This document shows, piece after piece, positions 1 to 64,000 of a stretch of 64,000 nt of DNA. The notes below the pieces were generated by a model. It searched no databases. It was not told where the DNA came from and saw only the letters and a list, made by a program, of their open reading frames with translations. Numbering within the stretch: the first letter of the stretch is position 1; the number at the start of each line of letters is the position of its first letter. The position numbers and the translations under genes are program-made. This DNA is from Promethearchaeota archaeon. Its GTDB lineage: Archaea; Asgardarchaeota; Heimdallarchaeia; Hodarchaeales; Hodarchaeaceae. The DNA lies in the NCBI GenBank assembly GCA_048938105.1, contig JBHLMN010000009.1, forward strand, positions 160,001-224,000, in the 5' to 3' direction.

Positions 1-62
1 AATATAAGATTCAAAGCTTTATATTGTTCGTGGGAAGAATTCTTTAATGTGATTTTCTTTAC

Positions 63-482
63 TTATAATTTCATTGGCAAGACTGTAGCTTTACCGTCCA
101 CAACCAGTTCATTATCTTGATTTATACAAGTTGTCTTCAAAATTACCCTTTCTTTTTCATCATCTTTATCTATCACTTCCACTGCTACAGTAATGGTATC
201 TCCTATACGAACAGGCTTTTTAAAAATAATCTCCTGCTTTAGATAAATACTACCTGGCCCTGGAAGTTTACTGGCAAGGACTGTTGAAATAAAGGCAGCA
301 GAAAGCATTCCATGAGCTACCCGCCCATGGAAGAATGTTCTCTTTGCGAATTCTTCATCTAAATGAATTGGATTTCTATCTCCGCTAACATCAGCAAATT
401 TTCTAATATCATCCTCGGTTACAGTTCTTACTAGTTCAGCTTTTTGGCCAATTTTTATCTCAGAATAACTTAAATTAACCAT
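63..482 (-). CDS. MaoC/PhaJ-family (R)-specific enoyl-CoA hydratase (hot-dog fold)
   Basis: FADVSGDRNPIHLD and AHGML hydratase motifs. Confidence 0.9.
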   Translation of the reverse strand: MVNLSYSEIKIGQKAELVRTVTEDDIRKFADVSGDRNPIHLDEEFAKRTFFHGRVAHGMLSAAFISTVLASKLPGPGSIYLKQEIIFKKPVRIGDTITVAVEVIDKDDEKERVILKTTCINQDNELVVDGKATVLPMKL

Positions 483-631
483 TTTATCATCTCAATTAAG
501 ATATAAATGAGGTAGATTGTTCCGTCACTATCATATATAAGAAAAAGGTTAATAGATTCCTACTTATATCAGAATATTCTTGACAATATTAATGCTGTAG
601 TTCTTATTTCTCTGACAGAATCTAGCTAAGA

Positions 632-2749
632 GTGAGAAAAATGTTTGAAATACCAAAACGGATCGAAAGGCTTGGTGAACTTGCAGAAAATCTTACCTGG
701 GTTTGGAATCCTAAAGCTCGCGAGCTATTCAAACGTCTCGATCACCCCTTATGGGTCTATACTGATCATAATCCTGTTCGTATGCTTCAAATAATGCCTC
801 GGAAACGGTTAGAGGCGGCAGCCCAGAACCCCGCATTTCTCAAACATTATGACGGAGTAATGTTTAACTTCGATCGAGACATGGATTTTAAGGAAACATG
901 GTTCTCAGAAAAATATCCTAATTTCAAGGGAGAGATGGCGTATATAAGCACCGAATACGGTTTACATCAATCATTACCGATATACTCCGGTGGATTGGGA
1001 ATTTTAAGTGGAGACCACATAAAAGAAAGCAGCGATCTAGGATTACCTCTTGTAGGAGTAGGATTTGTATATCCTCAAGGTTATTTCAAGCAGCTCATGT
1101 TAAGAAACGGATGGCAGGAAGCACATTATGACTATATCAAATTTGAACAAACACCCATTAATCCTATTTTTGAAAATGAACATGAACAATTACATATTGA
1201 ACTAAAATTTCCAAAATCACTTTTTTTGCGAGTTTGGACCCTGAAGGTAGGAAGCACGATATTATATTTAATGGACACAGACATAGAACAGAACAAACCT
1301 TGGGATCGAGGGCTCTCAGCACGGCTTTATGGTGGGGATCAAGAAATGCGAATACGTCAAGAAATCGTTCTTGGCTTCGGATCTATAAGAATTCTTTCTC
1401 ATCTTGGTCATGATCCCAAAATTTATCATTGTAATGAAGGTCATACTGCCTTTGTAGCTCTTGAACTACTCAGAAGAGAAATGATTGAAAACGGGAAAGA
1501 TTTCGACGAAGCAAAACAAATTGTTCACAATAAAATAATTTTCACGACACACACACCCGTCCCCGCTGGACATGATCAATTTTCTTTCGAATTAGTTTCC
1601 AAATATTTCCAAAATTACTGGGAAAATTTAAATATCAGTCGAGATGAATTTTTGGCCTTAGGCGCGTTTGACTGGGGGTATGGACAAGGACCTAGATTTA
1701 ATATGACAACTCTCGGTATTAGGTTGAGTAGATATCAAAATGCCGTATCAAAGCTCAATTGTGAGGTGAGTCGCAACATGTGGTCTAATCTATTCTCCAC
1801 AGTTGAGTTTAAAGATCGCCCTCAAATCCAATATATTACTAATGGTGTTCATGTTCCCACTTGGATTGGTATTCCATTTCAGAGATTATACAAAAAGTAC
1901 TTAGGGAAAAATTGGTTAACTAAGCAAGATGATCCAAATTTATGGGAACAAGTAGATGAAATTCCAGATAAAGAACTTTGGGCTGCTAGAGAAGAATCAA
2001 GAGATCGTATGTTCGTATTTTTACGGGAAAGAGCTCGCATCAAAAGAACAGAGGAAGGAAAAGATTCACGTCAAACATTGGCAGCAGGAGCACTCCTAGA
2101 TCCTCATGCATTAACAATTGGATTTGCCAGAAGATTTGCAACATATAAACGAGCATATTTAATTTTCAATGATCTTGAGAGATTCAAAAAGAACCTTCTA
2201 GATCGTTACACTCCTATTCAAATTATTTTTGCTGGAAAAGCACACCCAGCTGATGATCCAGGTAAAAATGTACTTCAACAAGTTTACCAAAAAGCCGTTG
2301 ATCCATCAATTGGGGGCCGTGTTGCTTTTATAGAAGATTATGACATGCAAGTGGGCCGATATTTAGTCCAAGGCTGCGATATCTGGCTTAATACACCACG
2401 TAAACCACTTGAAGCTTCAGGTACCTCTGGTATGAAAGCTGCTATCAATGGTTGCATCAATTTTTCTATTCTTGACGGTTGGTGGCCTGAAGCTTATGAT
2501 GGAAGCAACGGTTGGATTATTGGGGGTAAAGATTATGATAATCAAGAAGAACTGAATCGGGCTGATGCTCAGTCATTTTACGACATTCTTGAAAAAGAAA
2601 TCCGTCCTTTGTTTTACGAACGGGATTCCAATGACATTCCTGTAGAATGGTTAGAAGTAATTCGAAATTCAATCAAAACTGTAACACCAGCCTTTTCCGC
2701 CCGACGAATGCTTAAAGAATATGTTAAAGTGTACATTCCACAAAATTAA
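632..2749 (+). CDS. glgP: Alpha-glucan (glycogen/maltodextrin) phosphorylase, GT35
   Basis: YSGGLGILSGDH, NEGH, FTTHTP, ARRFATYKRA, EASGTSGMKA (PLP lysine). Start may be ATG 641. Confidence 0.95.
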   Translation: MRKMFEIPKRIERLGELAENLTWVWNPKARELFKRLDHPLWVYTDHNPVRMLQIMPRKRLEAAAQNPAFLKHYDGVMFNFDRDMDFKETWFSEKYPNFKGEMAYISTEYGLHQSLPIYSGGLGILSGDHIKESSDLGLPLVGVGFVYPQGYFKQLMLRNGWQEAHYDYIKFEQTPINPIFENEHEQLHIELKFPKSLFLRVWTLKVGSTILYLMDTDIEQNKPWDRGLSARLYGGDQEMRIRQEIVLGFGSIRILSHLGHDPKIYHCNEGHTAFVALELLRREMIENGKDFDEAKQIVHNKIIFTTHTPVPAGHDQFSFELVSKYFQNYWENLNISRDEFLALGAFDWGYGQGPRFNMTTLGIRLSRYQNAVSKLNCEVSRNMWSNLFSTVEFKDRPQIQYITNGVHVPTWIGIPFQRLYKKYLGKNWLTKQDDPNLWEQVDEIPDKELWAAREESRDRMFVFLRERARIKRTEEGKDSRQTLAAGALLDPHALTIGFARRFATYKRAYLIFNDLERFKKNLLDRYTPIQIIFAGKAHPADDPGKNVLQQVYQKAVDPSIGGRVAFIEDYDMQVGRYLVQGCDIWLNTPRKPLEASGTSGMKAAINGCINFSILDGWWPEAYDGSNGWIIGGKDYDNQEELNRADAQSFYDILEKEIRPLFYERDSNDIPVEWLEVIRNSIKTVTPAFSARRMLKEYVKVYIPQN

Positions 2750-2793
2750 GAAGACATTCTTCTCACATCTCAAATAAAATGTGAGGTAGGTAT

Positions 2794-3387
2794 TCAACCA
2801 GTCAGCATCTTTTGCGCATTTTCTTGCCAACTTTTAACCTGTTTGTCACTCTTTCGGCCTATCGCTGCTGCAATCTCTTGACTATGTTTACTTAATAAAT
2901 CACCTATTGTCTTAATGCCGGCCTCTGATAGCTTTTCATAAACTGTTTTTCCTATTCCCTTCACTTCTGAAACAGAGGTGAGGGTATTTACGATAGGTTT
3001 AGCGGGGACAACACGTTTCGCAGGTTCGGGTACTGTTACTACTTCGGGAGGTTTTTCAACAACAGGTTCAACTTTCCTTTTGATTTTTACGGGAGGTTTA
3101 GTGATTACTGGCTCTGGTTTGACTTTTTTGGGCTTAGGTTTTGGTGGTACTTTAAGAGAAGGTGCTTTCTTGAATAACTCACCAGTCTCAATACAAAGCC
3201 AAAGATGCTGTTGTTTGGATGGATCATCAGGGAGATAATGAAACCCAATGTCGTAAATAGCACCAGGACATGATTCTTTATGCAAAATTTTAGCCACACG
3301 ATTTGTCTTTGGTATGTTTTTCTTCACCCAATGCTTACCAATAATATAAGTGTCACCTGGTTTGCCAAGTGTGTGTTTCCACAACAT
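2794..3387 (-). CDS. Hypothetical protein: unknown N-terminal domain, Pro/Lys/Val-rich linker, C-terminal helix-hairpin-helix domain
   Basis: C-terminal VSEVKGIGKTVYEKLSEAGIKTIGDLL HhH motif; PKPKPKKVKPEP linker. Confidence 0.7.
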   Translation of the reverse strand: MLWKHTLGKPGDTYIIGKHWVKKNIPKTNRVAKILHKESCPGAIYDIGFHYLPDDPSKQQHLWLCIETGELFKKAPSLKVPPKPKPKKVKPEPVITKPPVKIKRKVEPVVEKPPEVVTVPEPAKRVVPAKPIVNTLTSVSEVKGIGKTVYEKLSEAGIKTIGDLLSKHSQEIAAAIGRKSDKQVKSWQENAQKMLTG

Positions 3388-3533
3388 AAATAATACCTAC
3401 TGATTAATTAACTGTTTTAAGACTTATTTTTAAAAAATCTTTAACATTTTCTCTTAATCCATTATTCAATGGCACAATCAAATTTTTCTAGTATTTATAT
3501 AAAGAAGTGCTTGAAAAGGTTGTGTGAATATTC

Positions 3534-4511
3534 ATGGTAAAAAAGAAAATCGGAGTATTTTGTAGCGGAGGAGATGCTCCAGGAATGAATGCTTGCTTAC
3601 GTGCGGTAGTCCGAAGAGGGATTGCTCGGGGATTAAAAATCATTGCCATTCACAAAGGTTATCAAGGATTATTTGATGAGGCATTTGAAAAGCTCACCCC
3701 TCGGTCTGTTTCAAATATTATTCAGCTAGGAGGTACAATCATCAAAACTGCTAGATGCGAAAAATTCTATAAAGAAGAAGGAGTCCATGAGGCAGCAGAA
3801 ATTTTAAAAAAACATAATTTCGATGGATTAATAGCGATAGGGGGAGATGGGACATTTCGTGGCCTATTAGAATTGAAGAAGTATTGGACAGGCCAAGTTA
3901 TTGGAATTCCAGGAACTATTGATAATGATATTTATGGAACTGATTATACAATTGGTTTTGACACAGCAATTGATACAGTAATCCAAATGCTAGACCGAAT
4001 TAGAGATACAGCCGAATCACATGAGCGTGTTTTTCTTGTTGAAGTAATGGGACGCCAATCTGGCTTTATTGCATTAGAAGTGGGAATTGGATGTGGCGCG
4101 GAAGAGATTTTGGTTCCAGAACATGTTGTTGATTTAGAAAAAGTGGCTAAACGCGTCATAAAAGCACAAAAACGAGAGAAAAAGAGTATTATTATTGTGG
4201 TAGCTGAAGGCGTAAGTAAGAACCAAATCTTCGATTTTTCTAATAGACTCACCAATCAAAAAGGACTTGAATTTCAAACACATATATCTATTTTGGGGCA
4301 TGTTCAACGTGGAGGTTCCCCAAGTGCCCTTGATCGTTGGTTAGCAACACGACTTGGTTCATTTGCTGTTGATTGTATCCTAAATGGAAATACAGGTATT
4401 ATGGTTGGTGAACGCAATCATCAATTAGTTCAGGTTCCACTTGAAGAAACTCAAAAGAAAAAACCATTAGACACTTATGCATATAGCATTATTAGCGATC
4501 TATCAATTTGA
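3534..4511 (+). CDS. pfkA: ATP-dependent 6-phosphofructokinase, bacterial PfkA type
   Basis: SGGDAPGMNA, GGDG, PGTIDND, EVMGR, LGHVQRGG. Confidence 0.95.
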   Translation: MVKKKIGVFCSGGDAPGMNACLRAVVRRGIARGLKIIAIHKGYQGLFDEAFEKLTPRSVSNIIQLGGTIIKTARCEKFYKEEGVHEAAEILKKHNFDGLIAIGGDGTFRGLLELKKYWTGQVIGIPGTIDNDIYGTDYTIGFDTAIDTVIQMLDRIRDTAESHERVFLVEVMGRQSGFIALEVGIGCGAEEILVPEHVVDLEKVAKRVIKAQKREKKSIIIVVAEGVSKNQIFDFSNRLTNQKGLEFQTHISILGHVQRGGSPSALDRWLATRLGSFAVDCILNGNTGIMVGERNHQLVQVPLEETQKKKPLDTYAYSIISDLSI

Positions 4512-4555
4512 ATCTAAGAGGGCATATATAGTTTAATTCTGCAATGTGAATTCGA

Positions 4556-5368
4556 TTAAGGTGTATACACGTGAAACACAGCCCAAGAGGCTGATGGGGC
4601 TAGTATTGGAGCTAATATTGCAAAAACTATCATGCTGGTAAGTGGTACACTAATATTATCAACCTCACTTGGAGAAAGCGCCTCTACTCCAGTACCAGCT
4701 AGGATCACGATTATGCTAAGCAGAAGAAGTGAATCTAAGCTGAAACCAAATATCAACAAAAAAAGAATACAGCTTATAAGAGATGAGACTAACATAGTAA
4801 GAGATCCTGGAACAGATTTTTCAGCAAAAATCTTAAATTTCATCCTGTTTAATTTTCTACCAACAATATCAGCTGTCCCATCTCCAAAAGCTAATATTGA
4901 AACAACAATAATCGAAACAGGACTACAATACTCTGTAAGCGGAATGGTTGTCCAACAAAATAATGTAACAAATACACCAACCAGAACATAATAAAATGTC
5001 CCTCGCAGAAGTTCACGAGGGTCTTCTGAACGGGACATTGACTGAACAAAGTGTTCACTCTTGATTCTTCCAGATCCAATAAGAAGAAATAACAAAACAA
5101 ATATACCTGGTGCAATTGAGGCAATATATGGACTGAACCATTGCCCAGAATAGAAAATAAAACTTATCAGAAGAGTTGGCCCAGCTGTAATGTGAATCAA
5201 CTTACGAGTAACATATTGACTGATAATTCCTTTCTTTCGAAGCCAAAAATTTAGTGAAATGAATAGAATAATTAGTATAATTGTAAGTATTAAAATAGAG
5301 AGATCTTGAATAAAAGCGAGTTCCGTTGGAAGAATTTCCATTATCATCACTAAATTTGTCCATTGCAC
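4556..5368 (-). CDS. Phytol/farnesol/dolichol kinase-like membrane protein (CTP-dependent polyprenol kinase)
   Basis: RKLIHI, GDGTADIVG, KSVPGS, DNISVP motifs; multiple TM segments. Confidence 0.8.
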   Translation of the reverse strand: MQWTNLVMIMEILPTELAFIQDLSILILTIILIILFISLNFWLRKKGIISQYVTRKLIHITAGPTLLISFIFYSGQWFSPYIASIAPGIFVLLFLLIGSGRIKSEHFVQSMSRSEDPRELLRGTFYYVLVGVFVTLFCWTTIPLTEYCSPVSIIVVSILAFGDGTADIVGRKLNRMKFKIFAEKSVPGSLTMLVSSLISCILFLLIFGFSLDSLLLLSIIVILAGTGVEALSPSEVDNISVPLTSMIVFAILAPILAPSASWAVFHVYTP

Positions 5369-5534
5369 GACTAAAAGAAAATTATGTAATTATTGATTCT
5401 TGGGGTAAAAAATACTCTCCTTTTTTATAATTTATCCTGAATTTCTCTATAATCTTCTCTGTAACCCGAAAACATCTAGGGATAATGATTAAAGTATTTA
5501 ATGATGTCTTAGTAGTTTAAATTCTGGTGATCAT

Positions 5535-6671
5535 ATGTGTGATACTTTCGTGGCCTTAGGATCAGCGACTCACAACGGCATGGTAATTTTCGGTAAAAAT
5601 AGCGATCGACCTTATAATGAACACCAATCTATTGTCTACATTCCGAAAAAAAGACATAAAACAAATTCTGACGTGAAATGTACATATATCTCTATCCCCC
5701 AAGTTGATAAGACAAATGCAGTTATTCTCTCGAAACCTTCTTGGATGTGGGGTGCAGAAATGGGAGCTAATGAATATAATGTTGTTATCGGTAATGAAGC
5801 AATATTTGACACGAAAGAACCCCTGGGGCCTCCTTCATTACTAGGAATGGATTTAGTTCGTCTTGCCCTTGAACGTTCTTCAACCGCAATACAAGCTGTC
5901 CATCTTATTTGTGATTTACTTGAGACGTATGGGCAAGGAGGTGCTTGTTCAGAAAAAGATCCTACACTAATGTACCACAACTCATTTTTGATTACGGATC
6001 CCAGTGAAGCTTGGGTTTTGGAAACAGCCGATAAATGGTGGATTGGTCAGCAAATTAAGGATGGTATAAGAAATATATCTAATGGATTATCCATTAGATC
6101 CCAATATACGATTGTTAAGGACGGAATTATAGATTACGCAATTGAACAAGGCTATTGTGATGATGTAGATAGATTTGATTTTGCTAAATGTTTTTCAGAG
6201 GGAATTTATAAAGAACCATCAAGATTTTCACGAGAAGGTTGGGGGAAGCATCTTTTACAATCAAATTATGGGGAAATCGATCCGATCATTATGATAGAGA
6301 TCCTTCGTGATCATTATGGAGGAATTTGTATGCATGGGGCCTTCCGAACAACAGCTTCTCAGGTTTCCTATCTTTCAAAGACGAAAGCAGTTCATTGGAT
6401 GACAGGATCACCACATCCATGCATCAGCTTCTTTAAGCCATTTGTGGTTCCTACTCAAGAAGATCCTAGTGAATGTGACATCTTTGAATTGCGAGAACAA
6501 TTTAACCTAATGGCGAATGATAGTAAAATTCAAGAACTACATTCCTTAGAGAGAGAATTTATCAAAATAATCGAACAGAGGCTACAAACTGATAACTTGT
6601 CAATAGCAGATATTCAACACCTTACTCTGGAAGCCTTAAACCGTGAAATATCCCTGATTTCTCTAAGATGA
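5535..6671 (+). CDS. Peptidase C69 / secernin-like Ntn hydrolase
   Basis: N-terminal MCDT nucleophile, FGKNSDRP, WGAEMGANE, LLGMDLVRLALER; GGTGA RBS upstream. Confidence 0.9.
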   Translation: MCDTFVALGSATHNGMVIFGKNSDRPYNEHQSIVYIPKKRHKTNSDVKCTYISIPQVDKTNAVILSKPSWMWGAEMGANEYNVVIGNEAIFDTKEPLGPPSLLGMDLVRLALERSSTAIQAVHLICDLLETYGQGGACSEKDPTLMYHNSFLITDPSEAWVLETADKWWIGQQIKDGIRNISNGLSIRSQYTIVKDGIIDYAIEQGYCDDVDRFDFAKCFSEGIYKEPSRFSREGWGKHLLQSNYGEIDPIIMIEILRDHYGGICMHGAFRTTASQVSYLSKTKAVHWMTGSPHPCISFFKPFVVPTQEDPSECDIFELREQFNLMANDSKIQELHSLEREFIKIIEQRLQTDNLSIADIQHLTLEALNREISLISLR

Positions 6672-6698
6672 GTTCATTCCTTTTCCATCAAAAAACTA

Positions 6699-7529
6699 TT
6701 ACTCAAATTTCTCATCTAACCATTTTATTAATCTATCCAAGCTTCTCTCGGGAAAATAAGCATGCTTTGCTCCTGGTATAATGAAGAACTCTTTTTCATC
6801 ACTAGGTATTTCATTAAATAATTCTCGGCCTGCTTCAATAGTAAAAAGCTCATCATCTTCTCCAATGCCAACAAAGATAGGAAAATGAAGTCTTTCTGGT
6901 AATTTTAAGTCTTCAGCTCTGAATATTTTCATAAACCGAAAGGTGTATTTAAAATTGAATAGCGGGTCATCAATCCCCAACATTCCTTCGCGATAGTAAG
7001 TTATTACAGGCTTACTAGGAAAAAACATAGAGCTAATTAGAATTCTCAGCTTTGTCAGAATGGATATTTTTGGATAAACCCCAGGTCGAAAAGTTCTTGC
7101 TGCACTCAGTAATATTAAGCCATTAATATCCTCTAGACAGTGATTTGTGGCAATAAGTGATGATAAAACTCCCAGACTATGACCAAGTAATATTACGTGT
7201 TTAGCTTTTTGTTTTATGTACGTAATTGTTTCGCAAAGATCCTTAACAAGCCTTTCTTTACTAGGATAATCTCCTCTGATACCATCAGATAAGCCATGGC
7301 CACGTAAATCTAAACCATACACTGCATACCCTTTTTGGGTTAAAGGTTCAGCTAGTATTTCGTAGGGCCCACTGTAAGCTGTTATTCCATGAAATACTAA
7401 AATAGCTTCTTTTTTAGGCGTTTTTTGTGGTTTCCATATCCTTAAAAATAATGTTTTGTCATCAGAGGTAGATATTAAATAGTGTAAGCCATCAAATTCG
7501 TTTCTTAGTTTAGTTACGCGAAGATCCAT
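6699..7529 (-). CDS. Alpha/beta hydrolase (lysophospholipase/monoacylglycerol lipase-like)
   Basis: FHG, DLRGHGLS, GHSLG nucleophile elbow, GAKH. Confidence 0.9.
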   Translation of the reverse strand: MDLRVTKLRNEFDGLHYLISTSDDKTLFLRIWKPQKTPKKEAILVFHGITAYSGPYEILAEPLTQKGYAVYGLDLRGHGLSDGIRGDYPSKERLVKDLCETITYIKQKAKHVILLGHSLGVLSSLIATNHCLEDINGLILLSAARTFRPGVYPKISILTKLRILISSMFFPSKPVITYYREGMLGIDDPLFNFKYTFRFMKIFRAEDLKLPERLHFPIFVGIGEDDELFTIEAGRELFNEIPSDEKEFFIIPGAKHAYFPERSLDRLIKWLDEKFE

Positions 7530-7704
7530 TATTCATTCACCCATTACAATAATATAGAAATATATAAACATCAATTATTATTTTTTAGAAATGGGTGAGA
7601 CACAAAGAAAAGGAAATTTTTTTTTAGGAAGGACAATTTTATTACCAATAAAGTAATAAACGGTTAAACATGTTCATTATTTAATTCCATTCCAGGAGAT
7701 AATA

Positions 7705-8874
7705 TTGGAACACAACCAAACTCAAGATTTATCTTCTTTTTATTCTGCATATCAACTCCTTGTAAGAACAGCCAAAAGAACCGTTAATTCTATAAATGAA
7801 AATCCACCTTGTCTGGTTGAATTCTGTAAAACACTTGAGGAAGCGAAAGAAAAGGATAAAAGAATTCATCTCGTTGGGATGGGCAGATCAGGGAAAGTAG
7901 GTATGTTACTGGGAGAATTATTGAAGAATGTTGGTTATAAAGTATCATATTTAGGCAAAAGTTTAGCTAAACCAGTCCGAATGGATGATGTGGTTATTGG
8001 TATCACTGGTTCAGGATGGACTAGCTTCACTATAAATACATTGCAAGAATCTATTAGTAGAGGCGCAAAAATATTAGTTTTTACTGGTGATCAATATTCT
8101 TTAGCTGCTAGATTAGCGGATTCGATAATTCTTATCCCTAGAGGTTATATAAAGGAAAAATTCGCACCTGTTTCTCATGCACCTTTGACACCTGTTTCTC
8201 ATGCTCCTTTAACACCATTGGGTACAGTTTTTGAAATGACTACAATGTGTATCGGAATTGGGGTAGTTTTAGGATTAAGAGACGAATCATCTGTTAAAGG
8301 ATTCAACGAAAATGTGAATGAAGTGTTAAGAGCAGCAGAAATGACATTAAACAATATTAAAAGAAGTGAAAAGCCTTTACAACAGTTTATCACACTCCTT
8401 GAAAGTTATTCTGGCCATTCAAAGAGGAAGCTATTTGTATTCGGTAGTGGATTCGATTCGATTATTGCTAGTATTTCTTCTATTCGATTAAGTCATTTAC
8501 GTATTAATTGTAAATCTAATTATGATTGGAGATTTAGAAGTAAAGAGGATCTATTAATTGGAATCTCGGGGTCAGGTGTGTCTACAAGTACTTTAGAACG
8601 TGTTGAGAGTGCCAAATCTGCGCATATGAGTATAGTCGGGTTAACATCCTTTCCAGAATCAAGATTAGCAAAAGAATCCGATATTGTCCTAGAAATTGAA
8701 GGCAGAACAGAGAAAATTAGTGCTGATTTACATCAGATTTCAAACCTTAGTTTTTTAATTCCATCATTTGAGTATTCTGCTGCGATAACCCTAGATGCAT
8801 GCGTTGCTCAATTAGCAATGGATTTAGGGATTAGTGAAACAGAAATGAAAGAAGAACACGCCAATATTGAATGA
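7705..8874 (+). CDS. hxlB: 6-phospho-3-hexuloisomerase (PHI) with two tandem SIS domains
   Basis: Domain 1 GMGRSG, TGSGWT, PLGTVFE; domain 2 RLSHL, ISGSGVS, C-terminal HANIE (PHI signature); GGAGA RBS before TTG. Confidence 0.8.
   Translation: MEHNQTQDLSSFYSAYQLLVRTAKRTVNSINENPPCLVEFCKTLEEAKEKDKRIHLVGMGRSGKVGMLLGELLKNVGYKVSYLGKSLAKPVRMDDVVIGITGSGWTSFTINTLQESISRGAKILVFTGDQYSLAARLADSIILIPRGYIKEKFAPVSHAPLTPVSHAPLTPLGTVFEMTTMCIGIGVVLGLRDESSVKGFNENVNEVLRAAEMTLNNIKRSEKPLQQFITLLESYSGHSKRKLFVFGSGFDSIIASISSIRLSHLRINCKSNYDWRFRSKEDLLIGISGSGVSTSTLERVESAKSAHMSIVGLTSFPESRLAKESDIVLEIEGRTEKISADLHQISNLSFLIPSFEYSAAITLDACVAQLAMDLGISETEMKEEHANIE
8165..8216 (+). repeat. In-frame 24-bp tandem duplication (PVSHAPLT x2) inside PHI
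   Basis: cacctgtttctcatgcacctttga / cacctgtttctcatgctcctttaa, two mismatches. Confidence 0.9.
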
Positions 8875-8879
8875 GCGGA

Positions 8880-9161
8880 TTATCCACCAGCTAATACTGG
8901 AAAAAATGATACATCACAGTTCTTATCGAGAATAGTGTTTAATCCATCCAAAGCATGAATATTTCGGCCATCTATGAGTATTGTCAATCCTTTCTTTAAT
9001 TCATCATTCTCTATGAAAAAAGAGCTTCCTCTTTCCCCTTTTTTGGATTGAAATAGATCAAATACTTGCTGTAACCTTATTGGTTCTTCAACTGTAATAT
9101 TCTGAGTCTCACCTAACTCAGTCTGTAGAATAGCAAAGAATGAGAGCTTAATCGTGATCAT
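8880..9161 (-). CDS. MoaD/ThiS/SAMP ubiquitin-like sulfur carrier
   Basis: Beta-grasp size, ILIDGRNI, C-terminal FPVLAGG di-glycine; start overlaps upstream stop (TAATG). Confidence 0.9.
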   Translation of the reverse strand: MITIKLSFFAILQTELGETQNITVEEPIRLQQVFDLFQSKKGERGSSFFIENDELKKGLTILIDGRNIHALDGLNTILDKNCDVSFFPVLAGG

Positions 9162-9811
9162 TAGTCTTTTCTCTTCAAGATCACTTCTTTAAGATGTTGA
9201 GTGGCTTGTTGCGGATCTGCTGATCTAGTAATAGCAGAACCAACAATTAAGATATCTGCGCCATATTCAACCGCTTTAGGAATAGTTTCCGCCTTCAATC
9301 CGCCCGCTACTGCAATAGGAATCTTGATTGTTTCCCTTAATTTCTTTAATGTGGGAAATGGAATTTTATCAAAATCTGAACGCAATTGTTGGTCAATACC
9401 AATATGTAATCCAATGATATCGACTCCTAGTTTTTCTAAATGAATAGCTCGGTTGATAGGATCTTGGACGCCAATAAGATCTGCAAAGATTTTAACATCA
9501 AATTTCTTCCCTGCCCCAACCGCATCTTTAATAGTACTATCAGGAGCTATCCCTAAGATGCAAATAACATCAGCACCTGCTAACGCAGCCATCTCTGTTT
9601 CTAGGTAGCTAGCATCCATTGTTTTGAGGTCTGCAACAATTATTTTATGAGGAAAAAGCTCTCGTAATTTTCGTACAGATTCCATACCAGTAGCTTTAAT
9701 CAATGGAGTTCCTGCTTCAATCCAATCTACTCCTCCAAGTGCACTTTTTTGAGCAATTTTAAGCGCCTCATTGAGATCTCTGAGATCTAAAGCGATTTGT
9801 AGTTTTGTGCT
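9161..9811 (-). other. hxlA: 3-hexulose-6-phosphate synthase domain of the AOR-HPS fusion
   Basis: OMP decarboxylase/HPS TIM-barrel motifs in frame with AOR, no intervening stop. Confidence 0.85.
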
Positions 9812-11734
9812 GGTTTGAATAGGTTGAATGGATAGTTCTTTTAATTTACGCTCTGAAGGGACACCCAATTCATCCCAACCGCGGATGTGATAATATTCCT
9901 TGAGAAGATTGTGAATATTTACTTTGTGACCTTTTGCTGGCCCTTCAGGTAATGGTTCATTCAGAAATCTTGGGGAGAGATTATCATGGTCTCTTGTTAG
10001 CCCTTCTCGGATATTAAATAAGCGTTCTAAATTATAAATTCTTTCACCAATTCTTTTTAATTCTTTTTCATCAATATAAAAACCAGTAGCAGTAGTTAAA
10101 AGCTTCGCATAGATATCAACCTCACACTTTAATGTTGTGAATACCGCCAATGATGTGAATTTGCACCATTCAGCTGAATCTAGTACTGCAAATACATCTT
10201 GCATTTCTTTAACCAATTCTGCTTTTCCTTCCTCAGTAAAGGGATCAACAAAATGAGGTAAGCTTAAAACCTCTTGAATAACCGTATAACCTTTTAAATG
10301 AGTTCCCCCACTGTTTGAAGTGGCATAACTTAGTGCCATCCCTTTAATCCCTCTTGGATCATATGCAGGCATTTCAAGTCCTTTAACATGACAGGCAAAT
10401 GATTGTGATCCCTTCCCAATCCGTTTAGCGGCTTTTTGTACTCCATTCGCTAATAAATCACCCTCATCCTTCCTAATAGCAATATTTTCGATTAATGATA
10501 GTAATGCTTGACCATCTCCAAATGATATAGAGTTAGATATAATTCCTTTGTCACAACACTCCATGAACCATCCAATAGTATTCCCTGTAGAAATAGTATC
10601 TAATCCAAGTTGGTTACAAAGAGAATTGGCTTTAAAAATGGTTTCTAAATCGCTTATACCACAATTAGGACCTAATGCCCATAAAGATTCAAATTCAGGA
10701 CCGTGTGTTTCGATATCTTTATATTTCATTATACGACCGCAGGCAATAGGACACCCATGGCAAGGTTTTCTCTTTACTAAATATTCCTTGAGGGTTTCTC
10801 CTGCTATTTCACGCACATTCCCGAAAATGCCAGTACTGTAATTTCTTACAGGGAGAACCCCGTGTTTGTTGACAATATTAACTAGAATAGGCGTACCATA
10901 CAATCTCATCCCTGTTCCCGTCACTGGGTGACCCTTCAAGGTTTCTATGAATTTCATTTGGATCTTTTGAAACGCATATTCGTTGACAGGCATAACTTTA
11001 CCAGATCCATGAACAACAATAGCTTTGAGATTTTTTGAACCCCATACTGCTCCGATACCCCCTCTACCTGCGGTTCTTGTGTCATTGATAACACAAGCAA
11101 AATGTACTAAATTTTCTCCTGCTGGGCCTATCGCGGCAACAGAGTGATTTGTATGGATCTCTTTTAGTATTTTAATTGTTTCATTTATTGTTTTGCCCCA
11201 CAAACTCGAAGCATCTTGAATGGAAACGTTATCATCATCAACTAAGAGATATACAGGAGTTTTTGACGAATTCTCAATAATAATCCCATCATAACCAGCA
11301 CGTTTCAACTCAATTCCTAATCTACCACCGCAATGAGTGTCATTTAATGTTTTTTCAGTTAAAGGGCTTTTGAAAATCATACACCATCGAGACGAAGTTG
11401 GAGAAGTAGTTCCTGTCATTGGGCCCGTTAAGAGCACTAGTTTGTTATCGGGACTTAACGGATCTATTCCTGGTTTTAGTTCATCATAAAGGATTTTAAT
11501 ACCGTAACCTCTTCCTCCAAGGTATTTTTGCGCAGTATCGAGGTCTAATGGTTCCTTTTGGATTTTTTTTGTCATTATATTGATTCTTAAAATCTGTTTA
11601 GCATATGTCAGTGTTTTAACCCACCATTGATCTCCTATAATACTTACATAATTCGATAACAACGCCTCATGAAAATCTTGTAATGATTTATAAAAGAAAT
11701 TCACTCTTTCTAAAAAATTCAATAGCTCTCTCAT
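9161..11734 (-). CDS. Tungsten aldehyde:ferredoxin oxidoreductase (AOR/FOR family) fused to C-terminal 3-hexulose-6-phosphate synthase; true start uncertain (homology begins near 11610)
   Basis: AOR motifs YLGGRG, GRGGIGAVWGSKNLKA, CHGCPIACG, GLDTIS, KGLEMPAYDPRG; last ~216 aa LQIALD, IEAGTPLIK, ADLKTMD, HIGIDQQ, AVAGG, IVGSAIT (HPS). Confidence 0.9.
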   Translation of the reverse strand: MRELLNFLERVNFFYKSLQDFHEALLSNYVSIIGDQWWVKTLTYAKQILRINIMTKKIQKEPLDLDTAQKYLGGRGYGIKILYDELKPGIDPLSPDNKLVLLTGPMTGTTSPTSSRWCMIFKSPLTEKTLNDTHCGGRLGIELKRAGYDGIIIENSSKTPVYLLVDDDNVSIQDASSLWGKTINETIKILKEIHTNHSVAAIGPAGENLVHFACVINDTRTAGRGGIGAVWGSKNLKAIVVHGSGKVMPVNEYAFQKIQMKFIETLKGHPVTGTGMRLYGTPILVNIVNKHGVLPVRNYSTGIFGNVREIAGETLKEYLVKRKPCHGCPIACGRIMKYKDIETHGPEFESLWALGPNCGISDLETIFKANSLCNQLGLDTISTGNTIGWFMECCDKGIISNSISFGDGQALLSLIENIAIRKDEGDLLANGVQKAAKRIGKGSQSFACHVKGLEMPAYDPRGIKGMALSYATSNSGGTHLKGYTVIQEVLSLPHFVDPFTEEGKAELVKEMQDVFAVLDSAEWCKFTSLAVFTTLKCEVDIYAKLLTTATGFYIDEKELKRIGERIYNLERLFNIREGLTRDHDNLSPRFLNEPLPEGPAKGHKVNIHNLLKEYYHIRGWDELGVPSERKLKELSIQPIQTSTKLQIALDLRDLNEALKIAQKSALGGVDWIEAGTPLIKATGMESVRKLRELFPHKIIVADLKTMDASYLETEMAALAGADVICILGIAPDSTIKDAVGAGKKFDVKIFADLIGVQDPINRAIHLEKLGVDIIGLHIGIDQQLRSDFDKIPFPTLKKLRETIKIPIAVAGGLKAETIPKAVEYGADILIVGSAITRSADPQQATQHLKEVILKRKD

Positions 11735-11853
11735 TAATGATTAATCAATATAAGCAAGTTGAATTTTCTTAAGAAAACATCCTACCAAAATGGTAAATCC
11801 TTTATTCATTATCCAAAATGAGGTTTTTATCTTTGAAATGGTGATGAATAATT

Positions 11854-12966
11854 TTGTACGCGGATTATAATGAAAAATTAGCGAAATTAATAGCTCAATA
11901 CGCTGTAAATGTCCAACCAAACGATCTTGTAATGATCCAAGCTCCAATTAATGCAGAAAATCTTGTCAGGGAAGTTTATAGAGAGGTTATACAAGCAGGA
12001 GGTCACATTCTAAGGATGAAGCTTTCATTCGATAGTCAAGATGAAATGATGTATAAATTAGCTACTGATGAACAACTGACATACGTTGACGACCTTGAGG
12101 TAGAATACTGGAAAAAAGCAGACGTCCTGATAGCTATTCACTCTGATTACAATACTCGAGCTTTAACAAATGTCCCCGCAGAGAAAAAAGTAATGGTGAG
12201 ACAAGCTCGAGAGGAGATTACTAAAATATATCTTGAAAGAGCCGCAAAGAAGGAATTGAGATGGAATTTAAGTCCATACCCTTGTGATGCATTTTCTCAA
12301 GAAGCAAATATGGGGAGACTAGAATACTTAGAATTCGTATATAAAGCACTGAATCTGCATCAAAGTGACTCTATAGAGTTTTGGAAACGTATTGAAGCAA
12401 ATCAAGAAGACATTGTTAATATTTTAGACAAAGGTAAAGAATTCCGGATTATAGGAGAAGATACCGATTTAACATTAGCGATTGAGAATCGTAAGTGGAA
12501 AAATTGTTGTGGCCATGAGAATCTTCCTGATGGGGAGGTCTTTACAGGACCACATGAAGATGGGGTAAATGGAAACATAAGATTCACATATCCTGGAATA
12601 TATGAGGGACAAGAGGTTGAGGACATCTTTTTATCCTTCAAAGAGGGTAAAGTTGTGGACTTTGACGCTGCAAAGGGAAAAGATCTCTTAAAGAAGATGC
12701 TTACCATCCCAAATGCGAATATTCTCGGAGAGCTGGCCGTAGGAACTAATTTTGGTATAACTAAATTTACTAAGAATATGCTTTTTGATGAAAAAATGGG
12801 TGGAACCATTCACCTTGCCTTAGGCTCTGGTTACCCTGAAACTGGTTCAAAAAACCAATCATCTATTCATTGGGATATACTAAAAGACATGAAAGGTTCT
12901 GAAGCAAAAATTCTTCTTGATAGTGAGGTTATCTATCAAGCAGGAAAGTGGTTAATTCCTAAATAA
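11854..12966 (+). CDS. Thermophilic metalloaminopeptidase, M29 (AmpS/PepS)
   Basis: NLPDGEVFTGP, LGELAVG, LFDEKMGGTIHLALG, SSIHWD. Confidence 0.92.
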   Translation: MYADYNEKLAKLIAQYAVNVQPNDLVMIQAPINAENLVREVYREVIQAGGHILRMKLSFDSQDEMMYKLATDEQLTYVDDLEVEYWKKADVLIAIHSDYNTRALTNVPAEKKVMVRQAREEITKIYLERAAKKELRWNLSPYPCDAFSQEANMGRLEYLEFVYKALNLHQSDSIEFWKRIEANQEDIVNILDKGKEFRIIGEDTDLTLAIENRKWKNCCGHENLPDGEVFTGPHEDGVNGNIRFTYPGIYEGQEVEDIFLSFKEGKVVDFDAAKGKDLLKKMLTIPNANILGELAVGTNFGITKFTKNMLFDEKMGGTIHLALGSGYPETGSKNQSSIHWDILKDMKGSEAKILLDSEVIYQAGKWLIPK

Positions 12967-12972
12967 ATCTAA

Positions 12973-15288
12973 TTATGATAGATGAATAACCTCACCACTT
13001 TGAAGAGATTTGAGAGCTGCACAAGCCACTCGAAGGGCCAATATTCCATCTTGAATGGGTATTGGACTTGGGTTATCATTCAATATAGCCTTAGCGAAAG
13101 CACTAACTTGTTCAACAAAAAATGGGAGTTGATCAATTTCTTCAAAAGTAGGTTCAGATCCATCCAATTCTGTATTCTTGATTGAGGGTTGCTTGGAGGG
13201 ATCAATTCTGATTGTACCATCTTCACCATAAATTATCATTCCAGTATTGCTTCCTACCTGATCTGTTAGATCTGGTTCAGACCAAGATGCTTCAATAGTA
13301 ATAAGGACTCCAGATTTTGACCGAAGACTAATTTGCACTGTATCCCAGGTTTTTATTTCGGGATAAACTCTATTTGAGCCAATTGCATAAACAGTTGTTA
13401 TTGGATCAGCAGGCCCTAGAAACCATTGCACTAAATCAATATCATGGATTGCTAGATCGACAGCTATTCCTCCACTTTTTGTTTCATCCCAAAACCACTT
13501 AGAAGAGGGAGGACCACGACCCCGACGATGAGCATGAATAGAAACTATGGGGCCAAGCTCGCCTTTGTCAATTACCTTTTTTGCTGCAGAATAATGGGAA
13601 ATGAACCGACAAATCATTGCAACCATTAATTTAACATTATTGTCTCGTAATATTCCTGAAATTTCCTCTAATTCATCCGGATGTAACAAGATGGGTTTTT
13701 CACATAAGATATGTTTCCCTGCCTTTGCTGCAGCAATAATATATTTCTTATGTACAAAGGTTGGAACACAAATCGATACTGCTCTCAATTCAGGGTCTTG
13801 AAGGGCTTCTAGATAGTTTTCATAGATGTTAATCACTCCAAAGAATAAAGCTGCTCCTTGAAGGGCTAATGGGTTTCTGGTAGCTATTGAATGTAATTCT
13901 GTCCAAGAACAAGCTGAGTATGCTGCAGCATGTATTTGGCCAATTCCCCCTAATCCAATTATACCGACTTTTAAGGGATTCATGACCTTTGGAACATCTT
14001 TAATGAGTTCCTGAATTTTTGGGGTTGTACCTGTAGAAATCATGGTTCCAATGATTCTACTCTCAATTTCTAGATCAATATTCAGAATTATCTCCATCTC
14101 TTGAAGAAATTTCGCTGCCACTAATGATAATTCAATGTAGGATAATTGATGCCAATTGGGAAGCCCAATGATGTTTTCAGCTATTTTATCAGTATTAGGA
14201 CAGTTTGGTTCGTTGTAGACTGCTTCCTCCTCCAAAAAAGGACATGTAAACGGACATTTACGTTCCCCGTATCCCTTTTGTTCTTGGAAAAGAGGAGAAG
14301 TATAGAGACCAGCGGGATAAATCAATTGAGTGATCTGAAAGTCACGGTTCAAATGGTCAGCTAATTCTTTCCCAGTCATTCCAACAATTGAAGGATCAAT
14401 TTGGATTGCATACGCATGAAAAACATGTTTTCCATACTCTGGTACTTGAGGTAATCTTACTCCTGGGATGTCTTTTAGTAGTGAATTTAAGTATAGAGAG
14501 TTTTTAATCCGCCCTTCGTTCATTTTTTCAAGTTTTTTTAACTGTTCTATCCCTATAGCTGCTTGTATCGTTGTCATTCGATAATTAAATCCTAATCTCT
14601 CATATTTATACCAAGAAGGCTCCCCATGATGTCTAACCAATCGACATTGTTTTGCAAAATCGTCATCATCAGTAATTATAATACCACCCTCTCCTGTCAT
14701 CATATTCTTTGATTCAAAGAAACTGAAACATCCCGCTTTTCCAAGACTCCCCACTTTTTTTCCTTTGTATTCAGCCCCATGAGCCTGACATGCATCTTCA
14801 ATTACTATAAGATTATGTTGTTGAGCAATTTTAATAATGGGATCCATATCTGCAGGATGACCAAAAAGATGTACAGGAATAATAGCCTTGGTTCGATCTG
14901 TTATTTTATTTAGCAAATCAGTAGGATCCATACAAAAGGAAGTTGGATCAATATCTACAAACACAGGAATAGCATTTTGATGTAACACAGCAGTTGCTGT
15001 GGCAACGAAGGTATATGGAGGGATTAAAACCTCATCACCAGCCCCTACTCCAGCAGCAGCTAAAGACGCATGTAGTGCAGCTGTTCCAGAACTAACAGCT
15101 ATAGCTTGCCTAATATCCATGTAGCTGGCGAAATCAGCTTCAAATTCTTCAATTTCAGTACCACTCATGAATGTCAATCGTTTATTGCGCATTACTCTTT
15201 TTACAGCAAGAATTTCTTCCCGTTCTACTTTACGATCCATTGGAAATAAATCGTGTGGTTTAATTTTACGAGTCATAAACGCACTCAA
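12973..15288 (-). CDS. DegT/DnrJ/EryC1/StrS PLP aminotransferase fused to Gfo/Idh/MocA NAD(P) oxidoreductase
   Basis: SSGTAALH, IEDACQAHG, SFFESKNM (PLP Lys); then GIIGLGGIG Rossmann motif, LCEKP, DLAIHDID. Confidence 0.9.
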   Translation of the reverse strand: MSAFMTRKIKPHDLFPMDRKVEREEILAVKRVMRNKRLTFMSGTEIEEFEADFASYMDIRQAIAVSSGTAALHASLAAAGVGAGDEVLIPPYTFVATATAVLHQNAIPVFVDIDPTSFCMDPTDLLNKITDRTKAIIPVHLFGHPADMDPIIKIAQQHNLIVIEDACQAHGAEYKGKKVGSLGKAGCFSFFESKNMMTGEGGIIITDDDDFAKQCRLVRHHGEPSWYKYERLGFNYRMTTIQAAIGIEQLKKLEKMNEGRIKNSLYLNSLLKDIPGVRLPQVPEYGKHVFHAYAIQIDPSIVGMTGKELADHLNRDFQITQLIYPAGLYTSPLFQEQKGYGERKCPFTCPFLEEEAVYNEPNCPNTDKIAENIIGLPNWHQLSYIELSLVAAKFLQEMEIILNIDLEIESRIIGTMISTGTTPKIQELIKDVPKVMNPLKVGIIGLGGIGQIHAAAYSACSWTELHSIATRNPLALQGAALFFGVINIYENYLEALQDPELRAVSICVPTFVHKKYIIAAAKAGKHILCEKPILLHPDELEEISGILRDNNVKLMVAMICRFISHYSAAKKVIDKGELGPIVSIHAHRRGRGPPSSKWFWDETKSGGIAVDLAIHDIDLVQWFLGPADPITTVYAIGSNRVYPEIKTWDTVQISLRSKSGVLITIEASWSEPDLTDQVGSNTGMIIYGEDGTIRIDPSKQPSIKNTELDGSEPTFEEIDQLPFFVEQVSAFAKAILNDNPSPIPIQDGILALRVACAALKSLQSGEVIHLS

Positions 15289-15493
15289 CTCTTTTAATCT
15301 TTTAACTTAGTAAATATCTAGTTTTGGTTACAATTCGGTCTCTTCAATGCTTGAATAGCTAATTTATGTTTTTAGCCTTATACGATTCAATCACTAATCA
15401 AAATTCCGATTTTAATTTCAAAATCATTTTATTCTAAACAATTATTTGATTCAATATTCGCCTTAACTTGATAGCTTTATGCGACCTAATCAG

Positions 15494-15508
15494 CTGAAAG
15501 TTTATATA
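15494..15508 (+). promoter_or_regulatory. Putative archaeal BRE + TATA box for ssb
   Basis: ctgaaag followed by TTTATATA at 15501-15508. Confidence 0.55.
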
Positions 15509-15531
15509 GTATCATTAGATGAAATAACATA

Positions 15532-15652
15532 AGCCCAACTTCTAGAATAAAAGAGTAATTGTGCGAATGGAACAATTTAAGTCTCAAAAGTCAGTAGAGA
15601 CCAAAAATTAGAACATGTAGGATAATTTTGCTTTTTTTAAAGGATTTGGGTT
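15532..15652 (+). ncRNA. Candidate structured 5' leader of ssb
   Basis: Closing stem agcccaa/ttgggtt enclosing hairpins aattgt/acaatt, gtctc/gagac, aaaatta/taatttt; begins ~30 nt after the start of the TATA box. Confidence 0.35.
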
Positions 15653-15668
15653 CTATTCGTCGTTAGAT

Positions 15669-16187
15669 GTGTATAAAATGTCGTATGAAATAGAAGATGA
15701 GACGCATGACGTCCAAATTGAAGAGGTTAAGCCTCTCGAAAAAAGATTAAATGTCGTTTTTCAGGTCACCGATATTGGTGAAGAAAGAGAAATTAACAAA
15801 AGATCAGGGGAAACTCATAGAGTGTGTGACTTCACGGTCGCTGATCAGACCGCTTCTATAACCTTAACGTTATGGAATGAAGATATTGATGCACTCGAAG
15901 TTGGAAAAGTATACAAACTTAGTAATGGTTTTGCTAATGTTTTTCAGAATTCTCTGCGATTATCAAAGGGGAAATTTGGTTCGATAGCTGAAGATTCAAC
16001 AGTCTTTGAAGAAATTAACCAGGATAACAATAAGTCTTCTGAATACGTTGAAGACCCTCGTAGGAGAACCTATAGGCAACGAGGAAGTTATGGCAGCCGA
16101 GGTGGCTATGGCAGTGGAGGAAGATCATCTAGTTATGGTGATCGCCGTTCTCGAAATTCCGATCGGGACTCTCGTTCACGTTGGTAA
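15669..16187 (+). CDS. ssb: Single-OB-fold single-stranded DNA-binding protein with Arg/Gly/Ser-rich tail; likely start ATG 15678
   Basis: VADQTASITLTLWNE, YKLSNGFANVFQNSLRL resemble crenarchaeal SSB / SOSS-B OB folds. Confidence 0.85.
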   Translation: MYKMSYEIEDETHDVQIEEVKPLEKRLNVVFQVTDIGEEREINKRSGETHRVCDFTVADQTASITLTLWNEDIDALEVGKVYKLSNGFANVFQNSLRLSKGKFGSIAEDSTVFEEINQDNNKSSEYVEDPRRRTYRQRGSYGSRGGYGSGGRSSSYGDRRSRNSDRDSRSRW

Positions 16188-16258
16188 TCATATTAATTCT
16201 TTTTGGGATAGACAAAGAACAGCCAATTATAAATTCCGTACTTTTTAATACAAATTAT

Positions 16259-16290
16259 CACTCGTGAATCCACACGAGTGTACTTTTTTT
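16259..16290 (+). terminator. Hairpin plus T-tract after ssb
   Basis: Perfect 8-bp stem cactcgtg-aatcca-cacgagtg followed by tacttttttt. Confidence 0.6.
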
Positions 16291-16345
16291 CCTTAATGGA
16301 TCTTTTTGTCTTTTCTTAGTTCCATTCCCAATTTTTTAGCTATAA

Positions 16346-17158
16346 TCATTTATTCTTACGGAATTGTTCAGCAGCAACCAAAGCTCTTGTAGTATCCACT
16401 TTAACTTTCTTTTGAGCCCAAAATAAATCAATACCTCCTGCTAAAAGGGCACAAATGAAAAATGACCATACAAATGGATTGATTATTCCAATTAATAATT
16501 CAACTATCATTTTGGACCAGAGGATAATCAAAGAATACCCAAAAGAAATGAAAATATAGCTCATTGTATCAATATAAAGCCAGTTCTTTATCCATTCAAC
16601 CCCCGCAAACTCAATATACGCTCCAACAAAACAAGCAATAAACATTAAGCCCAAGCTGTTTGAAGCAAGAAAAGCAAGGAATGTAAAGATAACTCGGGCA
16701 AATAAAAAATATTGGTCTTTGCGTGTTTCTCCAAACTTCCATTCAAAAAAGAAAGTAGGCAGAATAAATACTACTCCAGGTAGAAATGCAGCCTCAGGGA
16801 GAGCTATGACCACTTTCCCAATATTATAAGTAAAAATGGAAACCATTCCCCACGCGAAGCCGACATACGCCGAGTAACCATAATTTGGATCCCATGGATG
16901 ATATTTCCACTTTTTAGAGTTAACGCCCCAATAATCGGTAATGTAACCTACTGTTAAACCAAAGAAGAAGAAAAACCATTCATCCCAACCTGGTTGTGCG
17001 ATGATACCATAACACACCATGTATATTGTGCCTAACACAAGACAGATCCAGTCATTCTGAGTTTTGTTATTTAACCATAAAACAAAGGGAACTCCAGCGA
17101 GAAAGAAGATTAGATTAAATAAAGGGATAAAAGGAGCGAGTTGAGTAAAAAGAACCAT
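16346..17158 (-). CDS. Polytopic membrane protein with internal duplication
   Basis: Hydrophobic; two related halves (GYITDYWGV..WKY / GAYIEFAGV..WLY). Confidence 0.7.
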   Translation of the reverse strand: MVLFTQLAPFIPLFNLIFFLAGVPFVLWLNNKTQNDWICLVLGTIYMVCYGIIAQPGWDEWFFFFFGLTVGYITDYWGVNSKKWKYHPWDPNYGYSAYVGFAWGMVSIFTYNIGKVVIALPEAAFLPGVVFILPTFFFEWKFGETRKDQYFLFARVIFTFLAFLASNSLGLMFIACFVGAYIEFAGVEWIKNWLYIDTMSYIFISFGYSLIILWSKMIVELLIGIINPFVWSFFICALLAGGIDLFWAQKKVKVDTTRALVAAEQFRKNK

Positions 17159-17398
17159 TATATTATCACTTCAAAAGGAACAATAATTTTAATATAGTTT
17201 CTGATTGTTCTAAAAGCATTCAACCAACCTGATAAATCTATCTAAGATTTTTCGATAATAGTACTAGTCATGAAATTTGCAATGAATAACAATAGAAAGT
17301 CACCAGTAATTTATACCTTAGAATTCTTATTTCATAGGGTGGTCAATTTAAGTAACTAGTAAAAACATTGTTTCAGATCAATTGATCAGGATCATTCT

Positions 17399-17752
17399 TT
17401 GGGGATGATAAATGTGGCCCGAATAATCGATGAGAAAGAATTTGCAGACATTATTAAGACTAATACACAATCGAATTCATCCCGGCCCTTAGTTGTGGAT
17501 TGTTTTACCGATTGGTGTCCCCCATGTAAAGCAAGTGCTCCTATCTTTGAGCAATTTAGTCAGAAATATACTGAAGCCGATTTTGTGAAAATAAATGTAG
17601 ATAAAAACCAGGGAGTAGCTATAAAATTACGGGTTCAAGGTGTCCCAACTTTTGCAATAATAATAGGTAATAGATTAGTTTCTAAGATTGTAGGTGCAGA
17701 TATGAGAAAACTGGAGAGAGAAATTAAAAAAGCAATTAATGGAAAAGAATAA
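17399..17752 (+). CDS. trxA: Thioredoxin; start may be 17405 or 17414
   Basis: WCPPC active site, VQGVPTF cis-Pro motif. Confidence 0.9.
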   Translation: MGMINVARIIDEKEFADIIKTNTQSNSSRPLVVDCFTDWCPPCKASAPIFEQFSQKYTEADFVKINVDKNQGVAIKLRVQGVPTFAIIIGNRLVSKIVGADMRKLEREIKKAINGKE

Positions 17753-18119
17753 ATAATTTTCCCGTTAAAATCTCCGATATGTTGAATATTCTAATCGGTC
17801 TATTGTTTTATTTTCTAATTTCCAATTAAATCTTAAATTATTTCTTCTTTCCCAACTATTTTAAGTTTCAAAAGGATTAATTAGGTTTTAAGTGTTTTTC
17901 AGAAATAAGAAAAGTATTTTCGATCGTCTCGAGAATAGTATGATTTTATATGGATTTATACTTTATAAGAAAGAGGAGATAAATTTAAGATATCAAAAAC
18001 AAAATTGTTTCTCAACCACCTTATTAATTTCAAAAAAAATAGCTATCAAGTTCATTCATCAATGATCGATTAAGAATTAACTTCAGATAATCATTAAATT
18101 TCCTTATGAGGGCTAAGTT

Positions 18120-19016
18120 TTGGTTAGAGATTATTATGACGCTCTTGGAGTTTCTCGTGATGCAGATCTATCAGCAATCAAAAAAGCATATCGTAAGATG
18201 GCTTTGAAATACCATCCTGACAGAGCGAAGGACAGTGGAATGGATCCGAAGGCTGCAGAGGAAAAATTTAAAGAGATCTCTGAAGCTTATTCAGTCCTTT
18301 CAGATAAAGAAAAAAGAAAACAATATGATATGTTTGGACATGACGCTTTTTCACAATACGGACGAGGAGGGAAGGGGGGATTTAGGATGGATATTGATCC
18401 ATTTGAAATTTTTTCACAATTTTTTGGTGGGGATGATATTTTCTCATCTTTTGGAACAAGAGGATCACCATTTTCAAGCCGAGGAACTCCTTTCAGCAGA
18501 ACTCAACCACCACAAAGAGGTACAGATGTGAAAATCTCCCTTAACATTAAGATATCAGAGATTGAAGGGAGAACAACGAATTTGAAGAAAACTATTAGTC
18601 TAAAACGTAAATATCAGGATGGAACCGTTAAGAAAGAAAAAATCCGCATCCCAATTCCCTCAAACATTGAAAATGGAAAAGTATTGCGCATAGCTGGGAA
18701 GGGAAATCAGGGTAAAATGGGAGGGCCTTCTGGAGATTTATTAATTGAAATTTCCTTAATAGATGACATACTAGAGATACCTGTATCTGTTTTTTTGGCC
18801 ATTCGAGGTTCGGATCTTACGATCAAGACCCCTCTAGGGGATCAATTATCAGGAACTATTCCGAGAAATACGAGAGAAAATGCCATACTTACTTTTATTA
18901 CTGCTGATGGTCAGAGTAAGAAAGTTAGAGTGAAATATCGGTATCCAAAGACTCTATCAGAGAGTCAGGAAGATCTTTTAACAAAATTACTTGAGCTTGA
19001 TAGGAAGAAGGAATAA
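18120..19016 (+). CDS. DnaJ class B (J domain, G/F region, no zinc finger)
   Basis: [15 protein letters not shown]-rich linker, GPSGDL; no CxxCxGxG repeats. Confidence 0.9.
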
Positions 19017-19054
19017 ATTCATTCCATTTTAAACGTTTTTCCAGATTCAATTCC

Positions 19055-19393
19055 TTATTGCAGCTGGATTTTCGTTTTCGCTTTCTTTTGGGCTCTTATG
19101 ATGGTTTTTTTGCCTATCCTAGTTATAACATTATCAAATCCTTCTTCTATTATCTGCTTCATGGTAAATTGAAACGTGGGTTTGATGTTGTGAGCAAACT
19201 TCTTATCCACAAATAATAGAAGATATTTAACTGTAAAATTACCTAGATTCGTTTCAATTGTACGAGATAGAATCCCTATTCCTAAACCAGAATTATCTTG
19301 TGTGCTTTGTTCGCAATATTCCTTAATTTCTGGCCATTGATCAAAAGAGTCACCAATAATAGCCAAAGAAGTGACAAGATTGGTATATTTCAC
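19055..19393 (-). CDS. Small hypothetical protein, possibly a degenerate Rab-like N-terminal half
   Basis: LAIIGDS ... LGIGILSRTIE ... TVKY pattern; GGTGA RBS upstream of GTG. Confidence 0.55.
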   Translation of the reverse strand: MKYTNLVTSLAIIGDSFDQWPEIKEYCEQSTQDNSGLGIGILSRTIETNLGNFTVKYLLLFVDKKFAHNIKPTFQFTMKQIIEEGFDNVITRIGKKTIIRAQKKAKTKIQLQ

Positions 19394-19601
19394 TTATTTC
19401 ACCTATCGACTAATTAATTGTAAATTAGTTGTAAATGATAATGTTTATAATTTCCAACACTGAAAAACATATATATATTAATTGACAAAATTAGTGATTT
19501 CCAAATATTTTTATCTATAACAAAAAAATTGATTTTGGAGCTATTAAATAGTAACTTTCAAAAAATGAAGAAAAAGTCATAACTAATAGGAGAAAAAAAA
19601 T

Positions 19602-19883
19602 ATGGTTAGACTAGTTTTTAAGAATAAATCATTTACAGAAGGTAGAGAGGAGGCAGGTGAAGCGGTTTTGTTTTTAGATGAAGCAACACAGTCAGGAAAA
19701 TTAGAATACTCACCCGAAGCTAGCTTAATTTTGCGTAGAACAGCACGTAGGCAAGCTGAAAGCATTTGTAAGTCGGGATTTTTATTAGCGACTGGAAAGA
19801 GAGTTGGAGCAGGATTCACCTTAGTTGATGAAGAAGACAAAATTGATGAACGTTTACTCCAAGAAGGACATAAGTACCGATAG
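19602..19883 (+). CDS. Small hypothetical protein, possibly a single gelsolin-like domain
   Basis: GGAG RBS; GEAVLFLD..KLEYSPEASLILRRTARRQAESI pattern. Confidence 0.6.
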   Translation: MVRLVFKNKSFTEGREEAGEAVLFLDEATQSGKLEYSPEASLILRRTARRQAESICKSGFLLATGKRVGAGFTLVDEEDKIDERLLQEGHKYR

Positions 19884-19911
19884 TTAACTGTTAAGATATA
19901 GGCAAACCTAA

Positions 19912-20451
19912 ATGGAAGCTATTACGTCAAAAATAGTCATGTGTGGGGATTTTGCAGTAGGGAAAACAACATTTGTCAAGCTGTTCTTAGGAGGAGAAAT
20001 AATAGGGGGTTATAAACCCACAATTGGAGTTGACATTGGCAGAAAAAATTTCAATATCAATCAAAGAAGAATTGTCTTCCAAATTTGGGATCTTTCAGGG
20101 CAACAATCATTTCAATCTATTAGACGCCAGTTTTACAGCCGAACAAATGGAGCAATCCTAATTTTCGATGTTTCTAGACGTGAAACTTACCAGAATATTC
20201 AAAATTGGACTGATGAGCTGATAGATCAGACGGGTAAATTGCCAATGGTGTTAGTTGGAAATAAAATAGATCTACGTGATCAAACTAGTGAGGCTGTGAC
20301 AACTGAAGAAGGAAAATTATTATCTGAAGTCATCTCAAATAAAATTGGAATACAAATACCCTTTGTCGAAGCTAGTGCTATTAATCAACAAAATAATTTG
20401 GAGCCTTTCATTCTTTTGGGAAAAACGATTCTCGAGCAATTTGACACATAA
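19912..20451 (+). CDS. Rab-like small GTPase (Ras superfamily), no C-terminal prenylation motif
   Basis: G1 GDFAVGKTT, G2 PTIGVD, G3 WDLSGQ, G4 NKID, G5 EASA. Confidence 0.95.
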   Translation: MEAITSKIVMCGDFAVGKTTFVKLFLGGEIIGGYKPTIGVDIGRKNFNINQRRIVFQIWDLSGQQSFQSIRRQFYSRTNGAILIFDVSRRETYQNIQNWTDELIDQTGKLPMVLVGNKIDLRDQTSEAVTTEEGKLLSEVISNKIGIQIPFVEASAINQQNNLEPFILLGKTILEQFDT

Positions 20452-20577
20452 TAAAATTATTTTTAACTAGGAAGTCATCGGAAGTAGATAAAAGGTTATT
20501 GAGTTTTTTTCAGGCATAGGGAGCTTTAAACTCAGCTATCTAGGAAAAGATATTTGAATTAAGGTAAGAATTACATT

Positions 20578-21483
20578 ATGGATTGTGTGATGAGTACATT
20601 TCGTATTTTAGTTCTTGCTGATATCCACGGAAACGTCAAAGCTGTTACTAAAATCATATCAATAATTCATAAAAGAAATTTAAGAATAGATTTGATTGTT
20701 ATTGCTGGGGATCTTCCTGAAACCACACCAATCCGTTTAATGCTCCAATATATATTAACTCATGGTAATCTATCCAAAACAAAATACACACGGTGGGTCT
20801 ATAAAGAACAAGGAAGACAAAAATTTGTCCAGATTCAGATAAAATCTATTAAAACCATCCTATCCTTATTAAGTTCTCTTGATGTGCCTATAATTTATGT
20901 ACCTGGTAATGTAGACAGTTATGAGGTGCAACAAATACTTAGCACCTGGCCCTCATCCGAACTAATTTTTCTAGCGGCTGAAATAACTCAAATCGGACCA
21001 TTAAGAATTTTGGGTTTTGGCGGATCATTATTTTCGCCAGATAGATATAAGCAACCATTGTGTGATATGGAATTCTATTCACATGATTTTTCAACCCGTC
21101 TAAAACCTTTATACAGGTTAAGTAAAACTACTGAATCTAATACAATTGATGTTCTAATCAGTCATGAACCACCAGCATTTCACTACAATACAACCATTGG
21201 TGACATAACAGGAGGTTCATCTTCGATTTCGAAATTTATAAATCATATAAAACCTAAAATAGTAATTTTTGGACATTATCATGAACTACCTCTCATAAAA
21301 AAAGCAAATAACATAATATATATAAATCCTGGACCGCTTACCTGTTATCATTTTGCTTTACTTGATATTGAAAAGAAACATATTCATGTAAGCCTAAAAA
21401 AGATGAATCCTGTTAGATTTGATTATAAAAATATGATATATAGTTACCGATCAATAAACATTCGAAATTTAGCGTTTGAATAA
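20578..21483 (+). CDS. Calcineurin-like metallophosphoesterase
   Basis: DIHG, AGD, PGNVD, SHEPP, GHYHE. Confidence 0.88.
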   Translation: MDCVMSTFRILVLADIHGNVKAVTKIISIIHKRNLRIDLIVIAGDLPETTPIRLMLQYILTHGNLSKTKYTRWVYKEQGRQKFVQIQIKSIKTILSLLSSLDVPIIYVPGNVDSYEVQQILSTWPSSELIFLAAEITQIGPLRILGFGGSLFSPDRYKQPLCDMEFYSHDFSTRLKPLYRLSKTTESNTIDVLISHEPPAFHYNTTIGDITGGSSSISKFINHIKPKIVIFGHYHELPLIKKANNIIYINPGPLTCYHFALLDIEKKHIHVSLKKMNPVRFDYKNMIYSYRSINIRNLAFE

Positions 21484-21525
21484 TGTATAATATTTTGGCT
21501 GAATTTTATAGTTAATTTCAATCTT

Positions 21526-22305
21526 TTATACTCGAACTGTTGTTTCCAAACGAATTCCTCGTCGATCTATCGTTACTGGAACTGAAATTGGTAAAAGGGT
21601 GCTTTTCCAAGATTTTTGGACTGCAAAATTAATTGCTATCTTCCCCCCACCAACACGACCAAATGATATATCAAACACGAAATCCGCCAAATGTGATGCG
21701 AGTACTTCAACAGCAGGACCATGTAAGTTTTTAACCATTAATATGAAGTGAATACCAGATCCACGCTCTCTTACAACGTGTTTTAAAGCTTCAATAGCTA
21801 TACTCACACTTTCAATGGAGTTACTACGAATTAATGATGAGATTGAATGAATACAAGTACATACCTTATCATGCAGAATTAGTTCAGGAATAAACACTCT
21901 AGTAAAGAACCGAAGTGAATCTTGTGCATACTCATCTCCTAAATCTACTCCAGGAACCGATTGTAACCCAATAACAGCTCCTTCAGCTGATATTCTTGCA
22001 GTAAAAGCGTCCATAAACTTCCATTTCTCACCAGCAACGATATATGGCTGAAGATTAAAATTATAGATCGCCATTTCTTCCACTATTTCTTTAGGCCGAC
22101 CATCATAAGACAAGTAGACAACTTTTTCAGTTGCTTCTGTTTTCAACATCTGAAATAGCACCTGTTGCGTGAATAATTCAAATTTAGTACCTGGTTCACC
22201 TAGTACAAGAATGACGCTCTTATTCGGAATTCCAGGGTTATCTTCCCCTCCGAGAAACATATCTAACGATAGAACACCTGTACGAATAGTCTGATTAGAT
22301 TCCAC
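21526..22305 (-). CDS. KaiC/RAD55 RecA-superfamily protein with degenerate Walker motifs
   Basis: IRTGVLSLD..LGG..GIP, GEPGTKFE (Walker A lacks GKT), CIHSIS, SHLAD. Confidence 0.8.
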   Translation of the reverse strand: MESNQTIRTGVLSLDMFLGGEDNPGIPNKSVILVLGEPGTKFELFTQQVLFQMLKTEATEKVVYLSYDGRPKEIVEEMAIYNFNLQPYIVAGEKWKFMDAFTARISAEGAVIGLQSVPGVDLGDEYAQDSLRFFTRVFIPELILHDKVCTCIHSISSLIRSNSIESVSIAIEALKHVVRERGSGIHFILMVKNLHGPAVEVLASHLADFVFDISFGRVGGGKIAINFAVQKSWKSTLLPISVPVTIDRRGIRLETTVRV

Positions 22306-22508
22306 TTCTGATCACCTAATTCATTAATTACTTACTCGTTTTATAAGTATTAAAATTTTCTTTTTTTCAGCCTCTTTTTGGTGATGAACTTCTATGGCAA
22401 AGTAAATATTTAAGAGCAAAAGACATCTAATTTAACGTGATTTATCATTCTTTTGTTATCATGATGAATTTAAATTAAACATAAAAAAACACTAATGAGC
22501 GTCTAGAT

Positions 22509-23285
22509 ATGTATGATGTCGATCCATTAGCCCTACCTTTTGAATTCAAGGGATTTGGTCCTAAACGCGAGGTGGGTTGCCTTCTCCTTCATTCATTTAC
22601 TGCAAGTCCAAGCGAAGTTCGACCGTTAGGAGTATTTTTACGAAACTGCGGTTATTCAGGGATTGCACCATTATTACCCGGACATGGTAGTGTTCCAGAG
22701 GAGCTAAGACAAACTACTTGGTTAGACTGGTATTCAAATGCGAGGGAAGGGCTCTTTTATTTACTTCAGAATTATTCTAAGATTATTGTTATCGGGGTTG
22801 CTTTAGGGTCTGTTTTGGCAACAATGTTAGCTGCTTCTCCAGAGAGAGACCAAATTAATGGGTTAGTTCTCATATCTCCAAGTCAACATTCTCCATCAAC
22901 ATTAGTTAAAACAGTCTTACCATTTCTCAAGTTTGTGAAGAAGGACTTTTCAACCGTCTCGGATTTAGAAATGGAAATGATAAAGGTCTCTGGTGAGGAA
23001 CGAGAACAATTTTATTATACTAAAAGACCAACAGAATCATTGATCGAACTTTACAGAGTAATTGGGTTCACTAATCGGCGATTATCTCTCATTACTCAAC
23101 CAACTTTAATCATTCATAATGAGAATGATAGCCTTTCTCCAGATTTTATTTATGACAAATTAGTAAATTGCCCCTATAAAGAACGCTGGACTCATGAGAA
23201 AAGATCTCGTTGGTTTTTTTACTCTGAAGAAGCTCAACCAGCATTTGAAAAAATAGATTCTTTTTTAGAAAAATACTGTATTTAA
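22509..23285 (+). CDS. Carboxylesterase-like alpha/beta hydrolase fold, apparently lacking catalytic residues
   Basis: LLHSFTASP, LLPGHG, GVALGS in place of GxSxG. Confidence 0.75.
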   Translation: MYDVDPLALPFEFKGFGPKREVGCLLLHSFTASPSEVRPLGVFLRNCGYSGIAPLLPGHGSVPEELRQTTWLDWYSNAREGLFYLLQNYSKIIVIGVALGSVLATMLAASPERDQINGLVLISPSQHSPSTLVKTVLPFLKFVKKDFSTVSDLEMEMIKVSGEEREQFYYTKRPTESLIELYRVIGFTNRRLSLITQPTLIIHNENDSLSPDFIYDKLVNCPYKERWTHEKRSRWFFYSEEAQPAFEKIDSFLEKYCI

Positions 23286-23332
23286 CTAAAATAAGACATA
23301 ATTAATATGAAAATTGAAGAAAAGACGATAGA

Positions 23333-24976
23333 TTATCTGAGTTTCTTAGGTAAAATTCGATAAAGTATTCCTACGAGAGGGGAACCCATCCAGAAGACGA
23401 AAGATAATGGAATAAAAGGAAAGAATCGGGGAATTCGAGTACCCCAGACTTTTCCTGGGTTAAATATACCTTGTGGATCGATTTCAGTTTTTAGTTGTTT
23501 CATTTTATGTAATTGTTGGCCATAAATCAAACCAGAATACGAACTAAACCAAAGACCACTACTGTATGGCCTGCCTTTCCAGCGACGAACTTTATGAATA
23601 ATATCAATAAACCTTAACCAGTGAAATGCATAAGTAAAAGAGCCAATAAGAGGTAATGACCAGCGTCTCATATCAACGGGGAACCATACAAACATTACAC
23701 TTAGGTGATCTGAAGTAGGAAGAATTTCTAACGCATATGATTCTTTTTCATAACGTTTAGATATTACCCCAATTATCTTCTCTAAGTAAATAGTAGGTAG
23801 GAGTATCTCTATTATTATTAGAAATGGTCCTCGACGTTTGAGCTTAATTGTATTGAATCTCTCATTCCAGAATTTCTTCCCCAGGTCATTTGATTGTTCA
23901 ACAAGCTGAAATTTATCTTTTATTTCATTGAATTCTCCTTGATTCCAGTCCTCCTCCAGAAAACTCATTGAAATAACGCCTCCAGTGCATTCTTGAGACC
24001 CCCCTAGTGATTGATTAGGTTTAGAATTCTTCCAAATCAGGTTATTATAATCATCATACCGTAAAAAGAATGGTAATAAACCTTGATACTCTGAGATTGC
24101 TTTCAATAGCTGGCTTTGGCGAGTAGAGGAGACAATTTTGTGAATCATTGTTGAATAATTCATTATTTTCAAAGTAACTTTCCAAAGAATACCTAACCTT
24201 CCGCAGCTACCGATGAACACTTCAGGATCTTCAAGTTGAAATTCTTTTCCCTCGGTTCCAATAATTGTGACATTTATCATACTCTCGTTAATACTCCCAA
24301 ATTTGGCTGACCCCACTCCCCAACCACCTTGAGTAACCCAACCACCAATTGTTGAGGATGGCGCAGATGAAGGATATGTTTTTAAAGTCTTCCCGTTGGA
24401 CTCTAGGAATTTGCGAAGATGTTCCCAAGTTATTCCACATTCGGCTTCAACTGTATCATTTTCCTCATCTATATCAATAATCTTGTCGAAGAGGGTCATG
24501 ATAACGATAATTCCGTTCTTAATAGGTAAAACACCTCCATAACCACTGGTTCCTGCACCACGGGGAATAAGAGGGATCTTGTATTTTTCACAAAGACTAA
24601 TAATTTCTTTCAATTCTTCAATATTCTTTGGCTGTATAACTGCGAGACAGTTAAAATTAAAGATGAAACGTGCGATTTTAGGAAGATCACCTACATCTCT
24701 GCTATAAAGGAGTTTCTCATATTTTTCGATAAAGACCTGCATTCCTGCTTCTTGAAAAGCTTTAAGATGAATGTGAATCTGATTTCGTTGACGTCTCAAT
24801 CCTAAGAAGTAGAAAAGCAGGATAACTAAACCCAGTAATGTTATGAATAATCCAATTAGGAGATACTCATGGCTCACAGATGATTCATATAGAAAAAAAG
24901 ACGGAATGACAAAATAGCCCAAAATGAACACTATTAGTAACATAAACCACATGAAAAGTGTATCATATGTGCGCAA
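23333..24976 (-). CDS. FAD-binding oxidoreductase (VAO/PCMH type) with two N-terminal TM helices
   Basis: IPRGAGTSGYGG, PSSAPSSTIGGW, DPQGIFNPGK. Confidence 0.85.
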   Translation of the reverse strand: MRTYDTLFMWFMLLIVFILGYFVIPSFFLYESSVSHEYLLIGLFITLLGLVILLFYFLGLRRQRNQIHIHLKAFQEAGMQVFIEKYEKLLYSRDVGDLPKIARFIFNFNCLAVIQPKNIEELKEIISLCEKYKIPLIPRGAGTSGYGGVLPIKNGIIVIMTLFDKIIDIDEENDTVEAECGITWEHLRKFLESNGKTLKTYPSSAPSSTIGGWVTQGGWGVGSAKFGSINESMINVTIIGTEGKEFQLEDPEVFIGSCGRLGILWKVTLKIMNYSTMIHKIVSSTRQSQLLKAISEYQGLLPFFLRYDDYNNLIWKNSKPNQSLGGSQECTGGVISMSFLEEDWNQGEFNEIKDKFQLVEQSNDLGKKFWNERFNTIKLKRRGPFLIIIEILLPTIYLEKIIGVISKRYEKESYALEILPTSDHLSVMFVWFPVDMRRWSLPLIGSFTYAFHWLRFIDIIHKVRRWKGRPYSSGLWFSSYSGLIYGQQLHKMKQLKTEIDPQGIFNPGKVWGTRIPRFFPFIPLSFVFWMGSPLVGILYRILPKKLR

Positions 24977-25204
24977 ATTAACTTTGCTCCAAAGAGAAGT
25001 GCAAATATATCTTTTTCAAGCTCTGATTGAATAGCACACTTTACCTGTACATAATTTAGATATTTTCGAACACCTTGTAAGAGGCTTTTAAAAACATTTG
25101 ATAACTACTTTGATTGATTAGATCAATTGATAAAAAAAAATAATATCGAATTAAGAGAAAAAAGATTTGATTAAAGGAATATAACATAGAGGTATCAGAT
25201 AATA

Positions 25205-25858
25205 ATGAAGAAATTATTTGTAAATCTTCGTAAAACTCAGTATATCATGTTTGATTTCGATGGAACCATCGTAGATTCAATGTCTTTTTTGGAGAATAAC
25301 GCAGTCTATCTTCTGACAAAATACTATGGATTTTCTGCTGAAGAAGCTCAGAAAAGCTATCGCGAAACAACTGGGCTTCCATTTATTCAACAAATGGAAA
25401 TTATCGCTCCAAAAAAAGATAATAGTAAAATAGTTGCTAAATTTGAGAAAATGAAGATTGAACGAATTTATGAACAACGACTATTTACAGATTCATACGA
25501 GGTACTTCGAGAACTGAAACAACGTGGATATAAAATAGGAATTTCTAGTGGTTCAATTGAGTCAATAATAACTAATTATCTTCAAAAATATGGATTAGAC
25601 ATAGTTGATGACATACTTGGCTGGCGACCTGGATTTGAGAAGGGTAAAGATCATTTTGAGTTTGTTTTATCAAAATATAATTTTTCTAGCTCAGACATTA
25701 TTTTTATTGGAGATTCACTTCATGACCTTAGAAGAGCTAAAATGAATGATATTTACTTTATAGGTAGAAAGGGAATGTTTCAAAAAGATGATTTTAAGCA
25801 AATTTTTCCTGAAATTATTGTGATTTCATCATTAACTGAGATTTTAAATCTACTTTAA
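25205..25858 (+). CDS. HAD-superfamily hydrolase
   Basis: FDFDGTIVDS, ISSG, IGDSLHD. Confidence 0.9.
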   Translation: MKKLFVNLRKTQYIMFDFDGTIVDSMSFLENNAVYLLTKYYGFSAEEAQKSYRETTGLPFIQQMEIIAPKKDNSKIVAKFEKMKIERIYEQRLFTDSYEVLRELKQRGYKIGISSGSIESIITNYLQKYGLDIVDDILGWRPGFEKGKDHFEFVLSKYNFSSSDIIFIGDSLHDLRRAKMNDIYFIGRKGMFQKDDFKQIFPEIIVISSLTEILNLL

Positions 25859-25871
25859 GAATTGGTTTAAA

Positions 25872-26276
25872 ATGAAGCTTAACTCAAAATATATGATCGG
25901 ATTCAGTGTTATAATAGCCCTTAGTCTTGGTTTCTTTCTTTCAAGCCTCATAATTAACATTTCTCCATCACTTAGATTGTTAACGCTAGGAATTGTTACT
26001 ACAATAACTGGAATGATATTTATTGTTCTCTTATTTGCACCAGAAAGGATAAAAGGATATCAAGCTGAGTATGAGGCTTCCCCTGATTTAACAAACTTCA
26101 AAGTGGTAAAAGTTTACGCTGATAAGGTACAAGAACGACCAGAAATTCCAGAAGTTGCATTTTGCAGCGCTTGTGGAAAGAGGATTTTCAAACCATTTTA
26201 TTGTGCGAAATGTGGCCAGATCCTCTGTGGAACTCATTATCTTCCTGGTAGTCATACGTGCAAGGAGGAGTTATGA
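25872..26276 (+). CDS. Two-TM membrane protein with C-terminal AN1-type zinc finger
   Basis: C-x2-C-x9-C-x2-C-x4-C-x2-H-x5-H-x-C. Confidence 0.85.
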   Translation: MKLNSKYMIGFSVIIALSLGFFLSSLIINISPSLRLLTLGIVTTITGMIFIVLLFAPERIKGYQAEYEASPDLTNFKVVKVYADKVQERPEIPEVAFCSACGKRIFKPFYCAKCGQILCGTHYLPGSHTCKEEL

Positions 26277-26972
26277 ATGGATAAAAAGCCTGATTGGGAA
26301 AGTGATTTCACAAAAAAATCTATTCTTGATAGACTCCATCTATCTGTTCAAGAAATTTCAGAACTAGGAATTGGCTGGTTAATCACCAGTTTTGTTATTC
26401 TCTATTTAACTGGAAATATTTTTACTGTTATTCAAGAAGGGAAGATCCCAGATGAATTATTGATCTATCTATTTATCCTAGGTATTAGCTTTTTTGCTCA
26501 TGAATTATCTCACAAATTTATTGCTATAAAGTACGGTGCGAGAGCTTACTACAGGCTTAGTAAGGAAGCACTTTTTCTTACTTTAATCAGTGTTCTCATT
26601 GGTTTTCCAATTTTAGCAACTGGGGCCGTTTTTTGGTGGGGGGAAGCCACTGCATCTCAAGGTATTCGCGGTAGGGTCTCTGCATCTGGGCCAATAACTA
26701 ATTTCATTCTCGCAGGTTTATTTCTTACTCTACAAGGAATAGGATATTTAATGGTTTATGATGATACTATGATGACGTTAGGTGTACTGTTAATATTCAT
26801 CGGATTTGTGGGTGTTTCCTTGAATGTTTTTCTAGGAGTTTTTAATCTCCTTCCTATTGGAGTTCTAGATGGTGCCAAAGTATTAGCTTGGGATCCACGA
26901 ATTTGGATTTCTCTAATTGGGAGTCTACTTGTAATAGGTTTTTTTGGTGGTGGATTTTCCCTATTTCTATAA
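26277..26972 (+). CDS. Site-2 protease (peptidase M50)
   Basis: HELSH, SGPITN, FNLLPIGVLDG; begins immediately after the AN1 gene stop. Confidence 0.9.
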   Translation: MDKKPDWESDFTKKSILDRLHLSVQEISELGIGWLITSFVILYLTGNIFTVIQEGKIPDELLIYLFILGISFFAHELSHKFIAIKYGARAYYRLSKEALFLTLISVLIGFPILATGAVFWWGEATASQGIRGRVSASGPITNFILAGLFLTLQGIGYLMVYDDTMMTLGVLLIFIGFVGVSLNVFLGVFNLLPIGVLDGAKVLAWDPRIWISLIGSLLVIGFFGGGFSLFL

Positions 26973-26980
26973 AAGAAAAT

Positions 26981-28426
26981 TCATTCGATTATTGATGACC
27001 AAGGATATCGTTTTCTAATCTCTTGGAAGAGTCTTCCAATCTTTTGCTCTTCAAATGTCTTACCATAACATAAGCATAGTACGAGGCCTCCACGTGTTCT
27101 CTTAAATCTCTGGTACATTGTTTTTACAGTATTGACAACATCATAAACGATTAGGAGATTTGATTGAGGTATGTCAATGTCCCTCTCACCTACACTGGTC
27201 ATTACTAAAACTGCTTTATTCTCTGATTCTTTGAAGTGATTGAGAATAGCTATTTTATTCCGTACTTGACCAGTTATTTTGAAAGTGGAAAGCCCTAATT
27301 CCTGAATTTCTTCCTGAAGCTTCTGGGCTGTATCCAAAAATGAACACAGTACAACTGTTTTAGAATTCTGGGATTGTTTTTTAATAAGATCGAGTACTGC
27401 ATCAATCTTAGCGTTATGTTCAGGTAAATCATAAATTAGATCCTTAGTTATCCCGAATTTGGTTAATCTAAAGAGAAATTTTCGGAATTTTGGGGGTTGC
27501 ATTGCGGTACAGTATTTTCGGACAAGTAATAAGCCTTGATACTTCTGAGTGTTTCCAGATTCAAGCATTCCGGAAACTAGAGCGAGCTGCGAAGAGGGAA
27601 TTGTTTCAAGAAGAGTTGGATGTTGCTCCAGAGTCTCCTCGATGATTTCCTTTCTTAATTCCTGAATACCCTGATCTATTAAATTCAAAATTTTTAGTAG
27701 TTCAGGGCTTATCTTCACTTCATATCGCTGAATATAAGTATTTTGAATATAATTTTTAATATCAGTCTGCGCTAGAAGTGTGTCCATCCGAATAATGTGA
27801 AGTTTAGGAATACGCTTATCAAGTGAATCAATTTCAGGTTGAATCTCGATTTGATCTTTCAAATGATTATAGAGAATGTGAGAGTCTCGTATAGTACCCG
27901 TCATTCCTACTATCCAAGCACCAGAACGAATGAAATATGGAATGAGGCTATTATAGGGAAAAATCAATAAACGAGAGCCACCATACCGTCGAACTATTTT
28001 ATCTATTTCGTTAATTATTACAACGTTAAATCTTGGCTTTTTAGATTCGAGGAGTTTGTTAAAGACATTAGCAAATGTTTGGGGAGTTGCAGCAACGATT
28101 CGTGCTTCATTAAGGATTTTGTGTCTAAGCTGTCCTGAAGTTTTAGAAGAGAAAGCTTGAAATTCTGAATCATGAAAACCGCCATACTCCTCCTGAAAGT
28201 AATGAATTGTTTCAGAGTAGCTAATTGTAGAATGTAAGAGAATGAGAATTCTTTGTTCAGAAAGATCTTTAATTAAAAGAAATGCTAGAACGCGCTTTCC
28301 AAGTCCTGTATCTACTTCAACGACCGTGTGACGACCCTGTAAGAAGTTTTCTTTGAGTTTGGAAAGTATTATCTGCTGATATTGACGATTTTGAATCATA
28401 CTTTCCTTTGGATCGGGGGAGGACAA
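26981..28426 (-). CDS. Hef/FANCM-like SF2 helicase core with degenerate motifs and no nuclease domain
   Basis: RQYQ, DTGLGKR, ATPQT, INEID, MTGT, TSVGERDIDIP, QRFKRTRG. Confidence 0.75.
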   Translation of the reverse strand: MSSPDPKESMIQNRQYQQIILSKLKENFLQGRHTVVEVDTGLGKRVLAFLLIKDLSEQRILILLHSTISYSETIHYFQEEYGGFHDSEFQAFSSKTSGQLRHKILNEARIVAATPQTFANVFNKLLESKKPRFNVVIINEIDKIVRRYGGSRLLIFPYNSLIPYFIRSGAWIVGMTGTIRDSHILYNHLKDQIEIQPEIDSLDKRIPKLHIIRMDTLLAQTDIKNYIQNTYIQRYEVKISPELLKILNLIDQGIQELRKEIIEETLEQHPTLLETIPSSQLALVSGMLESGNTQKYQGLLLVRKYCTAMQPPKFRKFLFRLTKFGITKDLIYDLPEHNAKIDAVLDLIKKQSQNSKTVVLCSFLDTAQKLQEEIQELGLSTFKITGQVRNKIAILNHFKESENKAVLVMTSVGERDIDIPQSNLLIVYDVVNTVKTMYQRFKRTRGGLVLCLCYGKTFEEQKIGRLFQEIRKRYPWSSIIE

Positions 28427-28564
28427 TTCAAAAGAATTAATTCTATAATAATTATAAATCTACAAGTTCGCGTAAAACTATTTGATATTATTTTTAATTT
28501 AAACTAACAAATAGGATCTTCCATCTTTAGGTTTGATTGACACTAAGTTGGATTAAAATAAGGG

Positions 28565-31500
28565 ATGAATATGACTACAGATTTATATAATCAATTAGGG
28601 CTTACAGCAGAAGAGGGTCAAGTCTACACTATTATTGTTTCTAAATCGGTGCGAACGGCCGAAGAAATTATGATATTAGCTAGTGATCTAGATCTTGAAG
28701 CTATTCAAGACGCCTTAGATGGATTAGAAAAAAGAAAATTCATAAGAGTTATCCCAGGAAAGGTGCCACAATACATCGCATTGGCTCCAGCAATCGCTGT
28801 AACTAGTGAAATTGACCTTCAAGTAGAAAGCGAATTAAACCAAATTCAGGAAGAAATCAAAAATCGATGGGAAGAAGGGCAAAAAGAACTAATTAATATA
28901 GTAAGTGATCTCCAGAAAGGGCCAGATTTAGTCTTAAAATCCGAAAAAGAATTTCAATCTCATATTCAGGCTTATTTAGAGCGAATGAAAACTAAAACTA
29001 CTGAAGTTCAACAACAAATCAAAAGTCAAATCTCAAATCAAAACCAGAAAAATTCTGAAAAGCTAGAGAATTTAATTACCGAATTTTCTAACAATTTGGA
29101 AACTGAACTCAATAGAAATACTATTCAACTTGAAGCTGATCTTAAAAATGCTAAAGAATCTCAGGTAGAAGAAAGAAAACAGCACGTTGACAGAATAAAT
29201 GAAATCTATTCAGAAAGAATTGAAAGTTTGAATGCTCTTTCCTCTCAGATGAGGCAAACGATCCAAACACTTCAGAATCAAGTTGTAAATACAACGGAGA
29301 ACTTAAACTCAACCGTTTCAACTATCAACGAACAAATCAACGGAAATATTAAACAAAATAAACTTTCAGGAAGAGATAACCTTAGTTCAATTGGAGGAGA
29401 AATGACCAAAAAAGCTTCTGATAGGTTGGCTATAATCAGGCAACAAATTGAAGCAATACAGACGGAGCTCATTAATCTAGGTGAAGATTCATTAAGATCT
29501 ATCCAGGAAATGGTTCAGGATTTCAGTGAGTGGGCCTCTAAAAGCTCTCTTTCGGTTATAGATTCAGCAAATGAGGCTAGTGAAAATCTTTGGAATAAGT
29601 TACTAGAAATGTTTCATTCATTAGTAGGAATCAGTAATAGACTAGATGAAGCCAAAGAAAAATTAAACTCAGAAAATATAACATTAGTTTTAACTGAAGT
29701 TTTAATGAATGCCAAAGAAGAGTTGATTAGAGGATCAAAGGCATTTAAATCTATTCAGACAAAAGGATTGATGGATATAAACACAGATGTAACCACCCAA
29801 ATATCTTATTTCCAAGAAAAAATAAGCTCTGATATTTCTCAGTTATTTCAAGAATTAGAGGAATCTATTCAAACACAATATAATAAGGGAATAAAAGAGT
29901 TACTAAAATTAGAAGCTGATATCTCTTCCCTCTTGGAAGAAAATGGAACTGTTATTGTGCAAGAAAGCTCAGAGACAATAAAAAAAATAATACAAGATCT
30001 AAAACAACAGACTCAACCATTAGTAGAGTTAAATTCCAATTCTTTCTTGGAAATGATAGAATTAGTGTCTAATACTGAGAAAACGCTTGAAGAGGATTCT
30101 GAATTAAATCTAATTGATATAATAACGGTTATAGACGAATTACACCTAAGAATAAGTGAAACACTTTCTGAAAGAAGTAATAAACTCTCTGAATCTTTGC
30201 AATATCTTCAAAATGTTGCGAATGAGGAATTTTCTTCTTTTGGGTCTTCGGCAAACATGATGCTTGGCCAAATGCAGTCAACGCTAACAGAAAATGTCGC
30301 TGCTAGAACAGAAGAAATCACCCAAAACTTTGATGTCATTAGTCGAGTGTCAGAGGATTTAAACCGAATCTCAAAAAATTCTCAGAATGAAATTTCAAGG
30401 ATTCTTGACCAATTTAAAACTAATATAGAGGCCGGAAATCAAACAATTTCCGAAACATTTGATCAGGATATTTCTAATCTCGCTATGGACGTTACAGAAG
30501 TTAGTGAAGCGGCAAAAAACGAGCAAGAAGAACAAATTATTGCTTCAAAAGAACGATTAAAATCTCTCTCTGAAAAAATAGAGAAATCAACATTGGAACT
30601 GAGTCGTAATATCCCTACTCAACTTGAGGAATACCAAGCAAGACATACTGATGATTTCAACACCTTTGATCGAGCGGTAAAAGCTGAACTCAACAAGATT
30701 AGAACTCGTTTGACTGAAATAAATACTGAGGTTGGTGAAAGATTAAGTAAAAGAGTCAGTCTAGGGAAAGGAGGTTTCCAAGATATCGAGAAGATTGTTA
30801 CTTCTGCAATGAAAGATTTCGAGAGTGCTCAGAAGCGTACAGAAAAGTTGATCGATGATCAGATTAACAACTTCAAGATTTCAAGTGATTCATTTGCTTC
30901 CACAATAAACACGACTTTAAATACACAAAATTTAGAAATTCAGAGGTTAATGGATACTATTGAAGAGGATCTAGTATATTCGATAAATTCTTCTTACAAA
31001 TTGACATTGAAAAATATCTCAGATTTTTCAGATCGAGTAAAAGAGAGATATAACACACGAAAAGCTAATCTTATTGACCAATTAGGGTTTCTTCTCTCGA
31101 CTATTTCAGCTTCACTTGATGAAAGTCTTAAACAAAGTCTTATTAAAGAATTTAATGAGCTAAATACATCCCTAGGACAATTAGATCAAACAAGTCAAGC
31201 TCCACAAGAACTGGAAGCAATTCTTAATGCTGAAGTGGAAAATTTCATCCAAAACCTTCAACTTGCTTTTCAATCTGCAAGTGAGTCTGGAGGAGCACGA
31301 ATTGCAGAAGTAATTAACGAATTTATAATTTCTGAGATAAATAAGACCTTTACTAGTCTCAAAATTCAATCCGACCTTTCTAATCTCAAAGAAGTTATGT
31401 CTTCTCATTGGAAATTGACTTCTCAAAAGGTAAGTTCCATCCTTTCTCAACTCAATGAAGAACTGGACAAAAAATCAAATACATTTCTAGAATCGACAAG

Positions 31501-33181
31501 GAACAACTTGCAAAATGTAATTAAAGTCTTAGAAGAAGCACAAACTCACTTAAAGACGATTATAGATACAAAAATCCAAGCTGTAAATTCGTCTCAAAAA
31601 GAAAAATATCAAGAAATTCCTACTAGTTTAGAGGAAAATGGTAAGGAAATCATTACTAACCTAGACATAACTAATGAAAAACTTCAAGATTCTATGAAAA
31701 CTATTACTGAAACCACTAATGAGTCGATCAAAAAAATCTCCACACAAATTATAGCGACCACAGATGAACAGTTGAATGATATTCGTTCTCTTCTCACTAG
31801 GATTGAGGAAACCTCAGTTCAAGTGGTAACAGATATTAAAGAACAATACAACAATTCAAAAGAAGTTATTGATAACTTAAAGTCCGAGAGCTTAAATCAT
31901 ATCAAGACAATTGAACAACAAGCTTCATCTGAAAGAACAGAGTTTATAGATCAAGTTGAAAAGATTAATATCAGATTGGAAAGCGAAATAAATAGCTTAA
32001 AATCAAAAGTTACTGAATTAGACAAAAATTTCCCACAAAAGAAGACTCAAATGGAGAAAGAGATTCAAAAAGCAATCGAAATATTTAGTTCTAATGTTCA
32101 AGATATTTTTTTAAAAATGCAATCGGATATTAATTCTGGTAAGATTCAATTAAGTCAAAATGTTGACCATTTGTATCAGGATTTTCAAGCTTCTCTTGAA
32201 ACATTTGTCGCAACTGCTCAAAATTTTATTTCATCTTTGAACAGTCGTCATGATTCACTTCTAAACCAAACCAGTGATTTCTTAGATGATAGAGTCACGA
32301 ATAGTATAAATACTTTGGAAATAGAGAAAAAAACCATTACAGACCGCCAACAAATATTATTCAAAGAAATTGATCAAAATCTTACCAGTTTTTCGAACAC
32401 TTATAGTCAAATAATAACTGATAGTATGGAAGTAATCTCAACCAATTTGCAGGAAAACATCACAGAAATTCAGAATATGGTTAATGAAGGGAGTAGTTCT
32501 TATTATGACGACATTGATTCTATACTTACAGAGACTTATTCCTTCTTGGAATTAGAAAGTCAAGAAATATCTAAAATATTAGAACATGATATATTGAATC
32601 TTGTTTCAGAAGTTGATAAAAAGGCAACACAGACACAAGACACAATTTCAAGTGACCTTACACGAATTATTAGAACAATTCCAGAGAAAATTGGCTCAGG
32701 ACTGACAAAAAGCAAAACATTAATGTCATCAATTTCTGATATTCAGAAGATTGCAATGGAAGTCCCAATAGCAAGCGTTGAGGAGACTTATCTCCAAACT
32801 CAACCTGTAGAAAGAGTTATGCTAACTCTCGAAGCAATGTTAAATCGAACGAAAAGTACTATTCAAATTATGGTACCTAAGCTATCGATGATTCCTTGGG
32901 ACTTACTACAACAAGCAGGAACTCGACGACGAATACAGATTCTTACTAATGTCGATTCCCAAGAAACGGCTGCAAAAATTACTCAAGAGCTCGGTAATGT
33001 CCAATTAAAACACTACGAAAACGTGGAAGTCTATGCTTTTGCGAGAGACGGTACAGAAGAGGCTGCGATCGGTTCCGATGATATCAGTGGAGTACAATTG
33101 ATTATTACAACGGACAGTCGCCTTATTGGAGTTCTAAAAGAAATCATACAAGATTTATGGCCCCGAGGAAAAACAGTTTAA
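28565..33181 (+). CDS. Giant protein: TrmB-type winged helix, ~1300-aa hendecad coiled coil, TrmB effector/PLD-like C-terminal domain
   Basis: LGLTAEEGQVY..LEKRKFI..GKVPQYIALAP (TrmB wHTH); 11-residue hydrophobic periodicity; C-terminal MLNRTKSTIQIMVP..RIQILT..FARDGTEEAAIG. Confidence 0.8.
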   Translation: MNMTTDLYNQLGLTAEEGQVYTIIVSKSVRTAEEIMILASDLDLEAIQDALDGLEKRKFIRVIPGKVPQYIALAPAIAVTSEIDLQVESELNQIQEEIKNRWEEGQKELINIVSDLQKGPDLVLKSEKEFQSHIQAYLERMKTKTTEVQQQIKSQISNQNQKNSEKLENLITEFSNNLETELNRNTIQLEADLKNAKESQVEERKQHVDRINEIYSERIESLNALSSQMRQTIQTLQNQVVNTTENLNSTVSTINEQINGNIKQNKLSGRDNLSSIGGEMTKKASDRLAIIRQQIEAIQTELINLGEDSLRSIQEMVQDFSEWASKSSLSVIDSANEASENLWNKLLEMFHSLVGISNRLDEAKEKLNSENITLVLTEVLMNAKEELIRGSKAFKSIQTKGLMDINTDVTTQISYFQEKISSDISQLFQELEESIQTQYNKGIKELLKLEADISSLLEENGTVIVQESSETIKKIIQDLKQQTQPLVELNSNSFLEMIELVSNTEKTLEEDSELNLIDIITVIDELHLRISETLSERSNKLSESLQYLQNVANEEFSSFGSSANMMLGQMQSTLTENVAARTEEITQNFDVISRVSEDLNRISKNSQNEISRILDQFKTNIEAGNQTISETFDQDISNLAMDVTEVSEAAKNEQEEQIIASKERLKSLSEKIEKSTLELSRNIPTQLEEYQARHTDDFNTFDRAVKAELNKIRTRLTEINTEVGERLSKRVSLGKGGFQDIEKIVTSAMKDFESAQKRTEKLIDDQINNFKISSDSFASTINTTLNTQNLEIQRLMDTIEEDLVYSINSSYKLTLKNISDFSDRVKERYNTRKANLIDQLGFLLSTISASLDESLKQSLIKEFNELNTSLGQLDQTSQAPQELEAILNAEVENFIQNLQLAFQSASESGGARIAEVINEFIISEINKTFTSLKIQSDLSNLKEVMSSHWKLTSQKVSSILSQLNEELDKKSNTFLESTRNNLQNVIKVLEEAQTHLKTIIDTKIQAVNSSQKEKYQEIPTSLEENGKEIITNLDITNEKLQDSMKTITETTNESIKKISTQIIATTDEQLNDIRSLLTRIEETSVQVVTDIKEQYNNSKEVIDNLKSESLNHIKTIEQQASSERTEFIDQVEKINIRLESEINSLKSKVTELDKNFPQKKTQMEKEIQKAIEIFSSNVQDIFLKMQSDINSGKIQLSQNVDHLYQDFQASLETFVATAQNFISSLNSRHDSLLNQTSDFLDDRVTNSINTLEIEKKTITDRQQILFKEIDQNLTSFSNTYSQIITDSMEVISTNLQENITEIQNMVNEGSSSYYDDIDSILTETYSFLELESQEISKILEHDILNLVSEVDKKATQTQDTISSDLTRIIRTIPEKIGSGLTKSKTLMSSISDIQKIAMEVPIASVEETYLQTQPVERVMLTLEAMLNRTKSTIQIMVPKLSMIPWDLLQQAGTRRRIQILTNVDSQETAAKITQELGNVQLKHYENVEVYAFARDGTEEAAIGSDDISGVQLIITTDSRLIGVLKEIIQDLWPRGKTV

Positions 33182-33214
33182 ATTGAAATTGTTATTATCA
33201 AAATAATACGGTTT

Positions 33215-34168
33215 ATGATAATGGCTGATGTAATAGCTATAGGAGAACTCTTGATTGATCTAATCGCGGATAATCCGTCAGCACGTATGGAGGATCAAAC
33301 CACATTTAAACGATTTGCTGGAGGAGCTCCAGCAAATTTTATTGTTGGAATAAAAAAATTAGGATTTTCAGCTGGTTTGATTTCAAAAGTCGGAGATGAC
33401 TTCTTCGGACGTTTCTTAATTGAAACTTTAGAAAAGGAAGGGATCGATATCAGTCAAATTATCATAACTAATGAATATAAGACTGCTCTAGCGTTTGTAG
33501 GTCTAGATGAATTAAAAAGACCTTCTTTTTCATTTTATCGATCTCCATGCGCAGATATCATGTTAAAAGAATCAGAAATTAATACAGGGTATATAAAGTC
33601 AGCAAAACTTTTAATGTATGGAACAGTCTCAATAGCGGATGAACCAGCTAGGTCCGCAGTAAAAAAGGCCGTTCATGTCGCAAAACAAAACGATGTGTTA
33701 GTCGCTTGTGATCCAAATCTTCGAGATGATCTCTGGCATCATCAAGATCCGCGAGAGTATTTACTTGAATTATTAGAAATGACAGATATTTTTCTACCAT
33801 CTTTGAGTGAAGTTGAATTAATTACTGGAAAAAAGGAAGAAAAAGCGATTGAAGCAATTTTTGAAATTGGCCCAAAGGTAATAGGTGTAACTTCAGGTGA
33901 GAAAGGTTCAAGAATTATTACCAAGGAAAAAACATTTTTTGCACCTTCTTTTAATGTTCCTGTTATGGACACAACAGGCGCAGGTGATGCCTTTGCGGCT
34001 GGCATGATCACAGGACTTCTTTTAAAGTTAAATATGAATAATATCCCCTATTTTGCCAATGCTGTATCAGCTTTGAAAATTATGAAAAAAGGAGCAATGT
34101 CTTTACCCACGATGAAGGAAGTAACAGATTTTTTAAAACAAAGAAAGATAAGAATATCGAATTTGTGA
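33215..34168 (+). CDS. PfkB-family carbohydrate kinase (fructokinase-like)
   Basis: GGAPAN, VGDDFFG, DPNLR, DTTGAGDAF. Confidence 0.92.
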   Translation: MIMADVIAIGELLIDLIADNPSARMEDQTTFKRFAGGAPANFIVGIKKLGFSAGLISKVGDDFFGRFLIETLEKEGIDISQIIITNEYKTALAFVGLDELKRPSFSFYRSPCADIMLKESEINTGYIKSAKLLMYGTVSIADEPARSAVKKAVHVAKQNDVLVACDPNLRDDLWHHQDPREYLLELLEMTDIFLPSLSEVELITGKKEEKAIEAIFEIGPKVIGVTSGEKGSRIITKEKTFFAPSFNVPVMDTTGAGDAFAAGMITGLLLKLNMNNIPYFANAVSALKIMKKGAMSLPTMKEVTDFLKQRKIRISNL

Positions 34169-34215
34169 GTAGTAAGCAAGAATAATGATTCTTAGGCTTT
34201 TAATTAGGTAGGGGT

Positions 34216-35409
34216 ATGAAATTCAAAGAGAAATCAACTGATGATAATATGTTAGACCTTACTTTGAGTGAAATGAATCGTTTAGTTTTATACAAACAGC
34301 ATTTAGTAAATGAATCAAGAACTAAGAATATTGTTAAAATAGTAAAGGAGATTGGTGGGTTACATGCCACCAGTACCAAGGTTCCATACCAGTCCCTATT
34401 TGCTAGAATACCTAATTTTTCAAAAAAAGATCTAGATGAAGAGCTACTTGTTAAAAGAAATTTGGGTAAGATTCGGAGTATTCGAGGAACACTTTATATT
34501 TTCCCTAAAGAAGTTATCCCAATAATTCATGTCGCAACAAACAAAATCGTTGAATCACAATCTAGAAAAGCTTTAGAATTTAGGGGGATCTCATCTGATA
34601 AATATAAAGAGATTTCAGAATCAATAATTAGTATCTTAAGAGACAAAAAAGAAGAAATGAGTGCTTCGGAAATAAAAAAAGCTCTTCAAGTAAACTATGA
34701 GTCGATTTCGTATATTTTGTATTTAATGTGTGATCAAGCATTATTGATAAGAAGTAGTCCCCGTAAGTATACCTCTTTCAACGTATATTTCCCAGATATT
34801 GATTTTTCTCAAATTGACGAGGAACAAGCGATTACTCAGTTAGTACAATATTATTTAACTGCATTTGGCCCTGTTTCTGAAAATGATGCAGTATGGTGGA
34901 CTGGATTATCTAAAACAAACATAATCCAGGCTTTAAATCATATTCAAGATCGAATTTTGTATGTCAAAATAACAAATCTTAACACGGATCTTATGATGTT
35001 AGCTTCTGATAAAGATATGATAGATTCCATACCTAGTTCTAAAAACCAAATAGTAAATTTCTTACCAATGCTAGATCCATATATAATGGGATATAAAGAA
35101 CGTGATAGATATATCAGTTCAGCGCGTTATAATTTCGTTTTTGATCGTACTGGAAACGCTACATCCTCAATTTTACTCAATGGAAGAATTATCGGAGTTT
35201 GGGATGTTTTCCAAGGTGGTAAACCACAATTAAAGCTATTTCTCTTTGAAAAAACTGAAAAAAATATAAAAAATGAAATAAAAATACAAGCAAAGAGGCT
35301 TGGAAGGTTCATTACCAATAAAGACGTTTTAATACAAGAATGTGACTCTATGATTCCACTAACAGAGAGATCAGCAGGATCATTCATGTCACCTCTCAAA
35401 GAGTTTTAA
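34216..35409 (+). CDS. AlkZ/YcaQ-like winged-helix DNA glycosylase family protein
   Basis: SLFARI, IRGTL, YLTAFGP, WWTGL, FLPMLDPYIMGYKER, GRIIGVW. Confidence 0.8.
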   Translation: MKFKEKSTDDNMLDLTLSEMNRLVLYKQHLVNESRTKNIVKIVKEIGGLHATSTKVPYQSLFARIPNFSKKDLDEELLVKRNLGKIRSIRGTLYIFPKEVIPIIHVATNKIVESQSRKALEFRGISSDKYKEISESIISILRDKKEEMSASEIKKALQVNYESISYILYLMCDQALLIRSSPRKYTSFNVYFPDIDFSQIDEEQAITQLVQYYLTAFGPVSENDAVWWTGLSKTNIIQALNHIQDRILYVKITNLNTDLMMLASDKDMIDSIPSSKNQIVNFLPMLDPYIMGYKERDRYISSARYNFVFDRTGNATSSILLNGRIIGVWDVFQGGKPQLKLFLFEKTEKNIKNEIKIQAKRLGRFITNKDVLIQECDSMIPLTERSAGSFMSPLKEF

Positions 35410-35435
35410 ATAGAATTTTGAAAATATATAACTTC

Positions 35436-36476
35436 TTACGATTTGAATTTTAGCTTACTGAATTTCTTCAATACAAAACAAGCTCTGAATGTTAACCATT
35501 TAGAAGGTGATTTCTTAGCTTCAATATCAACCAACATTGGATTTCTGAAATTATTTTCATTTATCCAATATCCCGAAGGATTCATTCGATTAATTACCAA
35601 ATTAACAGCTTCTTCAATCTCAGGACACTTGCAAGAATTGGTTTTTGCCAACCAATAAAGAGTTTCAAGCGCGTCTGAAGTGTAAGAATGAGGAAAGCCA
35701 AATCTTGTCCAACTGCTTTTAACAATCGTTTTCTTCAACTTCTCGGTTTGCTTTAACATTCGAGCCTTGATTTGACGAATTTCAGTTGTTTTTTTTCCTT
35801 TTATTGCGTTATAATACTCTCTAGCTCCAATTGGAACATATTTAAAGACTTTATTTTCAACAATTCTCTTTCTAATAATTTTCATTACTTGTTGAACATC
35901 TGAAGAATGATACTTCTCATCTAAGAAAGAATACATTGCAAGTACCTTTGTGAGAGACATCTGACAATCAGGTAGTAGGGTATAGATTGGATCAATACAT
36001 ACGACACTCTGATGCTCCAGAACATGTTGCGTAATCATATCGATTCCTTTCTGGACACGTTCATCATTTTGATACCCAAAATAAATAAGCGAACGAAGAA
36101 TATTCGCTGATAAACACATTAACGGTTTTTTGAATCCTATTTTATGAGGGAACCCACCATCGGGCAACTGGTATGAGAAAATATTCTCAGATGCTAATTG
36201 AATAGCCTCTGACAATCGATTAGCGCTTAAATCACAGAGAAAAATGAATTGCCAGTAATTTCCTGTATATTTCTTGTAAGGATTCTTTGGGTCAGACCAA
36301 GTACCGTCTGGTTTCAGTAAAGAGAGAATAGTCTTAATAGGGAGATAATTATTTACTTGCGCTAATTCAGTTTTCGTGGGTTTATTATTCTGTAGATATT
36401 CTTTTGTTAAATTTCTCACCGGAGGATTATTTTCTTCTAGGAGCCAATGGAGGGTTTCTTGGGGGATTATTACCAT
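35436..36476 (-). CDS. Prenyltransferase/squalene-cyclase-repeat (alpha/alpha barrel) family protein
   Basis: WLLEENNPPVR, QLPDGGF, FGFP..YTSDALE, PSKWLT; start set at ATG 36476 after GGAGA RBS. Confidence 0.7.
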   Translation of the reverse strand: MVIIPQETLHWLLEENNPPVRNLTKEYLQNNKPTKTELAQVNNYLPIKTILSLLKPDGTWSDPKNPYKKYTGNYWQFIFLCDLSANRLSEAIQLASENIFSYQLPDGGFPHKIGFKKPLMCLSANILRSLIYFGYQNDERVQKGIDMITQHVLEHQSVVCIDPIYTLLPDCQMSLTKVLAMYSFLDEKYHSSDVQQVMKIIRKRIVENKVFKYVPIGAREYYNAIKGKKTTEIRQIKARMLKQTEKLKKTIVKSSWTRFGFPHSYTSDALETLYWLAKTNSCKCPEIEEAVNLVINRMNPSGYWINENNFRNPMLVDIEAKKSPSKWLTFRACFVLKKFSKLKFKS

Positions 36477-36671
36477 TTGAATTTCTCCAAATGTTTTTTT
36501 ATTTAAAAACCTTCCATAAAGGCAAAAGAACGAGATCCCACCTATATTCGTCATATAGATGTTGATTTCTAAAAGAATAATATCAAGACAAAAAAAACTT
36601 TTGAATTTGCCCTGTTGGAAAGTATTAAAAATACCTAAAATCATGAAAACTAAAAATTTAATTTAAGTGAA

Positions 36672-37172
36672 TTGAAAATGGGCTCTTCAAATCTTGGAAA
36701 ATATCATTTATGGGCAGGTAATGAATCTAGAAAACAATTAAGAAAATTGAATGCAGAAGAGTTTTCACAAAACCTTGGACCAATAATTGGAAGTATTAGA
36801 GGAAAAGTAGAGCATATCATATTAGCAATAGAATCTTGTATAAGTAGAATCAGTAATGATTCTAATTCTCCTGAAGAAATAATTAATCGGATCAGATCTA
36901 TGTCAATGAAGGAATTATTAAAACATTGGGAACAAAGAGACAATGAAATTGCCAATAGCCTTCAACAAACCGCCAGGAAGACTATAACAATAAAAAGAAT
37001 GGATGGGAGCTCTTTTATTATGAGTAGAAATGATTTCTACCTTCAATATGTTCTACATACAGTTTACCATAGGGGTCAACTTAACTACTGTTTAAAAGAG
37101 TTGAATAAAGAGAGAATTGAAGCAGATTATCTCTATTTTTTTGATGAGTTGAATATTCAACAAGAAAACTAG
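36672..37172 (+). CDS. DinB family protein
   Basis: YHLWAG, SIRGKVEHI, HTVYHRGQL. Confidence 0.85.
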   Translation: MKMGSSNLGKYHLWAGNESRKQLRKLNAEEFSQNLGPIIGSIRGKVEHIILAIESCISRISNDSNSPEEIINRIRSMSMKELLKHWEQRDNEIANSLQQTARKTITIKRMDGSSFIMSRNDFYLQYVLHTVYHRGQLNYCLKELNKERIEADYLYFFDELNIQQEN

Positions 37173-37192
37173 GATGATTGTTGGTGATTTAG

Positions 37193-37666
37193 ATGATCCA
37201 AGTTCGACGTGCAAGTTTAAATGATATAAATTCATTAGTTCGCTTTAGAACAGCTTTATTTAAAGAAATGAAATTGTTAGAGGGAGAACAACAAGAAAAA
37301 TCTTTTCAAAAAGCCTGTAAAGACTATTTCTATGAATTCATTCCCAAACAAAAATTCTTGTCATGGATTGCAGAAAATGATGGTGAAATTATAGCGGTTA
37401 GTGGCGTAGTATTTTTTCAGAAACCTCCCTCACCAGGAAATAATACTGGAAAAGAAGCCTATATAATGAATATGTATACATTAACTGAATGGCGAAAGAA
37501 GGGGATAGCATCAAAATTGCTAGAAGAAATTATTGGCTTTTTAAAAAGGAAAGGTATCACTTCTATTAGTTTACACACTACAGAAGTTGGGAAAAGTGTA
37601 TATGAGAAAATAGGTTTTACCCTTGTGAATACAGAGATGAAATTAACTATCAAACACAACCAATGA
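37193..37666 (+). CDS. GNAT acetyltransferase
   Basis: MNMYT..WRKKGIA, LHTT..G..VYEKIGF. Confidence 0.9.
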   Translation: MIQVRRASLNDINSLVRFRTALFKEMKLLEGEQQEKSFQKACKDYFYEFIPKQKFLSWIAENDGEIIAVSGVVFFQKPPSPGNNTGKEAYIMNMYTLTEWRKKGIASKLLEEIIGFLKRKGITSISLHTTEVGKSVYEKIGFTLVNTEMKLTIKHNQ

Positions 37667-37712
37667 ACCAAAAAATTAATGATTCTTATCTTACAATAAG
37701 AGAATTATCAGT

Positions 37713-39482
37713 TTAATCTGATGATTCTTTAATAGAAATATGAGCTGATAACAAGTCAGTATGTAATTTAATTAGGAATAGTTTATCCATTTTTAAAATC
37801 TCACGATCATACGTGTAATACCCATTAATTTCTCCTTCAATATCAGTTAACTGGGTATAGACAGCAGCAGTCAGCCCTTGGTTAATTAATGGTTTTAGTT
37901 TCATCATTAATTGCTTATATTTCCTTTGTAATTCTGCGATAGTATTTGATTTACTATAAGACCAATAGATCCTTTTTCCTGTCCAATAGTGATCATTAAT
38001 TTTCATTCCAAGGCCTCCAAATTCACCCAATACCGCTGCACGGGTAGAATCAATTTGTAATGCTGGTCCTGGGTATTTATGTATGTCTTTAATATCGCCT
38101 ACATTCTTATCGAACCAACCACTTGCAGCATTAACAAGTCGTGTTTGATCCTGTTCATTTATTTGTTTCACAATTCTTTCAGTCTCAAATTGACCCCATC
38201 CTTCGTTGAAAGGTATCCAAACCACAATAGAGGGATAATTGTACAAGTAATTAATCATCTCTAACAATTCTTTTCTAAACTGTTTCCTTATTTCTTTACA
38301 TCTTCGTCCTCTAGACATAAACTTAAAGGTCAATAAACTGAAAGCCCCACCATTAGGCATATCTTGCCACACTAATAACCCGATTTTATCACACCAATAA
38401 TACCATCTAGCAGGTTCCACTTTGACATGCTTTCTGGTCATGTTAAAACCTAATTCTTTTGTTATTTCTATATCATAGCGTAATGCTTCGTCTGTAGGGG
38501 CGGTGTACAATCCATCTGGCCAATATCCCTGATCTAATGGGCCAAACTGAAATAATTGTTCATTATTTAAAAAAATATGAGGAATCTCTTTTTCATCTAA
38601 TTGTACTTCGATCTTTCTCATGCCAAAATAACTTTCTACACAGTCTAATGATTTATTTTCTGCAATGAGCGTTAATTTAAGGTCATAAAGATGAGGAAAC
38701 TTAGGACTCCACAATTTTGGTTGGGGTATAGCTATGGAGAATTCATTTTCTCCTTCTATAGATAGAGTTTTTTTACCCTCCTCTAATACCTCAATAATTA
38801 CTTTCTGTTCGGACTGCATATTATTAATATGGACTTTTAGATTGACCAACTGGTTATCAATGTCTGAAGTAACTTTAATTGATTCAATATATGATACTGG
38901 GACAGGTTCCAACCATACTGTTTGCCAAATACCTGAAATTGCTGTATAAAAAACAAAAGACGGCCTTAATGATTGTTTCCCTCGCTCTTGTCTGCCTTTA
39001 TTTGTTGGATCCCAGACTATAACTTCCAGTTCATTTTTTTCTTCATATGTAATAAAATCAGAAATATCAAAGGAGAAAGGAATAAAACCCCCTTTATGAG
39101 AACCTACCTCTATTCCATTAATCTTTAATTTGGCTTCCCAATCAACGGCTCCAAAGTGGATAAGAATTCTTTTTGATTTCCAGGCCTGGGGAACTGAAAA
39201 GAATCTTCTATAGAACAGTTGTTGTTTATGACCTAATTTCTTTTTTACTCCAGATAAAGCGGATTCAAGAGGAAAGGGAACTAGAATCTTCCCATCGTAT
39301 GAATTAACTTCTGATTGCGTTTTTGGACGAATTGCATAATCCCAAAGCCCATTAAGATTCAGCCACTCTTTTCGACAAAGTTGTGGTCTAGGATATTCAG
39401 GTAACGGGTTTAAAGGGTCGAGATCTTTTCCCCAACGGGTAATTAATTGGCCTGGAACAGGTTGCCAGTCTTGAGAACTCAA
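37713..39482 (-). CDS. Glycoside hydrolase family 2 (beta-galactosidase / galactofuranosidase / arabinofuranosidase-like)
   Basis: [65 protein letters not shown]. Confidence 0.9.
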
Positions 39483-39484
39483 TT

Positions 39485-40819
39485 TTAAGGCACCTTGTTA
39501 ATTTTTAGATGTTCTAGTCCTTGTTCCATGGTAATAAAAAAGAGTATGATAATTGAAGCTAGAGAAGCAAGGGCCGAAACAAGAAAGATTTCTGGTGGAG
39601 GAATATACCCAGGTTCACCATTCAGAAGAGTTGGCACCCCAAATGTTTCAACAACAAAAGCACCAATTGGGGGTCCTATCACCATTGGGATAAGAACAAA
39701 AAAAATCATACGAGGGCCTTGAAATCTTCCTATGTCCTCAGATGGATAGTTGTCTTGTATCCATGCTCCAAGAGTTATTCCTGAGACCATCCACAAACTA
39801 ATACTCGATCCTGCGACTAGAATAATAGGAAATAAGTCTGCTGTTTGTACTAACATATATCCTATTCCAGGAATTAATCCTAGAATGGGTATTATAAACA
39901 GTACAACTTTTCTATTGAATTTATGACTTATAAAACCATAGAAAATCGAAATAATAACGGCAATTAAAATAATTGCGGCTCCTATTATACTGATTTCTGA
40001 TTTTGTGAAGCCTAAGTGATGTTCGAAGTAGATAAATTGATATGGGTAGGAAATATTCGATGCTATCCCCGTTAGGGCCATATAACTGAATAATAAATAC
40101 AATAATCTGTTTTCTTTCATTGTCGACGGTTTTAAGGTATCAATTAAATCCTGAAGTATGGGTTTACCTGTTGTTTGTACTTCAACTGTAGGAATTGGTT
40201 CTTTCAAGATAAACGCAGTTATAATTCCAGTTAATGACACAAAACCCCCTAATATATAGAAAAAAATGAAATACCCATAAGTGTCGATGACAAACCCTGC
40301 TGCTCCAAGAGCAATAAGATTAGCTAACAAAGTAGTCGTTGAAATAATACCTTGTAAACGTCCCCTGTTGGTTGGATCAGTGATGTCTGTGACCCAAGCA
40401 TTATATGCTGCATCATTAGCAGTCGAACCGAAAAAGGTCATTATTGCGTCAGCAATTATCACCATAACAACAGCAATCCCAACATCATCAATCCAAGAGG
40501 CGGTAGGAAATAGAGCTGTAGTAACCCCCCAAAAGATATAACCAACAACTAAATAAGGCTTACGACGCCCCCATCTAAATTTGGTTCTATCTGAAAGAGA
40601 TCCCATGATATAAGTTGTAACAGTAGCGATTATAGCACTTACAGCGACCATCCAAGCAACAGGTTGAGGATTGGGAGTTAATTCATCAAATACAAATGTA
40701 TTAAACCATGAGTTCTCTACTGCCCAAGCGATTTGCCCTGAAATACCCAAGATGAAAATAATGAACCAGTTTCGTGAACTAATACTTTTTATCTTGAACT
40801 TCTCTGCATTATTATCCAA
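39485..40819 (-). CDS. MFS transporter (glycoside/sugar type)
   Basis: ~12 [16 protein letters not shown] motif A. Confidence 0.9.
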
Positions 40820-40884
40820 AATAATTACCTTTAATTAGCAGATGTTTTAGAAAGACAGATGTGAAATGGATAGACCCTCTCTGA

Positions 40885-43251
40885 CTAAAAACTTCCATGT
40901 TCAGTTCGTCTAATGATTTCATCCTGTAATTCAGGTATCAGATCAACAAAATAATCGCTATAACCAGCAACGCGAACTATCAAATCACGATACTTCTCTG
41001 GATTCATCTGAGCTTGTCGTAAGGTATCTGCAGTTACTACATTAAATTGGATATGGTGACTATCAAGTTTAAAATGAGCTCGTATTAGATGCATCAATTT
41101 CTCAATACCTTCCTCTGTTGACAAAAGCTCTGGACTGAATTTTTGATTCAGAAGAGTCCCCCCCGTCCTTAAATGATCAATTTTTGATACAGATTTAATC
41201 ACTGCAGTCGGTCCTTTTCTATCAGCTCCCTGCACAGGAGAAATGCCTTCAGAAAGAGGTTCGCCATTTTTCTTCCCATCAGGCATAGCACCAGTCATTT
41301 GTCCAAAATAGATATGAACAGTTGTGGGAAGAAGGTTGATCCTATGATGACCACCCTTCGTATTGGGACGTCCGTCAATAGCATTAAAATAACTCTCAAA
41401 AATTCGTTTAGTAATACTATCAGCATAATCGTCATCATTACCATATCTAGGAGTATCATTCACGAAGCGGTTTCTAAGTTCCTCAAATCCAGTAAAATCT
41501 GCTTTTAGAGCTTGAAGAAGTTCCTCCATACTAATAAAAGTATTATCAAAAATATTGTATTTAATTGAGGTCAATGAATCAGTCATACTACCTAAACCCA
41601 CACCTTGGATATAGGTGGTGTTATATCTAGCTCCACCCGCATTATAGTCTTTACCATTAGCTATACAATCATCAATCAAGAGAGAGAGAAAGGGAGCGGG
41701 CATATATTTTGCATAAATCCGTTCAATGATATTATTTCCTTTAATTTTGATATCTATGAAATATCTCAACTGTTCCTCATAAGCAGCGTAAAGTTCATCG
41801 AAGGTACTGAAAGTTGTTGGATCACCAGTTTTTATACCAATTTGTTTACCTGTTTTAGGGTCAGTACCGTTGTTAAGAGTAATTTCCAACACTTTTGGCA
41901 TATTAAAATAACCAGTTAAAATATAGGATTCTGTTCCGAAGGCACCAGTCTCTACACATCCACTAGCCCCTCCTTTTCGTGCATCTTTCAATGATTTCCC
42001 TTGACGAATCATTTCTTGAATAATTGCTTCACAGTTAAAAATGGAAGGTTGACCATAACCAGTTTTAATGATTTTCAAAGCTCGTTTAATTAAGCGGTTG
42101 GGATTCTTCTTACTTAATTGAAGCATGGAACTAGGTTGTACTAACCGCATTTCTTCGACAATATCTAGCAGTAAATATGAGAGTTCATTTGTTGCATCTG
42201 ATCCATCTTCCTTCACTCCCCCAATATTAATCAGGGTAAAATCTGTATAAGTATTACTTTCTTTAGCAGTTACACCAACTTTGGGTGGGGCTGGTTGGTT
42301 ATTAAATTTAACCCAAAAAGCTTGGAGTAGTTCTATGACTTTCCCTCTAGTTAATGTTCCCTCCTCCAGCTCTTTTTTATAGAAAGGATAAAGATGCTGA
42401 TCTAGACGTCCAGGATTAAATGAGTCCCAGGTATTCAACTCGATAGTTACTCCCAAATGCACAAACCAATAATATTGCAATGCTTCCCAGAGAGTTCTAG
42501 GTGCATGAGCTGGTACCCATTGGCAGATTTCAGCCATTTTTAATAATTCTATAGCACGATTACTATCTTTCTCCTCACTTGCCTGTTCCTTTAATGCTTT
42601 AGAGTAGCGATGAGCGTAAGTAATTAACGCAGTAGTAGCAATATCCATTGCTTTTAATTCTTCTCTTTTATCAAAGGCTTCGGGGTCATTATAGAAATCT
42701 AGGTTGTTAATAGACTGTTTAATTTCTTCTTTAAGATCCAAAAATCCTTTCCTGTATATTATATCACCTAAAACTGTATGACCTGGAGCTCTTTGCTCTT
42801 GAAATTCAGTAAATACACCCGCTTCATATGCAGCTTTCCATTCTTCTGAAACTGAACCAAATATTATGTCCCTGATGGATCTTCCTTTCTCCCAAAAAGG
42901 AATGATAGTGTTTCGATATATATTTCGTGTTTCCTCAATGACATTAAATGATATTTTTTTCCTAGATTTTAATATTTCAAGGTCTCTCAGGCTATGGACA
43001 CATAACTCAGGATAAGTAGGCGCAGCTTTAGGTTTTGATCCTTTCTCTCCAACTATCAGTTCCCCATAGTTAATACAGAGCTTCTTATTCTCTAAGATGT
43101 ACTTGAAAGCTAATGCACGCTTTACAGGGATTGAAACGCGGTCAGCAATTTCGCTTTGATAAAATTGTGTAAGTAATTCTGCTCTTTCAGGATCTAACCA
43201 AGGTTTTGCTTCTAAGCTTTGTTCACGTAGCCGCTTTATACGCTCATTCAT
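40885..43251 (-). CDS. hypD: Glycyl radical enzyme, trans-4-hydroxy-L-proline dehydratase type
   Basis: EQRAPGHT, NTWDSFNPGRLDQ, ESNTYTDF, SGCVE, TGYFN, LLPTT, RVAGYS. Confidence 0.88.
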   Translation of the reverse strand: MNERIKRLREQSLEAKPWLDPERAELLTQFYQSEIADRVSIPVKRALAFKYILENKKLCINYGELIVGEKGSKPKAAPTYPELCVHSLRDLEILKSRKKISFNVIEETRNIYRNTIIPFWEKGRSIRDIIFGSVSEEWKAAYEAGVFTEFQEQRAPGHTVLGDIIYRKGFLDLKEEIKQSINNLDFYNDPEAFDKREELKAMDIATTALITYAHRYSKALKEQASEEKDSNRAIELLKMAEICQWVPAHAPRTLWEALQYYWFVHLGVTIELNTWDSFNPGRLDQHLYPFYKKELEEGTLTRGKVIELLQAFWVKFNNQPAPPKVGVTAKESNTYTDFTLINIGGVKEDGSDATNELSYLLLDIVEEMRLVQPSSMLQLSKKNPNRLIKRALKIIKTGYGQPSIFNCEAIIQEMIRQGKSLKDARKGGASGCVETGAFGTESYILTGYFNMPKVLEITLNNGTDPKTGKQIGIKTGDPTTFSTFDELYAAYEEQLRYFIDIKIKGNNIIERIYAKYMPAPFLSLLIDDCIANGKDYNAGGARYNTTYIQGVGLGSMTDSLTSIKYNIFDNTFISMEELLQALKADFTGFEELRNRFVNDTPRYGNDDDYADSITKRIFESYFNAIDGRPNTKGGHHRINLLPTTVHIYFGQMTGAMPDGKKNGEPLSEGISPVQGADRKGPTAVIKSVSKIDHLRTGGTLLNQKFSPELLSTEEGIEKLMHLIRAHFKLDSHHIQFNVVTADTLRQAQMNPEKYRDLIVRVAGYSDYFVDLIPELQDEIIRRTEHGSF

Positions 43252-43254
43252 TGA

Positions 43255-44040
43255 TTAACCTCCAAGTTTAGTTGTGAATCCAAGACCTCTAAATGTATCT
43301 AATAATTGATCCAACCTATCTGGCGATGGTGGGTCAAGATCAAGCATTTTATTTTCGCGATTCAATTTTTTGTACTTGCTGTAACCAATTTTGTGAAACG
43401 GAAGAAGATTAATTTCTCTTACAGTTTCAAGTTTGGATATCCATTCAGCCAATTGGTTAATATTTTCTTCTGTTTCTGTAATTCCAGTAATAACAGGGAA
43501 GCGAATAATTATTTTCTTTTCCTCTTTATCAAGTTTCTTCAGATTAGAGAGGATGGGTAAAACTGATACTCCAGTATATTTCAGATGTTTTTTATCATCA
43601 ATCATCTTAAGATCATATAAAAAAAGATCTACTTTATCCTTAACTTTTTTAACAATCTCCCAGGATGCATATCCACATGTATCGAGTGTTGTAGTAAGTT
43701 CCCTCTCCTGACATGCAATTAATAAGCAATCCAAAAAGTCAGGTTGCATCAAAGGTTCTCCACCAGAAAAAGTTACTCCACCACTAGATTCATCGTAAAA
43801 AATCAAATCCTTTTCTATTTCAGCTATAACCTCTTCAACGCTTATCTCTCGTCCAATAATCTCCTTTTGTGTATTCTGATTATTCCAAATTATCTCTGGT
43901 TTTGGATTTTGACCTTCTGGATTATGACACCACCAGCAATTTAATGGGCAGCCCTTCAAAAAAACAGTTGTACGAATACCAGGGCCATCATGGAGAGCAT
44001 ATTTCTTGATGTCAAAAATAACTCCTTTCGTTTCCATCAC
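43255..44040 (-). CDS. Glycyl-radical enzyme activating enzyme (radical SAM), short form without ferredoxin insert
   Basis: HDGPGIRTTVFLKGCPLNCWWCHNPE, SGGEP, LLPFH. Confidence 0.93.
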   Translation of the reverse strand: MMETKGVIFDIKKYALHDGPGIRTTVFLKGCPLNCWWCHNPEGQNPKPEIIWNNQNTQKEIIGREISVEEVIAEIEKDLIFYDESSGGVTFSGGEPLMQPDFLDCLLIACQERELTTTLDTCGYASWEIVKKVKDKVDLFLYDLKMIDDKKHLKYTGVSVLPILSNLKKLDKEEKKIIIRFPVITGITETEENINQLAEWISKLETVREINLLPFHKIGYSKYKKLNRENKMLDLDPPSPDRLDQLLDTFRGLGFTTKLGG

Positions 44041-44172
44041 GTATACACATTTTAAGAGGATGTGGACTTGTTATAAAGGTCAGTATGGAATTTGATTTAA
44101 CTTATTCTTTACAATTTCACTTTTTAATCAATTGTAAAATAGATCTATTGTTAAATATTTGGATGAATTTGA

Positions 44173-44607
44173 ATGGTAATATTTGCTACACCGATTACGC
44201 ACAAAGTATTAATCAGAGTAGAACGAACAAAAGTCTTTGATAGTCTAACAACTGCTGAGGGTTTAGACGGATGGTTTACAAACGGAGCTTATGTTGATAG
44301 ACGACCAGGAGGTAAAATTATCTTCAAATGGGTAGATTGGGGACCTGATAAAATTAATACGCAAGCAATATGCCCAATTGTTGAAGTCAATGTTCCTGAA
44401 CGTTTTGTGTTTAAATGGTGGGAAGATCATTATACAACCGTTGAAATAGACTTTATAGAGGTGGAAGAGGGAACATTAGTTAGTGTCAAAGAATATGGAT
44501 ACATGGATACCTTAGAAGGGCACCAACGTTGCCTTGAATGTGCTGTAGGGTGGGGGGAAGCACTGACTCTCCTCAAATTTTATTGCGAACATGGATTAAG
44601 ATATTAA
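44173..44607 (+). CDS. SRPBCC/AHSA1-like ligand-binding protein
   Basis: VFDSLTTAEGLDGWF, PERFVFKW, GWGEALTLLK. Confidence 0.85.
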   Translation: MVIFATPITHKVLIRVERTKVFDSLTTAEGLDGWFTNGAYVDRRPGGKIIFKWVDWGPDKINTQAICPIVEVNVPERFVFKWWEDHYTTVEIDFIEVEEGTLVSVKEYGYMDTLEGHQRCLECAVGWGEALTLLKFYCEHGLRY

Positions 44608-44658
44608 TAAATATGAAAGGAATAATGAAAGAAGGAGAAATGTAAATAAAATCTTTAG

Positions 44659-44840
44659 ATAATACCTAGGAGAGCTAGAGACTTAGGACTCATGTTGAAT
44701 GGTGAAGCTAGTAGAAAAATGCTATTACTGATATAGAAGAAGTGAAAATTGGACATTATACGATTATAAAGGCCAAAAAAAGGCTTCTTATTGTTGGAGA
44801 AAATCTTAATAGAACAGGATTTAGTGCATTTTTTCATTCC
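44659..44840 (+). pseudogene. Frameshifted 5' remnant of a DmpA / peptidase S58 gene
   Basis: Translates RARDLGLMLNGEASR (frameshift near 44717) NAITDIEEVKIGHYTI..LIVGE..RTGFSAF, matching the DmpA N-terminal pattern RARDLG..NAITDV.GV.VGH.T..RTGVTA. Confidence 0.7.
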
Positions 44841-44865
44841 TTGAATATTGTAAATCGGGATAAAT

Positions 44866-46098
44866 ATGAACTCTACATTTAAAAATCGAATAATTATATT
44901 AATTTTCTTTTTTGGTTTAGTTTCCATCTATCTGCCAGAAATTACTTGTAATACTAATCCTTCTCATAGTTTTATAACTGTAGAAGGCAAGACTTCATTT
45001 CCTAACAATGACCTTAGCTGGAACCTTAAATCGATCAGTGTGGATGGAGCATGGGAACTTACAAATGGTTCAAAAGCCGTAACTATTGCAATTATAGATT
45101 CTGGTATTGATTTCTCGATTCCTAACCTTCAAGGTTCAAATTGGATAAACAAAAACGAAACAGCCCTAAATGGTATCGATGATGATAATAATGGTTATAT
45201 TGATGATATTACAGGATGGGATTTCGTTTCCGTTGATAATACTCCATATGAAGGGGATAGTCATTGGCATGGATCATATGTGGCTAATTGGGCGAAGGAG
45301 GTGGCTCCTAATGTTTCAATTATGGATCTCCGAATTCTCGATAGCGAAAATAGCTTTAATGGATCTTTCTGGAAGCACATTGTTGCAGCAGTAAATTATT
45401 CTATTAACATGGATGCTGATGTTATTAATCTCAGTATTTGGTGTTATGGTGTACCTCCATCAAGTTTTCATGATATATTAAAGCGAGCGATCGCTGAAGG
45501 GATAGTAATTGTTGGAACAACAGGAAATACATGGGATGATTCCTCCACAAAAGGGGTTCAATATCCTGGTAAATTTCCTGAAGTTATTGCAACTTCATCT
45601 ATAAGTTCAAATCAAAAAATATCAACTTTTTCACGTAAAGGCCCTGAAAATGAAATTTGCGCTCCTGGGGAAAATCTAGCACCACTTGGATCAATAAGAG
45701 CTAACGGAACATCTTTTGCAGCACCACATGTTTGTGGTTGCATAGCTCTTATGAAGTCGATAAATAAGAGTTTGACTCCAGTTGATGTTCGTACCATCCT
45801 AGCTTCAACTGCTAATGATAAAGGTCTACCAGGTAGAGATGAGAGCTATGGATATGGTTTACTCAATGTAACCAATGCAGTTCGAGGAGCAGCAGGATTA
45901 CAGATTTGGAATTATACAATGGTTCCAGTAAGCACTACAACTGATGATATCACTCGTACAGCAACAACTTCAAAAGAGAATTCCTCAACGATGATTACAA
46001 CAACGACTGAAACATCAACTTCTCACCAGACTAATTTCTTAATCCTAGAAATGATCTGTATTGTGTTTGTATTACTTAGGAAAAAGAAGAGAACTTAA
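44866..46098 (+). CDS. Secreted S8 subtilisin-like serine protease with Thr/Ser linker and C-terminal membrane anchor
   Basis: Signal peptide; IIDSG, HGSYVA, GTSFAAPHV; TM plus RKKKRT tail. Confidence 0.9.
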   Translation: MNSTFKNRIIILIFFFGLVSIYLPEITCNTNPSHSFITVEGKTSFPNNDLSWNLKSISVDGAWELTNGSKAVTIAIIDSGIDFSIPNLQGSNWINKNETALNGIDDDNNGYIDDITGWDFVSVDNTPYEGDSHWHGSYVANWAKEVAPNVSIMDLRILDSENSFNGSFWKHIVAAVNYSINMDADVINLSIWCYGVPPSSFHDILKRAIAEGIVIVGTTGNTWDDSSTKGVQYPGKFPEVIATSSISSNQKISTFSRKGPENEICAPGENLAPLGSIRANGTSFAAPHVCGCIALMKSINKSLTPVDVRTILASTANDKGLPGRDESYGYGLLNVTNAVRGAAGLQIWNYTMVPVSTTTDDITRTATTSKENSSTMITTTTETSTSHQTNFLILEMICIVFVLLRKKKRT

Positions 46099-46233
46099 TC
46101 TATAGTTCCTCTATGATATCTAGGCAAATTTATTTTCGTTAAGTATTATTAAACAAATAAGATTGTTATTAACAATGCAATTTATGCTGTAGAAATGCCT
46201 ATAATCCCTTATGGAATCCCATGAGCTGAATAT

Positions 46234-47286
46234 ATGAAGAAACCAAAATTATTTATAAACACTTTTGACCCACAAACTGCATCTGATGATGTTTGGGAGA
46301 AGTTTTTTGAAGCTTATAAGAAATATCAGGAAGAGATGTATCCTGGTGACCCTCTACCTTCAAATGATAGATTGAAGAAAGAAATGAAGAATCCAGGTCC
46401 AGATCCTAAGGATTTTCGTTGGTTAGTCTTTTCAGAGGAAACAAATATGAATGTTATCGGGTATGGGAGAGTTACAATATACAACGAATCGTCCCCAGCT
46501 TATCAGTCGAATAAACACGTTGCCTCTGGAATGCTCTTCATCGATAAGGAGTACCGACGTCTCGGGATTGGCACTGAATTACTCATGATCCTTGTAACTA
46601 AAGTGAAACGAGAACAAAAGACTGTATTTCAGGGAGGAAGTCAACATGAATCTGGAAAGGAATTTTGTCAAAAATTTGGGGCTAAAATTGCTTTAACAGA
46701 AGAGGAAAACAGATTGAACCTTGAAGATGTTGATTGGGATATGATAAATGAATGGAAAATTGAGGGGCCAAAACGAGCGGAGGGAGTAACTATTGAAATG
46801 TTTGAGACTGTACCAGAGAAAGATATCGAAGAATATTGTAAGATTTACGCTGAAACTTTAAATCAAGTTCCAAAAGGAGAATTGGAATGGGAGGCTGTAG
46901 AGACGCCTAAGACAAGAAGAATTCGAGAAAAACGTCGTAAGCTACTAGGAGCAACCTGGACCACAATGATCACAAGAGAAGAGAATGGAGTAATCAGTGG
47001 ATTGACAGAAACGATTTACAATCCTGATCGCGAAACTCTCTTATTTCAAGCATTAACTGGTGTAAAAAAAGAATACCGGGGGAGAGGACTAGGAAAATGG
47101 TTGAAAGCCGAAATGGTAACTTATATTAAGAAGACGTTTCCAGAAGTCAAGTACCTTGTTACAGATTTCTCTATTACTAATGCACCCATGATAGCTATTA
47201 ATAAACGATTAGGTTTCAAGAAACATATGATGTGGACTGAATATAAGTTCAACGTAGAGGATTTATGTCAGCGCTTAGGACTTTAA
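46234..47286 (+). CDS. Tandem GNAT acetyltransferase
   Basis: YRRLGIG; TGVKKEYRGRGLGKWLK; NAPMIAINKRLGF. Confidence 0.88.
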   Translation: MKKPKLFINTFDPQTASDDVWEKFFEAYKKYQEEMYPGDPLPSNDRLKKEMKNPGPDPKDFRWLVFSEETNMNVIGYGRVTIYNESSPAYQSNKHVASGMLFIDKEYRRLGIGTELLMILVTKVKREQKTVFQGGSQHESGKEFCQKFGAKIALTEEENRLNLEDVDWDMINEWKIEGPKRAEGVTIEMFETVPEKDIEEYCKIYAETLNQVPKGELEWEAVETPKTRRIREKRRKLLGATWTTMITREENGVISGLTETIYNPDRETLLFQALTGVKKEYRGRGLGKWLKAEMVTYIKKTFPEVKYLVTDFSITNAPMIAINKRLGFKKHMMWTEYKFNVEDLCQRLGL

Positions 47287-47319
47287 ACGAAAAAGAGATT
47301 ATCCTCTGAAAAAAGAGAG

Positions 47320-48009
47320 TTAATCTTTGCGATTGACATAGATTACACAAAAAATACTAGATTGATCAACCTCCTCAATTGTAACATTTAATCCCATTTC
47401 TGAAGTAATAGTAGAAAAATCTTCAACAGTGTACGTTGTCGCCTTAAAACCATCTTTGCATATAATAACACCCCTACCAGTCTTTTCTAAATCAATTTCC
47501 CCAAGTAAACCCTCTTCTGATTGTTTAATAAACCAATCGAGTCGTGCTTCCCAAATTTTATCGGAATAACTAGAAAAAAGAACTTTCCCTCCTGATTTAG
47601 TGACCCTAATGCTTTCTTGAATTAGTTTTTGAGGATTAACTTTAAACGCAGATATTCCGTTTTGAATAGCCATAACTACATCAAATGTTTTGTTCTTAAA
47701 ATTGAGAGATGCAGCATTCATTTTATGCAACTTAACGTTAAGGAACTCTGCTAGGAACTCATACGCATACAGAAGACTATCCTTTGAAGTGTCAATACCA
47801 TAAATAGAACTTGCTTTCATTGCTAATCTAGCTAATACTCTTCCATACCCACAACCAAGCTCAAGTATAACATCGGTTGTCTTAATATTATCCAGGACAT
47901 ATTGGATTTCAGCTTCTAAATATTGTTGAATTCGGGGAGGAGCTATATCGTAACATCGCTTCAAATTTAATGCAGAAAGTTTTTTCAAGTAATATTCTTT
48001 CTCATCCAT
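47320..48009 (-). CDS. Class I SAM-dependent methyltransferase
   Basis: ILELGCGYGR, FDVV, RVTKSGG. Confidence 0.9.
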   Translation of the reverse strand: MDEKEYYLKKLSALNLKRCYDIAPPRIQQYLEAEIQYVLDNIKTTDVILELGCGYGRVLARLAMKASSIYGIDTSKDSLLYAYEFLAEFLNVKLHKMNAASLNFKNKTFDVVMAIQNGISAFKVNPQKLIQESIRVTKSGGKVLFSSYSDKIWEARLDWFIKQSEEGLLGEIDLEKTGRGVIICKDGFKATTYTVEDFSTITSEMGLNVTIEEVDQSSIFCVIYVNRKD

Positions 48010-48046
48010 TTCTTTGACCTTAAAGTTTCAAATTAGAGGATATTTT

Positions 48047-48559
48047 CTAGTCACACGACCAAAAATGTTCATATTTTTTTAGATACGGCCTTTGTTTCAC
48101 AATTTCATTCCATTCTAGGTTCGACACCATAGGCTGACAGTGAAGAGCTTTCTTAACAATCATTTTAGTGTATTCAGGAACTTCTAGATCCTCATTTAAC
48201 TCATTCATTGTAACCCATCGAATTTCTCGGATTTCTTCATTTTCTTTAATTAGAGGTTTTGGATCAGATTCAAGCTGACAAAGAAAAATGCAGTAAAGAT
48301 CAGTTAAGTTATCTGTTGCACGAACCATACTCCTCATTCCAATTATTCCAAGTGGTTTTATTTCCTGTCCAGTCTCTTCTGAAATTTCTCTTTTTATTGC
48401 TTCTTGTAATGTTTCCCCAGGATCAACAAGACCCCCTGGAATTAACCACTTGCCTTTTGCTGGACCATAAGTCAGTTTAACTAATAAGACTCTAGCGTTA
48501 TGAAATATCACACCTCCAACCCCAATAAAGTGACACGCTACTTCCTTTGGATAAGACAT
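48047..48559 (-). CDS. Nudix hydrolase
   Basis: PGGLVDPGETLQEAIKREISEETG Nudix box. Confidence 0.92.
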   Translation of the reverse strand: MSYPKEVACHFIGVGGVIFHNARVLLVKLTYGPAKGKWLIPGGLVDPGETLQEAIKREISEETGQEIKPLGIIGMRSMVRATDNLTDLYCIFLCQLESDPKPLIKENEEIREIRWVTMNELNEDLEVPEYTKMIVKKALHCQPMVSNLEWNEIVKQRPYLKKYEHFWSCD

Positions 48560-48658
48560 AGTAAAAATACCTCTCTCGGAGCTCCTCTGATCATAATTTC
48601 ATCTGAGAAGGGGGAATATTATTATAAATGACTATAACTAGGTATTCCGAGGATACAT

Positions 48659-50815
48659 TCATTTTATGGTTTCTATGATGTCATCCGTGTCTTTTAGAAT
48701 TGTTTTCACGGATGTCACAACATTCTCTGTGTTGGTGGTGACGTTCATTGTAAGCGTTTCAGAGGCAGTATCAATAGCTGTATTTAGTTCTTCAAATTTA
48801 ATATCTAAAGTACGACGCTGATCATCTACTCCCTCACGATGATTCCGATTAGCCTCTAGGAATGAATCAAGACTTTGCTGTTGATCATCAAAGAAACGAG
48901 TAAACTTCTCTTGGAGATTATCTCGATAATTATCAACAATCTCTATATTCTTATTAAGTTCTTTGGTAGCATTAGCTCGGAACTTTGCAATTGAGCTTTT
49001 ATGCTCATCCTCTAATCCTTCAATAAGGTCTTTTGTACTCTGTTCACTGGTTTTTACATTTTCATCTAACTTGTGATGAGTTTCACCGACAATTGATCTA
49101 ATTGAACTCATTCCATCTTGCTCAATAGCAGTTACTTGTTTCCTAAGATCATCAAATGCTGCAGTACTTGTCCTTGTTACTTCAGATTTCTTATCCTCGA
49201 TGTATTCTAGATTTGATTCGATATGATCTTCAGCTGCAGGTGAGATGCTACTAATAGTAGTGACCAATTCACTCTGTTTAGTTCGCAAGGTACTCCGAAT
49301 GTCTGTGAGTGTAGTTTCGATATTTTTTTCCTGACCAGATTGAAGAGTTCTAAATGATTCATTTACAGTATCTCCTAATTGATCAAGTGTACTTGCGTTT
49401 TTGCTAATTGTAACACCGATAATTGTTTCTGTATTATCAAAAAAATCCATCAGAGAAACATCTATATCAGAAGCAGTTTTATCAAACTTAGTCGCTGTAG
49501 TCTCCTTGTATTGAACTATTGATGAATCTATAGCACTGAATCTATCTTCAACAGCATTCATTAAACTAGAATACATATTCTCACGGGTCTTCTTATACTC
49601 ATCGGAGACTTTAGAAATGACTCCTGAGACCTGATCCTCGAGTTGTTTTCCTATACCACCGATTTTATTTAAATTACTTACGAGAAGGCCATCTAAACTC
49701 CCTTTCATCTCCTCACGGGCACTGGTTAATCGAGAAATAAGCGCATCAATTTGATTAAGAATCGAATCTTGGAATTTAGTGAATGAAAGGGTAATATTGT
49801 CAATTTCATTATATAAATTTGTCATAAGCTGGTTTTCTAGGTCTGTTAACATATTAGTCTGGGAGTTTTCATTCGATTCCAAAATATTCTGAAAAGTTTT
49901 AGCAGATGTTTCTTTAATCGTGGAGAGAGCACTTGAATGTTCCTCTTGTACCGATTTCCAATCCTCAATCGCTTCAAGTAATTGGTTCTCAATCCTAGCC
50001 TTAACATCTGACTTTGCTTTTATTACTGCTTCATGAATGGCTTTTTGCATCTCTGTATTGTTGGATTTTTGACTTGTAAGACTTTCTTCAAGATTGTTCA
50101 TCACCCCATCGATACCTGCTAATAAATCTTCTTTAGCCATCTCTAACCGCCCCACAGAGTCACTGACGGTGCCTGCAAAGATTGCATCGACATTAGTTTC
50201 TTTGGAGTCACTAAGGTCTCTAATTTTAGCTCGAAACTCATTTAATGATTCTATAAATGAGGAGGCAATACTCTCAGTCATTTCTCGTTGATTAGCACTT
50301 TCACTTTCAACTGTACTGACAATGTCACGTTGTATCTGTGATAATTTATTAGAAATAGAATCTTCAAATTCAGAGATTTGATCCCGTTGAGTAGAATAAA
50401 TATCACTCAAACCAGTGTTGACTTTTCCCGCCATTTGAGAATAAATAGAAGAGACATCTTCTTCCTGTTGTGTTGATAAATTAATCATTGCTTTCTGAAG
50501 TGTCTGAACACCAGAACTGATTTGTCCTAATAAATTGTTCAAGCGGTCGTTTAATGCAGCTTTATCTGAAAGTAGGGTTTTTTTCTTATAATCCTCTAAT
50601 TCTCTTGTAAAATTATCGATACTATTCATTAAAATGTTGATTTCAGAAAGAGTACTATCCTTGGATTTGGCTAAACTGTTAGTAAAACTTTCCAATGCCT
50701 TTTTACTTTCTTTTCCAAAATCAAGAATCCTTTTCTGAAGTTGACTATTTTCACTTTCAATTTTTGCTTTATGGTCTTTTATTCTACTAATTTTTTCATC
50801 CTGTTCTGTACTCAT
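48659..50815 (-). CDS. All-helical hendecad coiled-coil protein (718 aa from ATG 50815; 721 aa in the ORF track)
   Basis: About 57 consecutive in-register 11-mers, one proline; GGGTGA RBS before ATG 50815. Confidence 0.85.
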   Translation of the reverse strand: MSTEQDEKISRIKDHKAKIESENSQLQKRILDFGKESKKALESFTNSLAKSKDSTLSEINILMNSIDNFTRELEDYKKKTLLSDKAALNDRLNNLLGQISSGVQTLQKAMINLSTQQEEDVSSIYSQMAGKVNTGLSDIYSTQRDQISEFEDSISNKLSQIQRDIVSTVESESANQREMTESIASSFIESLNEFRAKIRDLSDSKETNVDAIFAGTVSDSVGRLEMAKEDLLAGIDGVMNNLEESLTSQKSNNTEMQKAIHEAVIKAKSDVKARIENQLLEAIEDWKSVQEEHSSALSTIKETSAKTFQNILESNENSQTNMLTDLENQLMTNLYNEIDNITLSFTKFQDSILNQIDALISRLTSAREEMKGSLDGLLVSNLNKIGGIGKQLEDQVSGVISKVSDEYKKTRENMYSSLMNAVEDRFSAIDSSIVQYKETTATKFDKTASDIDVSLMDFFDNTETIIGVTISKNASTLDQLGDTVNESFRTLQSGQEKNIETTLTDIRSTLRTKQSELVTTISSISPAAEDHIESNLEYIEDKKSEVTRTSTAAFDDLRKQVTAIEQDGMSSIRSIVGETHHKLDENVKTSEQSTKDLIEGLEDEHKSSIAKFRANATKELNKNIEIVDNYRDNLQEKFTRFFDDQQQSLDSFLEANRNHREGVDDQRRTLDIKFEELNTAIDTASETLTMNVTTNTENVVTSVKTILKDTDDIIETIK

Positions 50816-50827
50816 AATTCTCACCCG

Positions 50828-52558
50828 TTAAATATTGGTTTCGGGAGAAGTCTCCACCGATTTAGGTGTTGTACTTTTTAACAGATTTTTAAAGAATTTA
50901 GCTTGTGTAACGGAAGAATAAGTTTTAATAGCTTTATTTGCTGCATCTGTGGCTGAATTAATATCATCTGCTCCTTCAAACAGTTTGAAAGCATGGTAAT
51001 ATGATGATCGGGCCAATTCCAATTGTTTCTGCTTATCATATCTTTCCGCATTTTGCAGATACAGCATTGCCGTACGTTGGCTGATATCTTTACGTTTCCG
51101 CTCATTCTTAACAAGACGATAAGATTCGATACTTTTTCGATAAAGAGCCACTGTATACGGGGTCTTTTCCTGATTGTAAAACTCTTGGGCACATTCTTCA
51201 AAGAAAATCCCGCTACCCTCCGTATCTTTCGCCATTCGTAAAAAATTACCTGTTAATAATGCTAAACGATATGCTTCATAGAATTTCCTGGCCTCAAAAG
51301 CACTTTGGTAAAGAGACTTTGTTCGGTTAGGGATAGATTTGTCTTCCAGCCTCTCTGTTGAGTATGATGCTTGTTCTAACCGTTCTAGAACCTTTGGATT
51401 TATTTCAAATCCCATCATCATATCTGCTTCGAGAATCTGTAATAATAAACTAGCTTCAGCCTTCAAATCTACAACTGAAAGTCCAGAACCTAAAAGAGAA
51501 AACATGGCATAACTTGAAAATTGGTAGTAATCACCTAGTTTTATGATTAAACCTTTAGTTTCTAACTTATTAATAGCCTCTTTTGGAGTTCTTGCTGAGT
51601 CAAATGTATCCTGTGGAATAGCATTTCGAGGAGAGCTTAACATTACTTGAAGTACGAGGTTTTCTTCTTCATCAATTTTATATACATCCTGAAGAAATGC
51701 GCGGAGAGCAAAAGTACGAATGAAGGATTGAGCTATTTCTTGGATTGAGCTCTCACTTTCATCCAATCCTTCTCGTTCAATTTTATCTTCAGCCCATCGT
51801 ACGACATCTACGATGAAAACAAGGTTAAATGGTGAACGATCGCTTTGTTTCACAAGTTCATCACGCAATTGACTACTGCTTTGCAATTTTCCGTGAGCAA
51901 TTTTTGAAAGAAGAAGTTTTGAGTCAGAAAAATCTAATCTGTCCAATACAAAGTGCTCACTAATTTGGACAAGCTCTTTAATCTCGTTTAAGTTATACTC
52001 TTGGATTGTACCAATAAATAATAACTGTGGAAACCTGCTTTGAAGAACTTTTAGCAGGTCTACTAACCCATCAATGACATATTTTTGTCCAGAATCCAAT
52101 ATCCGGTCAAGAGGATCTAATGCAATTACGATTGGAGATTTAGGGGGACGAGCAGTTAAATTATTCGAAAAATTGCCGATTATTTCAGACATTTTAGATT
52201 TCGGAGAAAATAATTTTATCTCCTCTTCCCTTGATTTCTTAAGGAAACCCTTCTTTTCTTCTGTTAAATGAGGTGAAATTACTTGATAAACATCACGGAA
52301 TAAGTTGCGATTCATTTTCCCGCCCATTCCGATTGAAACTTGACCAAAAGCCATCATCTCATTTCTAATGATCTCAGCAAATACATTCAGTAAGCTGGTT
52401 TTCCCAATACCTGGTGATCCTGAAATGAGAACAAAATTTTCCTTTAGTTTTTTTTCTTTAAAATCGGACAATATCGTTTCAAAGCGTTTCTCGTAACTTC
52501 GACGACCAACGACTAAATGGGGCTCACATGGCTTTAAAAAACTATCATAAGGACACAT
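50828..52558 (-). CDS. STAND/AAA_16-like P-loop ATPase with winged helix and C-terminal TPR/SNAP-like helical repeats
   Basis: VVGRR, GSPGIGKTS, IALDPLD, SPFNL, LETKGLI..YYQF, Ala/Tyr-rich helical repeats. Confidence 0.8.
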   Translation of the reverse strand: MCPYDSFLKPCEPHLVVGRRSYEKRFETILSDFKEKKLKENFVLISGSPGIGKTSLLNVFAEIIRNEMMAFGQVSIGMGGKMNRNLFRDVYQVISPHLTEEKKGFLKKSREEEIKLFSPKSKMSEIIGNFSNNLTARPPKSPIVIALDPLDRILDSGQKYVIDGLVDLLKVLQSRFPQLLFIGTIQEYNLNEIKELVQISEHFVLDRLDFSDSKLLLSKIAHGKLQSSSQLRDELVKQSDRSPFNLVFIVDVVRWAEDKIEREGLDESESSIQEIAQSFIRTFALRAFLQDVYKIDEEENLVLQVMLSSPRNAIPQDTFDSARTPKEAINKLETKGLIIKLGDYYQFSSYAMFSLLGSGLSVVDLKAEASLLLQILEADMMMGFEINPKVLERLEQASYSTERLEDKSIPNRTKSLYQSAFEARKFYEAYRLALLTGNFLRMAKDTEGSGIFFEECAQEFYNQEKTPYTVALYRKSIESYRLVKNERKRKDISQRTAMLYLQNAERYDKQKQLELARSSYYHAFKLFEGADDINSATDAANKAIKTYSSVTQAKFFKNLLKSTTPKSVETSPETNI

Positions 52559-52947
52559 GTGGAGTAACCTCGGTTACAACAACTAGTTTGTACTTCAGTT
52601 ATAAAAAATTTCACGAAAACAGTCGTAAATACTCATTAAAAAATCAACAAGCTTTTGAAGCTTTTTAGCAAAATTTGTGCCAACGATTTGGAATAACATG
52701 AAAAAAAATAAAGAGAAGACCAATGTCTAGATAAAGAGAAAAATACAGTTTCAGACTTAATTCAGTTATAATCAAGACGAAAGAATATGCTTTTAATAGT
52801 TTTTAAGTGGTTAAAAGTATTTTAAAAAAATTCTATAAATAATTGGAAAAAGTGCAAAGCTAAGGTAATTTCTAAGATAAATCTTCACACATTCAGCCTC
52901 ATGATCTACAAACTATAGAATTTGCTTATTAATACGGAGAAATAGAT

Positions 52948-55701
52948 ATGAAAGATGGACTTGCCACGTCCTACGAACATCATGACCTTGAAGAAGAAAT
53001 CTATCAATGGTGGGAAAGAGAGGGCTTCTTCAAACCTGATAAACAAATTGAATTGGGATTAGTAGATAGAAAAAAGAGCCCCAGATTTTGTATCACTATT
53101 CCATTACCAAATGTAACGGGAATTTTACATTTAGGTCATGCAGTCACTATATCCATTGAAGATCTCATGACTCGATATGAACGGATGAAACAAAAAGAAG
53201 CATTATTCATACCTGGTACTGATCACGCGGGAATTGCAACACAAAACGTGGTTGAAAGAGAGTTATTAAAGCAAGGAATTAAGAGAAAAGACTTGGGCCG
53301 TGAAAAATTTGTTGAAAAAGTGTGGGAATGGAAGGATATATATCAAGCTCGAATAACAGAACAGTCAAAACGAATGGGAATGAGTAGCGACTGGAACCGT
53401 GAACATTTTACGCTGGATCCAGGTTATGCGGAAGCTGTTCGAGAGGCTTTTTATCGATTATATACCAAAGGCTTGATTTATAGAGGAGAATACATGATAA
53501 ATTGGTGTCCTCGGTGTGAATCCGCTATTTCTGATCTAGAAACTGAATCTGAGGAAAAAGCAAGCCACTTATGGTATATCAAATATCCAATTGTAGGTGA
53601 GAGTTGGGAAAAACCCATTCATGAATGGGGAAGCGGAAAGTGGGCCGAAGGCGCATCAGATTTCATTGTAGTAGCTACAACTCGGCCTGAGACTCTTTTA
53701 GGGGATACAGCTGTTGCCATAGCAGCAGATCATAAGGAATATGGAAAATTTGTTACTAAGAAAGCTATCCTACCTGTAAATGCTCGAGAGATTCCAATAC
53801 TCGTTGATGATTATGTAGATCCTGAATTTGGAACAGGAGCATTAAAAATTACCCCTGGCCATGATCCTAATGACTTCGAAATTGGCCAAAAACACAATTT
53901 AGAAGTAATAACTGTTCTAGATGAAGCAGTAACTATGCTTCCTGAATATTCAGGTCCTTATGCTGGAATGGACCGATTTGAATGTCGGGAAGCAATTGTT
54001 AAAGATTTAGAAAAAGAAGGGTTATTGGAAAAAATCGAACCCTATCTTCATCAAGAACCTTATTGTCAAAGATGTCACACTTTAGTTGAACCAAGAATTT
54101 CTATTCAATGGTTTGTCAGAACCAAACCTCTAGCAGAAGCAGCTATGGCCAAAGTCCGAAAGAAAAAAACAATAATTATTCCTAAAAGGGAAGAAAAGAG
54201 ATTTTTCCAATGGATGGAGAATATTCATGATTGGTGCATAAGTAGACAACTTTGGTGGGGGCATAGGATACCAATATGGTATTGTACTGATTGTTCTGAA
54301 GAGATCTGTCCTCCTCCAGATATAGATGCCCCTCAAAAATGTCCAAAATGTAGTAGTAGCAATTTGACACAAGAAGAAGATGTTTTAGATACATGGTTTT
54401 CGAGTGGGTTATGGCCCTATGCAACACTGGGTTGGCCAAATATTAAGAGTGTAGATTATCAACGATTTTACCCCACAAGCACTCGTGAAACAGGTTATGA
54501 CATTTTATTTTTTTGGGTCGCCAGAGAAATGATGTTAGGGATTGAACTGACAGGGAAGGTACCTTATGAGACAGTCTATCTCCATGGGCTCATTCGAGAT
54601 GAGAGAGGTAGGAAGATTAGTAAGTCTATGGAGGATGTCGATAAATATGATCCATTACATATCATATCTGAACATGGAGCCGATTCATTACGATATGTTC
54701 TAATATCTAATAGTATTCCTGGTATAGACACAAATCTAGATCCAAGACAACTGGATAGTGCTCATCACTTTCTAAATAAAATTTGGCAATCAACTCGTTT
54801 TGTACTCAATAATATCCAAAAAGATGAAAAAATCCAAAAAATAAATGAAATCAAGAATGAAGACTTCAGTATTCCTGATAAATGGATTTTATCCCGATTA
54901 AATCAACTTGTAAGAACAGTTTCAGAATGTATGGAGTCATTTGATTACCTAGGGGCCTCACGCGAAATTAAGAACTTCTATTGGAATGAATTCTGTGACT
55001 GGTACATTGAAATATCTAAAATTCGTCTATATAGTGAAAATGAAGAAGAGAAGATCATTCCTAAAGCTATTTTGGTCCATATTTTAGATATTACATTTAA
55101 ATTACTACACCCGATTATTCCGTTTATTACTGAAAAATTATGGCAGAATCTACCTGCTAATATTAGAAGTGGACCAGCATTAATTGTTGCTAAATGGCCA
55201 GAATATGCTGATACGTTCATTGATGAAAAACTGGAGGAGGAGTTCCAGTTCACAACAGACTTAGTTCATGAAATAAGGCGCATTAGGGCTGTCTTTAACG
55301 TTGGATTAAGTAAAAAAATCCCCCTACAAATAAAAACAGGTGAAAATATCAATTCATTCGAAAAAACAAGAAGAGAAATAATTGCTTTAGCGAAAATCGA
55401 TCCCTCGAAAATTACAGTTTCATCTGAAGTAGAACCACCAAAACGAGCTGCTCGAGTTGTCATACCTGGTTTAACTGCATACATTCCTCTAGAAGAATTA
55501 ATTGACCTAGAAAAAGAGAAGAGAAAAGTAGAAAAACAATTAACCAAAGTTAAAAAGAATATAGAACAGAAATCTAGAAAATTAAAAGGCCCCTTTGCGC
55601 ACAAAGCACCTCCTGAGATCGTAGAAAAAGAAGAAGAGAAATTGGCAGAATTAAGAAGTAAAAAATCTCAATTAAAAGAACAATTAGAGATATTAACATA
55701 A
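52948..55701 (+). CDS. valS: Valine--tRNA ligase, bacterial type with C-terminal coiled-coil arm
   Basis: PNVTGILHLGH, GTDHAGIATQ, ATTRPET, DWCISRQLWWGHRIP, KISKS, LIDLEKE..KAPPEIVEKE. Confidence 0.96.
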   Translation: MKDGLATSYEHHDLEEEIYQWWEREGFFKPDKQIELGLVDRKKSPRFCITIPLPNVTGILHLGHAVTISIEDLMTRYERMKQKEALFIPGTDHAGIATQNVVERELLKQGIKRKDLGREKFVEKVWEWKDIYQARITEQSKRMGMSSDWNREHFTLDPGYAEAVREAFYRLYTKGLIYRGEYMINWCPRCESAISDLETESEEKASHLWYIKYPIVGESWEKPIHEWGSGKWAEGASDFIVVATTRPETLLGDTAVAIAADHKEYGKFVTKKAILPVNAREIPILVDDYVDPEFGTGALKITPGHDPNDFEIGQKHNLEVITVLDEAVTMLPEYSGPYAGMDRFECREAIVKDLEKEGLLEKIEPYLHQEPYCQRCHTLVEPRISIQWFVRTKPLAEAAMAKVRKKKTIIIPKREEKRFFQWMENIHDWCISRQLWWGHRIPIWYCTDCSEEICPPPDIDAPQKCPKCSSSNLTQEEDVLDTWFSSGLWPYATLGWPNIKSVDYQRFYPTSTRETGYDILFFWVAREMMLGIELTGKVPYETVYLHGLIRDERGRKISKSMEDVDKYDPLHIISEHGADSLRYVLISNSIPGIDTNLDPRQLDSAHHFLNKIWQSTRFVLNNIQKDEKIQKINEIKNEDFSIPDKWILSRLNQLVRTVSECMESFDYLGASREIKNFYWNEFCDWYIEISKIRLYSENEEEKIIPKAILVHILDITFKLLHPIIPFITEKLWQNLPANIRSGPALIVAKWPEYADTFIDEKLEEEFQFTTDLVHEIRRIRAVFNVGLSKKIPLQIKTGENINSFEKTRREIIALAKIDPSKITVSSEVEPPKRAARVVIPGLTAYIPLEELIDLEKEKRKVEKQLTKVKKNIEQKSRKLKGPFAHKAPPEIVEKEEEKLAELRSKKSQLKEQLEILT

Positions 55702-55831
55702 GTTAAATCTTTAGGGGAGATGGATTGATGATTACTCACTTCATTCTTGAATGTATTAACCAGATTTATTCACTTAATTTCAAACTACTTAACTCACAAG
55801 CAATATAACTTATTGGAATATTTCATCGGTT

Positions 55832-56294
55832 ATGTCGCAAAATTACTGTTATAATTTTGTGTGCTATTCTGATCGCTTAGTTGATTTATTAATACATAAT
55901 AAAATCACTCCTGTTGTGAATCAGGTTGAAACGCATCCCTTTTGCCAACAGATTGAAAGTGCTAGAATAATGAAAGAAAATGACGTTCAAATAGAATCAT
56001 GGGCTCCACTTGCAGAAGGTAAAAGTAATATCTTCCAAAATGAACTATTACAGACGATTGATGATAAATATGAAAAAACAGTTGTCCAGGTTATTTTACG
56101 TTGGTTGATACAAAGAGAAATTATTGTGATTCCGAAATCAATTCATAAAAAACGGATTATTGAAAATATTAGTTTTTTTAGCCAGTGAAGATATGAATCA
56201 AATCTCAACATTAGATACGAAAAAATCTTGTTTCCTCTCACATCGTGATCCAAAAGTAGTAAAATTGATTGGAAAACTAAAACGAGATATTTAG
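55832..56294 (+). pseudogene. Aldo/keto reductase (2,5-DKG reductase-like) 3' remnant, 5'-truncated and frameshifted
   Basis: DRLVDL..PVVNQVETHPF..ESWAPLAEG..VIPKS; after a shift near 56175 continues SEDMNQISTLDTKKSCFLSHRDPKVVK to TAG 56294; N-terminal catalytic half missing. Confidence 0.8.
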
Positions 56295-56369
56295 CAATCA
56301 TCACATAATTCAAAAATAAGGAGACAAAGAGATTTAGAGGATTAAAAAACAATAAAGAAGGATTATCAA

Positions 56370-56840
56370 ATGTTCCAGAACCATCAAATTTTGATAGCCT
56401 ACTATTCTCACTCCGGAAATACACATAAAATTGCTCAGAGGATCAAAGAGATTGTTGGAGGGGAACTCTTTCGGATTGAACCTGTTAAATCTTATCCTGA
56501 AAGTTATCAAGAGGTATTAAAAGTAGCTAAGAAGGAAATAGGTCAAAATTATAAACCTCCATTAAAAAATAAGGTGAAAAACATCGATAAATTCGATATT
56601 ATTTACATTGGTTCCCCAAATTGGTATAGTACGATAGCTCCACCAGTCACATCATTTCTATCAGCACATAATTTCTCTGGAAAAAAAATTATTCCATTTA
56701 TCTCTCATGGTGGAGGAGGAAAGGGACTTTGTATTCCTAACCTCAAAAAAATGGTTCCTAATGCAATTATTCTTGAAGGTATCGTTGTTTATGGAAGCAA
56801 TGTTAAATCTCTAAACATAAAAACAGTAAAAATTCAATAA
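56370..56840 (+). CDS. Flavodoxin, possibly C-terminally truncated
   Basis: YYSHSGNT, IGSPNWYSTIAPPV, PFISHGGGG. Confidence 0.88.
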   Translation: MFQNHQILIAYYSHSGNTHKIAQRIKEIVGGELFRIEPVKSYPESYQEVLKVAKKEIGQNYKPPLKNKVKNIDKFDIIYIGSPNWYSTIAPPVTSFLSAHNFSGKKIIPFISHGGGGKGLCIPNLKKMVPNAIILEGIVVYGSNVKSLNIKTVKIQ

Positions 56841-56871
56841 GCGATCAAGATCAATGTGAAAGTAAATTGGT

Positions 56872-58143
56872 TTGAGACAAATGAAATCAGATTTTTTAAG
56901 TTTAACAAAGATAAGTTATGTTCTAATATTTGGAGCTAGTATTGGTAATTTAGCAGCAGGCTTAATTGAACCAACTGTTGCTCCATATTTAGAAATTCTT
57001 GGGTCTAGTTCTGAAGTCATTGGAATTATTTTAAGTGCTCGTTGGCTTATGGTAGCCATTTTCTCACTACCCTTAGCTTTATTTGCTTCAAGATTTGGTT
57101 TGAAACGTTTTTTATATTTTGCAGCAATTTTCATGATGTTAGGAGGATATATGATTTTCTCTGGAGGAAGAAATGGAGTTTACTGGTTTTATTTGTCGAT
57201 TGGTATTGTTAGTTCAGTTTTTAATGGTCCAGGAGTTGCTATTCTTGCTGAGAATAAAGGTTCAAAACGTATTGCAGCACTTAGCTTATTTTATGCCACT
57301 TGGATGATCCCAACGGGCGTAGGAGCCCTTATATCTACATTCTGGTTTTGGGGGGTCGATTCTTATACACCCGATAACTTATCAAGTATTTTTCCTGTAG
57401 CAATGATATTTATGATTATTGGAGGAGTATTATTCTTATTCTTATTATTTGTATTGAATAGACAAACAAAATCTCAGACGAATTCAAAAAATGGAACTAA
57501 ATTATATGATGCTAAAACTTCCGTAATTAGCCAATTTCAAATTCTATTTGCTCCCACAATAGCTTTACCGCTGATTTTATTAATTTTCGCTGAATTCATA
57601 TCTGGAGCTGGCGCTGGGTCAAGTATCCCTTATTTAACTCCATATTTAAAAAGTTTGGGCGCTACACCGAGTGAATTATCTATATTAGTTGTTATAATGA
57701 ATATTTTTATCGGTTTTGCGACGCAATTAACCCCATTTTTTGCGAAAACTTTTGGAGATCTAAGAGTTATTGCTACAACAATATTGTTATCTGTTGTTTG
57801 TTTATTGGGAATTGTTTTTTCAGATTACATGATGTTATCTGCAATATTCTATGTTCTTCGTGGAACGTTTGCTAATATGAGTGTTCCGATTTCTCAATCA
57901 AGAATGCTTACATATATTGATTCACGTACTCGAGCTACTGGAGCTGCTACTTGCTCAACAATTAGATGGATTGGTTGGGTGTTATTTTCTCCTGTCTCCG
58001 GTAGGATTATTGATAATTATGGTTACAATGTTGCCTTTATATTTACAGCTATAATATATACAGTTTATTTGATCATATTTCTAAGCGTTATTACTCGATT
58101 TAAGCCATTAGAAGAAGATGAAAAAGAAGAATCTTCAATTTAG
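56872..58143 (+). CDS. MFS transporter; likely start ATG 56881
   Basis: ~12 TM, ASRFGLKR, GRIIDNYGY. Confidence 0.88.
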   Translation: MRQMKSDFLSLTKISYVLIFGASIGNLAAGLIEPTVAPYLEILGSSSEVIGIILSARWLMVAIFSLPLALFASRFGLKRFLYFAAIFMMLGGYMIFSGGRNGVYWFYLSIGIVSSVFNGPGVAILAENKGSKRIAALSLFYATWMIPTGVGALISTFWFWGVDSYTPDNLSSIFPVAMIFMIIGGVLFLFLLFVLNRQTKSQTNSKNGTKLYDAKTSVISQFQILFAPTIALPLILLIFAEFISGAGAGSSIPYLTPYLKSLGATPSELSILVVIMNIFIGFATQLTPFFAKTFGDLRVIATTILLSVVCLLGIVFSDYMMLSAIFYVLRGTFANMSVPISQSRMLTYIDSRTRATGAATCSTIRWIGWVLFSPVSGRIIDNYGYNVAFIFTAIIYTVYLIIFLSVITRFKPLEEDEKEESSI

Positions 58144-58196
58144 CTAATTCTGTGAAGATTTTGTAATTTAACTGGTATTTAAGGAGAATAAAAAAA

Positions 58197-58601
58197 ATGA
58201 ATGAATTAAATGATTTGAGTAAAAGTGTGATATTTCCCAAAGGAGAAAAAGCTACAAGCGACTATTTCACTGGGAATGTGTGGGTTCAAATGTTAGTGAC
58301 AGAAGATTTTTTTAATTGTCCAGTATACAATGTGACCTTTGAACCAAAAGCAAGAACTAAATGGCATTCACATCCAGGAGGTCAAATTCTTCTTGTAACA
58401 GGAGGTAAAGGATATTATCAAGAAGAAGGCAAACCAGCACAATCGCTTCAGGAAGGAGATGTTGTGAAAATACCGCCAAATGTGAAACATTGGCATGGGG
58501 CATCAAAAAATAGTTGGTTTGTTCATGTTGGAATAAGTACGAATCCTAATTTAGGAAATGCTGAATGGTACGGACCAGTAACAGAGGAGGAATATCAATG
58601 A
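58197..58601 (+). CDS. Cupin domain protein
   Basis: WHSHPGGQIL, HWHGA. Confidence 0.9.
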   Translation: MNELNDLSKSVIFPKGEKATSDYFTGNVWVQMLVTEDFFNCPVYNVTFEPKARTKWHSHPGGQILLVTGGKGYYQEEGKPAQSLQEGDVVKIPPNVKHWHGASKNSWFVHVGISTNPNLGNAEWYGPVTEEEYQ

Positions 58602-58669
58602 AAGCAGCAATATTCAGAGGTAAGGGTAAGATAGTGATTGAAGAGCGACCAAACGAAAAAAAGCTTTAA
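58598..58669 (+). pseudogene. 5' stub of a zinc-dependent alcohol dehydrogenase
   Basis: ATGA overlap with cupin stop; MKAAIFRGKGKIVIEERP then stop. Confidence 0.6.
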
Positions 58670-58723
58670 TTGCATATTATTCCCGAAGAGGGAATAATTA
58701 TGCAAATAGACTGATTAACAAGG

Positions 58724-60448
58724 ATGAACTTAATGACAAAAATCATAATCGAAAAAAATATCATGGTTCCCATGCGTGATGGGGTAAAGCTCGCCACTGA
58801 CATTTATCGGCTGGAAGGCGCATCTCCAGCACCTGTGCTGGTTGTTCGCACACCATACAACAAAGACCACGTGGTCATAAATGGTGATATCTTCAATATT
58901 TTACAGGGAGTACAAAATGGTTATACGGTAGTGGCTCAGGATGTGCGGGGACGCTATGCCTCCGAAGGGATATTTAATCCGCACGTTCAAGAAACAGCTG
59001 ACGGCCTCGATGCCTTTGCTTGGGCAGCTGCTCAATCTTGGTCAAACGGTACAGTAGGCACTTTCGGAGGTTCTTATCTGGGTAGTACCCAGTGGCTTCC
59101 GGCTCGTGAACAACCTCCAACGTTACGGGCAATAACGCCATCGATCACCTTCTCCGATAGCTACGAGGGTTGCGCATACCAAGGTGGAGCTAAGGTACTC
59201 CATGATCTACGCTGGGTGGCCGTAGATATCGTTCCAACAGAAATTGAGCGACGTATAGCTCGCGGTGAGAAGCCATTAGATAGTGAGACCCCTTTGGACG
59301 TGGATATGGTACTGACTGAACTCCCACTCGCCACACATCCATTGATACAGAAGTATGCAGCTTTCTACCTTGATTGGTTGGCTCACCCAACTGCGGATGA
59401 CTTCTGGTTACCTTCATCACCCAAGGCGGGATATGAGCAAATTATTGTACCTGCTCTCAACATCAGTGGCTGGTACGATATCTTTCTCTGGAGCACCATC
59501 CAGAATTACTTGGGCATGAAGTTACGAGGTGGAACGGAAAAGGCTCGTCAGAACCAGCGATTGATCATCGGTCCTTGGAGTCATATGAACTTTAGCGGTA
59601 GCTTCCCAGAACGTGAATTTGGTTGGGGTGGTAGTAGCGCTGCCATCGATCTACCTGGTATCCATATTCGTTGGTTCGACCGTTGGTTGAAAAATGTAGA
59701 CAATAGTATAGACCAAGAGCCACCAGTGATGATTTTTGTGATGGGTGTTGACAAATGGCGCCATGAGGCTGATTGGCCGCTACCCAAAACGCAATACTGC
59801 CCTTTTTACCTGCACAGTAATGGAACAGCACATACACTTCATGGTGATGGAATACTCTCAACCGAATTACCAAGTAATGAACCATCGGACATGTACCTGT
59901 ACAACCCGCTACGCCCGGTGCCAACAGTTGGTGGACAGGTTATCTTACCTGGTGGAAATGCTATAGGACCTCGCGACCAGCGTGAAGTTGAATTGCGCGA
60001 CGACGTTCTAGTGTATAGCACTCCGGTCTTGGAGCAAGCTGTCGAAGTAATAGGCCCAATCGAGTTGTGGCTATTCGTGTCATCTTCAGCACCTGATACA
60101 GACTTTACGGGTAAGTTGGTAGATGTCTACCCGGATGGACGGGCAATAATCCTGACTGAGGGCATCTTACGAGCGCGTTATCGCAATTCATTCATCGAGC
60201 CTGAACTTCTTGAACCGAATAAAGTACATAAACTCCGACTAAACCTGTGGGCCACGGCAAATGTGTTTCTACCTGGTCATTGTATCCGACTGGAGGTTTC
60301 GAGCAGTAATTTTCCACGTTTTGACCGTAACAGCAACACAGGTGGGGTTATCGCCAGTGAAAGCAGCGATCAATATCAACCGGCGATCAATCGCATTTTT
60401 CATGACGCCACGCATCCGTCTCATCTACTTCTTCCCCTAATCGTTTGA
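58724..60448 (+). CDS. CocE/NonD family serine hydrolase (peptidase S15)
   Basis: VPMRDGVKLATD, RTPY, QDVRGR, GGSYLG, GWYD, IGPWSH, SSNFPRFDRN; visibly higher GC than flanks. Confidence 0.93.
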   Translation: MNLMTKIIIEKNIMVPMRDGVKLATDIYRLEGASPAPVLVVRTPYNKDHVVINGDIFNILQGVQNGYTVVAQDVRGRYASEGIFNPHVQETADGLDAFAWAAAQSWSNGTVGTFGGSYLGSTQWLPAREQPPTLRAITPSITFSDSYEGCAYQGGAKVLHDLRWVAVDIVPTEIERRIARGEKPLDSETPLDVDMVLTELPLATHPLIQKYAAFYLDWLAHPTADDFWLPSSPKAGYEQIIVPALNISGWYDIFLWSTIQNYLGMKLRGGTEKARQNQRLIIGPWSHMNFSGSFPEREFGWGGSSAAIDLPGIHIRWFDRWLKNVDNSIDQEPPVMIFVMGVDKWRHEADWPLPKTQYCPFYLHSNGTAHTLHGDGILSTELPSNEPSDMYLYNPLRPVPTVGGQVILPGGNAIGPRDQREVELRDDVLVYSTPVLEQAVEVIGPIELWLFVSSSAPDTDFTGKLVDVYPDGRAIILTEGILRARYRNSFIEPELLEPNKVHKLRLNLWATANVFLPGHCIRLEVSSSNFPRFDRNSNTGGVIASESSDQYQPAINRIFHDATHPSHLLLPLIV

Positions 60449-60487
60449 TAAGGATTATTAAAAGATTGAATCTATCGAGTTAAGCAT

Positions 60488-60622
60488 ATGATGAAAATGA
60501 GTTCCAATGTAAAATGTGTCAGCTTTCTTGTATTAGCCATACTGGTCATTTCTACTCAGAATATAGTCATAAAATGGATTGGTGGATCAGTTCCCGTCTT
60601 ACGACTAGAAAATCAGCTATAA
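60488..60622 (+). pseudogene. Possible 5' stub of an EamA/DMT transporter
   Basis: MSSNVKCVSFLVLAILVISTQNIVIKWIGGSVPVL resembles the first DMT helix and loop; stops after 44 codons. Confidence 0.45.
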
Positions 60623-61536
60623 TCCATTCCTGTTTGACCATAAAGCTCCTGAAGAGGGGTGGGTAAGTTATCGTTGGATGAGATCGGTTCATCATTCCAA
60701 ATGAGTTTTACAGCGTCATCTATGAGTAATTTTTTTAAATTCCAACACTCTTTTAACGGAGATATATCTAATTCAGGTAATTTATTCTTTGATAACATTA
60801 AAGTGTGTAATTGGGGGCATGATCTCAGAGGGGAAATGTCTAGTGAGCTTAACTTGTTATCTCGTAATTCTAATGATTCAAGATTCAAACAATTACTTAG
60901 AGGAGTAAGGTTGATGTTGGTTAACTTATTCTTATTTAATTCAATTATCCTTAAGTATTTAAGTCCGTTTAAGGGTGAGAGCTCGCATGATGATAATTTA
61001 TTATCTCTCAATCCTAGAAGTTCTAAGTTATGGCAAGAACTCAAAGGAGATAGATCAATTCTTGAGAGTTTATTGATAGAAAGTGATAAAACACGTAATC
61101 CTATACAAGAACTCAAGGGAGTAAGGTCAACGTTCAGAAATTTATTTCCAAATAAATGTAACTCTTTAAGTGCATTGTGGTCTTTCAAAGGTGCGAGATC
61201 TATATTCAATAGTCTATTCTTTTGCAATGAGAGAGTTTCAAGTTTTTTACATTCTTCTATTGGGGAAAGATCGATTTCTGAAATAGAATTAAACTGTAAT
61301 TCCAATCGTTTTAGTTCATTACTAAATGTGGGAAGCAAAATATTTTCGATTTTATTATGGCTGATACATAAAGTTTCTAGATTCAGACATCGGTTTAAGG
61401 ATGATAGATCAATAGCTTTTAAACGCTGATTTCCTTTTTTAGGACCTCTAAGATTGATTGTTTTAGTGATGTGATCAATATATGTTTCCCAAGGTGATCC
61501 ATCTAGAAAAATTCCTTTGATTTTAACTTTAGACAT
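60613..61536 (-). CDS. Leucine-rich repeat protein (22-aa repeats)
   Basis: About 10 repeats of LxxLxLxxNxLxxIDLSPLxxCxx. Confidence 0.9.
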   Translation of the reverse strand: MSKVKIKGIFLDGSPWETYIDHITKTINLRGPKKGNQRLKAIDLSSLNRCLNLETLCISHNKIENILLPTFSNELKRLELQFNSISEIDLSPIEECKKLETLSLQKNRLLNIDLAPLKDHNALKELHLFGNKFLNVDLTPLSSCIGLRVLSLSINKLSRIDLSPLSSCHNLELLGLRDNKLSSCELSPLNGLKYLRIIELNKNKLTNINLTPLSNCLNLESLELRDNKLSSLDISPLRSCPQLHTLMLSKNKLPELDISPLKECWNLKKLLIDDAVKLIWNDEPISSNDNLPTPLQELYGQTGMDYS

Positions 61537-61651
61537 TAATCATTTCCTCTGACTTGATTCGATGGCATCAGTTTCAGTAATAAAAGGGTTGGTAACTGTT
61601 CACATTTTTCTAGGAAAATATCGGTTTTTAAATCCTTTCATGAGCCCATTA

Positions 61652-61683
61652 AGATGCGGGTTCGAGTCCTGCCCGGGCCGTCA
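61652..61683 (+). tRNA. Isolated tRNA 3' fragment (T-arm plus acceptor 3' strand); possible att site or relic
   Basis: gcggg-TTCGAGT-cctgc T stem-loop, then ccgggcc, G, tca; no D-arm, anticodon arm or 5' acceptor strand upstream. Confidence 0.7.
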
Positions 61684-62220
61684 ACCTTGGTTATTCTTCT
61701 TCATTTGTTGTTTCTTTATGCTTCTCAAGTAGTTCACGGATTTTTTTCAATGAAAAATCCGAACCACATGCTTCATCAATGATTTGTTTGTTTTCGTCGA
61801 CCATACAAACTTCACTCTCCCCAATAGACATTTAAGATCTTTCTTTTATATAAGTCGCACGGTTACAACTTATGATCGAACCACTTTTGATGTTCAAGCT
61901 ATTGTGAAATATTAAAAATTTCGTTAAATGGAAAAAGGAGAACATACTTTTAAAAATTCTTTAAAACAGATCTGATATAACCAACGTTAAATGAAATCAT
62001 ATATAGGAACATGTATAGCTTTCTTAACGTATCCAAAGTGTAATGTAAAATTAATGTCTTATCAAGAAAAACGGATCAAGTCAATAAATGTCAAGGTATC
62101 TCGCTTTTTTAAGCTCCAATAATTAATATTAATTAGAAGCGATCCTTGTTAATCTTAATCAGGTTGCTTAGAAAGAATACCAACAATGTAATCCTAGAGT
62201 AAAGTAAAATTCTTTAACCT

Positions 62221-62652
62221 TTATTTGAGGGCTTTATCATTTGCTTCTGAAAGATGTTGTTGGCAAATTTTCCAACTTACATCACGTTTTTCCAGAATAC
62301 CAGTCCATCGAATATTTTTTGATCCCCAAGGTTTTCCATCAAATTCTCCTTCATCATCTACTATTGCAGAGAACCAAGCAACATCTTTATTTTGCGAGAT
62401 TACAATTTTAAGGTTTCTTATTTCAAATCCTTTAGCGATATTACGTGGATCCATCCATCCCTCTAAAAATTTCTCAAATTCGTTCCAGCCTGTAGCTGTA
62501 CTCTTAGAGTCTGGAAAATATGAAAAAAAATCATCGTCTTGTGCAAAGATACTTTCAAAGAGCGCACGATCTTTTGTCAAAGCCCAACCAAAAGCATCGT
62601 GGAGTATTCTGCTAATCTCCTGCTTAATTTTAGTTTCATTTAACGAGGACAT
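62221..62652 (-). CDS. NTF2/SnoaL-like protein
   Basis: DVAWFS, RWTGILEKRDVSWKICQQHLS; start set at ATG 62652. Confidence 0.85.
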   Translation of the reverse strand: MSSLNETKIKQEISRILHDAFGWALTKDRALFESIFAQDDDFFSYFPDSKSTATGWNEFEKFLEGWMDPRNIAKGFEIRNLKIVISQNKDVAWFSAIVDDEGEFDGKPWGSKNIRWTGILEKRDVSWKICQQHLSEANDKALK

Positions 62653-62821
62653 ATTAAGTTCAACAAATTTGTCATGATTTGAAAATAAATATACATTATT
62701 TGATTGTGGCATTCAGTCTACTCATAATCCGATATTATTTTGATCCAGTTTTCTGATTTGAGTTCTCTCTCAACTCGAAGTTAAAACACCACTGAATTAT
62801 AAATATATATGTGAGACTATG

Positions 62822-63874
62822 TTATCGTCTCCTCTCTGTTAGAGCTTTTAGCCGGTCATATGCATCAGAGCTCTTTGAAAATGGGCATACCTTCACACAC
62901 ACTGAGCACCCAAAATATTGTGCAAAGTATTCGAAACATTTCTCTTGCGAGATATTGGTGACTCGGCCAGAATAATGTAGGATGGAGTCTCTTAGTATTG
63001 CTTTTGGGGGGCACTGCTTGATGCAGATCCCGCAAATGTTACAGTAATCTGCAATCCATTCATGGTCGTTTGAATCCGCGAATGGGAGATTCTTAATGCT
63101 CGTATAGACAGCTGCTAACCTCACTCTAGGGCCAAAATCCCGCGTTATCAGGAGCCCATGTTTCCCAACCCAACCAATTCCAGCTTTCTGAGCTAGAGGA
63201 GGAAATAGGCTCAATCCTCCAAGTGGATGATCTGCCTGAGCTGCATAGCCCTGGTCTCTGAGAAACTCTGCAAGTCTGTTGGCTGCTTTTCCCAAATCGT
63301 CATAGGTTCCGAACACCATATTCAAGGTTGCTTGGCTTGGCGCTTTGTCGATTTTCTCTTTACTCATTTCCATTGCGAGAATGATGGCATTATCATAGAG
63401 AACTCCATAGTGGTGAAAGATGAGATCTTGTGGTAACTTCACGAATCCAACTTGGCTTACCCCTAAACTTCGGGAGTAGTCCTGAAGCTGCTCCAAAAAC
63501 TCCTGAGGAACGTCTGAATTTGGATCCAGTGGATTTTCTTGAATTGAATCGACAGAGAGATGAATGTTTCTCAATATTGAAAGAAGGCGTCTAATGGGAA
63601 ATATGTGCCTCATTTCGATATCATCTCGCTCTTGAAAGAGACTCAACATCTCCAGAGGTATCTCGAACCTAGTCGGAGAATTTGATGTCGAATGAAGAAT
63701 CCCAGACATCTCAAGTAGCGATCTCTGCTTCGCAATCATTCGTGTGACTCTTGGTATACCGAATCTCATGACGAACATTTTCGTGAACATGTGCTTTATT
63801 CTTATTTTCATCTTCTCACAAACTAGATTCATCCATTGTTTATTAAAATTCACCCAGATTATGTTATATAACAA
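62822..63874 (-). CDS. Reductive dehalogenase/QueG-like cobalamin 2x[4Fe-4S] protein; true start probably downstream of 63874
   Basis: NAIILAMEM, LAEFLRDQGY, LAQKAGIGWVGKHGLLITRDFGPRVRL, CNICGICIKQCP, CSVCVKVCPF. Confidence 0.8.
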   Translation of the reverse strand: MLYNIIWVNFNKQWMNLVCEKMKIRIKHMFTKMFVMRFGIPRVTRMIAKQRSLLEMSGILHSTSNSPTRFEIPLEMLSLFQERDDIEMRHIFPIRRLLSILRNIHLSVDSIQENPLDPNSDVPQEFLEQLQDYSRSLGVSQVGFVKLPQDLIFHHYGVLYDNAIILAMEMSKEKIDKAPSQATLNMVFGTYDDLGKAANRLAEFLRDQGYAAQADHPLGGLSLFPPLAQKAGIGWVGKHGLLITRDFGPRVRLAAVYTSIKNLPFADSNDHEWIADYCNICGICIKQCPPKAILRDSILHYSGRVTNISQEKCFEYFAQYFGCSVCVKVCPFSKSSDAYDRLKALTERRR

Positions 63875-64000
63875 ATACCAATATCTAATTGTGGAGTATT
63901 TTGCTAAGTGCCTATATTGCTAGATAAACTCAATGCTAGGTTCATGATTTATATAAAACTAGTTGGTTATTCAATGAAGAACTATCCAATGATATCTGTA

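Follow-up and report, generated by a model that had tools for sequence, protein, structure and literature searches.

An aldehyde oxidoreductase fused to a 3-hexulose-6-phosphate synthase in uncultured archaea: a candidate formaldehyde-oxidising enzyme of pentose biosynthesis

The window analysed here, a stretch of DNA 64,000 nucleotides long from an archaeon, contains a gene in which a module of the tungstopterin aldehyde:ferredoxin oxidoreductase (AOR) family is joined to a predicted HPS (3-hexulose-6-phosphate synthase) module. A small MoaD/ThiS-like gene follows on the same strand, its ATG sharing one base with the TAA of the fusion gene (TAATG). A tandem-SIS, PHI-like gene converges on the MoaD-like gene, with a 5-nt gap between the two stops. 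The coordinates are collected in Table 1.

Table 1. Genes, modules and smaller features of the AOR-HPS locus, with positions counted from the first letter of the window
Feature	Position	Strand	Details
AOR-HPS fusion gene	9161..11734	(-)	one open frame, 857 aa, ORF including stop, no internal stop; Asgard (Hodarchaeales-like) archaeon
N-terminal extension, reality uncertain	11606..11734	(-)	residues 1-43; low pLDDT
AOR module	9827..11605	(-)	residues 44-636, ~590 aa
Six-residue insertion VFTTLK	10127..10144	(-)	residues 531-536, just past the fourth Fe-S cysteine
HPS module (predicted)	9164..9814	(-)	residues 641-857; E673, D702, K704, D707, H777; HPS-type D752, I780, A810
MoaD/ThiS-like gene	8880..9161	(-)	93 aa, C-terminal Gly-Gly (..LAGG); PF02597 4e-08
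Two tandem 24-nt copies (PVSHAPLT x2)	8167..8214	(+)	disordered loop in the N-terminal SIS half
Tandem-SIS, PHI-like gene	7705..8874	(+)	389 aa; N half with GRSG, SGSG, PLGTxFE

Three Pfam domains were found in the translated fusion: AFOR_N at residues 47-243 (E-value 2e-77, 260 bits against a gathering cut-off of 29.8), AFOR_C at residues 259-636 (1.8e-141, 472 bits against 27) and OMPdecase at residues 643-846 (5.6e-34). The NCBIfam model for HPS, TIGR03128, scored 214.2 bits over residues 645-852 (cut-off 200), which puts the HPS module at about nucleotides 9164-9814. A preliminary description of this DNA, made from the sequence alone, had read here one uninterrupted frame coding for both enzymes and had placed the HPS domain at 9161-9811; the domain matches agree with it on both points. 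Only about eight residues separate the end of the AOR module (..ELSIQ, residue 636) from the first HPS strand (KLQIALD, residues 644-650). The AlphaFold2 model of the protein (pLDDT 91.5, pTM 0.88) is a rigid two-module structure with a confidently predicted linker, which points to a fixed arrangement of the two modules.

The first ~42 residues of the frame are not conserved in most homologs, whose start reads M-[TA]-Y-A-K. The true start of the fusion is uncertain because the codon matching the start of the homologs is CTG in this gene. Candidate starts are the ATG at 11734, the TTG at 11662 and a non-canonical start near 11611. Translation from near residue 42 would give a protein of probably ~816 aa; homologs with the same three Pfam domains span 806-842 aa.

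We observed the same architecture in one continuous frame in ~105 protein clusters from independent assemblies (NCBI, JGI, ENA and Logan). The distribution of the domain combination, a check that the preliminary description had proposed, extends to several archaeal lineages; the carriers include Hodarchaeales, Thermoplasmata, Bathyarchaeia, Hadarchaeia and Methanomethylicia-class genomes. The fusion is widespread in uncultured archaea. Among 41 genomes sampled from the class to which a Methanomethylicota MAG belongs (Methanomethylicia-class), 25 carry it, and among 150 Asgard genomes sampled it occurs in 7, from only three families; three genomes of the host's own genus lack it. A closed 4.94-Mb genome carries the fusion with an identical gene order. 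Given this closed genome, the 7 Asgard and 25 Methanomethylicia-class genomes and the continuous frame in so many clusters, the chance that assembly or gene calling wrongly joined two neighbouring genes is negligible. The AOR modules of the fusions make up one clade (support 99; 44 against 78 rows), as do the HPS modules (support 95), and the subclades of the two trees match. Since each module forms a single clade, the fusion arose once. Judged from these sequences, the fusion is genuine, conserved and of single origin. No published description of it was found in the literature searched, in line with the earlier remark that none was known.

The assignment of the C-terminal domain was examined at the level of models, residues and structures. 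The models of KGPDC gave 83-103 bits (cut-offs 250-294) and those of pyrF 34-52 bits (cut-offs 92-208). The metal and catalytic residues of the OMPDC suprafamily, mapped onto KGPDC and HPS structures, are E33, D62, K64, D67 and H136 of KGPDC; they correspond to E673, D702, K704, D707 and H777 of the fusion and are invariant in 90 fusions. Positions 112, 139 and 169 of KGPDC correspond to D752, I780 and A810, which are of the HPS type (Asp, small hydrophobic, Ala) and match the changes E112D/R139V/T169A of the engineered KGPDC entries 1xbx/1xbz. In structure comparisons, HPS entries scored 125-218 bits compared to 64-75 bits for KGPDC. With TIGR03128 passed and HPS-type residues at the three specificity positions, a KGPDC or OMPDC identity was rejected, and the domain is by these criteria a 3-hexulose-6-phosphate synthase, as had been proposed.

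The AOR module retains the active-site residues of Pyrococcus furiosus AOR, as mapped onto 1AOR. The [4Fe-4S] ligands C288/C291/C295/C494 are C325/C328/C332/C524 in the fusion, the catalytic Glu313 and His448 are E349 and H479, and the pterin-motif residues D343 and D489 are D379 and D519; none of the eight varies among 90 fusion proteins. The first pterin-motif aspartate (Asp338 of P. furiosus AOR) is replaced by asparagine, N374 here and Asn in at least 90% of fusions. An insertion at the position of VFTTLK occurs in at least 90% of 44 fusion AOR modules, while among 71 stand-alone AORs at least 99% are gapped in the columns of F532 and T534; in this alignment it is a fusion-clade-specific feature. 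The module is 42-44% identical to P. furiosus AOR and the bacterial AORs 9G7J, 9MQX and 8C0Z, and its model superposes on 9mqx/9g7j/1aor with TM scores of 0.95-0.96. The four cysteines, the Glu313/His448 equivalents and the pterin-motif aspartates matching D343 and D489 are shared with these solved AORs, which differ from the fusion in the C-terminal HPS, in the substitutions K290 and E538, in the Asn for Asp338 and in the six-residue insertion.

P. furiosus FOR (1B25), which has the same family and fold, catalyses the very reaction proposed below for the AOR module. In the comparison with both enzymes, however, the module turned out to be of the AOR type and not of the FOR type: 1AOR gave 543 bits at 44% identity compared to 360 bits at 35% identity for 1B25, and the fusion clade nests in the tree among P. 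furiosus AOR-like sequences. Membership in the FOR subfamily was rejected on these grounds, and the module is assigned by sequence to the AOR family of tungstopterin aldehyde:ferredoxin oxidoreductases. Being nearer to the broad-specificity AOR than to FOR, its sequence gives no sign of formaldehyde specificity; we know of no formaldehyde-specific AOR signature that could serve as a test here.

The MoaD-like protein matched PF02597 with 34 bits (cut-off 22.5) and fell below the cut-offs of the curated models for SAMP1 (37.7 against 60) and moaD_arch (34.2 against 49.5). Such a gene adjoins the fusion in 10 of 14 fusion loci. It is not tied to the fusion, since 27 of 67 stand-alone AOR loci have one no more than 6 kb from the AOR gene. 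The overlap with the fusion stop, as first described, is real, while a role peculiar to the fusion system did not hold up. At least four of the six ThiS-family genes in the host genome are located within ~3 kb of an AOR paralogue, a pattern of paralogue-specific companions rather than of one housekeeping MoaD. Small proteins of ThiS fold with a Gly-Gly end, like the one beside the fusion, are also encoded beside other AORs, for example by aorD of Aromatoleum, which we take to be MoaD-like. In the Aromatoleum aor cluster, aorD and aorE were co-expressed with aorABC to obtain recombinant AOR (PMC10413684). Most likely, the MoaD-like gene next to the fusion is a cofactor-maturation companion of the AOR family and stands outside the catalytic scheme.

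The convergent gene had been described as a tandem PHI. Its position and the 5-nt gap were confirmed, but the PHI model TIGR03127 reached 131 bits over two stretches (76 and 58 bits for the separate halves), short of the curated threshold of 160; the gene is accordingly PHI-like and not a certified PHI. In the C half SGSG, PSFE and a terminal HANIE are retained, but GRSG is missing; residues 150-172 have a pLDDT below 50. Both halves match PHI structures best, and a profile of the family scored 64-108 bits against PHIs in the PDB compared to at most 41 bits against any other SIS family. Of the characterised SIS families, PHI is by these matches the nearest. Unlike known PHIs (TIGR03127; 1VIM, 1M3S, 1JEO), the protein has two SIS domains per chain with the motifs divided between the halves, and its likeness in fold to double-SIS isomerases of the GlmS/NagB-II type is loose (TM 0.6-0.7, 12-15% identity).

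The tandem-SIS family occurs almost exclusively in Asgard archaea. Its gene adjoins the fusion in G138, G135, G101, L022, L102 and L033 (our handles); the adjacency is seen among Hodarchaeales relatives, in three arrangements, and in a Hadarchaeia MAG. In another lineage a canonical PHI (185 bits) is located 2.5 kb downstream of the fusion; in all, three distant lineages have a PHI-type gene next to the fusion. The tandem-SIS gene is not the sole PHI candidate in the host, since a canonical single-domain PHI (C53:102716-103243, 164 bits) is found 57 kb away; it is the sole candidate in three sister genomes that carry it beside the fusion, where no canonical PHI was detected.

In archaea that lack a pentose-phosphate pathway, HPS and PHI operate in the reverse direction, and AOR-family enzymes oxidise formaldehyde with ferredoxin. 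In the host genome, which is 99% complete, neither transketolase nor G6PD was found, RpiA is present, and the fusion is the only HPS because the sole other OMPdecase match resembles pyrF. Therefore, the fused HPS is the only visible pentose route in the host. Fae was not found in this genome either, and this fits the earlier proposal of a formaldehyde disposal different from the Fae/H4MPT route. None of 11 fusion-bearing genomes tested had Fae, compared to 101 of the 150 sampled Asgard genomes; the statistics of this complementarity are weak, since the seven Asgard fusion genomes fall in three families and 12 of the 27 sampled families lack Fae anyway. Some relatives have a second, stand-alone HPS beside the fusion. 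Nor is the fusion obligatory, since many archaea without Fae get by with a separate HPS.

We propose, with a probability of about 0.65, that the protein is a bifunctional enzyme of pentose biosynthesis by the reverse RuMP route, with the AOR module turning the formaldehyde released by HPS into formate while reducing ferredoxin. A PHI-type isomerase (the neighbouring tandem-SIS protein, the canonical PHI found at another place on the contig, or both) would convert fructose-6-phosphate to D-arabino-3-hexulose-6-phosphate. The C-terminal HPS module would cleave this hexulose phosphate to ribulose-5-phosphate and formaldehyde, and RpiA would turn ribulose-5-phosphate into ribose-5-phosphate. The attached tungstopterin/[4Fe-4S] module would oxidise the formaldehyde to formate and pass two electrons to ferredoxin. 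In this scheme we infer what the AOR module acts on, which way the flux runs and that ferredoxin is the acceptor; formaldehyde may also pass directly from one site to the other, i.e. be channelled.

The preliminary description had also considered the opposite direction, with the AOR module reducing formate to formaldehyde at the expense of reduced ferredoxin and HPS condensing it with ribulose-5-phosphate, a C1 fixation. AOR-family enzymes are reversible in principle, a favourable condensation could pull the unfavourable reduction, close linkage of the modules would hold down the level of free formaldehyde, and the adjacent PHI-type genes would fit as well. A RuMP cycle, however, must regenerate ribulose-5-phosphate via transketolase and transaldolase, and no clear transketolase was found in nine fusion-bearing genomes tested (the host and eight others). 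Moreover, the host must run the cleavage to obtain its pentoses, as a further HPS and both the oxidative and the non-oxidative pentose routes are missing. We therefore consider operation as an assimilatory cycle quite improbable.

Somewhat less improbable, yet still unlikely, is that the modules are co-expressed without functional coupling or act on other substrates, for example aldehydes of amino-acid fermentation and, for the HPS-like module, a different aldol substrate. Joining the modules would in that case do no more than set their stoichiometry or stability. The affinity of the AOR module to broad-specificity AORs and the 13 AOR paralogues of the host are compatible with this. On the other hand, after one fusion event the modules have remained together in at least four archaeal phyla or classes and have kept every catalytic residue, the AOR clade has an insertion and substitutions of its own, and the short linker is modelled with confidence. 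Formaldehyde is, besides, the sole aldehyde made by an HPS, and the residues of the module are of the HPS type.

Two known HPS fusions were compared with the proposed formaldehyde-oxidising enzyme, with which they would share a role in the reverse RuMP route. The HPS-PHI of Thermococcales (NF041755; PDB 9LJ9) is the closest solved relative of the HPS module (218 bits, 51% identity, rmsd 1.7 Å). It has no built-in disposal of formaldehyde; in the present system HPS is C-terminal to AOR and the PHI-like protein is encoded by a separate tandem-SIS gene on the opposite strand. In Fae-HPS of methanogens and other users of H4MPT (NF009833), as here, HPS is fused to a formaldehyde-consuming module, and the protein presumably supplies pentoses while the partner takes away formaldehyde. 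That partner, however, is an N-terminal Fae that condenses formaldehyde onto H4MPT, while the partner in the fusion is a tungstopterin/[4Fe-4S] oxidoreductase of ~590 aa; the products would be methylene-H4MPT in the one case and formate with reduced ferredoxin in the other. Searches with Pfam and NCBIfam found no Fae domain in the fusion protein, and NF009833 gave only 147 bits for the HPS module compared to 259 bits for NF005442 (HPS of HPS-RraA-like proteins). Membership in Fae-HPS was rejected, as neither the protein nor the genome has a Fae domain, and the analogy is functional only.

If the proposed reading is correct, toxic formaldehyde would be removed where it is made, the unfavourable cleavage would be pulled forward and low-potential reducing power would be recovered. 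The fusion would then be a functional analogue of Fae-HPS for archaea without an H4MPT route.

Pfam located three domains in the product of the fusion gene: AFOR_N at residues 47-243, AFOR_C at residues 259-636 and an OMPdecase-fold domain at residues 643-846. The last of these was recognized as HPS (3-hexulose-6-phosphate synthase) by the NCBIfam model TIGR03128, whose cut-off of 200 bits it exceeded with a score of 214; with the KGPDC and pyrF models it fell far short of the respective cut-offs. Only about eight residues link the last helix of the aldehyde:ferredoxin oxidoreductase (AOR) module to the first strand of the HPS module. Checks of the ORFs with Pfam and NCBIfam bore out the preliminary description in both the position and the character of the fusion, the MoaD-like gene and the gene with two SIS domains.

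Coordinates of the fusion gene, its neighbors and related features of the window and the host genome (C, contigs of the host or of the genomes named; G106 and G118, genomes of the same genus; L, loci)
Feature	Location	Strand	Remark
AOR-HPS fusion	9161-11734	(-)	single 857-codon frame without interruption
N-terminal extension of the fusion, 42 residues	11606-11734		absent from most homologues
MoaD/ThiS-fold gene, 93 aa	8880-9161	(-)	Gly-Gly end; starts within the fusion stop codon (TAATG), directly downstream
Two-SIS protein, 389 aa	7705-8874	(+)	ends 5 nt from the MoaD-like gene
Tandem 24-nt copies in the two-SIS gene	8167-8214		encode PVSHAPLT twice
DegT/DnrJ-Gfo/Idh/MocA fusion, 771 aa	12973-15288	(-)	counterpart at L102:2430-4730
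Canonical single-domain PHI of the host	C53:102716-103243		on the window's contig, 57 kb upstream
Second two-SIS PHI-like paralogue of the host, 381 aa	C48:~12690-13835 (L019:1363-2505)		more divergent
Further MoaD/ThiS-like genes of the host	C14:212596, C2:59494, C42:124608, C6:~234104		near AOR paralogues
Convergent tandem-SIS gene and HPS-like ORF	G106:C152:21534-23315, G118:C57:151142-152911		255-aa HPS-like ORF
Stand-alone HPS gene	L022:3955-4620, L103:8827-9492		after the MoaD-like gene
Fusion variant with two HPS modules	L031:425-3418		~990 aa

The start codon of the fusion is uncertain because the first ~42 codons have no counterpart in most homologues and the position homologous to the start in relatives is a CTG codon here. 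An AGGAG motif is situated just upstream of this homologous start, followed only by ATG and GTG codons that are out of frame. The window holds another fused gene, in which a DegT/DnrJ-type sugar aminotransferase is joined to a Gfo/Idh/MocA oxidoreductase; it is kept at the same position in a closed relative genome.

A search for protein clusters (at 90% identity), with the fusion junction and the HPS part as the query, produced ~105 clusters in which a single chain of 806-842 aa combines AFOR_N, AFOR_C and OMPdecase. The sequences originated from NCBI, JGI, ENA and Logan assemblies and were labelled Hodarchaeales/Heimdallarchaeota, Thorarchaeota, Thermoplasmata, Methanomethylicaceae, Nezhaarchaeales or Thermoprotei. 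In CP070695.1, a closed 4.94-Mb Heimdallarchaeota chromosome, the fusion is 82% identical to that of the window, and the gene order is shared as well (DegT-GFO fusion, M29 peptidase, AOR-HPS, ThiS, 389-aa two-SIS protein, C69 peptidase). The junction proposed from the window is genuine and is present in related genomes; independent assemblies and a closed chromosome with the same gene order leave practically no room for reading the fusion as an artefact. Within the window's phylum, whole-genome scans detected the fusion in 7 of 150 sampled genomes, of which four (the host included) belong to the window's own genus and three to two other families. In the class to which a Methanomethylicota MAG belongs, 25 of 41 sampled genomes had it. 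Public annotation gives these proteins one of two names, 'aldehyde ferredoxin oxidoreductase' or '3-hexulose-6-phosphate synthase'.

We also observed several variants of the locus. Some fusions, ~990 aa long, have an AOR module followed by two HPS modules in tandem (clusters P0037-P0042 and the locus L031). Two genomes of the same genus (G106 and G118) have no AOR-HPS fusion; there the tandem-SIS gene converges with an HPS-like ORF that has 30% identity to the fused HPS. Two loci of relatives (L022 and L103) carry a stand-alone HPS gene of the Fae-HPS type (NF009833 scores of 147 and 246 bits, respectively) besides the fusion, so these clusters have two HPS genes.

Among the 122 AOR modules placed in a tree (44 fusion and 78 stand-alone rows, the latter from archaea and bacteria, host paralogues included), the 44 fusion modules made one clade with support 99, nested within the group of P. 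furiosus AOR-like proteins. The fused HPS modules also formed one clade (SH-aLRT 95, with only 13 unfused rows as contrast), and its internal groups were the same as in the AOR tree. The fusion clade has a specific insertion of six residues (531-536), in which F532 and T534 are invariant; it follows the fourth Fe-S cysteine directly, at a site where a gap is found in at least 99% of 71 stand-alone AORs. Residues K290 and E538 are further marks of the clade. Since each module makes a single clade and the AOR modules of the fusion have these marks of their own, the fusion arose once, was kept and spread over distant archaeal lineages, which suggests that selection favored keeping the modules joined.

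Both modules appear catalytically intact. We aligned 90 full-length fusions and matched their residues to those of P. furiosus AOR. The [4Fe-4S] ligands C325, C328, C332 and C524 (C288, C291, C295 and C494 of P. furiosus AOR), the active-site residues E349 (E313) and H479 (H448), and the pterin-motif residues D379 (D343) and D519 (D489) are invariant among all of them. Only one of the mapped cofactor and active-site residues departs from P. furiosus AOR, namely Asn374, at the position of Asp338. The AOR module is closest to the broad-specificity AORs, with 543 bits for 1AOR and ~530 for 9G7J and 9MQX, and is farther from formaldehyde:ferredoxin oxidoreductase (FOR; 1B25), whose 360 bits rule out membership in the FOR subfamily. 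In the HPS module, E673, D702, K704, D707 and H777 (E33, D62, K64, D67 and H136 of KGPDC) are invariant as well. Asp752, Ile780 and Ala810 occupy the positions mutated in the engineered KGPDC 1xbx/1xbz (E112D/R139V/T169A) and follow the HPS pattern. The C-terminal domain is therefore an HPS, as had been proposed; identity with KGPDC or OMPDC, either of which would have undone that proposal, is ruled out by these residues together with the TIGR03128 score.

Many archaea make pentoses by running HPS together with 6-phospho-3-hexuloisomerase (PHI) in reverse, with the release of one formaldehyde for each pentose made; in methanogens, Fae-HPS traps this formaldehyde on H4MPT. We know of no settled answer as to how formaldehyde is handled in archaea that do not have this route, and a full-text literature search found none. 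Just two OMPdecase-fold genes occur in the host genome (5.85 Mb, 99% completeness, 7% contamination), and since the second one is pyrF-like, the fused HPS is the host's only HPS. Neither Fae, nor a transketolase N-domain, nor G6PD was found in this genome, while RpiA and one TAL/FSA-family protein are present. This leaves one visible route to ribose-5-phosphate, from F6P to hexulose-6-P and then to Ru5P plus formaldehyde, and an H4MPT-dependent sink for the formaldehyde is missing. Fae was likewise found in none of 11 fusion-bearing genomes (seven Asgard genomes and the Methanomethylicota, Hadarchaeia, Hecatellales and Thermoprotei MAGs). The comparison with the 101 of 150 genomes of the Asgard sample that do have Fae is weak, because the Asgard carriers belong to only three families and 12 of the 27 sampled families have no Fae anyway.

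The best supported reading, to which we assign a probability of about 0.65, is that the fusion is a bifunctional enzyme of pentose synthesis combining HPS cleavage with formaldehyde oxidation by the AOR module, with ferredoxin as the acceptor. The HPS module would cleave hexulose-6-phosphate and release formaldehyde, which the attached AOR would oxidize to formate, passing the electrons to ferredoxin. Such an oxidation would detoxify the product, pull the cleavage forward and save two low-potential electrons. The fusion would work much as Fae-HPS does without belonging to the Fae-HPS family; we would place it with bifunctional HPS fusions that couple the release of formaldehyde to its removal. 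The opposite, assimilatory direction, with formate reduced and fixed, is improbable since no transketolase that could regenerate Ru5P was found in the host. No convincing transketolase was found in eight further fusion carriers either, which makes a cyclic, assimilatory RuMP pathway less likely. It is also unlikely, though less so, that the two modules are joined with no functional coupling or that the AOR acts on a different aldehyde; such a reading is hard to square with one ancient fusion event whose modules have both stayed intact across phyla.

Coupling by oxidation may or may not involve physical channelling, for which the HPS barrel would have to be docked rigidly on the AOR, with an internal path leading formaldehyde to the tungsten site before it equilibrates with the cytoplasm. 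An AlphaFold2 model of the fusion made from the 90-row alignment had a mean pLDDT of 91.5 and a linker pLDDT of ~86, and its pTM of 0.88 over 593 + 217 structured residues implies a confident predicted placement of the two modules relative to each other. A complex prediction of residues 44-636 against 641-857 (88-row alignments, without controls) gave an ipSAE of 0.00 in both runs, which has no bearing either way. None of the solved structures in a Foldseek search with the full model covered both modules; the best TM normalised to the query was 0.68. If formaldehyde were channelled, the six-residue insertion beside the Fe-S cluster could be a part of the interface or tunnel. We regard channelling as a tentative and rather doubtful extension of the bifunctional reading.

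The name 'tandem PHI' given to the neighboring gene holds in part. The protein does have two SIS domains, and its profile matched PHI structures best (9LJ9 108, 1VIM 101, 1M3S 71 and 1JEO 64 bits, compared to at most 41 for other SIS families), but its score with the curated PHI model TIGR03127 was 131 bits, under the cut-off of 160. The family counts 77 clusters, nearly all labelled Asgard and mostly Hodarchaeales or Heimdallarchaeota. Each half has its own set of motifs, conserved in the family (clusters P0124-P0200). The N half retains GRSG, SGSG and PLGTxFE. The C half has no GRSG, retains SGSG and PSFE, and has its own invariant DWRF and a terminal H-A-N-I-E. With GRSG and PLGTxFE confined to the N half, and DWRF and the terminal HANIE to the C half, this split of PHI motifs suggests a single-chain pseudo-dimer with one putative composite active site. 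In the predicted structure (pLDDT 86.6, pTM 0.87) two domains form a compact body whose overall arrangement resembles the GlmS/NagB-II-type double-SIS isomerases only loosely. The tandem 24-nt copies of this gene encode a loop that is disordered in the AlphaFold model; the protein is no longer or shorter than a homologue with 96% identity.

Three fusion-bearing sister genomes (G138, G135 and G101) have no canonical PHI; in each of them the tandem gene adjoins the fusion, and two different arrangements occur among the three. In a Hadarchaeia MAG a tandem form (26% identity) follows immediately downstream of the fusion, and a further fusion lineage carries a canonical PHI (185 bits) 2.5 kb downstream. 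HPS- and PHI-type genes are thus recurrently linked, and the tandem-SIS protein is probably the best PHI candidate in most Hodarchaeales. For the host itself this assignment is not exclusive because its contig also carries a canonical PHI scoring 164 bits with TIGR03127, above the cut-off. The host has a second two-SIS paralogue as well.

The MoaD-like gene, on the other hand, had been counted as a component of the formaldehyde system, and this view has to be given up. A profile built from the copies adjoining fusions detected the gene at 10 of 14 fusion loci, but also at stand-alone AOR loci of bacteria and archaea, where 27 of 67 had one within 6 kb of the AOR and in many cases directly downstream. 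The host has 13 AOR-family paralogues, and at least four of its six ThiS-family genes are located ~3 kb or less from one of them, which suggests companions specific to individual paralogues rather than one housekeeping MoaD. A special role in the fusion system is therefore ruled out: the gene is a general companion of AOR-family genes with no specific bearing on formaldehyde, and most plausibly serves cofactor synthesis or insertion.

Asgard archaea include the closest relatives of eukaryotes, and Methanomethylicia are methyl-reducing. To our knowledge, the physiological substrates in the AOR family are mostly unclear. Two Hodarchaeales strains have reportedly been isolated; the main text of a preprint on cultured Hodarchaeales makes no mention of hexulose, pentose or aldehyde metabolism. 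The full-text literature search found no description of the AOR-HPS architecture, in agreement with the preliminary description. The closest paper found, on Brockarchaeota, proposed that separate AFOR and RuMP enzymes handle formaldehyde (PMC8065059), and Asgard AORs and RuMP have been discussed separately (PMC11291895).

The fusion occurs in lineages of broad interest (Hodarchaeales, Methanomethylicia, Bathyarchaeia and Hadarchaeia), and metabolic reconstructions that now list the gene as 'AOR' or 'HPS' would shift with a correct annotation. The conserved covalent union of HPS with a ferredoxin-linked AOR offers a concrete, testable answer as to how formaldehyde is disposed of without H4MPT, from which a housekeeping role for one clade of the AOR family would follow. 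Should channelling of formaldehyde prove true, the enzyme could be used as a scaffold for engineered C1 metabolism, an AOR clade would have its first defined physiological substrate, and there would be an explanation of how archaea free of H4MPT, among them the closest relatives of eukaryotes and Methanomethylicia, escape being poisoned by their own pentose synthesis.

What the first reader, a model, noticed from the sequence alone, without database searches (positions are those of the whole stretch)
28565..33181. 1538-aa TrmB derivative with a ~1300-residue hendecad rod and a central Gly-rich motif
Seen: the TrmB wHTH (aa ~1-78) and TrmB effector/PLD-like domain (aa ~1400-1538) are separated by helix with clear 11-residue periodicity (FQSHIQAYLER MKTKTTEVQQQ IKSQISNQNQK NSEKLENLITE FSNNLETELNR ...). 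A basic Gly-rich motif KRVSLGKGG (30749-30775, aa ~729-737) lies almost exactly at the rod midpoint (~738). The putative recognition helix is acidic (DLDLEAIQDALD). Established: TrmB normally has a short dimerisation helix; hendecad coils occur in tetrabrachion, the kinesin-5 stalk and some tape-measure proteins. Inference: the chain folds back SMC/Rad50-style into a rod of about 100 nm (0.15 nm per residue), bringing both TrmB domains together. This would be a transcription-factor scaffold repurposed as a structural, chromosome-organising or tethering filament without an ATPase head.
Basis: partly seen in the sequence, partly recalled or inferred. Interest (0 to 1): 0.85.

Follow-up and report, generated by a model that had tools for sequence, protein, structure and literature searches.

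The report
TrmB-headed 100-nm hairpin rod protein
An Asgard archaeon encodes a 1538-residue protein in which the two ends of a TrmBL2-type DNA-binding regulator are separated by a roughly 1300-residue helix that almost certainly folds back on itself into a rod about 100 nm long; it belongs to an unannotated family found across the Asgard phylum that usually sits in an operon with an ATPase and a second rod protein.

Summary
ORF 28565-33181(+) encodes 1538 aa. It has a TrmB wHTH (Pfam 28 bits against a cut-off of 25.6) and a C-terminal PLD-fold domain whose best structural matches are TrmBL2 (Foldseek E 5e-9). Between them lie about 1300 helical residues with a single hydrophobic period of 3.64 and no heptad signal.

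The fold-back idea gains comparative support:
- Eight orthologues down to 43% identity keep the length within 5 aa.
- Conservation is mirror-symmetric about aa 733-735.
- In 21 relatives of 714-1812 aa, the homologous basic Gly motif always splits the rod into equal arms (r 0.997, slope 0.99).

New findings:
- The architecture is common in Asgard genomes: the C-terminal domain profile matches 159 of 399, mostly in frames of 600-1900 aa.
- In other lineages the gene is third in a tight operon, after a STAND-like P-loop ATPase and a hendecad rod. Their only homologues in this genome lie in the same window, at 50828-52558(-) and 48659-50824(-).

So "no ATPase head" holds for the chain, but an ATPase partner is likely. 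Function is inferred: a length-defined structural scaffold or tether, probably not a classical DNA reader. The scan's first readers also noted this architecture on another genome. No publication was found.

The parts
28565..33181 (+). Gene C: 1538-aa TrmB-headed hairpin rod protein (P0001)
   Evidence: The ORF is open. There are eight full-length orthologues of 1533-1538 aa at 43-79% identity.
28592..28789 (+). TrmB-type winged helix-turn-helix, aa 10-75. It is acidic, and the recognition helix carries net charge -5.
   Evidence: Pfam PF01978 at 28.0/31.2 bits against a cut-off of 25.6. Profile hit to TrmBL2 with alignment. Charge.
28817..30748 (+). N-arm of the rod, aa ~85-728: a helix with hydrophobic period about 3.64
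   Evidence: all-helix AF2 model; arm lengths.
30203..30298 (+). Invariant patch in the N-arm, aa 547-578; mirror partner of aa 892-918
   Evidence: these two are the only rod segments dense in invariant columns outside the apex. Position sums of 1460-1470 match the apex symmetry.
30749..30775 (+). Apex motif KRVSLGKGG, aa 729-737, inside the most conserved rod stretch (aa 680-767), which holds the protein's most positively charged 50-residue window (aa 701-750, net +4)
   Evidence: Eight of the nine motif residues are invariant in nine orthologues. AF2 places a loop at aa 729-734. A homologous motif lies at the rod midpoint in 21 relatives of 714-1812 aa. Charge.
30776..32734 (+). C-arm of the rod, aa 738-1390
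31238..31318 (+). Invariant patch in the C-arm, aa 892-918 (includes GG at 909-910); mirror partner of aa 547-578
   Evidence: The 3.64 periodicity is weak here.
32783..33166 (+). C-terminal PLD-fold domain of TrmBL2 type, aa ~1407-1534, without an HxK...D catalytic motif
   Evidence: AF2 pLDDT 70-89. Foldseek top hits are TrmBL2 at E 5e-9, then PLD-family proteins and TrmB. The motif was read from the alignment.
50828..52558 (-). Gene A: 576-aa STAND-like P-loop NTPase (AAA_16) with a helical-repeat tail; partner of C in other lineages
   Evidence: Pfam AAA_16 at 35.2 bits. It is the only homologue in this genome of the operon's first gene (E 6.7e-70). Walker A is intact and Walker B reads ALDPLD.
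48659..50824 (-). Gene B: 721-aa acidic hendecad rod; partner of C in other lineages
   Evidence: It is the only homologue in this genome of the operon's second gene (E 4.3e-15). Period 3.66 at power 13.4, net charge -43. B also lies 5.9 and 7.7 kb downstream of C in orthologous loci.
26981..28426 (-). Divergently transcribed SF2 helicase with a Hef-like helicase core (481 aa); conserved neighbour within this orthologue group only
   Evidence: Pfam ResIII + Helicase_C. NCBIfam partial Hef match. It holds the same position in the loci of P0007 and P0010, but not in other length classes.

Best explanation
Gene C encodes a TrmBL2-type protein whose short dimerisation helix has been replaced by a helical hairpin of about 1300 residues. 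The chain leaves the N-terminal wHTH as one long amphipathic helix of about 644 residues. It turns at the conserved basic loop KRVSLGKGG (aa 729-737) and returns antiparallel for about 671 residues to the C-terminal PLD-fold domain. Both TrmB modules therefore sit together at one end of a rod about 97-100 nm long, with the basic loop at the other end.

The hydrophobic stripe is about 120 degrees wide with period about 3.64. This fits a nearly straight, non-heptad helical bundle, most likely a dimer of hairpins, because TrmB proteins dimerise through this helix (inference).

The rod length is under strong selection, and relatives come in discrete length classes. The protein therefore most likely acts as a length-defined cytoplasmic scaffold or tether rather than as a classical transcription factor: its recognition helix is acidic and the chain carries net charge -88.

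It most likely works together with the products of genes A (a STAND-like P-loop NTPase with a helical-repeat tail) and B (a 721-aa hendecad rod). These two genes precede it in one operon in other Asgard lineages and lie 15.5 kb away in this window. The NTPase probably acts as a nucleotide-dependent switch for assembly or remodelling of the rods (inference).

Shown: the domains, the periodicity, the length conservation, the arm co-variation and the gene linkage. Inferred: the hairpin contacts, the oligomeric state, the partners and the cellular role.
For: Domains:
- The wHTH passes the Pfam cut-off and aligns to TrmBL2 through the wing and the first helix.
- The C-terminal model matches TrmBL2 best (E 5e-9), then PLD-family proteins and TrmB.

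Rod:
- A single spectral peak at 3.64 residues with power 11 against a shuffle maximum of 2.6, and no power at 3.5.
- Phase coherence over hundreds of residues.
- A hydrophobic sector of about 120 degrees with an acidic opposite face.
- AF2 predicts all helix, with its best-scored stretch flanking a loop at aa 729-734.

Fold-back:
- Nine sequences at 43-79% identity align in 1542 columns with only 1-2-residue indels.
- Conservation is mirror-symmetric about aa 733-735, with r 0.75. It stays at r 0.72 and 0.57 when +-120 or +-200 residues around the centre are masked.
- The only invariant-dense patches outside the apex (aa 548-578 and 892-912) are mirror images of each other.
- An HMM of the apex motif finds it in 21 full-length relatives of 714, 1091, 1168, 1257, 1392, 1440, 1499, ~1535 and 1812 aa. 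N-arm against C-arm length gives r 0.997, slope 0.99, and C minus N = 28 +- 9 residues. Non-seed hits were found by scanning whole sequences.

Family:
- The C-terminal domain profile matches 159 of 399 Asgard genomes, mostly in open frames of 600-1900 aa.
- It matches 64 clusters among 1.84 billion representatives.
- Ten fetched members of 762-1812 aa have hydrophobic periods of 3.65-3.68 and net negative charge of -9 to -94. All but one (L030) show a TrmB-like N-terminus.

Module:
- The A-B-C operon with gaps of about 1-22 nt is seen in L034, L035, L038, L039 and L040.
- It is also seen in L046, L047, L048 and L050.
- The only A and B homologues of this genome are in the window.
- B lies downstream of C in orthologous loci.
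Against: - No direct contact evidence exists. The AF2 rod model has low confidence (mean pLDDT 53.6, pTM 0.25). Its Foldseek matches to MukB, Smc5/6, condensin and Rad50 arms are not significant (E >= 2e-3, TM about 0.1).
- Nine orthologues are too few for co-evolution analysis.
- The six seed motifs for the apex HMM were picked by looking near the midpoint, so only the non-seed hits are unbiased.
- In this genome, C is not in the A-B operon. It lies 15.5 kb away on the other strand, so co-regulation here is unproven.
- Remote subfamilies (762, 943, 1028 and 1191 aa) and the 714-aa paralogue lack A-B upstream.
- The Walker motifs of A are only loosely conserved.
- The function rests on inference only.
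Confidence: 0.6

Rival explanations
1. Apolipoprotein- or perilipin-like lipid binder. The 11-mer amphipathic helices form a soluble bundle that opens onto membranes or lipid surfaces, with the basic apex and the helices lying on the bilayer. The TrmB ends serve only for oligomerisation.
For: Pfam Apolipoprotein A1/A4/E matches nine stretches at 79.6 bits. The only PDB sequence hit is ApoA-IV. The period is near 11/3. K/R are enriched at the flanks of the hydrophobic stripe and D/E opposite it, a class-A-like pattern. B-type partners in other loci exceed the Apolipoprotein and ApoLp-III cut-offs.
Against: The score is below Pfam's cut-off of 90. The hydrophobic sector is about 120 degrees, not about 180. 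Net charge is -88. There is no proline punctuation: 15 Pro in 1538 aa. The strict equality of arm lengths and the exact length conservation are not explained by surface binding. This reading is compatible with a hairpin, so it rivals only the function.
Confidence: 0.15
2. A genuine DNA-binding chromatin protein or regulator like TrmBL2. The head binds DNA and the rod acts as a spacer or bridging arm, for example linking distant DNA segments or DNA to another structure through the basic apex.
For: Both TrmBL2 modules are retained and conserved. The wing motif PGK..P.YIALAP is invariant. The apex is the only net-positive stretch. A conserved divergent Hef-like helicase and a nearby AlkZ-like glycosylase suggest a DNA-related neighbourhood. 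TrmBL2 forms DNA filaments as dimers and tetramers (PMC4877046).
Against: Where TrmBL2 has PAPRTYDVLRSL in the recognition helix, this protein has DLDLEAIQDALDGL. The wHTH has pI 4.5. Relatives also lack the basic residues. The helicase neighbour is confined to one orthologue group in which general synteny is also conserved.
Confidence: 0.15
3. No fold-back. The helix forms an extended parallel homodimeric or oligomeric coiled coil about 195 nm long, with wHTH domains at one end and PLD-fold domains at the other.
For: TrmB-family helices dimerise in parallel (PMC4877046). The AF2 rod model is of low confidence.
Against: This reading does not explain why a homologous Gly/basic motif always bisects the rod in relatives of 714-1812 aa. 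It also does not explain why conservation is mirror-symmetric with the centre masked, or why the two invariant patches are mirror images.
Confidence: 0.06
4. An antiviral defence module: a STAND NTPase sensor (A) with rod-shaped effectors, in which C carries a PLD-type nuclease and a ZorA-tail-like rod.
For: A shows sub-threshold matches to the Pfam nSTAND1 and nSTAND3 models. The PADLOC ZorA models hit the rods of C and B at E 9e-17 to 1e-9. The C-terminus has a PLD fold.
Against: The ZorA hits fall only in the tail region of the profiles, and there is no MotA/ExbB membrane domain. By inspection the PLD domain lacks the HxK...D motif. The family is found across the phylum, has lineage-specific length classes, and sits among housekeeping genes such as RNA polymerase, MutS/L, tRNA synthetases and GAPDH. 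That is unlike defence islands.
Confidence: 0.04

Closest known systems
TrmBL2 (Thermococcales chromatin protein; PDB 5box, 5bpd, 5bpi, 5bqt) and TrmB
   Same: Same order of modules: an N-terminal extended wHTH, an amphipathic helix, then a PLD-fold C-terminal domain. Like TrmBL2, it has no sugar-binding barrel. The wHTH passes the Pfam cut-off, and the C-terminal fold matches TrmBL2 best (module order per PMC4877046).
   Different: The dimerisation helix of about 35 residues is replaced by a hairpin of about 1300 residues. The recognition helix is acidic. There is no PF11495 sequence match. The protein is six times longer and strongly acidic, and its gene is linked to an NTPase and a second rod.
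SMC / Rad50 / MukB arms
   Same: An intramolecular antiparallel helical arm tens of nanometres long brings the N- and C-terminal modules together. Arm lengths co-vary. There is a conserved apex and a conserved mid-arm discontinuity that recalls an elbow or joint.
   Different: There is no ABC ATPase head, no hinge domain and no Zn hook (CxxC). The period is 3.64 rather than heptad-based. The ATPase is a separate STAND-like protein. Foldseek matches are not significant.
Exchangeable apolipoproteins (ApoA-I/A-IV/E, apolipophorin III)
   Same: 11-mer amphipathic helices, a sub-threshold Pfam hit, and antiparallel helical bundles.
   Different: The score is below the family cut-off. There is no signal peptide or proline punctuation. 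The hydrophobic stripe is narrower, the length is far greater, and the ends are TrmB modules.
ZorA cytoplasmic tail (Zorya defence)
   Same: A long non-heptad helical rod. The PADLOC ZorA profiles align to the rods of C and B.
   Different: There is no MotA/ExbB membrane domain and no ZorB-D partners. The similarity is confined to the tail.
Sso10a (Sulfolobus wHTH protein with an antiparallel coiled-coil rod)
   Same: An archaeal wHTH joined to an antiparallel coiled coil (PMC4941522).
   Different: In Sso10a the rod is short and intermolecular. Here it is intramolecular, about 100 nm long, and ends in a PLD-fold domain.

Membership tests
TrmB family (TrmBL2-like branch) | N-terminal TrmB-type wHTH (PF01978) above the curated cut-off | tested here: met
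   28.0 bits for the whole protein and 31.2 bits for aa 1-130, against a cut-off of 25.6. Profile hit to TrmBL2 at E 0.006.
TrmB family (TrmBL2-like branch) | Amphipathic dimerisation helix directly after the wHTH | tested here: met
   The helix starts at aa ~78-85 and aligns with the TrmBL2 helix to aa ~110. It then continues for about 644 residues.
TrmB family (TrmBL2-like branch) | PLD-fold C-terminal domain (N-subdomain of Regulator_TrmB, PF11495) | tested here: inconclusive
   There is no PF11495 sequence hit and no PDB hit by profile. The fold search does put TrmBL2 first at E 5e-9, with TrmB at 2e-5. The feature is met by fold but not by sequence.
TrmB family (TrmBL2-like branch) | DNA binding through the recognition helix | not testable with these tools
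   Sequence only: the basic and aromatic residues of the TrmBL2 helix are replaced by acidic or aliphatic ones, and the net charge is -5.
SMC/Rad50 superfamily | ABC-type ATPase head formed by the N- and C-termini | tested here: not met
   The termini are a wHTH and a PLD fold. There is no SMC_N, AAA_23 or Rad50 hit in Pfam or NCBIfam.
SMC/Rad50 superfamily | Intramolecular antiparallel coiled-coil arm | tested here: met
   Met indirectly through arm-length co-variation (r 0.997) and mirror-symmetric conservation. No contact data are available.
SMC/Rad50 superfamily | Hinge domain or zinc hook at the apex | tested here: not met
   The apex is a 9-residue basic Gly loop. The protein contains no Cys at all (composition) and there is no hinge-domain hit.
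Apolipoprotein A1/A4/E (PF01442) | Score above Pfam's gathering threshold | tested here: not met
   79.6 bits against a cut-off of 90.
ZorA (Zorya) | MotA/ExbB-type membrane domain preceding the tail | tested here: not met
   PADLOC alignments cover only profile positions ~230-880, which is the tail. NCBIfam ZorA scores are 9-11 bits against cut-offs of 190-250.
Phospholipase D / Nuc nucleases | Catalytic HxK(x)4D(x)6G motif | tested here: not met
   By inspection of the alignment, the equivalent stretch reads EVYAFARDGTEEAAIGS, with no His or Lys at the catalytic positions. This was not checked by structural superposition.

The most novel reading that the evidence does not exclude
Genes A, B and C together form a previously undescribed Asgard-specific cytoplasmic system. 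It would consist of length-quantised helical hairpin rods (about 35-120 nm, depending on lineage) built on a TrmBL2 scaffold, a second hendecad rod, and a STAND-like NTPase that switches their assembly. The system would act as a nucleotide-regulated cytoskeletal ruler or tether, for example between chromatin and membrane or between internal structures, in the closest archaeal relatives of eukaryotes.
Probability: 0.3. Interest if true: 0.9.

Novelty: new variant of a known kind. Interest (0 to 1): 0.78.

Why it matters
Asgard archaea are the closest known relatives of eukaryotes, and their cell architecture is under intense study. This work shows that a transcription-factor and chromatin-protein scaffold (TrmBL2) has been turned into a rod of fixed length, up to about 120 nm. 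The family is unannotated, spreads across the phylum, and is linked to an NTPase and a second rod.

It gives a clean natural example of an SMC-like fold-back arm that arose independently of ABC ATPases and uses near-hendecad rather than heptad packing. The set of length variants (714-1812 aa) with strictly matched arms is useful in two ways. It argues for the hairpin, and it serves as a ready-made series for testing whether the protein acts as a molecular ruler. The predictions can be tested directly by EM, cross-linking and pull-downs.

Tried and rejected
- Complex prediction on the N-terminal 260 aa plus the C-terminal 329 aa, with alignments, gave no verdict (score 0.21 against a mark of 0.32). 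It counts neither for nor against binding.
- The AF2 model of aa 235-1334 was chosen off-centre to test the apex. It is all-helix with a loop at aa 729-734, but confidence is low and no coordinates or contacts were returned. Its Foldseek hits to SMC-type arms are not significant.
- A profile of the C-terminus against PDB sequences found nothing meaningful (TrwF, E 1.8).
- An apex HMM built from the nine orthologues alone found no distant relatives. A motif-centred seed was needed.
- BLAST mapping of where the arms were shortened in the 714- and 1091-aa relatives was ambiguous inside the repetitive rod.
- B and C show no significant pairwise homology (best E 0.035), although the B HMM weakly hits C rods.
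- B has no conserved central turn.
- The three paralogues in this genome have no A-B genes upstream.
- Literature searches for TrmB with coiled coil and Asgard, for hendecad with Asgard, and for TrmB with antiparallel coiled coil found no description of the family.
- One search of earlier findings failed on a word-format slip.

Full report
**1. The observation**

The window has about 35% G+C. Homologues of the protein come from Heimdallarchaeota and Hodarchaeota assemblies.

The ORF at 28565-33181(+) is intact and encodes 1538 aa. The composition is dominated by E, S, I, L, T, Q, N and K. There is no Cys and there are only 15 Pro.

Pfam finds a TrmB wHTH at aa 10-75, at 28.0 bits against a cut-off of 25.6. 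It also finds nine sub-threshold Apolipoprotein A1/A4/E stretches (79.6 bits against a cut-off of 90). Nothing is found at the C-terminus.

A profile of the first about 135 residues from nine orthologues hits the TrmBL2 crystal chains. The alignment runs through the wHTH, the wing and the start of the following helix.

An AF2 model of aa 1340-1538 is confident (pLDDT 70-89) over aa ~1407-1534. Its best PDB matches are the TrmBL2 chains (E 5e-9 to 3e-7). PLD-family proteins (NucT, F13, Zucchini, Nuc) and TrmB itself follow.

**2. The rod**

The Fourier spectrum of hydrophobic residues over aa 86-1390 has one sharp peak at 3.64 residues. Its power is 11.0, against a maximum of 2.6 in 200 shuffles. 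At 3.50 the power is 0.03, so a heptad-dominated rod, the second refuting condition, is excluded.

Local windows give 3.59-3.72, with long stretches of constant phase. There is one phase jump near aa 345-445 and one stretch of weak signal at aa ~840-970.

Relative to the local hydrophobic moment, hydrophobic residues fill a stripe about 120 degrees wide (52-71% occupancy). D/E lie on the opposite face and K/R are enriched at the flanks. This fits a nearly straight helical bundle with a core of about four positions in eleven.

The chain has net charge -88 and pI 4.7. The wHTH has pI 4.5, with -5 on the recognition helix. The 50-residue window with by far the highest net positive charge is aa 701-750 (+4), at the apex.

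**3. Is it a hairpin?**

Three comparative signals that do not depend on structure prediction all support a hairpin.

(a) Length. Eight full-length orthologues at 43-79% identity are 1533-1538 aa long. All nine sequences align in 1542 columns with only 1-2-residue indels.

(b) Symmetry. The conservation profile of the rod is mirror-symmetric.
- The best centre is aa 733.5-735, with r 0.75.
- Masking +-120 or +-200 residues around the centre leaves the optimum at 733.5-734, with r 0.72 and 0.57.
- Outside the apex, only two rod segments are dense in invariant columns: aa 548-578 and 892-912. They are mirror images of each other, with position sums of 1460-1470.
- Two of the few indels inside the rod (aa ~538 and ~936) are also close to mirror positions.

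(c) Arm co-variation. A profile of the C-terminal domain finds 64 clusters among 1.84 billion representatives, mostly proteins of 600-1800 aa with the domain at the very end.

Among these and the genome-derived members, 41 have a TrmB-like N-terminus, this C-terminal domain and more than 500 aa.

A motif HMM built around the turn (consensus K-[KR]-x-S-L-G-K-x-G) recovers the motif in 21 full-length proteins. Their lengths are 714, 1091, 1168, 1257, 1392, 1440, 1499, ~1535 and 1812 aa.

N-arm length (wHTH end to the Gly) against C-arm length (the Gly to the PLD-domain start) gives r 0.997 and slope 0.99, with C minus N = 28 +- 9 residues.

Within sub-lineages the two arms changed together:
- 644/671, 425/448 and 235/260
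- 789/809 and 455/500
- 648/661 and 575/593
- 586/620 and 501/530

The seeds were chosen by looking near the midpoint. The non-seed hits came from scanning whole sequences, and each lies within about 10-25 residues of the computed midpoint.

An extended parallel coiled coil offers no reason for any of this. I take the fold-back as well supported but not proven.

AF2 on aa 235-1334, chosen off-centre on purpose, gives an all-helical model. Its only moderately confident stretch (pLDDT 70-75) flanks a loop at aa 729-734. Overall confidence is low and no contacts could be read. Its Foldseek neighbours (MukB, Smc5/6, condensin, Rad50) are suggestive but not significant.

**4. Geometry**

Arms of 644-671 residues at 0.15 nm per residue give about 97-100 nm. 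Across the family the rods would span about 35 nm (714 aa) to about 120 nm (1812 aa).

The mirrored invariant patches lie about 155-187 residues (about 23-28 nm) from the apex. They contain Gly (560, 568, 909, 910) and coincide with weak periodicity. They look like a conserved joint or docking site (inference).

**5. The family**

The C-terminal profile matches 159 of 399 Asgard genomes, and 37 of the 89 high-quality ones. The open frames cluster in length classes that track taxonomic families: ~1540, ~1450-1487, ~1260-1270, ~1816, ~1110-1130, ~930-966 and ~756-770 aa. There are also ordinary TrmB-sized frames of ~266-294 aa.

I fetched ten members of 762-1812 aa. Their hydrophobic periods are 3.65-3.68 and their net charges run from -9 to -94. 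All but one (L030) also match the N-terminal TrmB-type profile, the weakest (L031) only marginally.

This genome also holds three remote paralogues of the same architecture, of 1390, 760 and 800 aa.

The nearest ESM-Atlas clusters are all 'hypothetical protein', archaeal and mostly Promethearchaeota. I found no paper describing the family. The scan's first readers noted the same architecture on this stretch and on another genome.

**6. Context**

Within the window's orthologue group, a divergent SF2 helicase with a Hef-like core sits directly upstream. General synteny is also conserved there, so this says little.

The broader family is more informative. In the loci of the 1812-, 1719-, 1450-, 1392- and 1257-aa members, the gene is the third of three co-oriented, tightly spaced genes:
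- A: 557-587 aa, an AAA_16/STAND-like P-loop protein with weak TPR/SNAP-like hits in its tail.
- B: 408-770 aa, an acidic apolipoprotein-like rod.
- C: the TrmB-headed rod.

The 1499-aa locus shows B-C and a truncated upstream gene.

Four further genome loci also have A-B-C, one has A-C only, and four remote subfamilies have neither.

Searching this genome with A and B from the nearest operon returns exactly one hit each, both inside the window:
- A at 50828-52558(-): 576 aa, E 6.7e-70.
- B at 48659-50824(-): 721 aa, E 4.3e-15, period 3.66.

The two are adjacent and lie 15.5 kb downstream of C, in convergent orientation. In two orthologous loci, B lies 5.9 and 7.7 kb downstream of C.

In this lineage the module has therefore been split but has stayed local. 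A has an intact Walker A here. Its Walker B reads ALDPLD, and both motifs vary among homologues. This suggests a nucleotide-binding switch rather than a fast ATPase (inference).

**7. Mechanism and rivals**

My preferred reading has four parts:
- a TrmBL2-like composite head at one end of a hairpin about 100 nm long;
- a conserved basic loop at the other end;
- a probable dimer of hairpins;
- a role as a length-defined scaffold or tether, working with B and controlled by A.

The acidic recognition helix argues against classical operator reading. Where TrmBL2 has PAPRTYDVLRSL, this protein has DLDLEAIQDALDGL.

The rivals are these:
- An apolipoprotein-like lipid binder. The Pfam signal and the class-A-like charge pattern support it. 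It is compatible with a hairpin but does not explain the length constraints.
- A true chromatin or bridging protein.
- An extended parallel coil, which contradicts.
- A defence module. The STAND-like A, the ZorA-tail-like rods and the PLD fold support it. Against it are the missing MotA domain, the missing HKD motif, the phylum-wide spread and the housekeeping neighbourhoods.

**8. Verdict**

The function remains inferred.

The protein is a TrmB-family member by its wHTH and by the fold of its C-terminus. It is not an SMC/Rad50 member, because it has no ABC head, hinge or hook, although it most likely folds like one. I rate it a new variant of a known kind. It belongs to an undescribed three-gene Asgard module that could prove to be something categorically new.

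Noticed in passing
window 48659-52558 (-): Genes A (a STAND-like AAA_16 NTPase, 576 aa) and B (a 721-aa acidic hendecad rod with period 3.66) are adjacent here. In other Asgard lineages they form one operon with the TrmB-rod gene.
   Followed up: yes
own genome: C52:10298-14476(-), C52:416571-418865(-), C6:77556-79988(+): Three remote paralogues have the same wHTH, long 3.62-3.67-period helix and PLD-fold architecture, at 1390, 760 and 800 aa. None has A-B genes upstream.
   Followed up: partly
window 26981-28426 (-): A 481-aa SF2 helicase with a Hef-like helicase core and no nuclease domain is divergently transcribed from the rod gene. It holds the same position in two orthologous loci.
   Followed up: partly
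L034:1-1708: Two Arf/Ras/Roc-type small GTPase genes lie just upstream of the A-B-C operon of the 1812-aa family member. An Arf-like gene also lies near the 1392-aa member (L038:14500-15225).
   Followed up: no
window 28565-33181 and 48659-50824: The PADLOC ZorA models align to the rods of both C and B (E 9e-17 to 1e-9), but only over the ZorA tail. This suggests that ZorA tails and these rods share a non-heptad rod sequence style.
   Followed up: partly
window 33215-35409 (+): A PfkB-family sugar kinase and an AlkZ-like DNA glycosylase follow the rod gene. The kinase is absent from the orthologous loci examined, so it is probably an insertion between C and the A-B pair.
   Followed up: no
window 40885-44040 (-): A glycyl-radical enzyme (PFL-like) and its radical-SAM activase are syntenic with the rod gene in the P0007 and P0010 loci too.
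   Followed up: no
L036:1199-4522(-) and 9870-12809(-): The 714-aa short paralogue (P0013) is flanked by two large ORFs (1107 and 979 aa) with no Pfam match.
   Followed up: no

Follow-up and report, generated by a model that had tools for sequence, protein, structure and literature searches.

A continuous hendecad rod, probably a fold-back hairpin, encoded beside a STAND-type ATPase in Asgard archaea

The Asgard archaea, and especially the Hodarchaeales, count among the nearest known relatives of eukaryotes, and their cell organisation is an open question. SMC, Rad50 and MukB each carry a single chain folded back into an antiparallel two-helix rod of about 50 nm, with matched arms and possibly an elbow, and the same features are predicted for the Hodarchaeaceae protein described here. 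A helical hairpin is also the plan of the cytoplasmic signalling domain of chemotaxis receptors (MCPs), for which Alexander and Zhulin reportedly defined heptad classes in 2007, with length changes symmetric about the hairpin tip. Apolipoproteins A1/A4/E, apolipophorin III and perilipin share with our protein an all-helical chain of 11-residue amphipathic periodicity, and ZorA has a tail that is a right-handed coiled coil of about 70 nm with leucine rings at residues 250, 254, 258 and 261 (PMC11946911). The protein in question, hereafter the rod, is encoded in a window of 64,000 nucleotides, by which we mean the whole stretch of DNA that was analysed (Table 1). Taking the evidence as a whole, we lean, with somewhat better than even confidence, towards the view that it is the middle gene product of an Asgard module, a fold-back hendecad hairpin linked to an ATPase.

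The rod gene and its hendecad register

The mechanically delimited open reading frame (48659-50824, minus strand) encodes 721 residues and begins at a GTG at 50824. Since this GTG lies within a GGGTGA motif that stands 5 nt upstream of the ATG at 50815, and since 718 residues is the length shared by 15 of the 27 aligned relatives, sequence comparison indicates that the ATG is probably the true start, giving 718 residues rather than 721. The original prediction, made from the letters alone, had described a protein with a single proline and no globular domain, in which 57 consecutive 11-mers follow one another without interruption or exact repeat, their hydrophobic residues mostly at positions 1, 4/5 and 8. 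All of this is borne out. The composition holds one proline and no hydrophobic segment; in a Pfam scan every family stayed below its cut-off, and neither Pfam nor NCBIfam returned a P-loop or ABC match. From FGKESKKALES (residue 36) to LDSFLEANRNH (residue 662) run 627 residues, exactly 57 x 11, in a single register, with hydrophobic fractions of 0.64, 0.36, 0.66, 0.48 and 0.32 at positions 1, 4, 5, 8 and 9 and of at most 0.12 at positions 3, 6, 7, 10 and 11. BLASTP of the rod against itself gave no off-diagonal match, and the rod as query found no paralogue in its own genome at E<=10.

The rod is a pure hendecad, all-helical protein. Its strongest hydrophobic periodicity over the whole length is 3.66 residues (11/3 = 3.667), close to the anticipated 3.67, with a power of 75.7 by binary hydrophobicity and 53.7 on the Kyte-Doolittle scale, compared with maxima that averaged 6.8 and did not exceed 10.1 in 200 shuffles. 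The register is already present from about residue 3, making about 60 hendecads in all, to our knowledge among the longest known unbroken runs in one register; the family-averaged phase stays within 2.5-3.0 residues over positions 40-650 and drifts across the last 60 or so residues. Three strong core positions recur every 11 residues (a, e and h, hydrophobic in 73%, 72% and 55% of cases, with bulky I/L/F), a width that fits two-helix packing, and because the repeat is exactly 11/3 the helices pack without left-handed supercoiling.

The same period is found in helices that lie on lipid or membrane surfaces, as in apolipoproteins, perilipins and synuclein, and the rod could be such a helix, bundled in solution and opening onto lipid. 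Its best Pfam match is indeed Apolipoprotein A1/A4/E (PF01442, E 4.9e-09), the nearest ESM Atlas clusters are labelled apolipoprotein or apolipophorin at scores below 0.9, the register continues unbroken across the predicted loops, as an openable bundle would retain, and a slight enrichment of acidic residues marks the middle of the polar face. However, the PF01442 score is 36.6 bits against a gathering threshold of 90, the core is of the bulky coiled-coil kind, the net charge is -44, and the border of the hydrophobic face shows no surplus of K/R residues. Pro-punctuated 22-mers and internal self-similarity are both lacking, and instead of lipid enzymes the rod has an ATPase and a DNA-binding protein as its conserved partners. 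The lipid-droplet or membrane coat that the original prediction had entertained is therefore very unlikely.

Table 1. Positions of the rod gene, its predicted structural parts and the associated genes in the window
Feature	Position (strand)	Description
TrmB-headed hendecad rod, 1538 aa	28565..33181 (+)	third gene of the ancestral module, here unlinked
Rod gene	48659..50815 (-)	718 aa + stop; probable true start ATG at 50815
Predicted helix 4, outer C arm	48665..49234 (-)	residues 528-717; AF2; last ~60 residues off the hendecad register
57 hendecads of the original prediction	48839..50719 (-)	residues 36-662 of the 721-aa ORF; one register throughout
Predicted break 3, elbow on C-arm side	49235..49276 (-)	residues 514-527; only Pro, invariant, within a conserved block
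Predicted helix 3, inner C arm	49277..49723 (-)	residues 365-513; AF2
55-residue segment, five hendecads	49649..49813 (-)	residues ~335-389; absent from 661-667-aa forms; centred on the predicted turn
Predicted hairpin turn	49724..49741 (-)	residues 359-364; exact middle of the protein
Predicted helix 2, inner N arm	49742..50164 (-)	residues 218-358; AF2
Most conserved N-arm block	50090..50155 (-)	residues 221-242, including AKEDLLAGIDG; mirrors block 485-528
Predicted break 1, elbow on N-arm side	50165..50215 (-)	residues 201-217; AF2 and conservation
Predicted helix 1, outer N arm	50216..50812 (-)	residues 2-200 of 718 aa; AF2
GGGTGA, Shine-Dalgarno-like	50821..50826 (-)	5 nt upstream of the ATG; follows immediately on the ATPase stop codon (50828-50830)
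Partner gene, 576-aa STAND-type P-loop ATPase (AAA_16)	50828..52558 (-)	winged-helix region and C-terminal TPR-like helical repeats

Predicted fold-back and length variants of the rod

An AF2 model computed from the 27-sequence alignment (pLDDT 75.9; pTM 0.28, a low global confidence) is helical from residue 2 to 717 and predicts four helices, with the outer two of its three breaks symmetric about the central one. Monomer structure prediction has a tendency to double long helices back. Length, which the original prediction had singled out for comparison among orthologues, is strictly kept, and the only large indel among the 27 relatives is one of exactly 55 residues, centred on residue 362. 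When the conservation profile is correlated with its own mirror image, the peak falls at the centre (362.5-364, r 0.70-0.75; best elsewhere 0.38-0.42), and it persists with the long forms only and with the gap region left out; in the short forms the peak lies at 338 in their own numbering, near the value predicted by a symmetric deletion at the tip. The invariant proline and the conserved glycine-bearing blocks occupy symmetric positions. A second clade of 14 genomes, with rods of 479-487 residues and no internal indel, also has its mirror peak near the centre (r 0.86), which is weaker evidence because a single central conservation peak underlies it.

Three observations, namely the breaks in the AF2 model, the central position of the indel and the mirror symmetry of conservation, lead us to infer that the protein probably folds back at about residue 363 into an antiparallel two-arm rod with about 350 residues per arm, measuring about 50 nm. 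Its N-terminal and C-terminal halves would pair antiparallel with their ends flush, yielding a straight two-arm rod, and the conserved joint (residues ~200-242 facing ~485-528) may serve as an elbow, possibly bendable, or as a docking site. The mirror symmetry fits an open 50-nm hairpin and an elbow-refolded four-helix bundle of about 30 nm alike. In a fold-back rod the arms must match, so that indels would be allowed only if symmetric about the tip, which would account for both the fixed 718-residue length and the single 55-residue deletion at the tip.

The original prediction had favoured a single unfolded rod of about 90-100 nm. In this case one helix of about 100 nm would pair in parallel with other copies, from dimer to pentamer, as a filament subunit, ruler or tether. 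The hendecad register and amplitude do continue through all three predicted breaks, the centre included, where the amplitude is undiminished and neither glycine nor proline occurs; moreover, 55 residues are a whole number of hendecads, ZorA-tail profiles give the best sub-threshold matches and the AF2 pTM is low. Yet parallel pairing would not explain why conservation mirrors itself about residue 363, in several matching peaks, or why the sole indel is centred there, and the symmetric placement of the invariant proline and of the glycine-bearing blocks likewise speaks against it. We consider the unfolded rod unlikely and retain the fold-back hairpin. With some 60 hendecads in one register, the rod would be a clean natural system in which to study the straight packing of helices without supercoiling, as well as indel constraint in fold-back rods.

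The partner ATPase and the Asgard-wide gene set

The ATPase gene lies upstream of the rod gene on the same strand, its stop and the rod start 12 nt apart. Its product scores 35.2 bits for AAA_16 in Pfam (cut-off 32.6), and its only sequence matches in the PDB are P-loop ones. By its AF2 model (pLDDT 82.3), it has the architecture of a STAND NTPase, namely a P-loop NOD, a helical/winged-helix region and a repeat sensor domain. Foldseek gives a probability of 1.00 for 6mfv, NLRP3, Avs and CED-4; the top hit, the TPR-containing STAND protein 6mfv (E 5.6e-08, 15% identity), shares with the partner the P-loop domain, the helical/winged-helix region and the C-terminal TPR-like repeats, and is followed by the archaeal AAA+ protein sso1545, the NLRP3 NACHT domain, Avs and ORC/Cdc6. 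No STAND protein known to us has been described with a hendecad rod as its partner.

The ATPase is found immediately upstream and on the same strand in all 6 examined contigs that carry a rod of 718-722 residues, including one from a sister family in which the rod and ATPase are 21% and 29% identical, respectively, to those of the window. At 78-80% identity of the ATPase, the rod still shows 70-75%, and is therefore constrained almost like an enzyme. The rod paralogues of 661-667 residues have no adjoining ATPase, and several genomes with only the short form yielded no ATPase match at E<=1e-8; thus, the ATPase may be dispensable to the rod.

By analogy with the ZorA tail, the two genes might instead form an anti-virus defence pair, with an Avs-like STAND sensor and the rod as effector or signal-transmitting element. 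The ATPase model matches Avs3, Avs5 and NLR NACHT domains, and the rod has sub-threshold PADLOC matches to the ZorA, LmuB and JetC profiles; these profile matches are, however, confined to coiled-coil parts and far under the cut-off (29.2 against 190 bits for NF033914), and the pair is devoid of any nuclease, protease, TIR, SIR2 or membrane domain. In addition, the pair is single-copy, stays at the same site next to valS among close relatives and occurs in many Asgard families with matching divergence; it looks like the product of vertical inheritance, not like a defence island. We judge defence to be the least probable of the readings weighed here.

The preferred module reading draws on a wider comparison, in which ATPase homologues were found in 46 of 300 Asgard genomes. 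A rod gene lies directly downstream of a homologous ATPase in all nine other Asgard loci examined. In eight of these, the order is ATPase, hendecad rod (425-770 aa) and giant rod (1126-1806 aa), the giant rods being homologous to the TrmB-headed rod of the window; in the ninth, the contig stops shortly behind the rod gene. The ATPase, rod and TrmB rod of the window each match the corresponding operon member in seven or eight lineages. By phmmer, four of the nine middle-gene rods are related to ours (E 6e-09, 3e-08, 2e-06 and 2e-04), while for the other five the only ties are gene position, the periodicity and the homology of the ATPase; most other lineages have rods of 425-505 residues, compared with 718 here. 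Judged from gene order and sequence, the rod is the middle component of an Asgard-wide module consisting of a STAND/TPR ATPase, a hendecad rod and a TrmB-headed giant rod.

In this genus the TrmB rod is not the third gene of the operon: in the window it is separated from the rod/ATPase pair by 15.5 kb and lies on the opposite strand, and in the complete genome of a relative, G058, the distance is about 8 kb. BLASTP found no significant similarity between the rod and the TrmB rod of the window (best E 0.043), and the rod is therefore not a copy of the TrmB rod's shaft. We also rejected the possibility that the rod runs alongside the TrmB hairpin as a partner of matching length, since the lengths of the two by lineage (770/1176, 479/1440, 425/1453, 485/1484, 487/1256, 767/1806, 440/1476 and 718/1538) show no consistent relation. 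Charge complementarity between the two was likewise rejected, both being acidic.

Proposed role and comparison with known systems

We propose that the rod may act as a nucleotide-switched structural scaffold linked to DNA; its binding to the ATPase and its cellular role are, like the hairpin geometry, inferred. In this picture, the STAND ATPase, presumably co-transcribed, would bind the rod through its TPR sensor, and nucleotide-driven oligomerisation of the ATPase would then gather or release rods; the DNA-binding TrmB-headed rod would complete the assembly as a structural scaffold or tether on the nucleoid that can be switched. A large structural protein of frozen length that is encoded with a switch ATPase and tied by ancestry to a DNA-binding rod points to an element of cellular or chromosomal architecture not yet described in these organisms. 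More tentatively, and with the balance of probability against it, the ATPase, the 50-nm hairpin and the TrmB rod (arm of about 100 nm) might together make up a previously unknown, Asgard-specific scaffold machine for chromosome or cell architecture, built of rods and switched by nucleotide. No published description of the rod family was found in the literature on Asgard and archaeal hendecad, coiled-coil, TrmB and STAND proteins, nor is the family described in those parts of PMC12962969 that a term search brings up.

Foldseek comparison of the rod model with the PDB gave nothing at E<=0.001, and the matches were generic long coiled coils, of which the best, all non-significant, were the cohesin folded elbow, Smc5/6 and MukB. 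Each of the described systems shares some features with the rod and departs from it in others. Unlike apolipoproteins and perilipin, it is strongly acidic, with a coiled-coil-type core and a gene context unrelated to lipids. With ZorA it shares a long right-handed coiled coil of the 11-residue type, and ZorA provides the best PADLOC/NCBIfam profile matches, which are best explained by shared periodicity and composition; ZorA, however, is a membrane MotA-like protein with tails in a parallel pentamer, whereas the rod has no membrane part. Membership of the ZorA family was rejected, as the N-terminal MotA/ExbB-type membrane domain is absent and the NF033914 matches fall on the tail only.

Chemotaxis receptors, to which an ESM Atlas structure search with the rod led at TM 0.26-0.30 (MCP clusters), resemble it in the helical hairpin with length changes symmetric about the tip. 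The rod differs in having no transmembrane or HAMP part, in being built of hendecads, not heptads, and in being about twice as long, and its identity as an MCP signalling domain was rejected because PF00015 is not among its Pfam hits at E<=0.1.

As for SMC, Rad50 and MukB, sequence similarity to the rod was not found, and the rod was rejected as a member of this group since ABC-type head halves are absent (no Pfam or NCBIfam match in a chain modelled as helical throughout). The likeness of predicted shape thus comes with a different construction: the rod has neither ATPase head halves at its termini nor a hinge domain at its tip, its repeat is a continuous hendecad where theirs are heptads with breaks, and its ATPase is a separate STAND protein rather than an ABC-type head. 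If the proposed machine is real, it would fill a role like that of SMC complexes or long coiled-coil tethers, but be assembled from unrelated parts in which hendecads take the place of heptads.

An uninterrupted hendecad repeat of conserved length

The hendecad protein studied here (hereafter the rod) lies directly downstream of a STAND-type ATPase gene. Past the TAA stop codon of the ATPase comes GGGTGA, and an ATG lies 5 nt beyond this motif; given this spacing, and given that 15 of the 27 aligned relatives begin at the matching Met and are 718 aa long, the rod gene most likely starts at that ATG. Residue numbers refer to the 718-aa protein unless stated otherwise.

Coordinates of the features discussed. 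Positions are those of the window unless a relative's genome (G) or contig/locus (L) is named.
Feature	Location	Strand	Description
TrmB rod	28565-33181	+	1538 aa; Pfam TrmB head, 28 bits (cut-off 25.6); long hendecad shaft
Mechanical rod ORF	48659-50824	-	721 codons from GTG
Rod gene, most likely limits	48659-50815	-	718 aa from ATG
ATPase stop TAA	50830-50828	-	Upstream of rod gene
ATPase	50828-52558	-	576-aa P-loop protein, directly upstream of rod gene
Valyl-tRNA synthetase gene (valS)	52948-55701	+	Divergent, upstream of ATPase
118-aa ORF	55832-56188	+	Partial aldo/keto reductase match
Short rod paralogue	L023 6088-8073	-	661-664 aa across both loci
Short rod paralogue	L027 5362-7356	-	661-664 aa across both loci
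ATPase homologue with TAG	G062:C1:9510-11195 (L037)	+	One in-frame TAG
Second TrmB-headed protein	G058:C1:3187110-3189251	-	Open frame 727-728 aa across both genomes
Second TrmB-headed protein	G063:C3:11311-13449	+	Open frame 727-728 aa across both genomes
Heptad protein	L065 114-3467	+	1117 aa

Across the whole rod, binary hydrophobicity has a single dominant peak at 3.66 residues with a power of 75.7, whereas the maxima of 200 shuffled sequences average 6.8 and never exceed 10.1. ORF residues 36-662 form exactly 57 rows of 11, and the local 11/3 phase stays within 2.5-3.0 residues over positions 40-650, with drift confined to the last ~60 residues. The hydrophobic fraction is 0.64 at hendecad position 1, 0.36/0.66 at positions 4/5, and 0.48/0.32 at positions 8/9; the means for the 27 relatives are 0.73 (a), 0.72 (e), 0.55 (h), 0.34 (d), and 0.29 (i). 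By established coiled-coil geometry, an exact 11/3 repeat gives straight or slightly right-handed packing. That every 11 residues hold three strongly hydrophobic positions suggests packing mainly between two helices. The protein contains one Pro and, by self-BLASTP, no internal sequence repeats, and no Pfam family reaches its threshold. The original prediction of a pure hendecad protein is upheld in all points. The top Pfam match is Apolipoprotein, at 36.6 vs 90 bits, and this sub-threshold score argues against the rod being a lipid coat, as had also been proposed. The same holds for its bulky I/L/F core, its net charge of -44, a hydrophobic face not flanked by basic residues, the lack of Pro punctuation, and the gene context.

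Searching 5.8 billion proteins by word index yielded 40 relatives, and those with a named source all come from Hodarchaeales/Hodarchaeota or other Asgard-labelled metagenome bins. Their length is 717-723 aa down to 46% identity, apart from a separate group of 661-667 aa; distant relatives from an exhaustive HMMER search (17-22% identity, the sole named one again from Hodarchaeales) still measure 711-731 aa. When whole genomes of the class were searched, the rod profile matched 15 of the 20 other members of the genus, both genomes of the sister family, and almost nothing else. The only large indel in the 27-sequence alignment comprises exactly 55 residues, or five hendecads (~335-389), the others being three internal one-residue indels (alignment columns 13, 87, and 445), together with short terminal indels on either side. 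Copies of 718 and 665 aa coexist in one genome (G065), and the long and short forms are therefore paralogues there. The short paralogues, which lack exactly these 55 residues at the predicted hairpin tip, have no adjoining ATPase and lie among unrelated genes (radical SAM, glycyl-radical enzyme, aldo-keto reductase); no ATPase match at E<=1e-8 was obtained from several of the genomes that carry the short form alone.

Mirror-symmetric conservation and a proposed fold-back model

Run on the rod with its family alignment, AlphaFold2 yields a model (mean pLDDT 75.9, pTM 0.28) of four helices (2-200, 218-358, 365-513, and 528-717), with the middle break at the exact chain centre and the outer two symmetric about it (362-209=153; 520-362=158). 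By itself, this pattern is weak evidence for a hairpin, because monomer predictions tend to fold long helices back. It agrees, however, with two independent observations, the 55-residue indel and the conservation profile. The indel is centred at residue 362, and a hairpin could shed its tip in this way with the arms still matched.

When smoothed conservation at position i was correlated with that at c2-i, a sharp maximum appeared at centre 364 (r 0.70). Controls run to exclude the gap as the source placed the peak at 362.5 (r 0.75) with long forms only and at 363-364 (r 0.72) with residues 330-395 left out, whereas centres over 15 residues from the peak reached at best 0.38-0.42; for the short forms alone it lies at 338 in their own numbering, close to the ~336 expected if the tip is deleted symmetrically. 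Conservation peaks pair across the fold (117-143/575-606, 194-242/480-528, and 162-172/554-568), and the two most conserved blocks, around AKEDLLAGIDG (227-237) and around 492-528, the latter including the single invariant Pro, therefore face each other at the outer predicted breaks. Many of their invariant residues occupy hendecad surface positions, and we read the two blocks as a conserved joint that may serve as an elbow, as a docking site, or as both. At i+j ~726, the termini would be flush; assuming 0.148 nm per residue, each arm of ~350 residues would span some 50 nm.

The single rod of 90-100 nm originally predicted would correspond to a parallel assembly of ~100 nm, which accords with the unbroken register and an indel of whole hendecads; it is countered by the mirror-symmetric conservation and by the position of that indel at the middle of the chain. 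The hendecad amplitude is undiminished at the predicted turn, where there is neither Gly nor Pro. Mirror symmetry fits an open hairpin and an elbow-refolded four-helix bundle of ~30 nm alike; centres 209 and 520, also predicted by the bundle, reach an r of only 0.2-0.45. A second clade, from 14 genomes of another family of the same class (479-487 aa, 35-92% identity), likewise peaks strongly at 11/3 (power 42-49) and has no internal indels among its 14 rods, a frozen length as expected of a fold-back rod. Its mirror maximum (248.5 of 487, r 0.86) is weaker support, since the profile is one broad central peak. Taken together, we consider it likely that the rod is an antiparallel hairpin of ~50 nm.

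The partner ATPase and an Asgard-wide module

The ATPase scores above the Pfam cut-off for AAA_16, with weak matches to nSTAND3, NACHT, KAP, and archaeal ATPase_2. In its AlphaFold2 model (pLDDT 82.3), an NTPase domain of alpha/beta type is accompanied by a helical part that bears a small beta hairpin and, at the C-terminus, by eight repeat helices; the best Foldseek match is a STAND ATPase with TPR (6mfv), followed by archaeal AAA+ sso1545, NLRP3 NACHT, Avs5/Avs3, CED-4, and ORC/Cdc6, all with probability 1.00. Its relatives are as narrowly distributed as those of the rod and lie on the same contigs. The order ATPase, then rod, is kept on all six examined contigs with the 718-722-aa form, one of them from the sister family, where rod and ATPase are 21% and 29% identical to those of the window. 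In the same relatives, identity is 70-75% for the rod, 78-80% for the ATPase, and 76-80% for ValRS; for a coiled coil, the rod is unusually tightly conserved.

Close relatives keep the neighbourhood valS, ATPase, rod, NUDIX or methyltransferase, and GNAT; in the window, a 389-nt AT-rich spacer separates valS from the ATPase. The 118-aa ORF matches the aldo/keto reductase profile at positions 148-274 of 291 only and looks like a 5'-truncated gene remnant. In one relative's ATPase homologue, whose match is otherwise full-length, the in-frame TAG could be a sequencing error, a pseudogene mutation, or a recoded codon.

In a sample of 300 Asgard genomes, the ATPase profile found homologues in 46, from many families (open frames of 550-610 aa). 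At all nine fetched loci, the gene right after the ATPase encodes 425-770 aa with an 11/3 power of 30-106; at eight, a third, likewise hendecad-rich protein of 1126-1806 aa comes next, the ninth contig stopping just past the rod. In phmmer searches, the window's ATPase matches all nine counterparts (E 1.8e-35 to 5.9e-11), its rod four of the nine middle genes (6.3e-09 to 1.6e-04), and its 1538-aa TrmB-headed protein (the TrmB rod) all eight giants (1.6e-23 to 1e-06). The third gene has left the operon in the window's genus: it lies 15.5 kb from the pair on the opposite strand, and about 8 kb away in the complete relative genome G058. A second, much shorter TrmB-headed protein aligns with the TrmB rod over its head, part of its middle, and its C-terminal domain (33-37% identity) and looks like its short-shaft paralogue. 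The 1117-aa protein, encoded near the three-gene operon of another Asgard genome, has a strong heptad signal (3.5; power 22.5) and no hendecad signal, and thus represents another coiled-coil type close to the operon.

Proposed function and relation to known systems

The rod combines an exact 11/3 repeat, a frozen length, mirror-symmetric constraint, and a conserved joint. Judging from sequence, it is probably co-transcribed with the STAND/TPR ATPase, and it is tied by ancestry to a DNA-binding rod. STAND proteins generally act through nucleotide-dependent oligomerisation. We tentatively propose that the TPR sensor binds the hairpin at the joint or the flush termini, that ATPase oligomerisation then gathers or releases rods, and that, together with the TrmB rod, this would provide the nucleoid with a scaffold or tether that can be switched; this functional part we regard as possible, though rather doubtful.

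A defence role for the ATPase-rod pair would draw on matches to ZorA, LmuB, and JetC, which cover coiled-coil parts only and fall far below cut-off. Shared periodicity explains the ZorA match, since the tail of ZorA forms a pentameric, right-handed coiled coil in which Leu residues are spaced 4-4-3 (PMC11946911). The lack of an effector domain in the pair and its seemingly vertical inheritance argue further against defence. Literature searches that led to papers on Asgard coiled coils, archaeal hendecads, or Asgard structural modelling turned up no account of the rod family or the module. Fold-back coiled-coil rods and STAND switches are each of a known kind; a hairpin rod that lacks heads, consists of hendecads throughout, and is paired with both a STAND ATPase and a TrmB-headed rod looks new.
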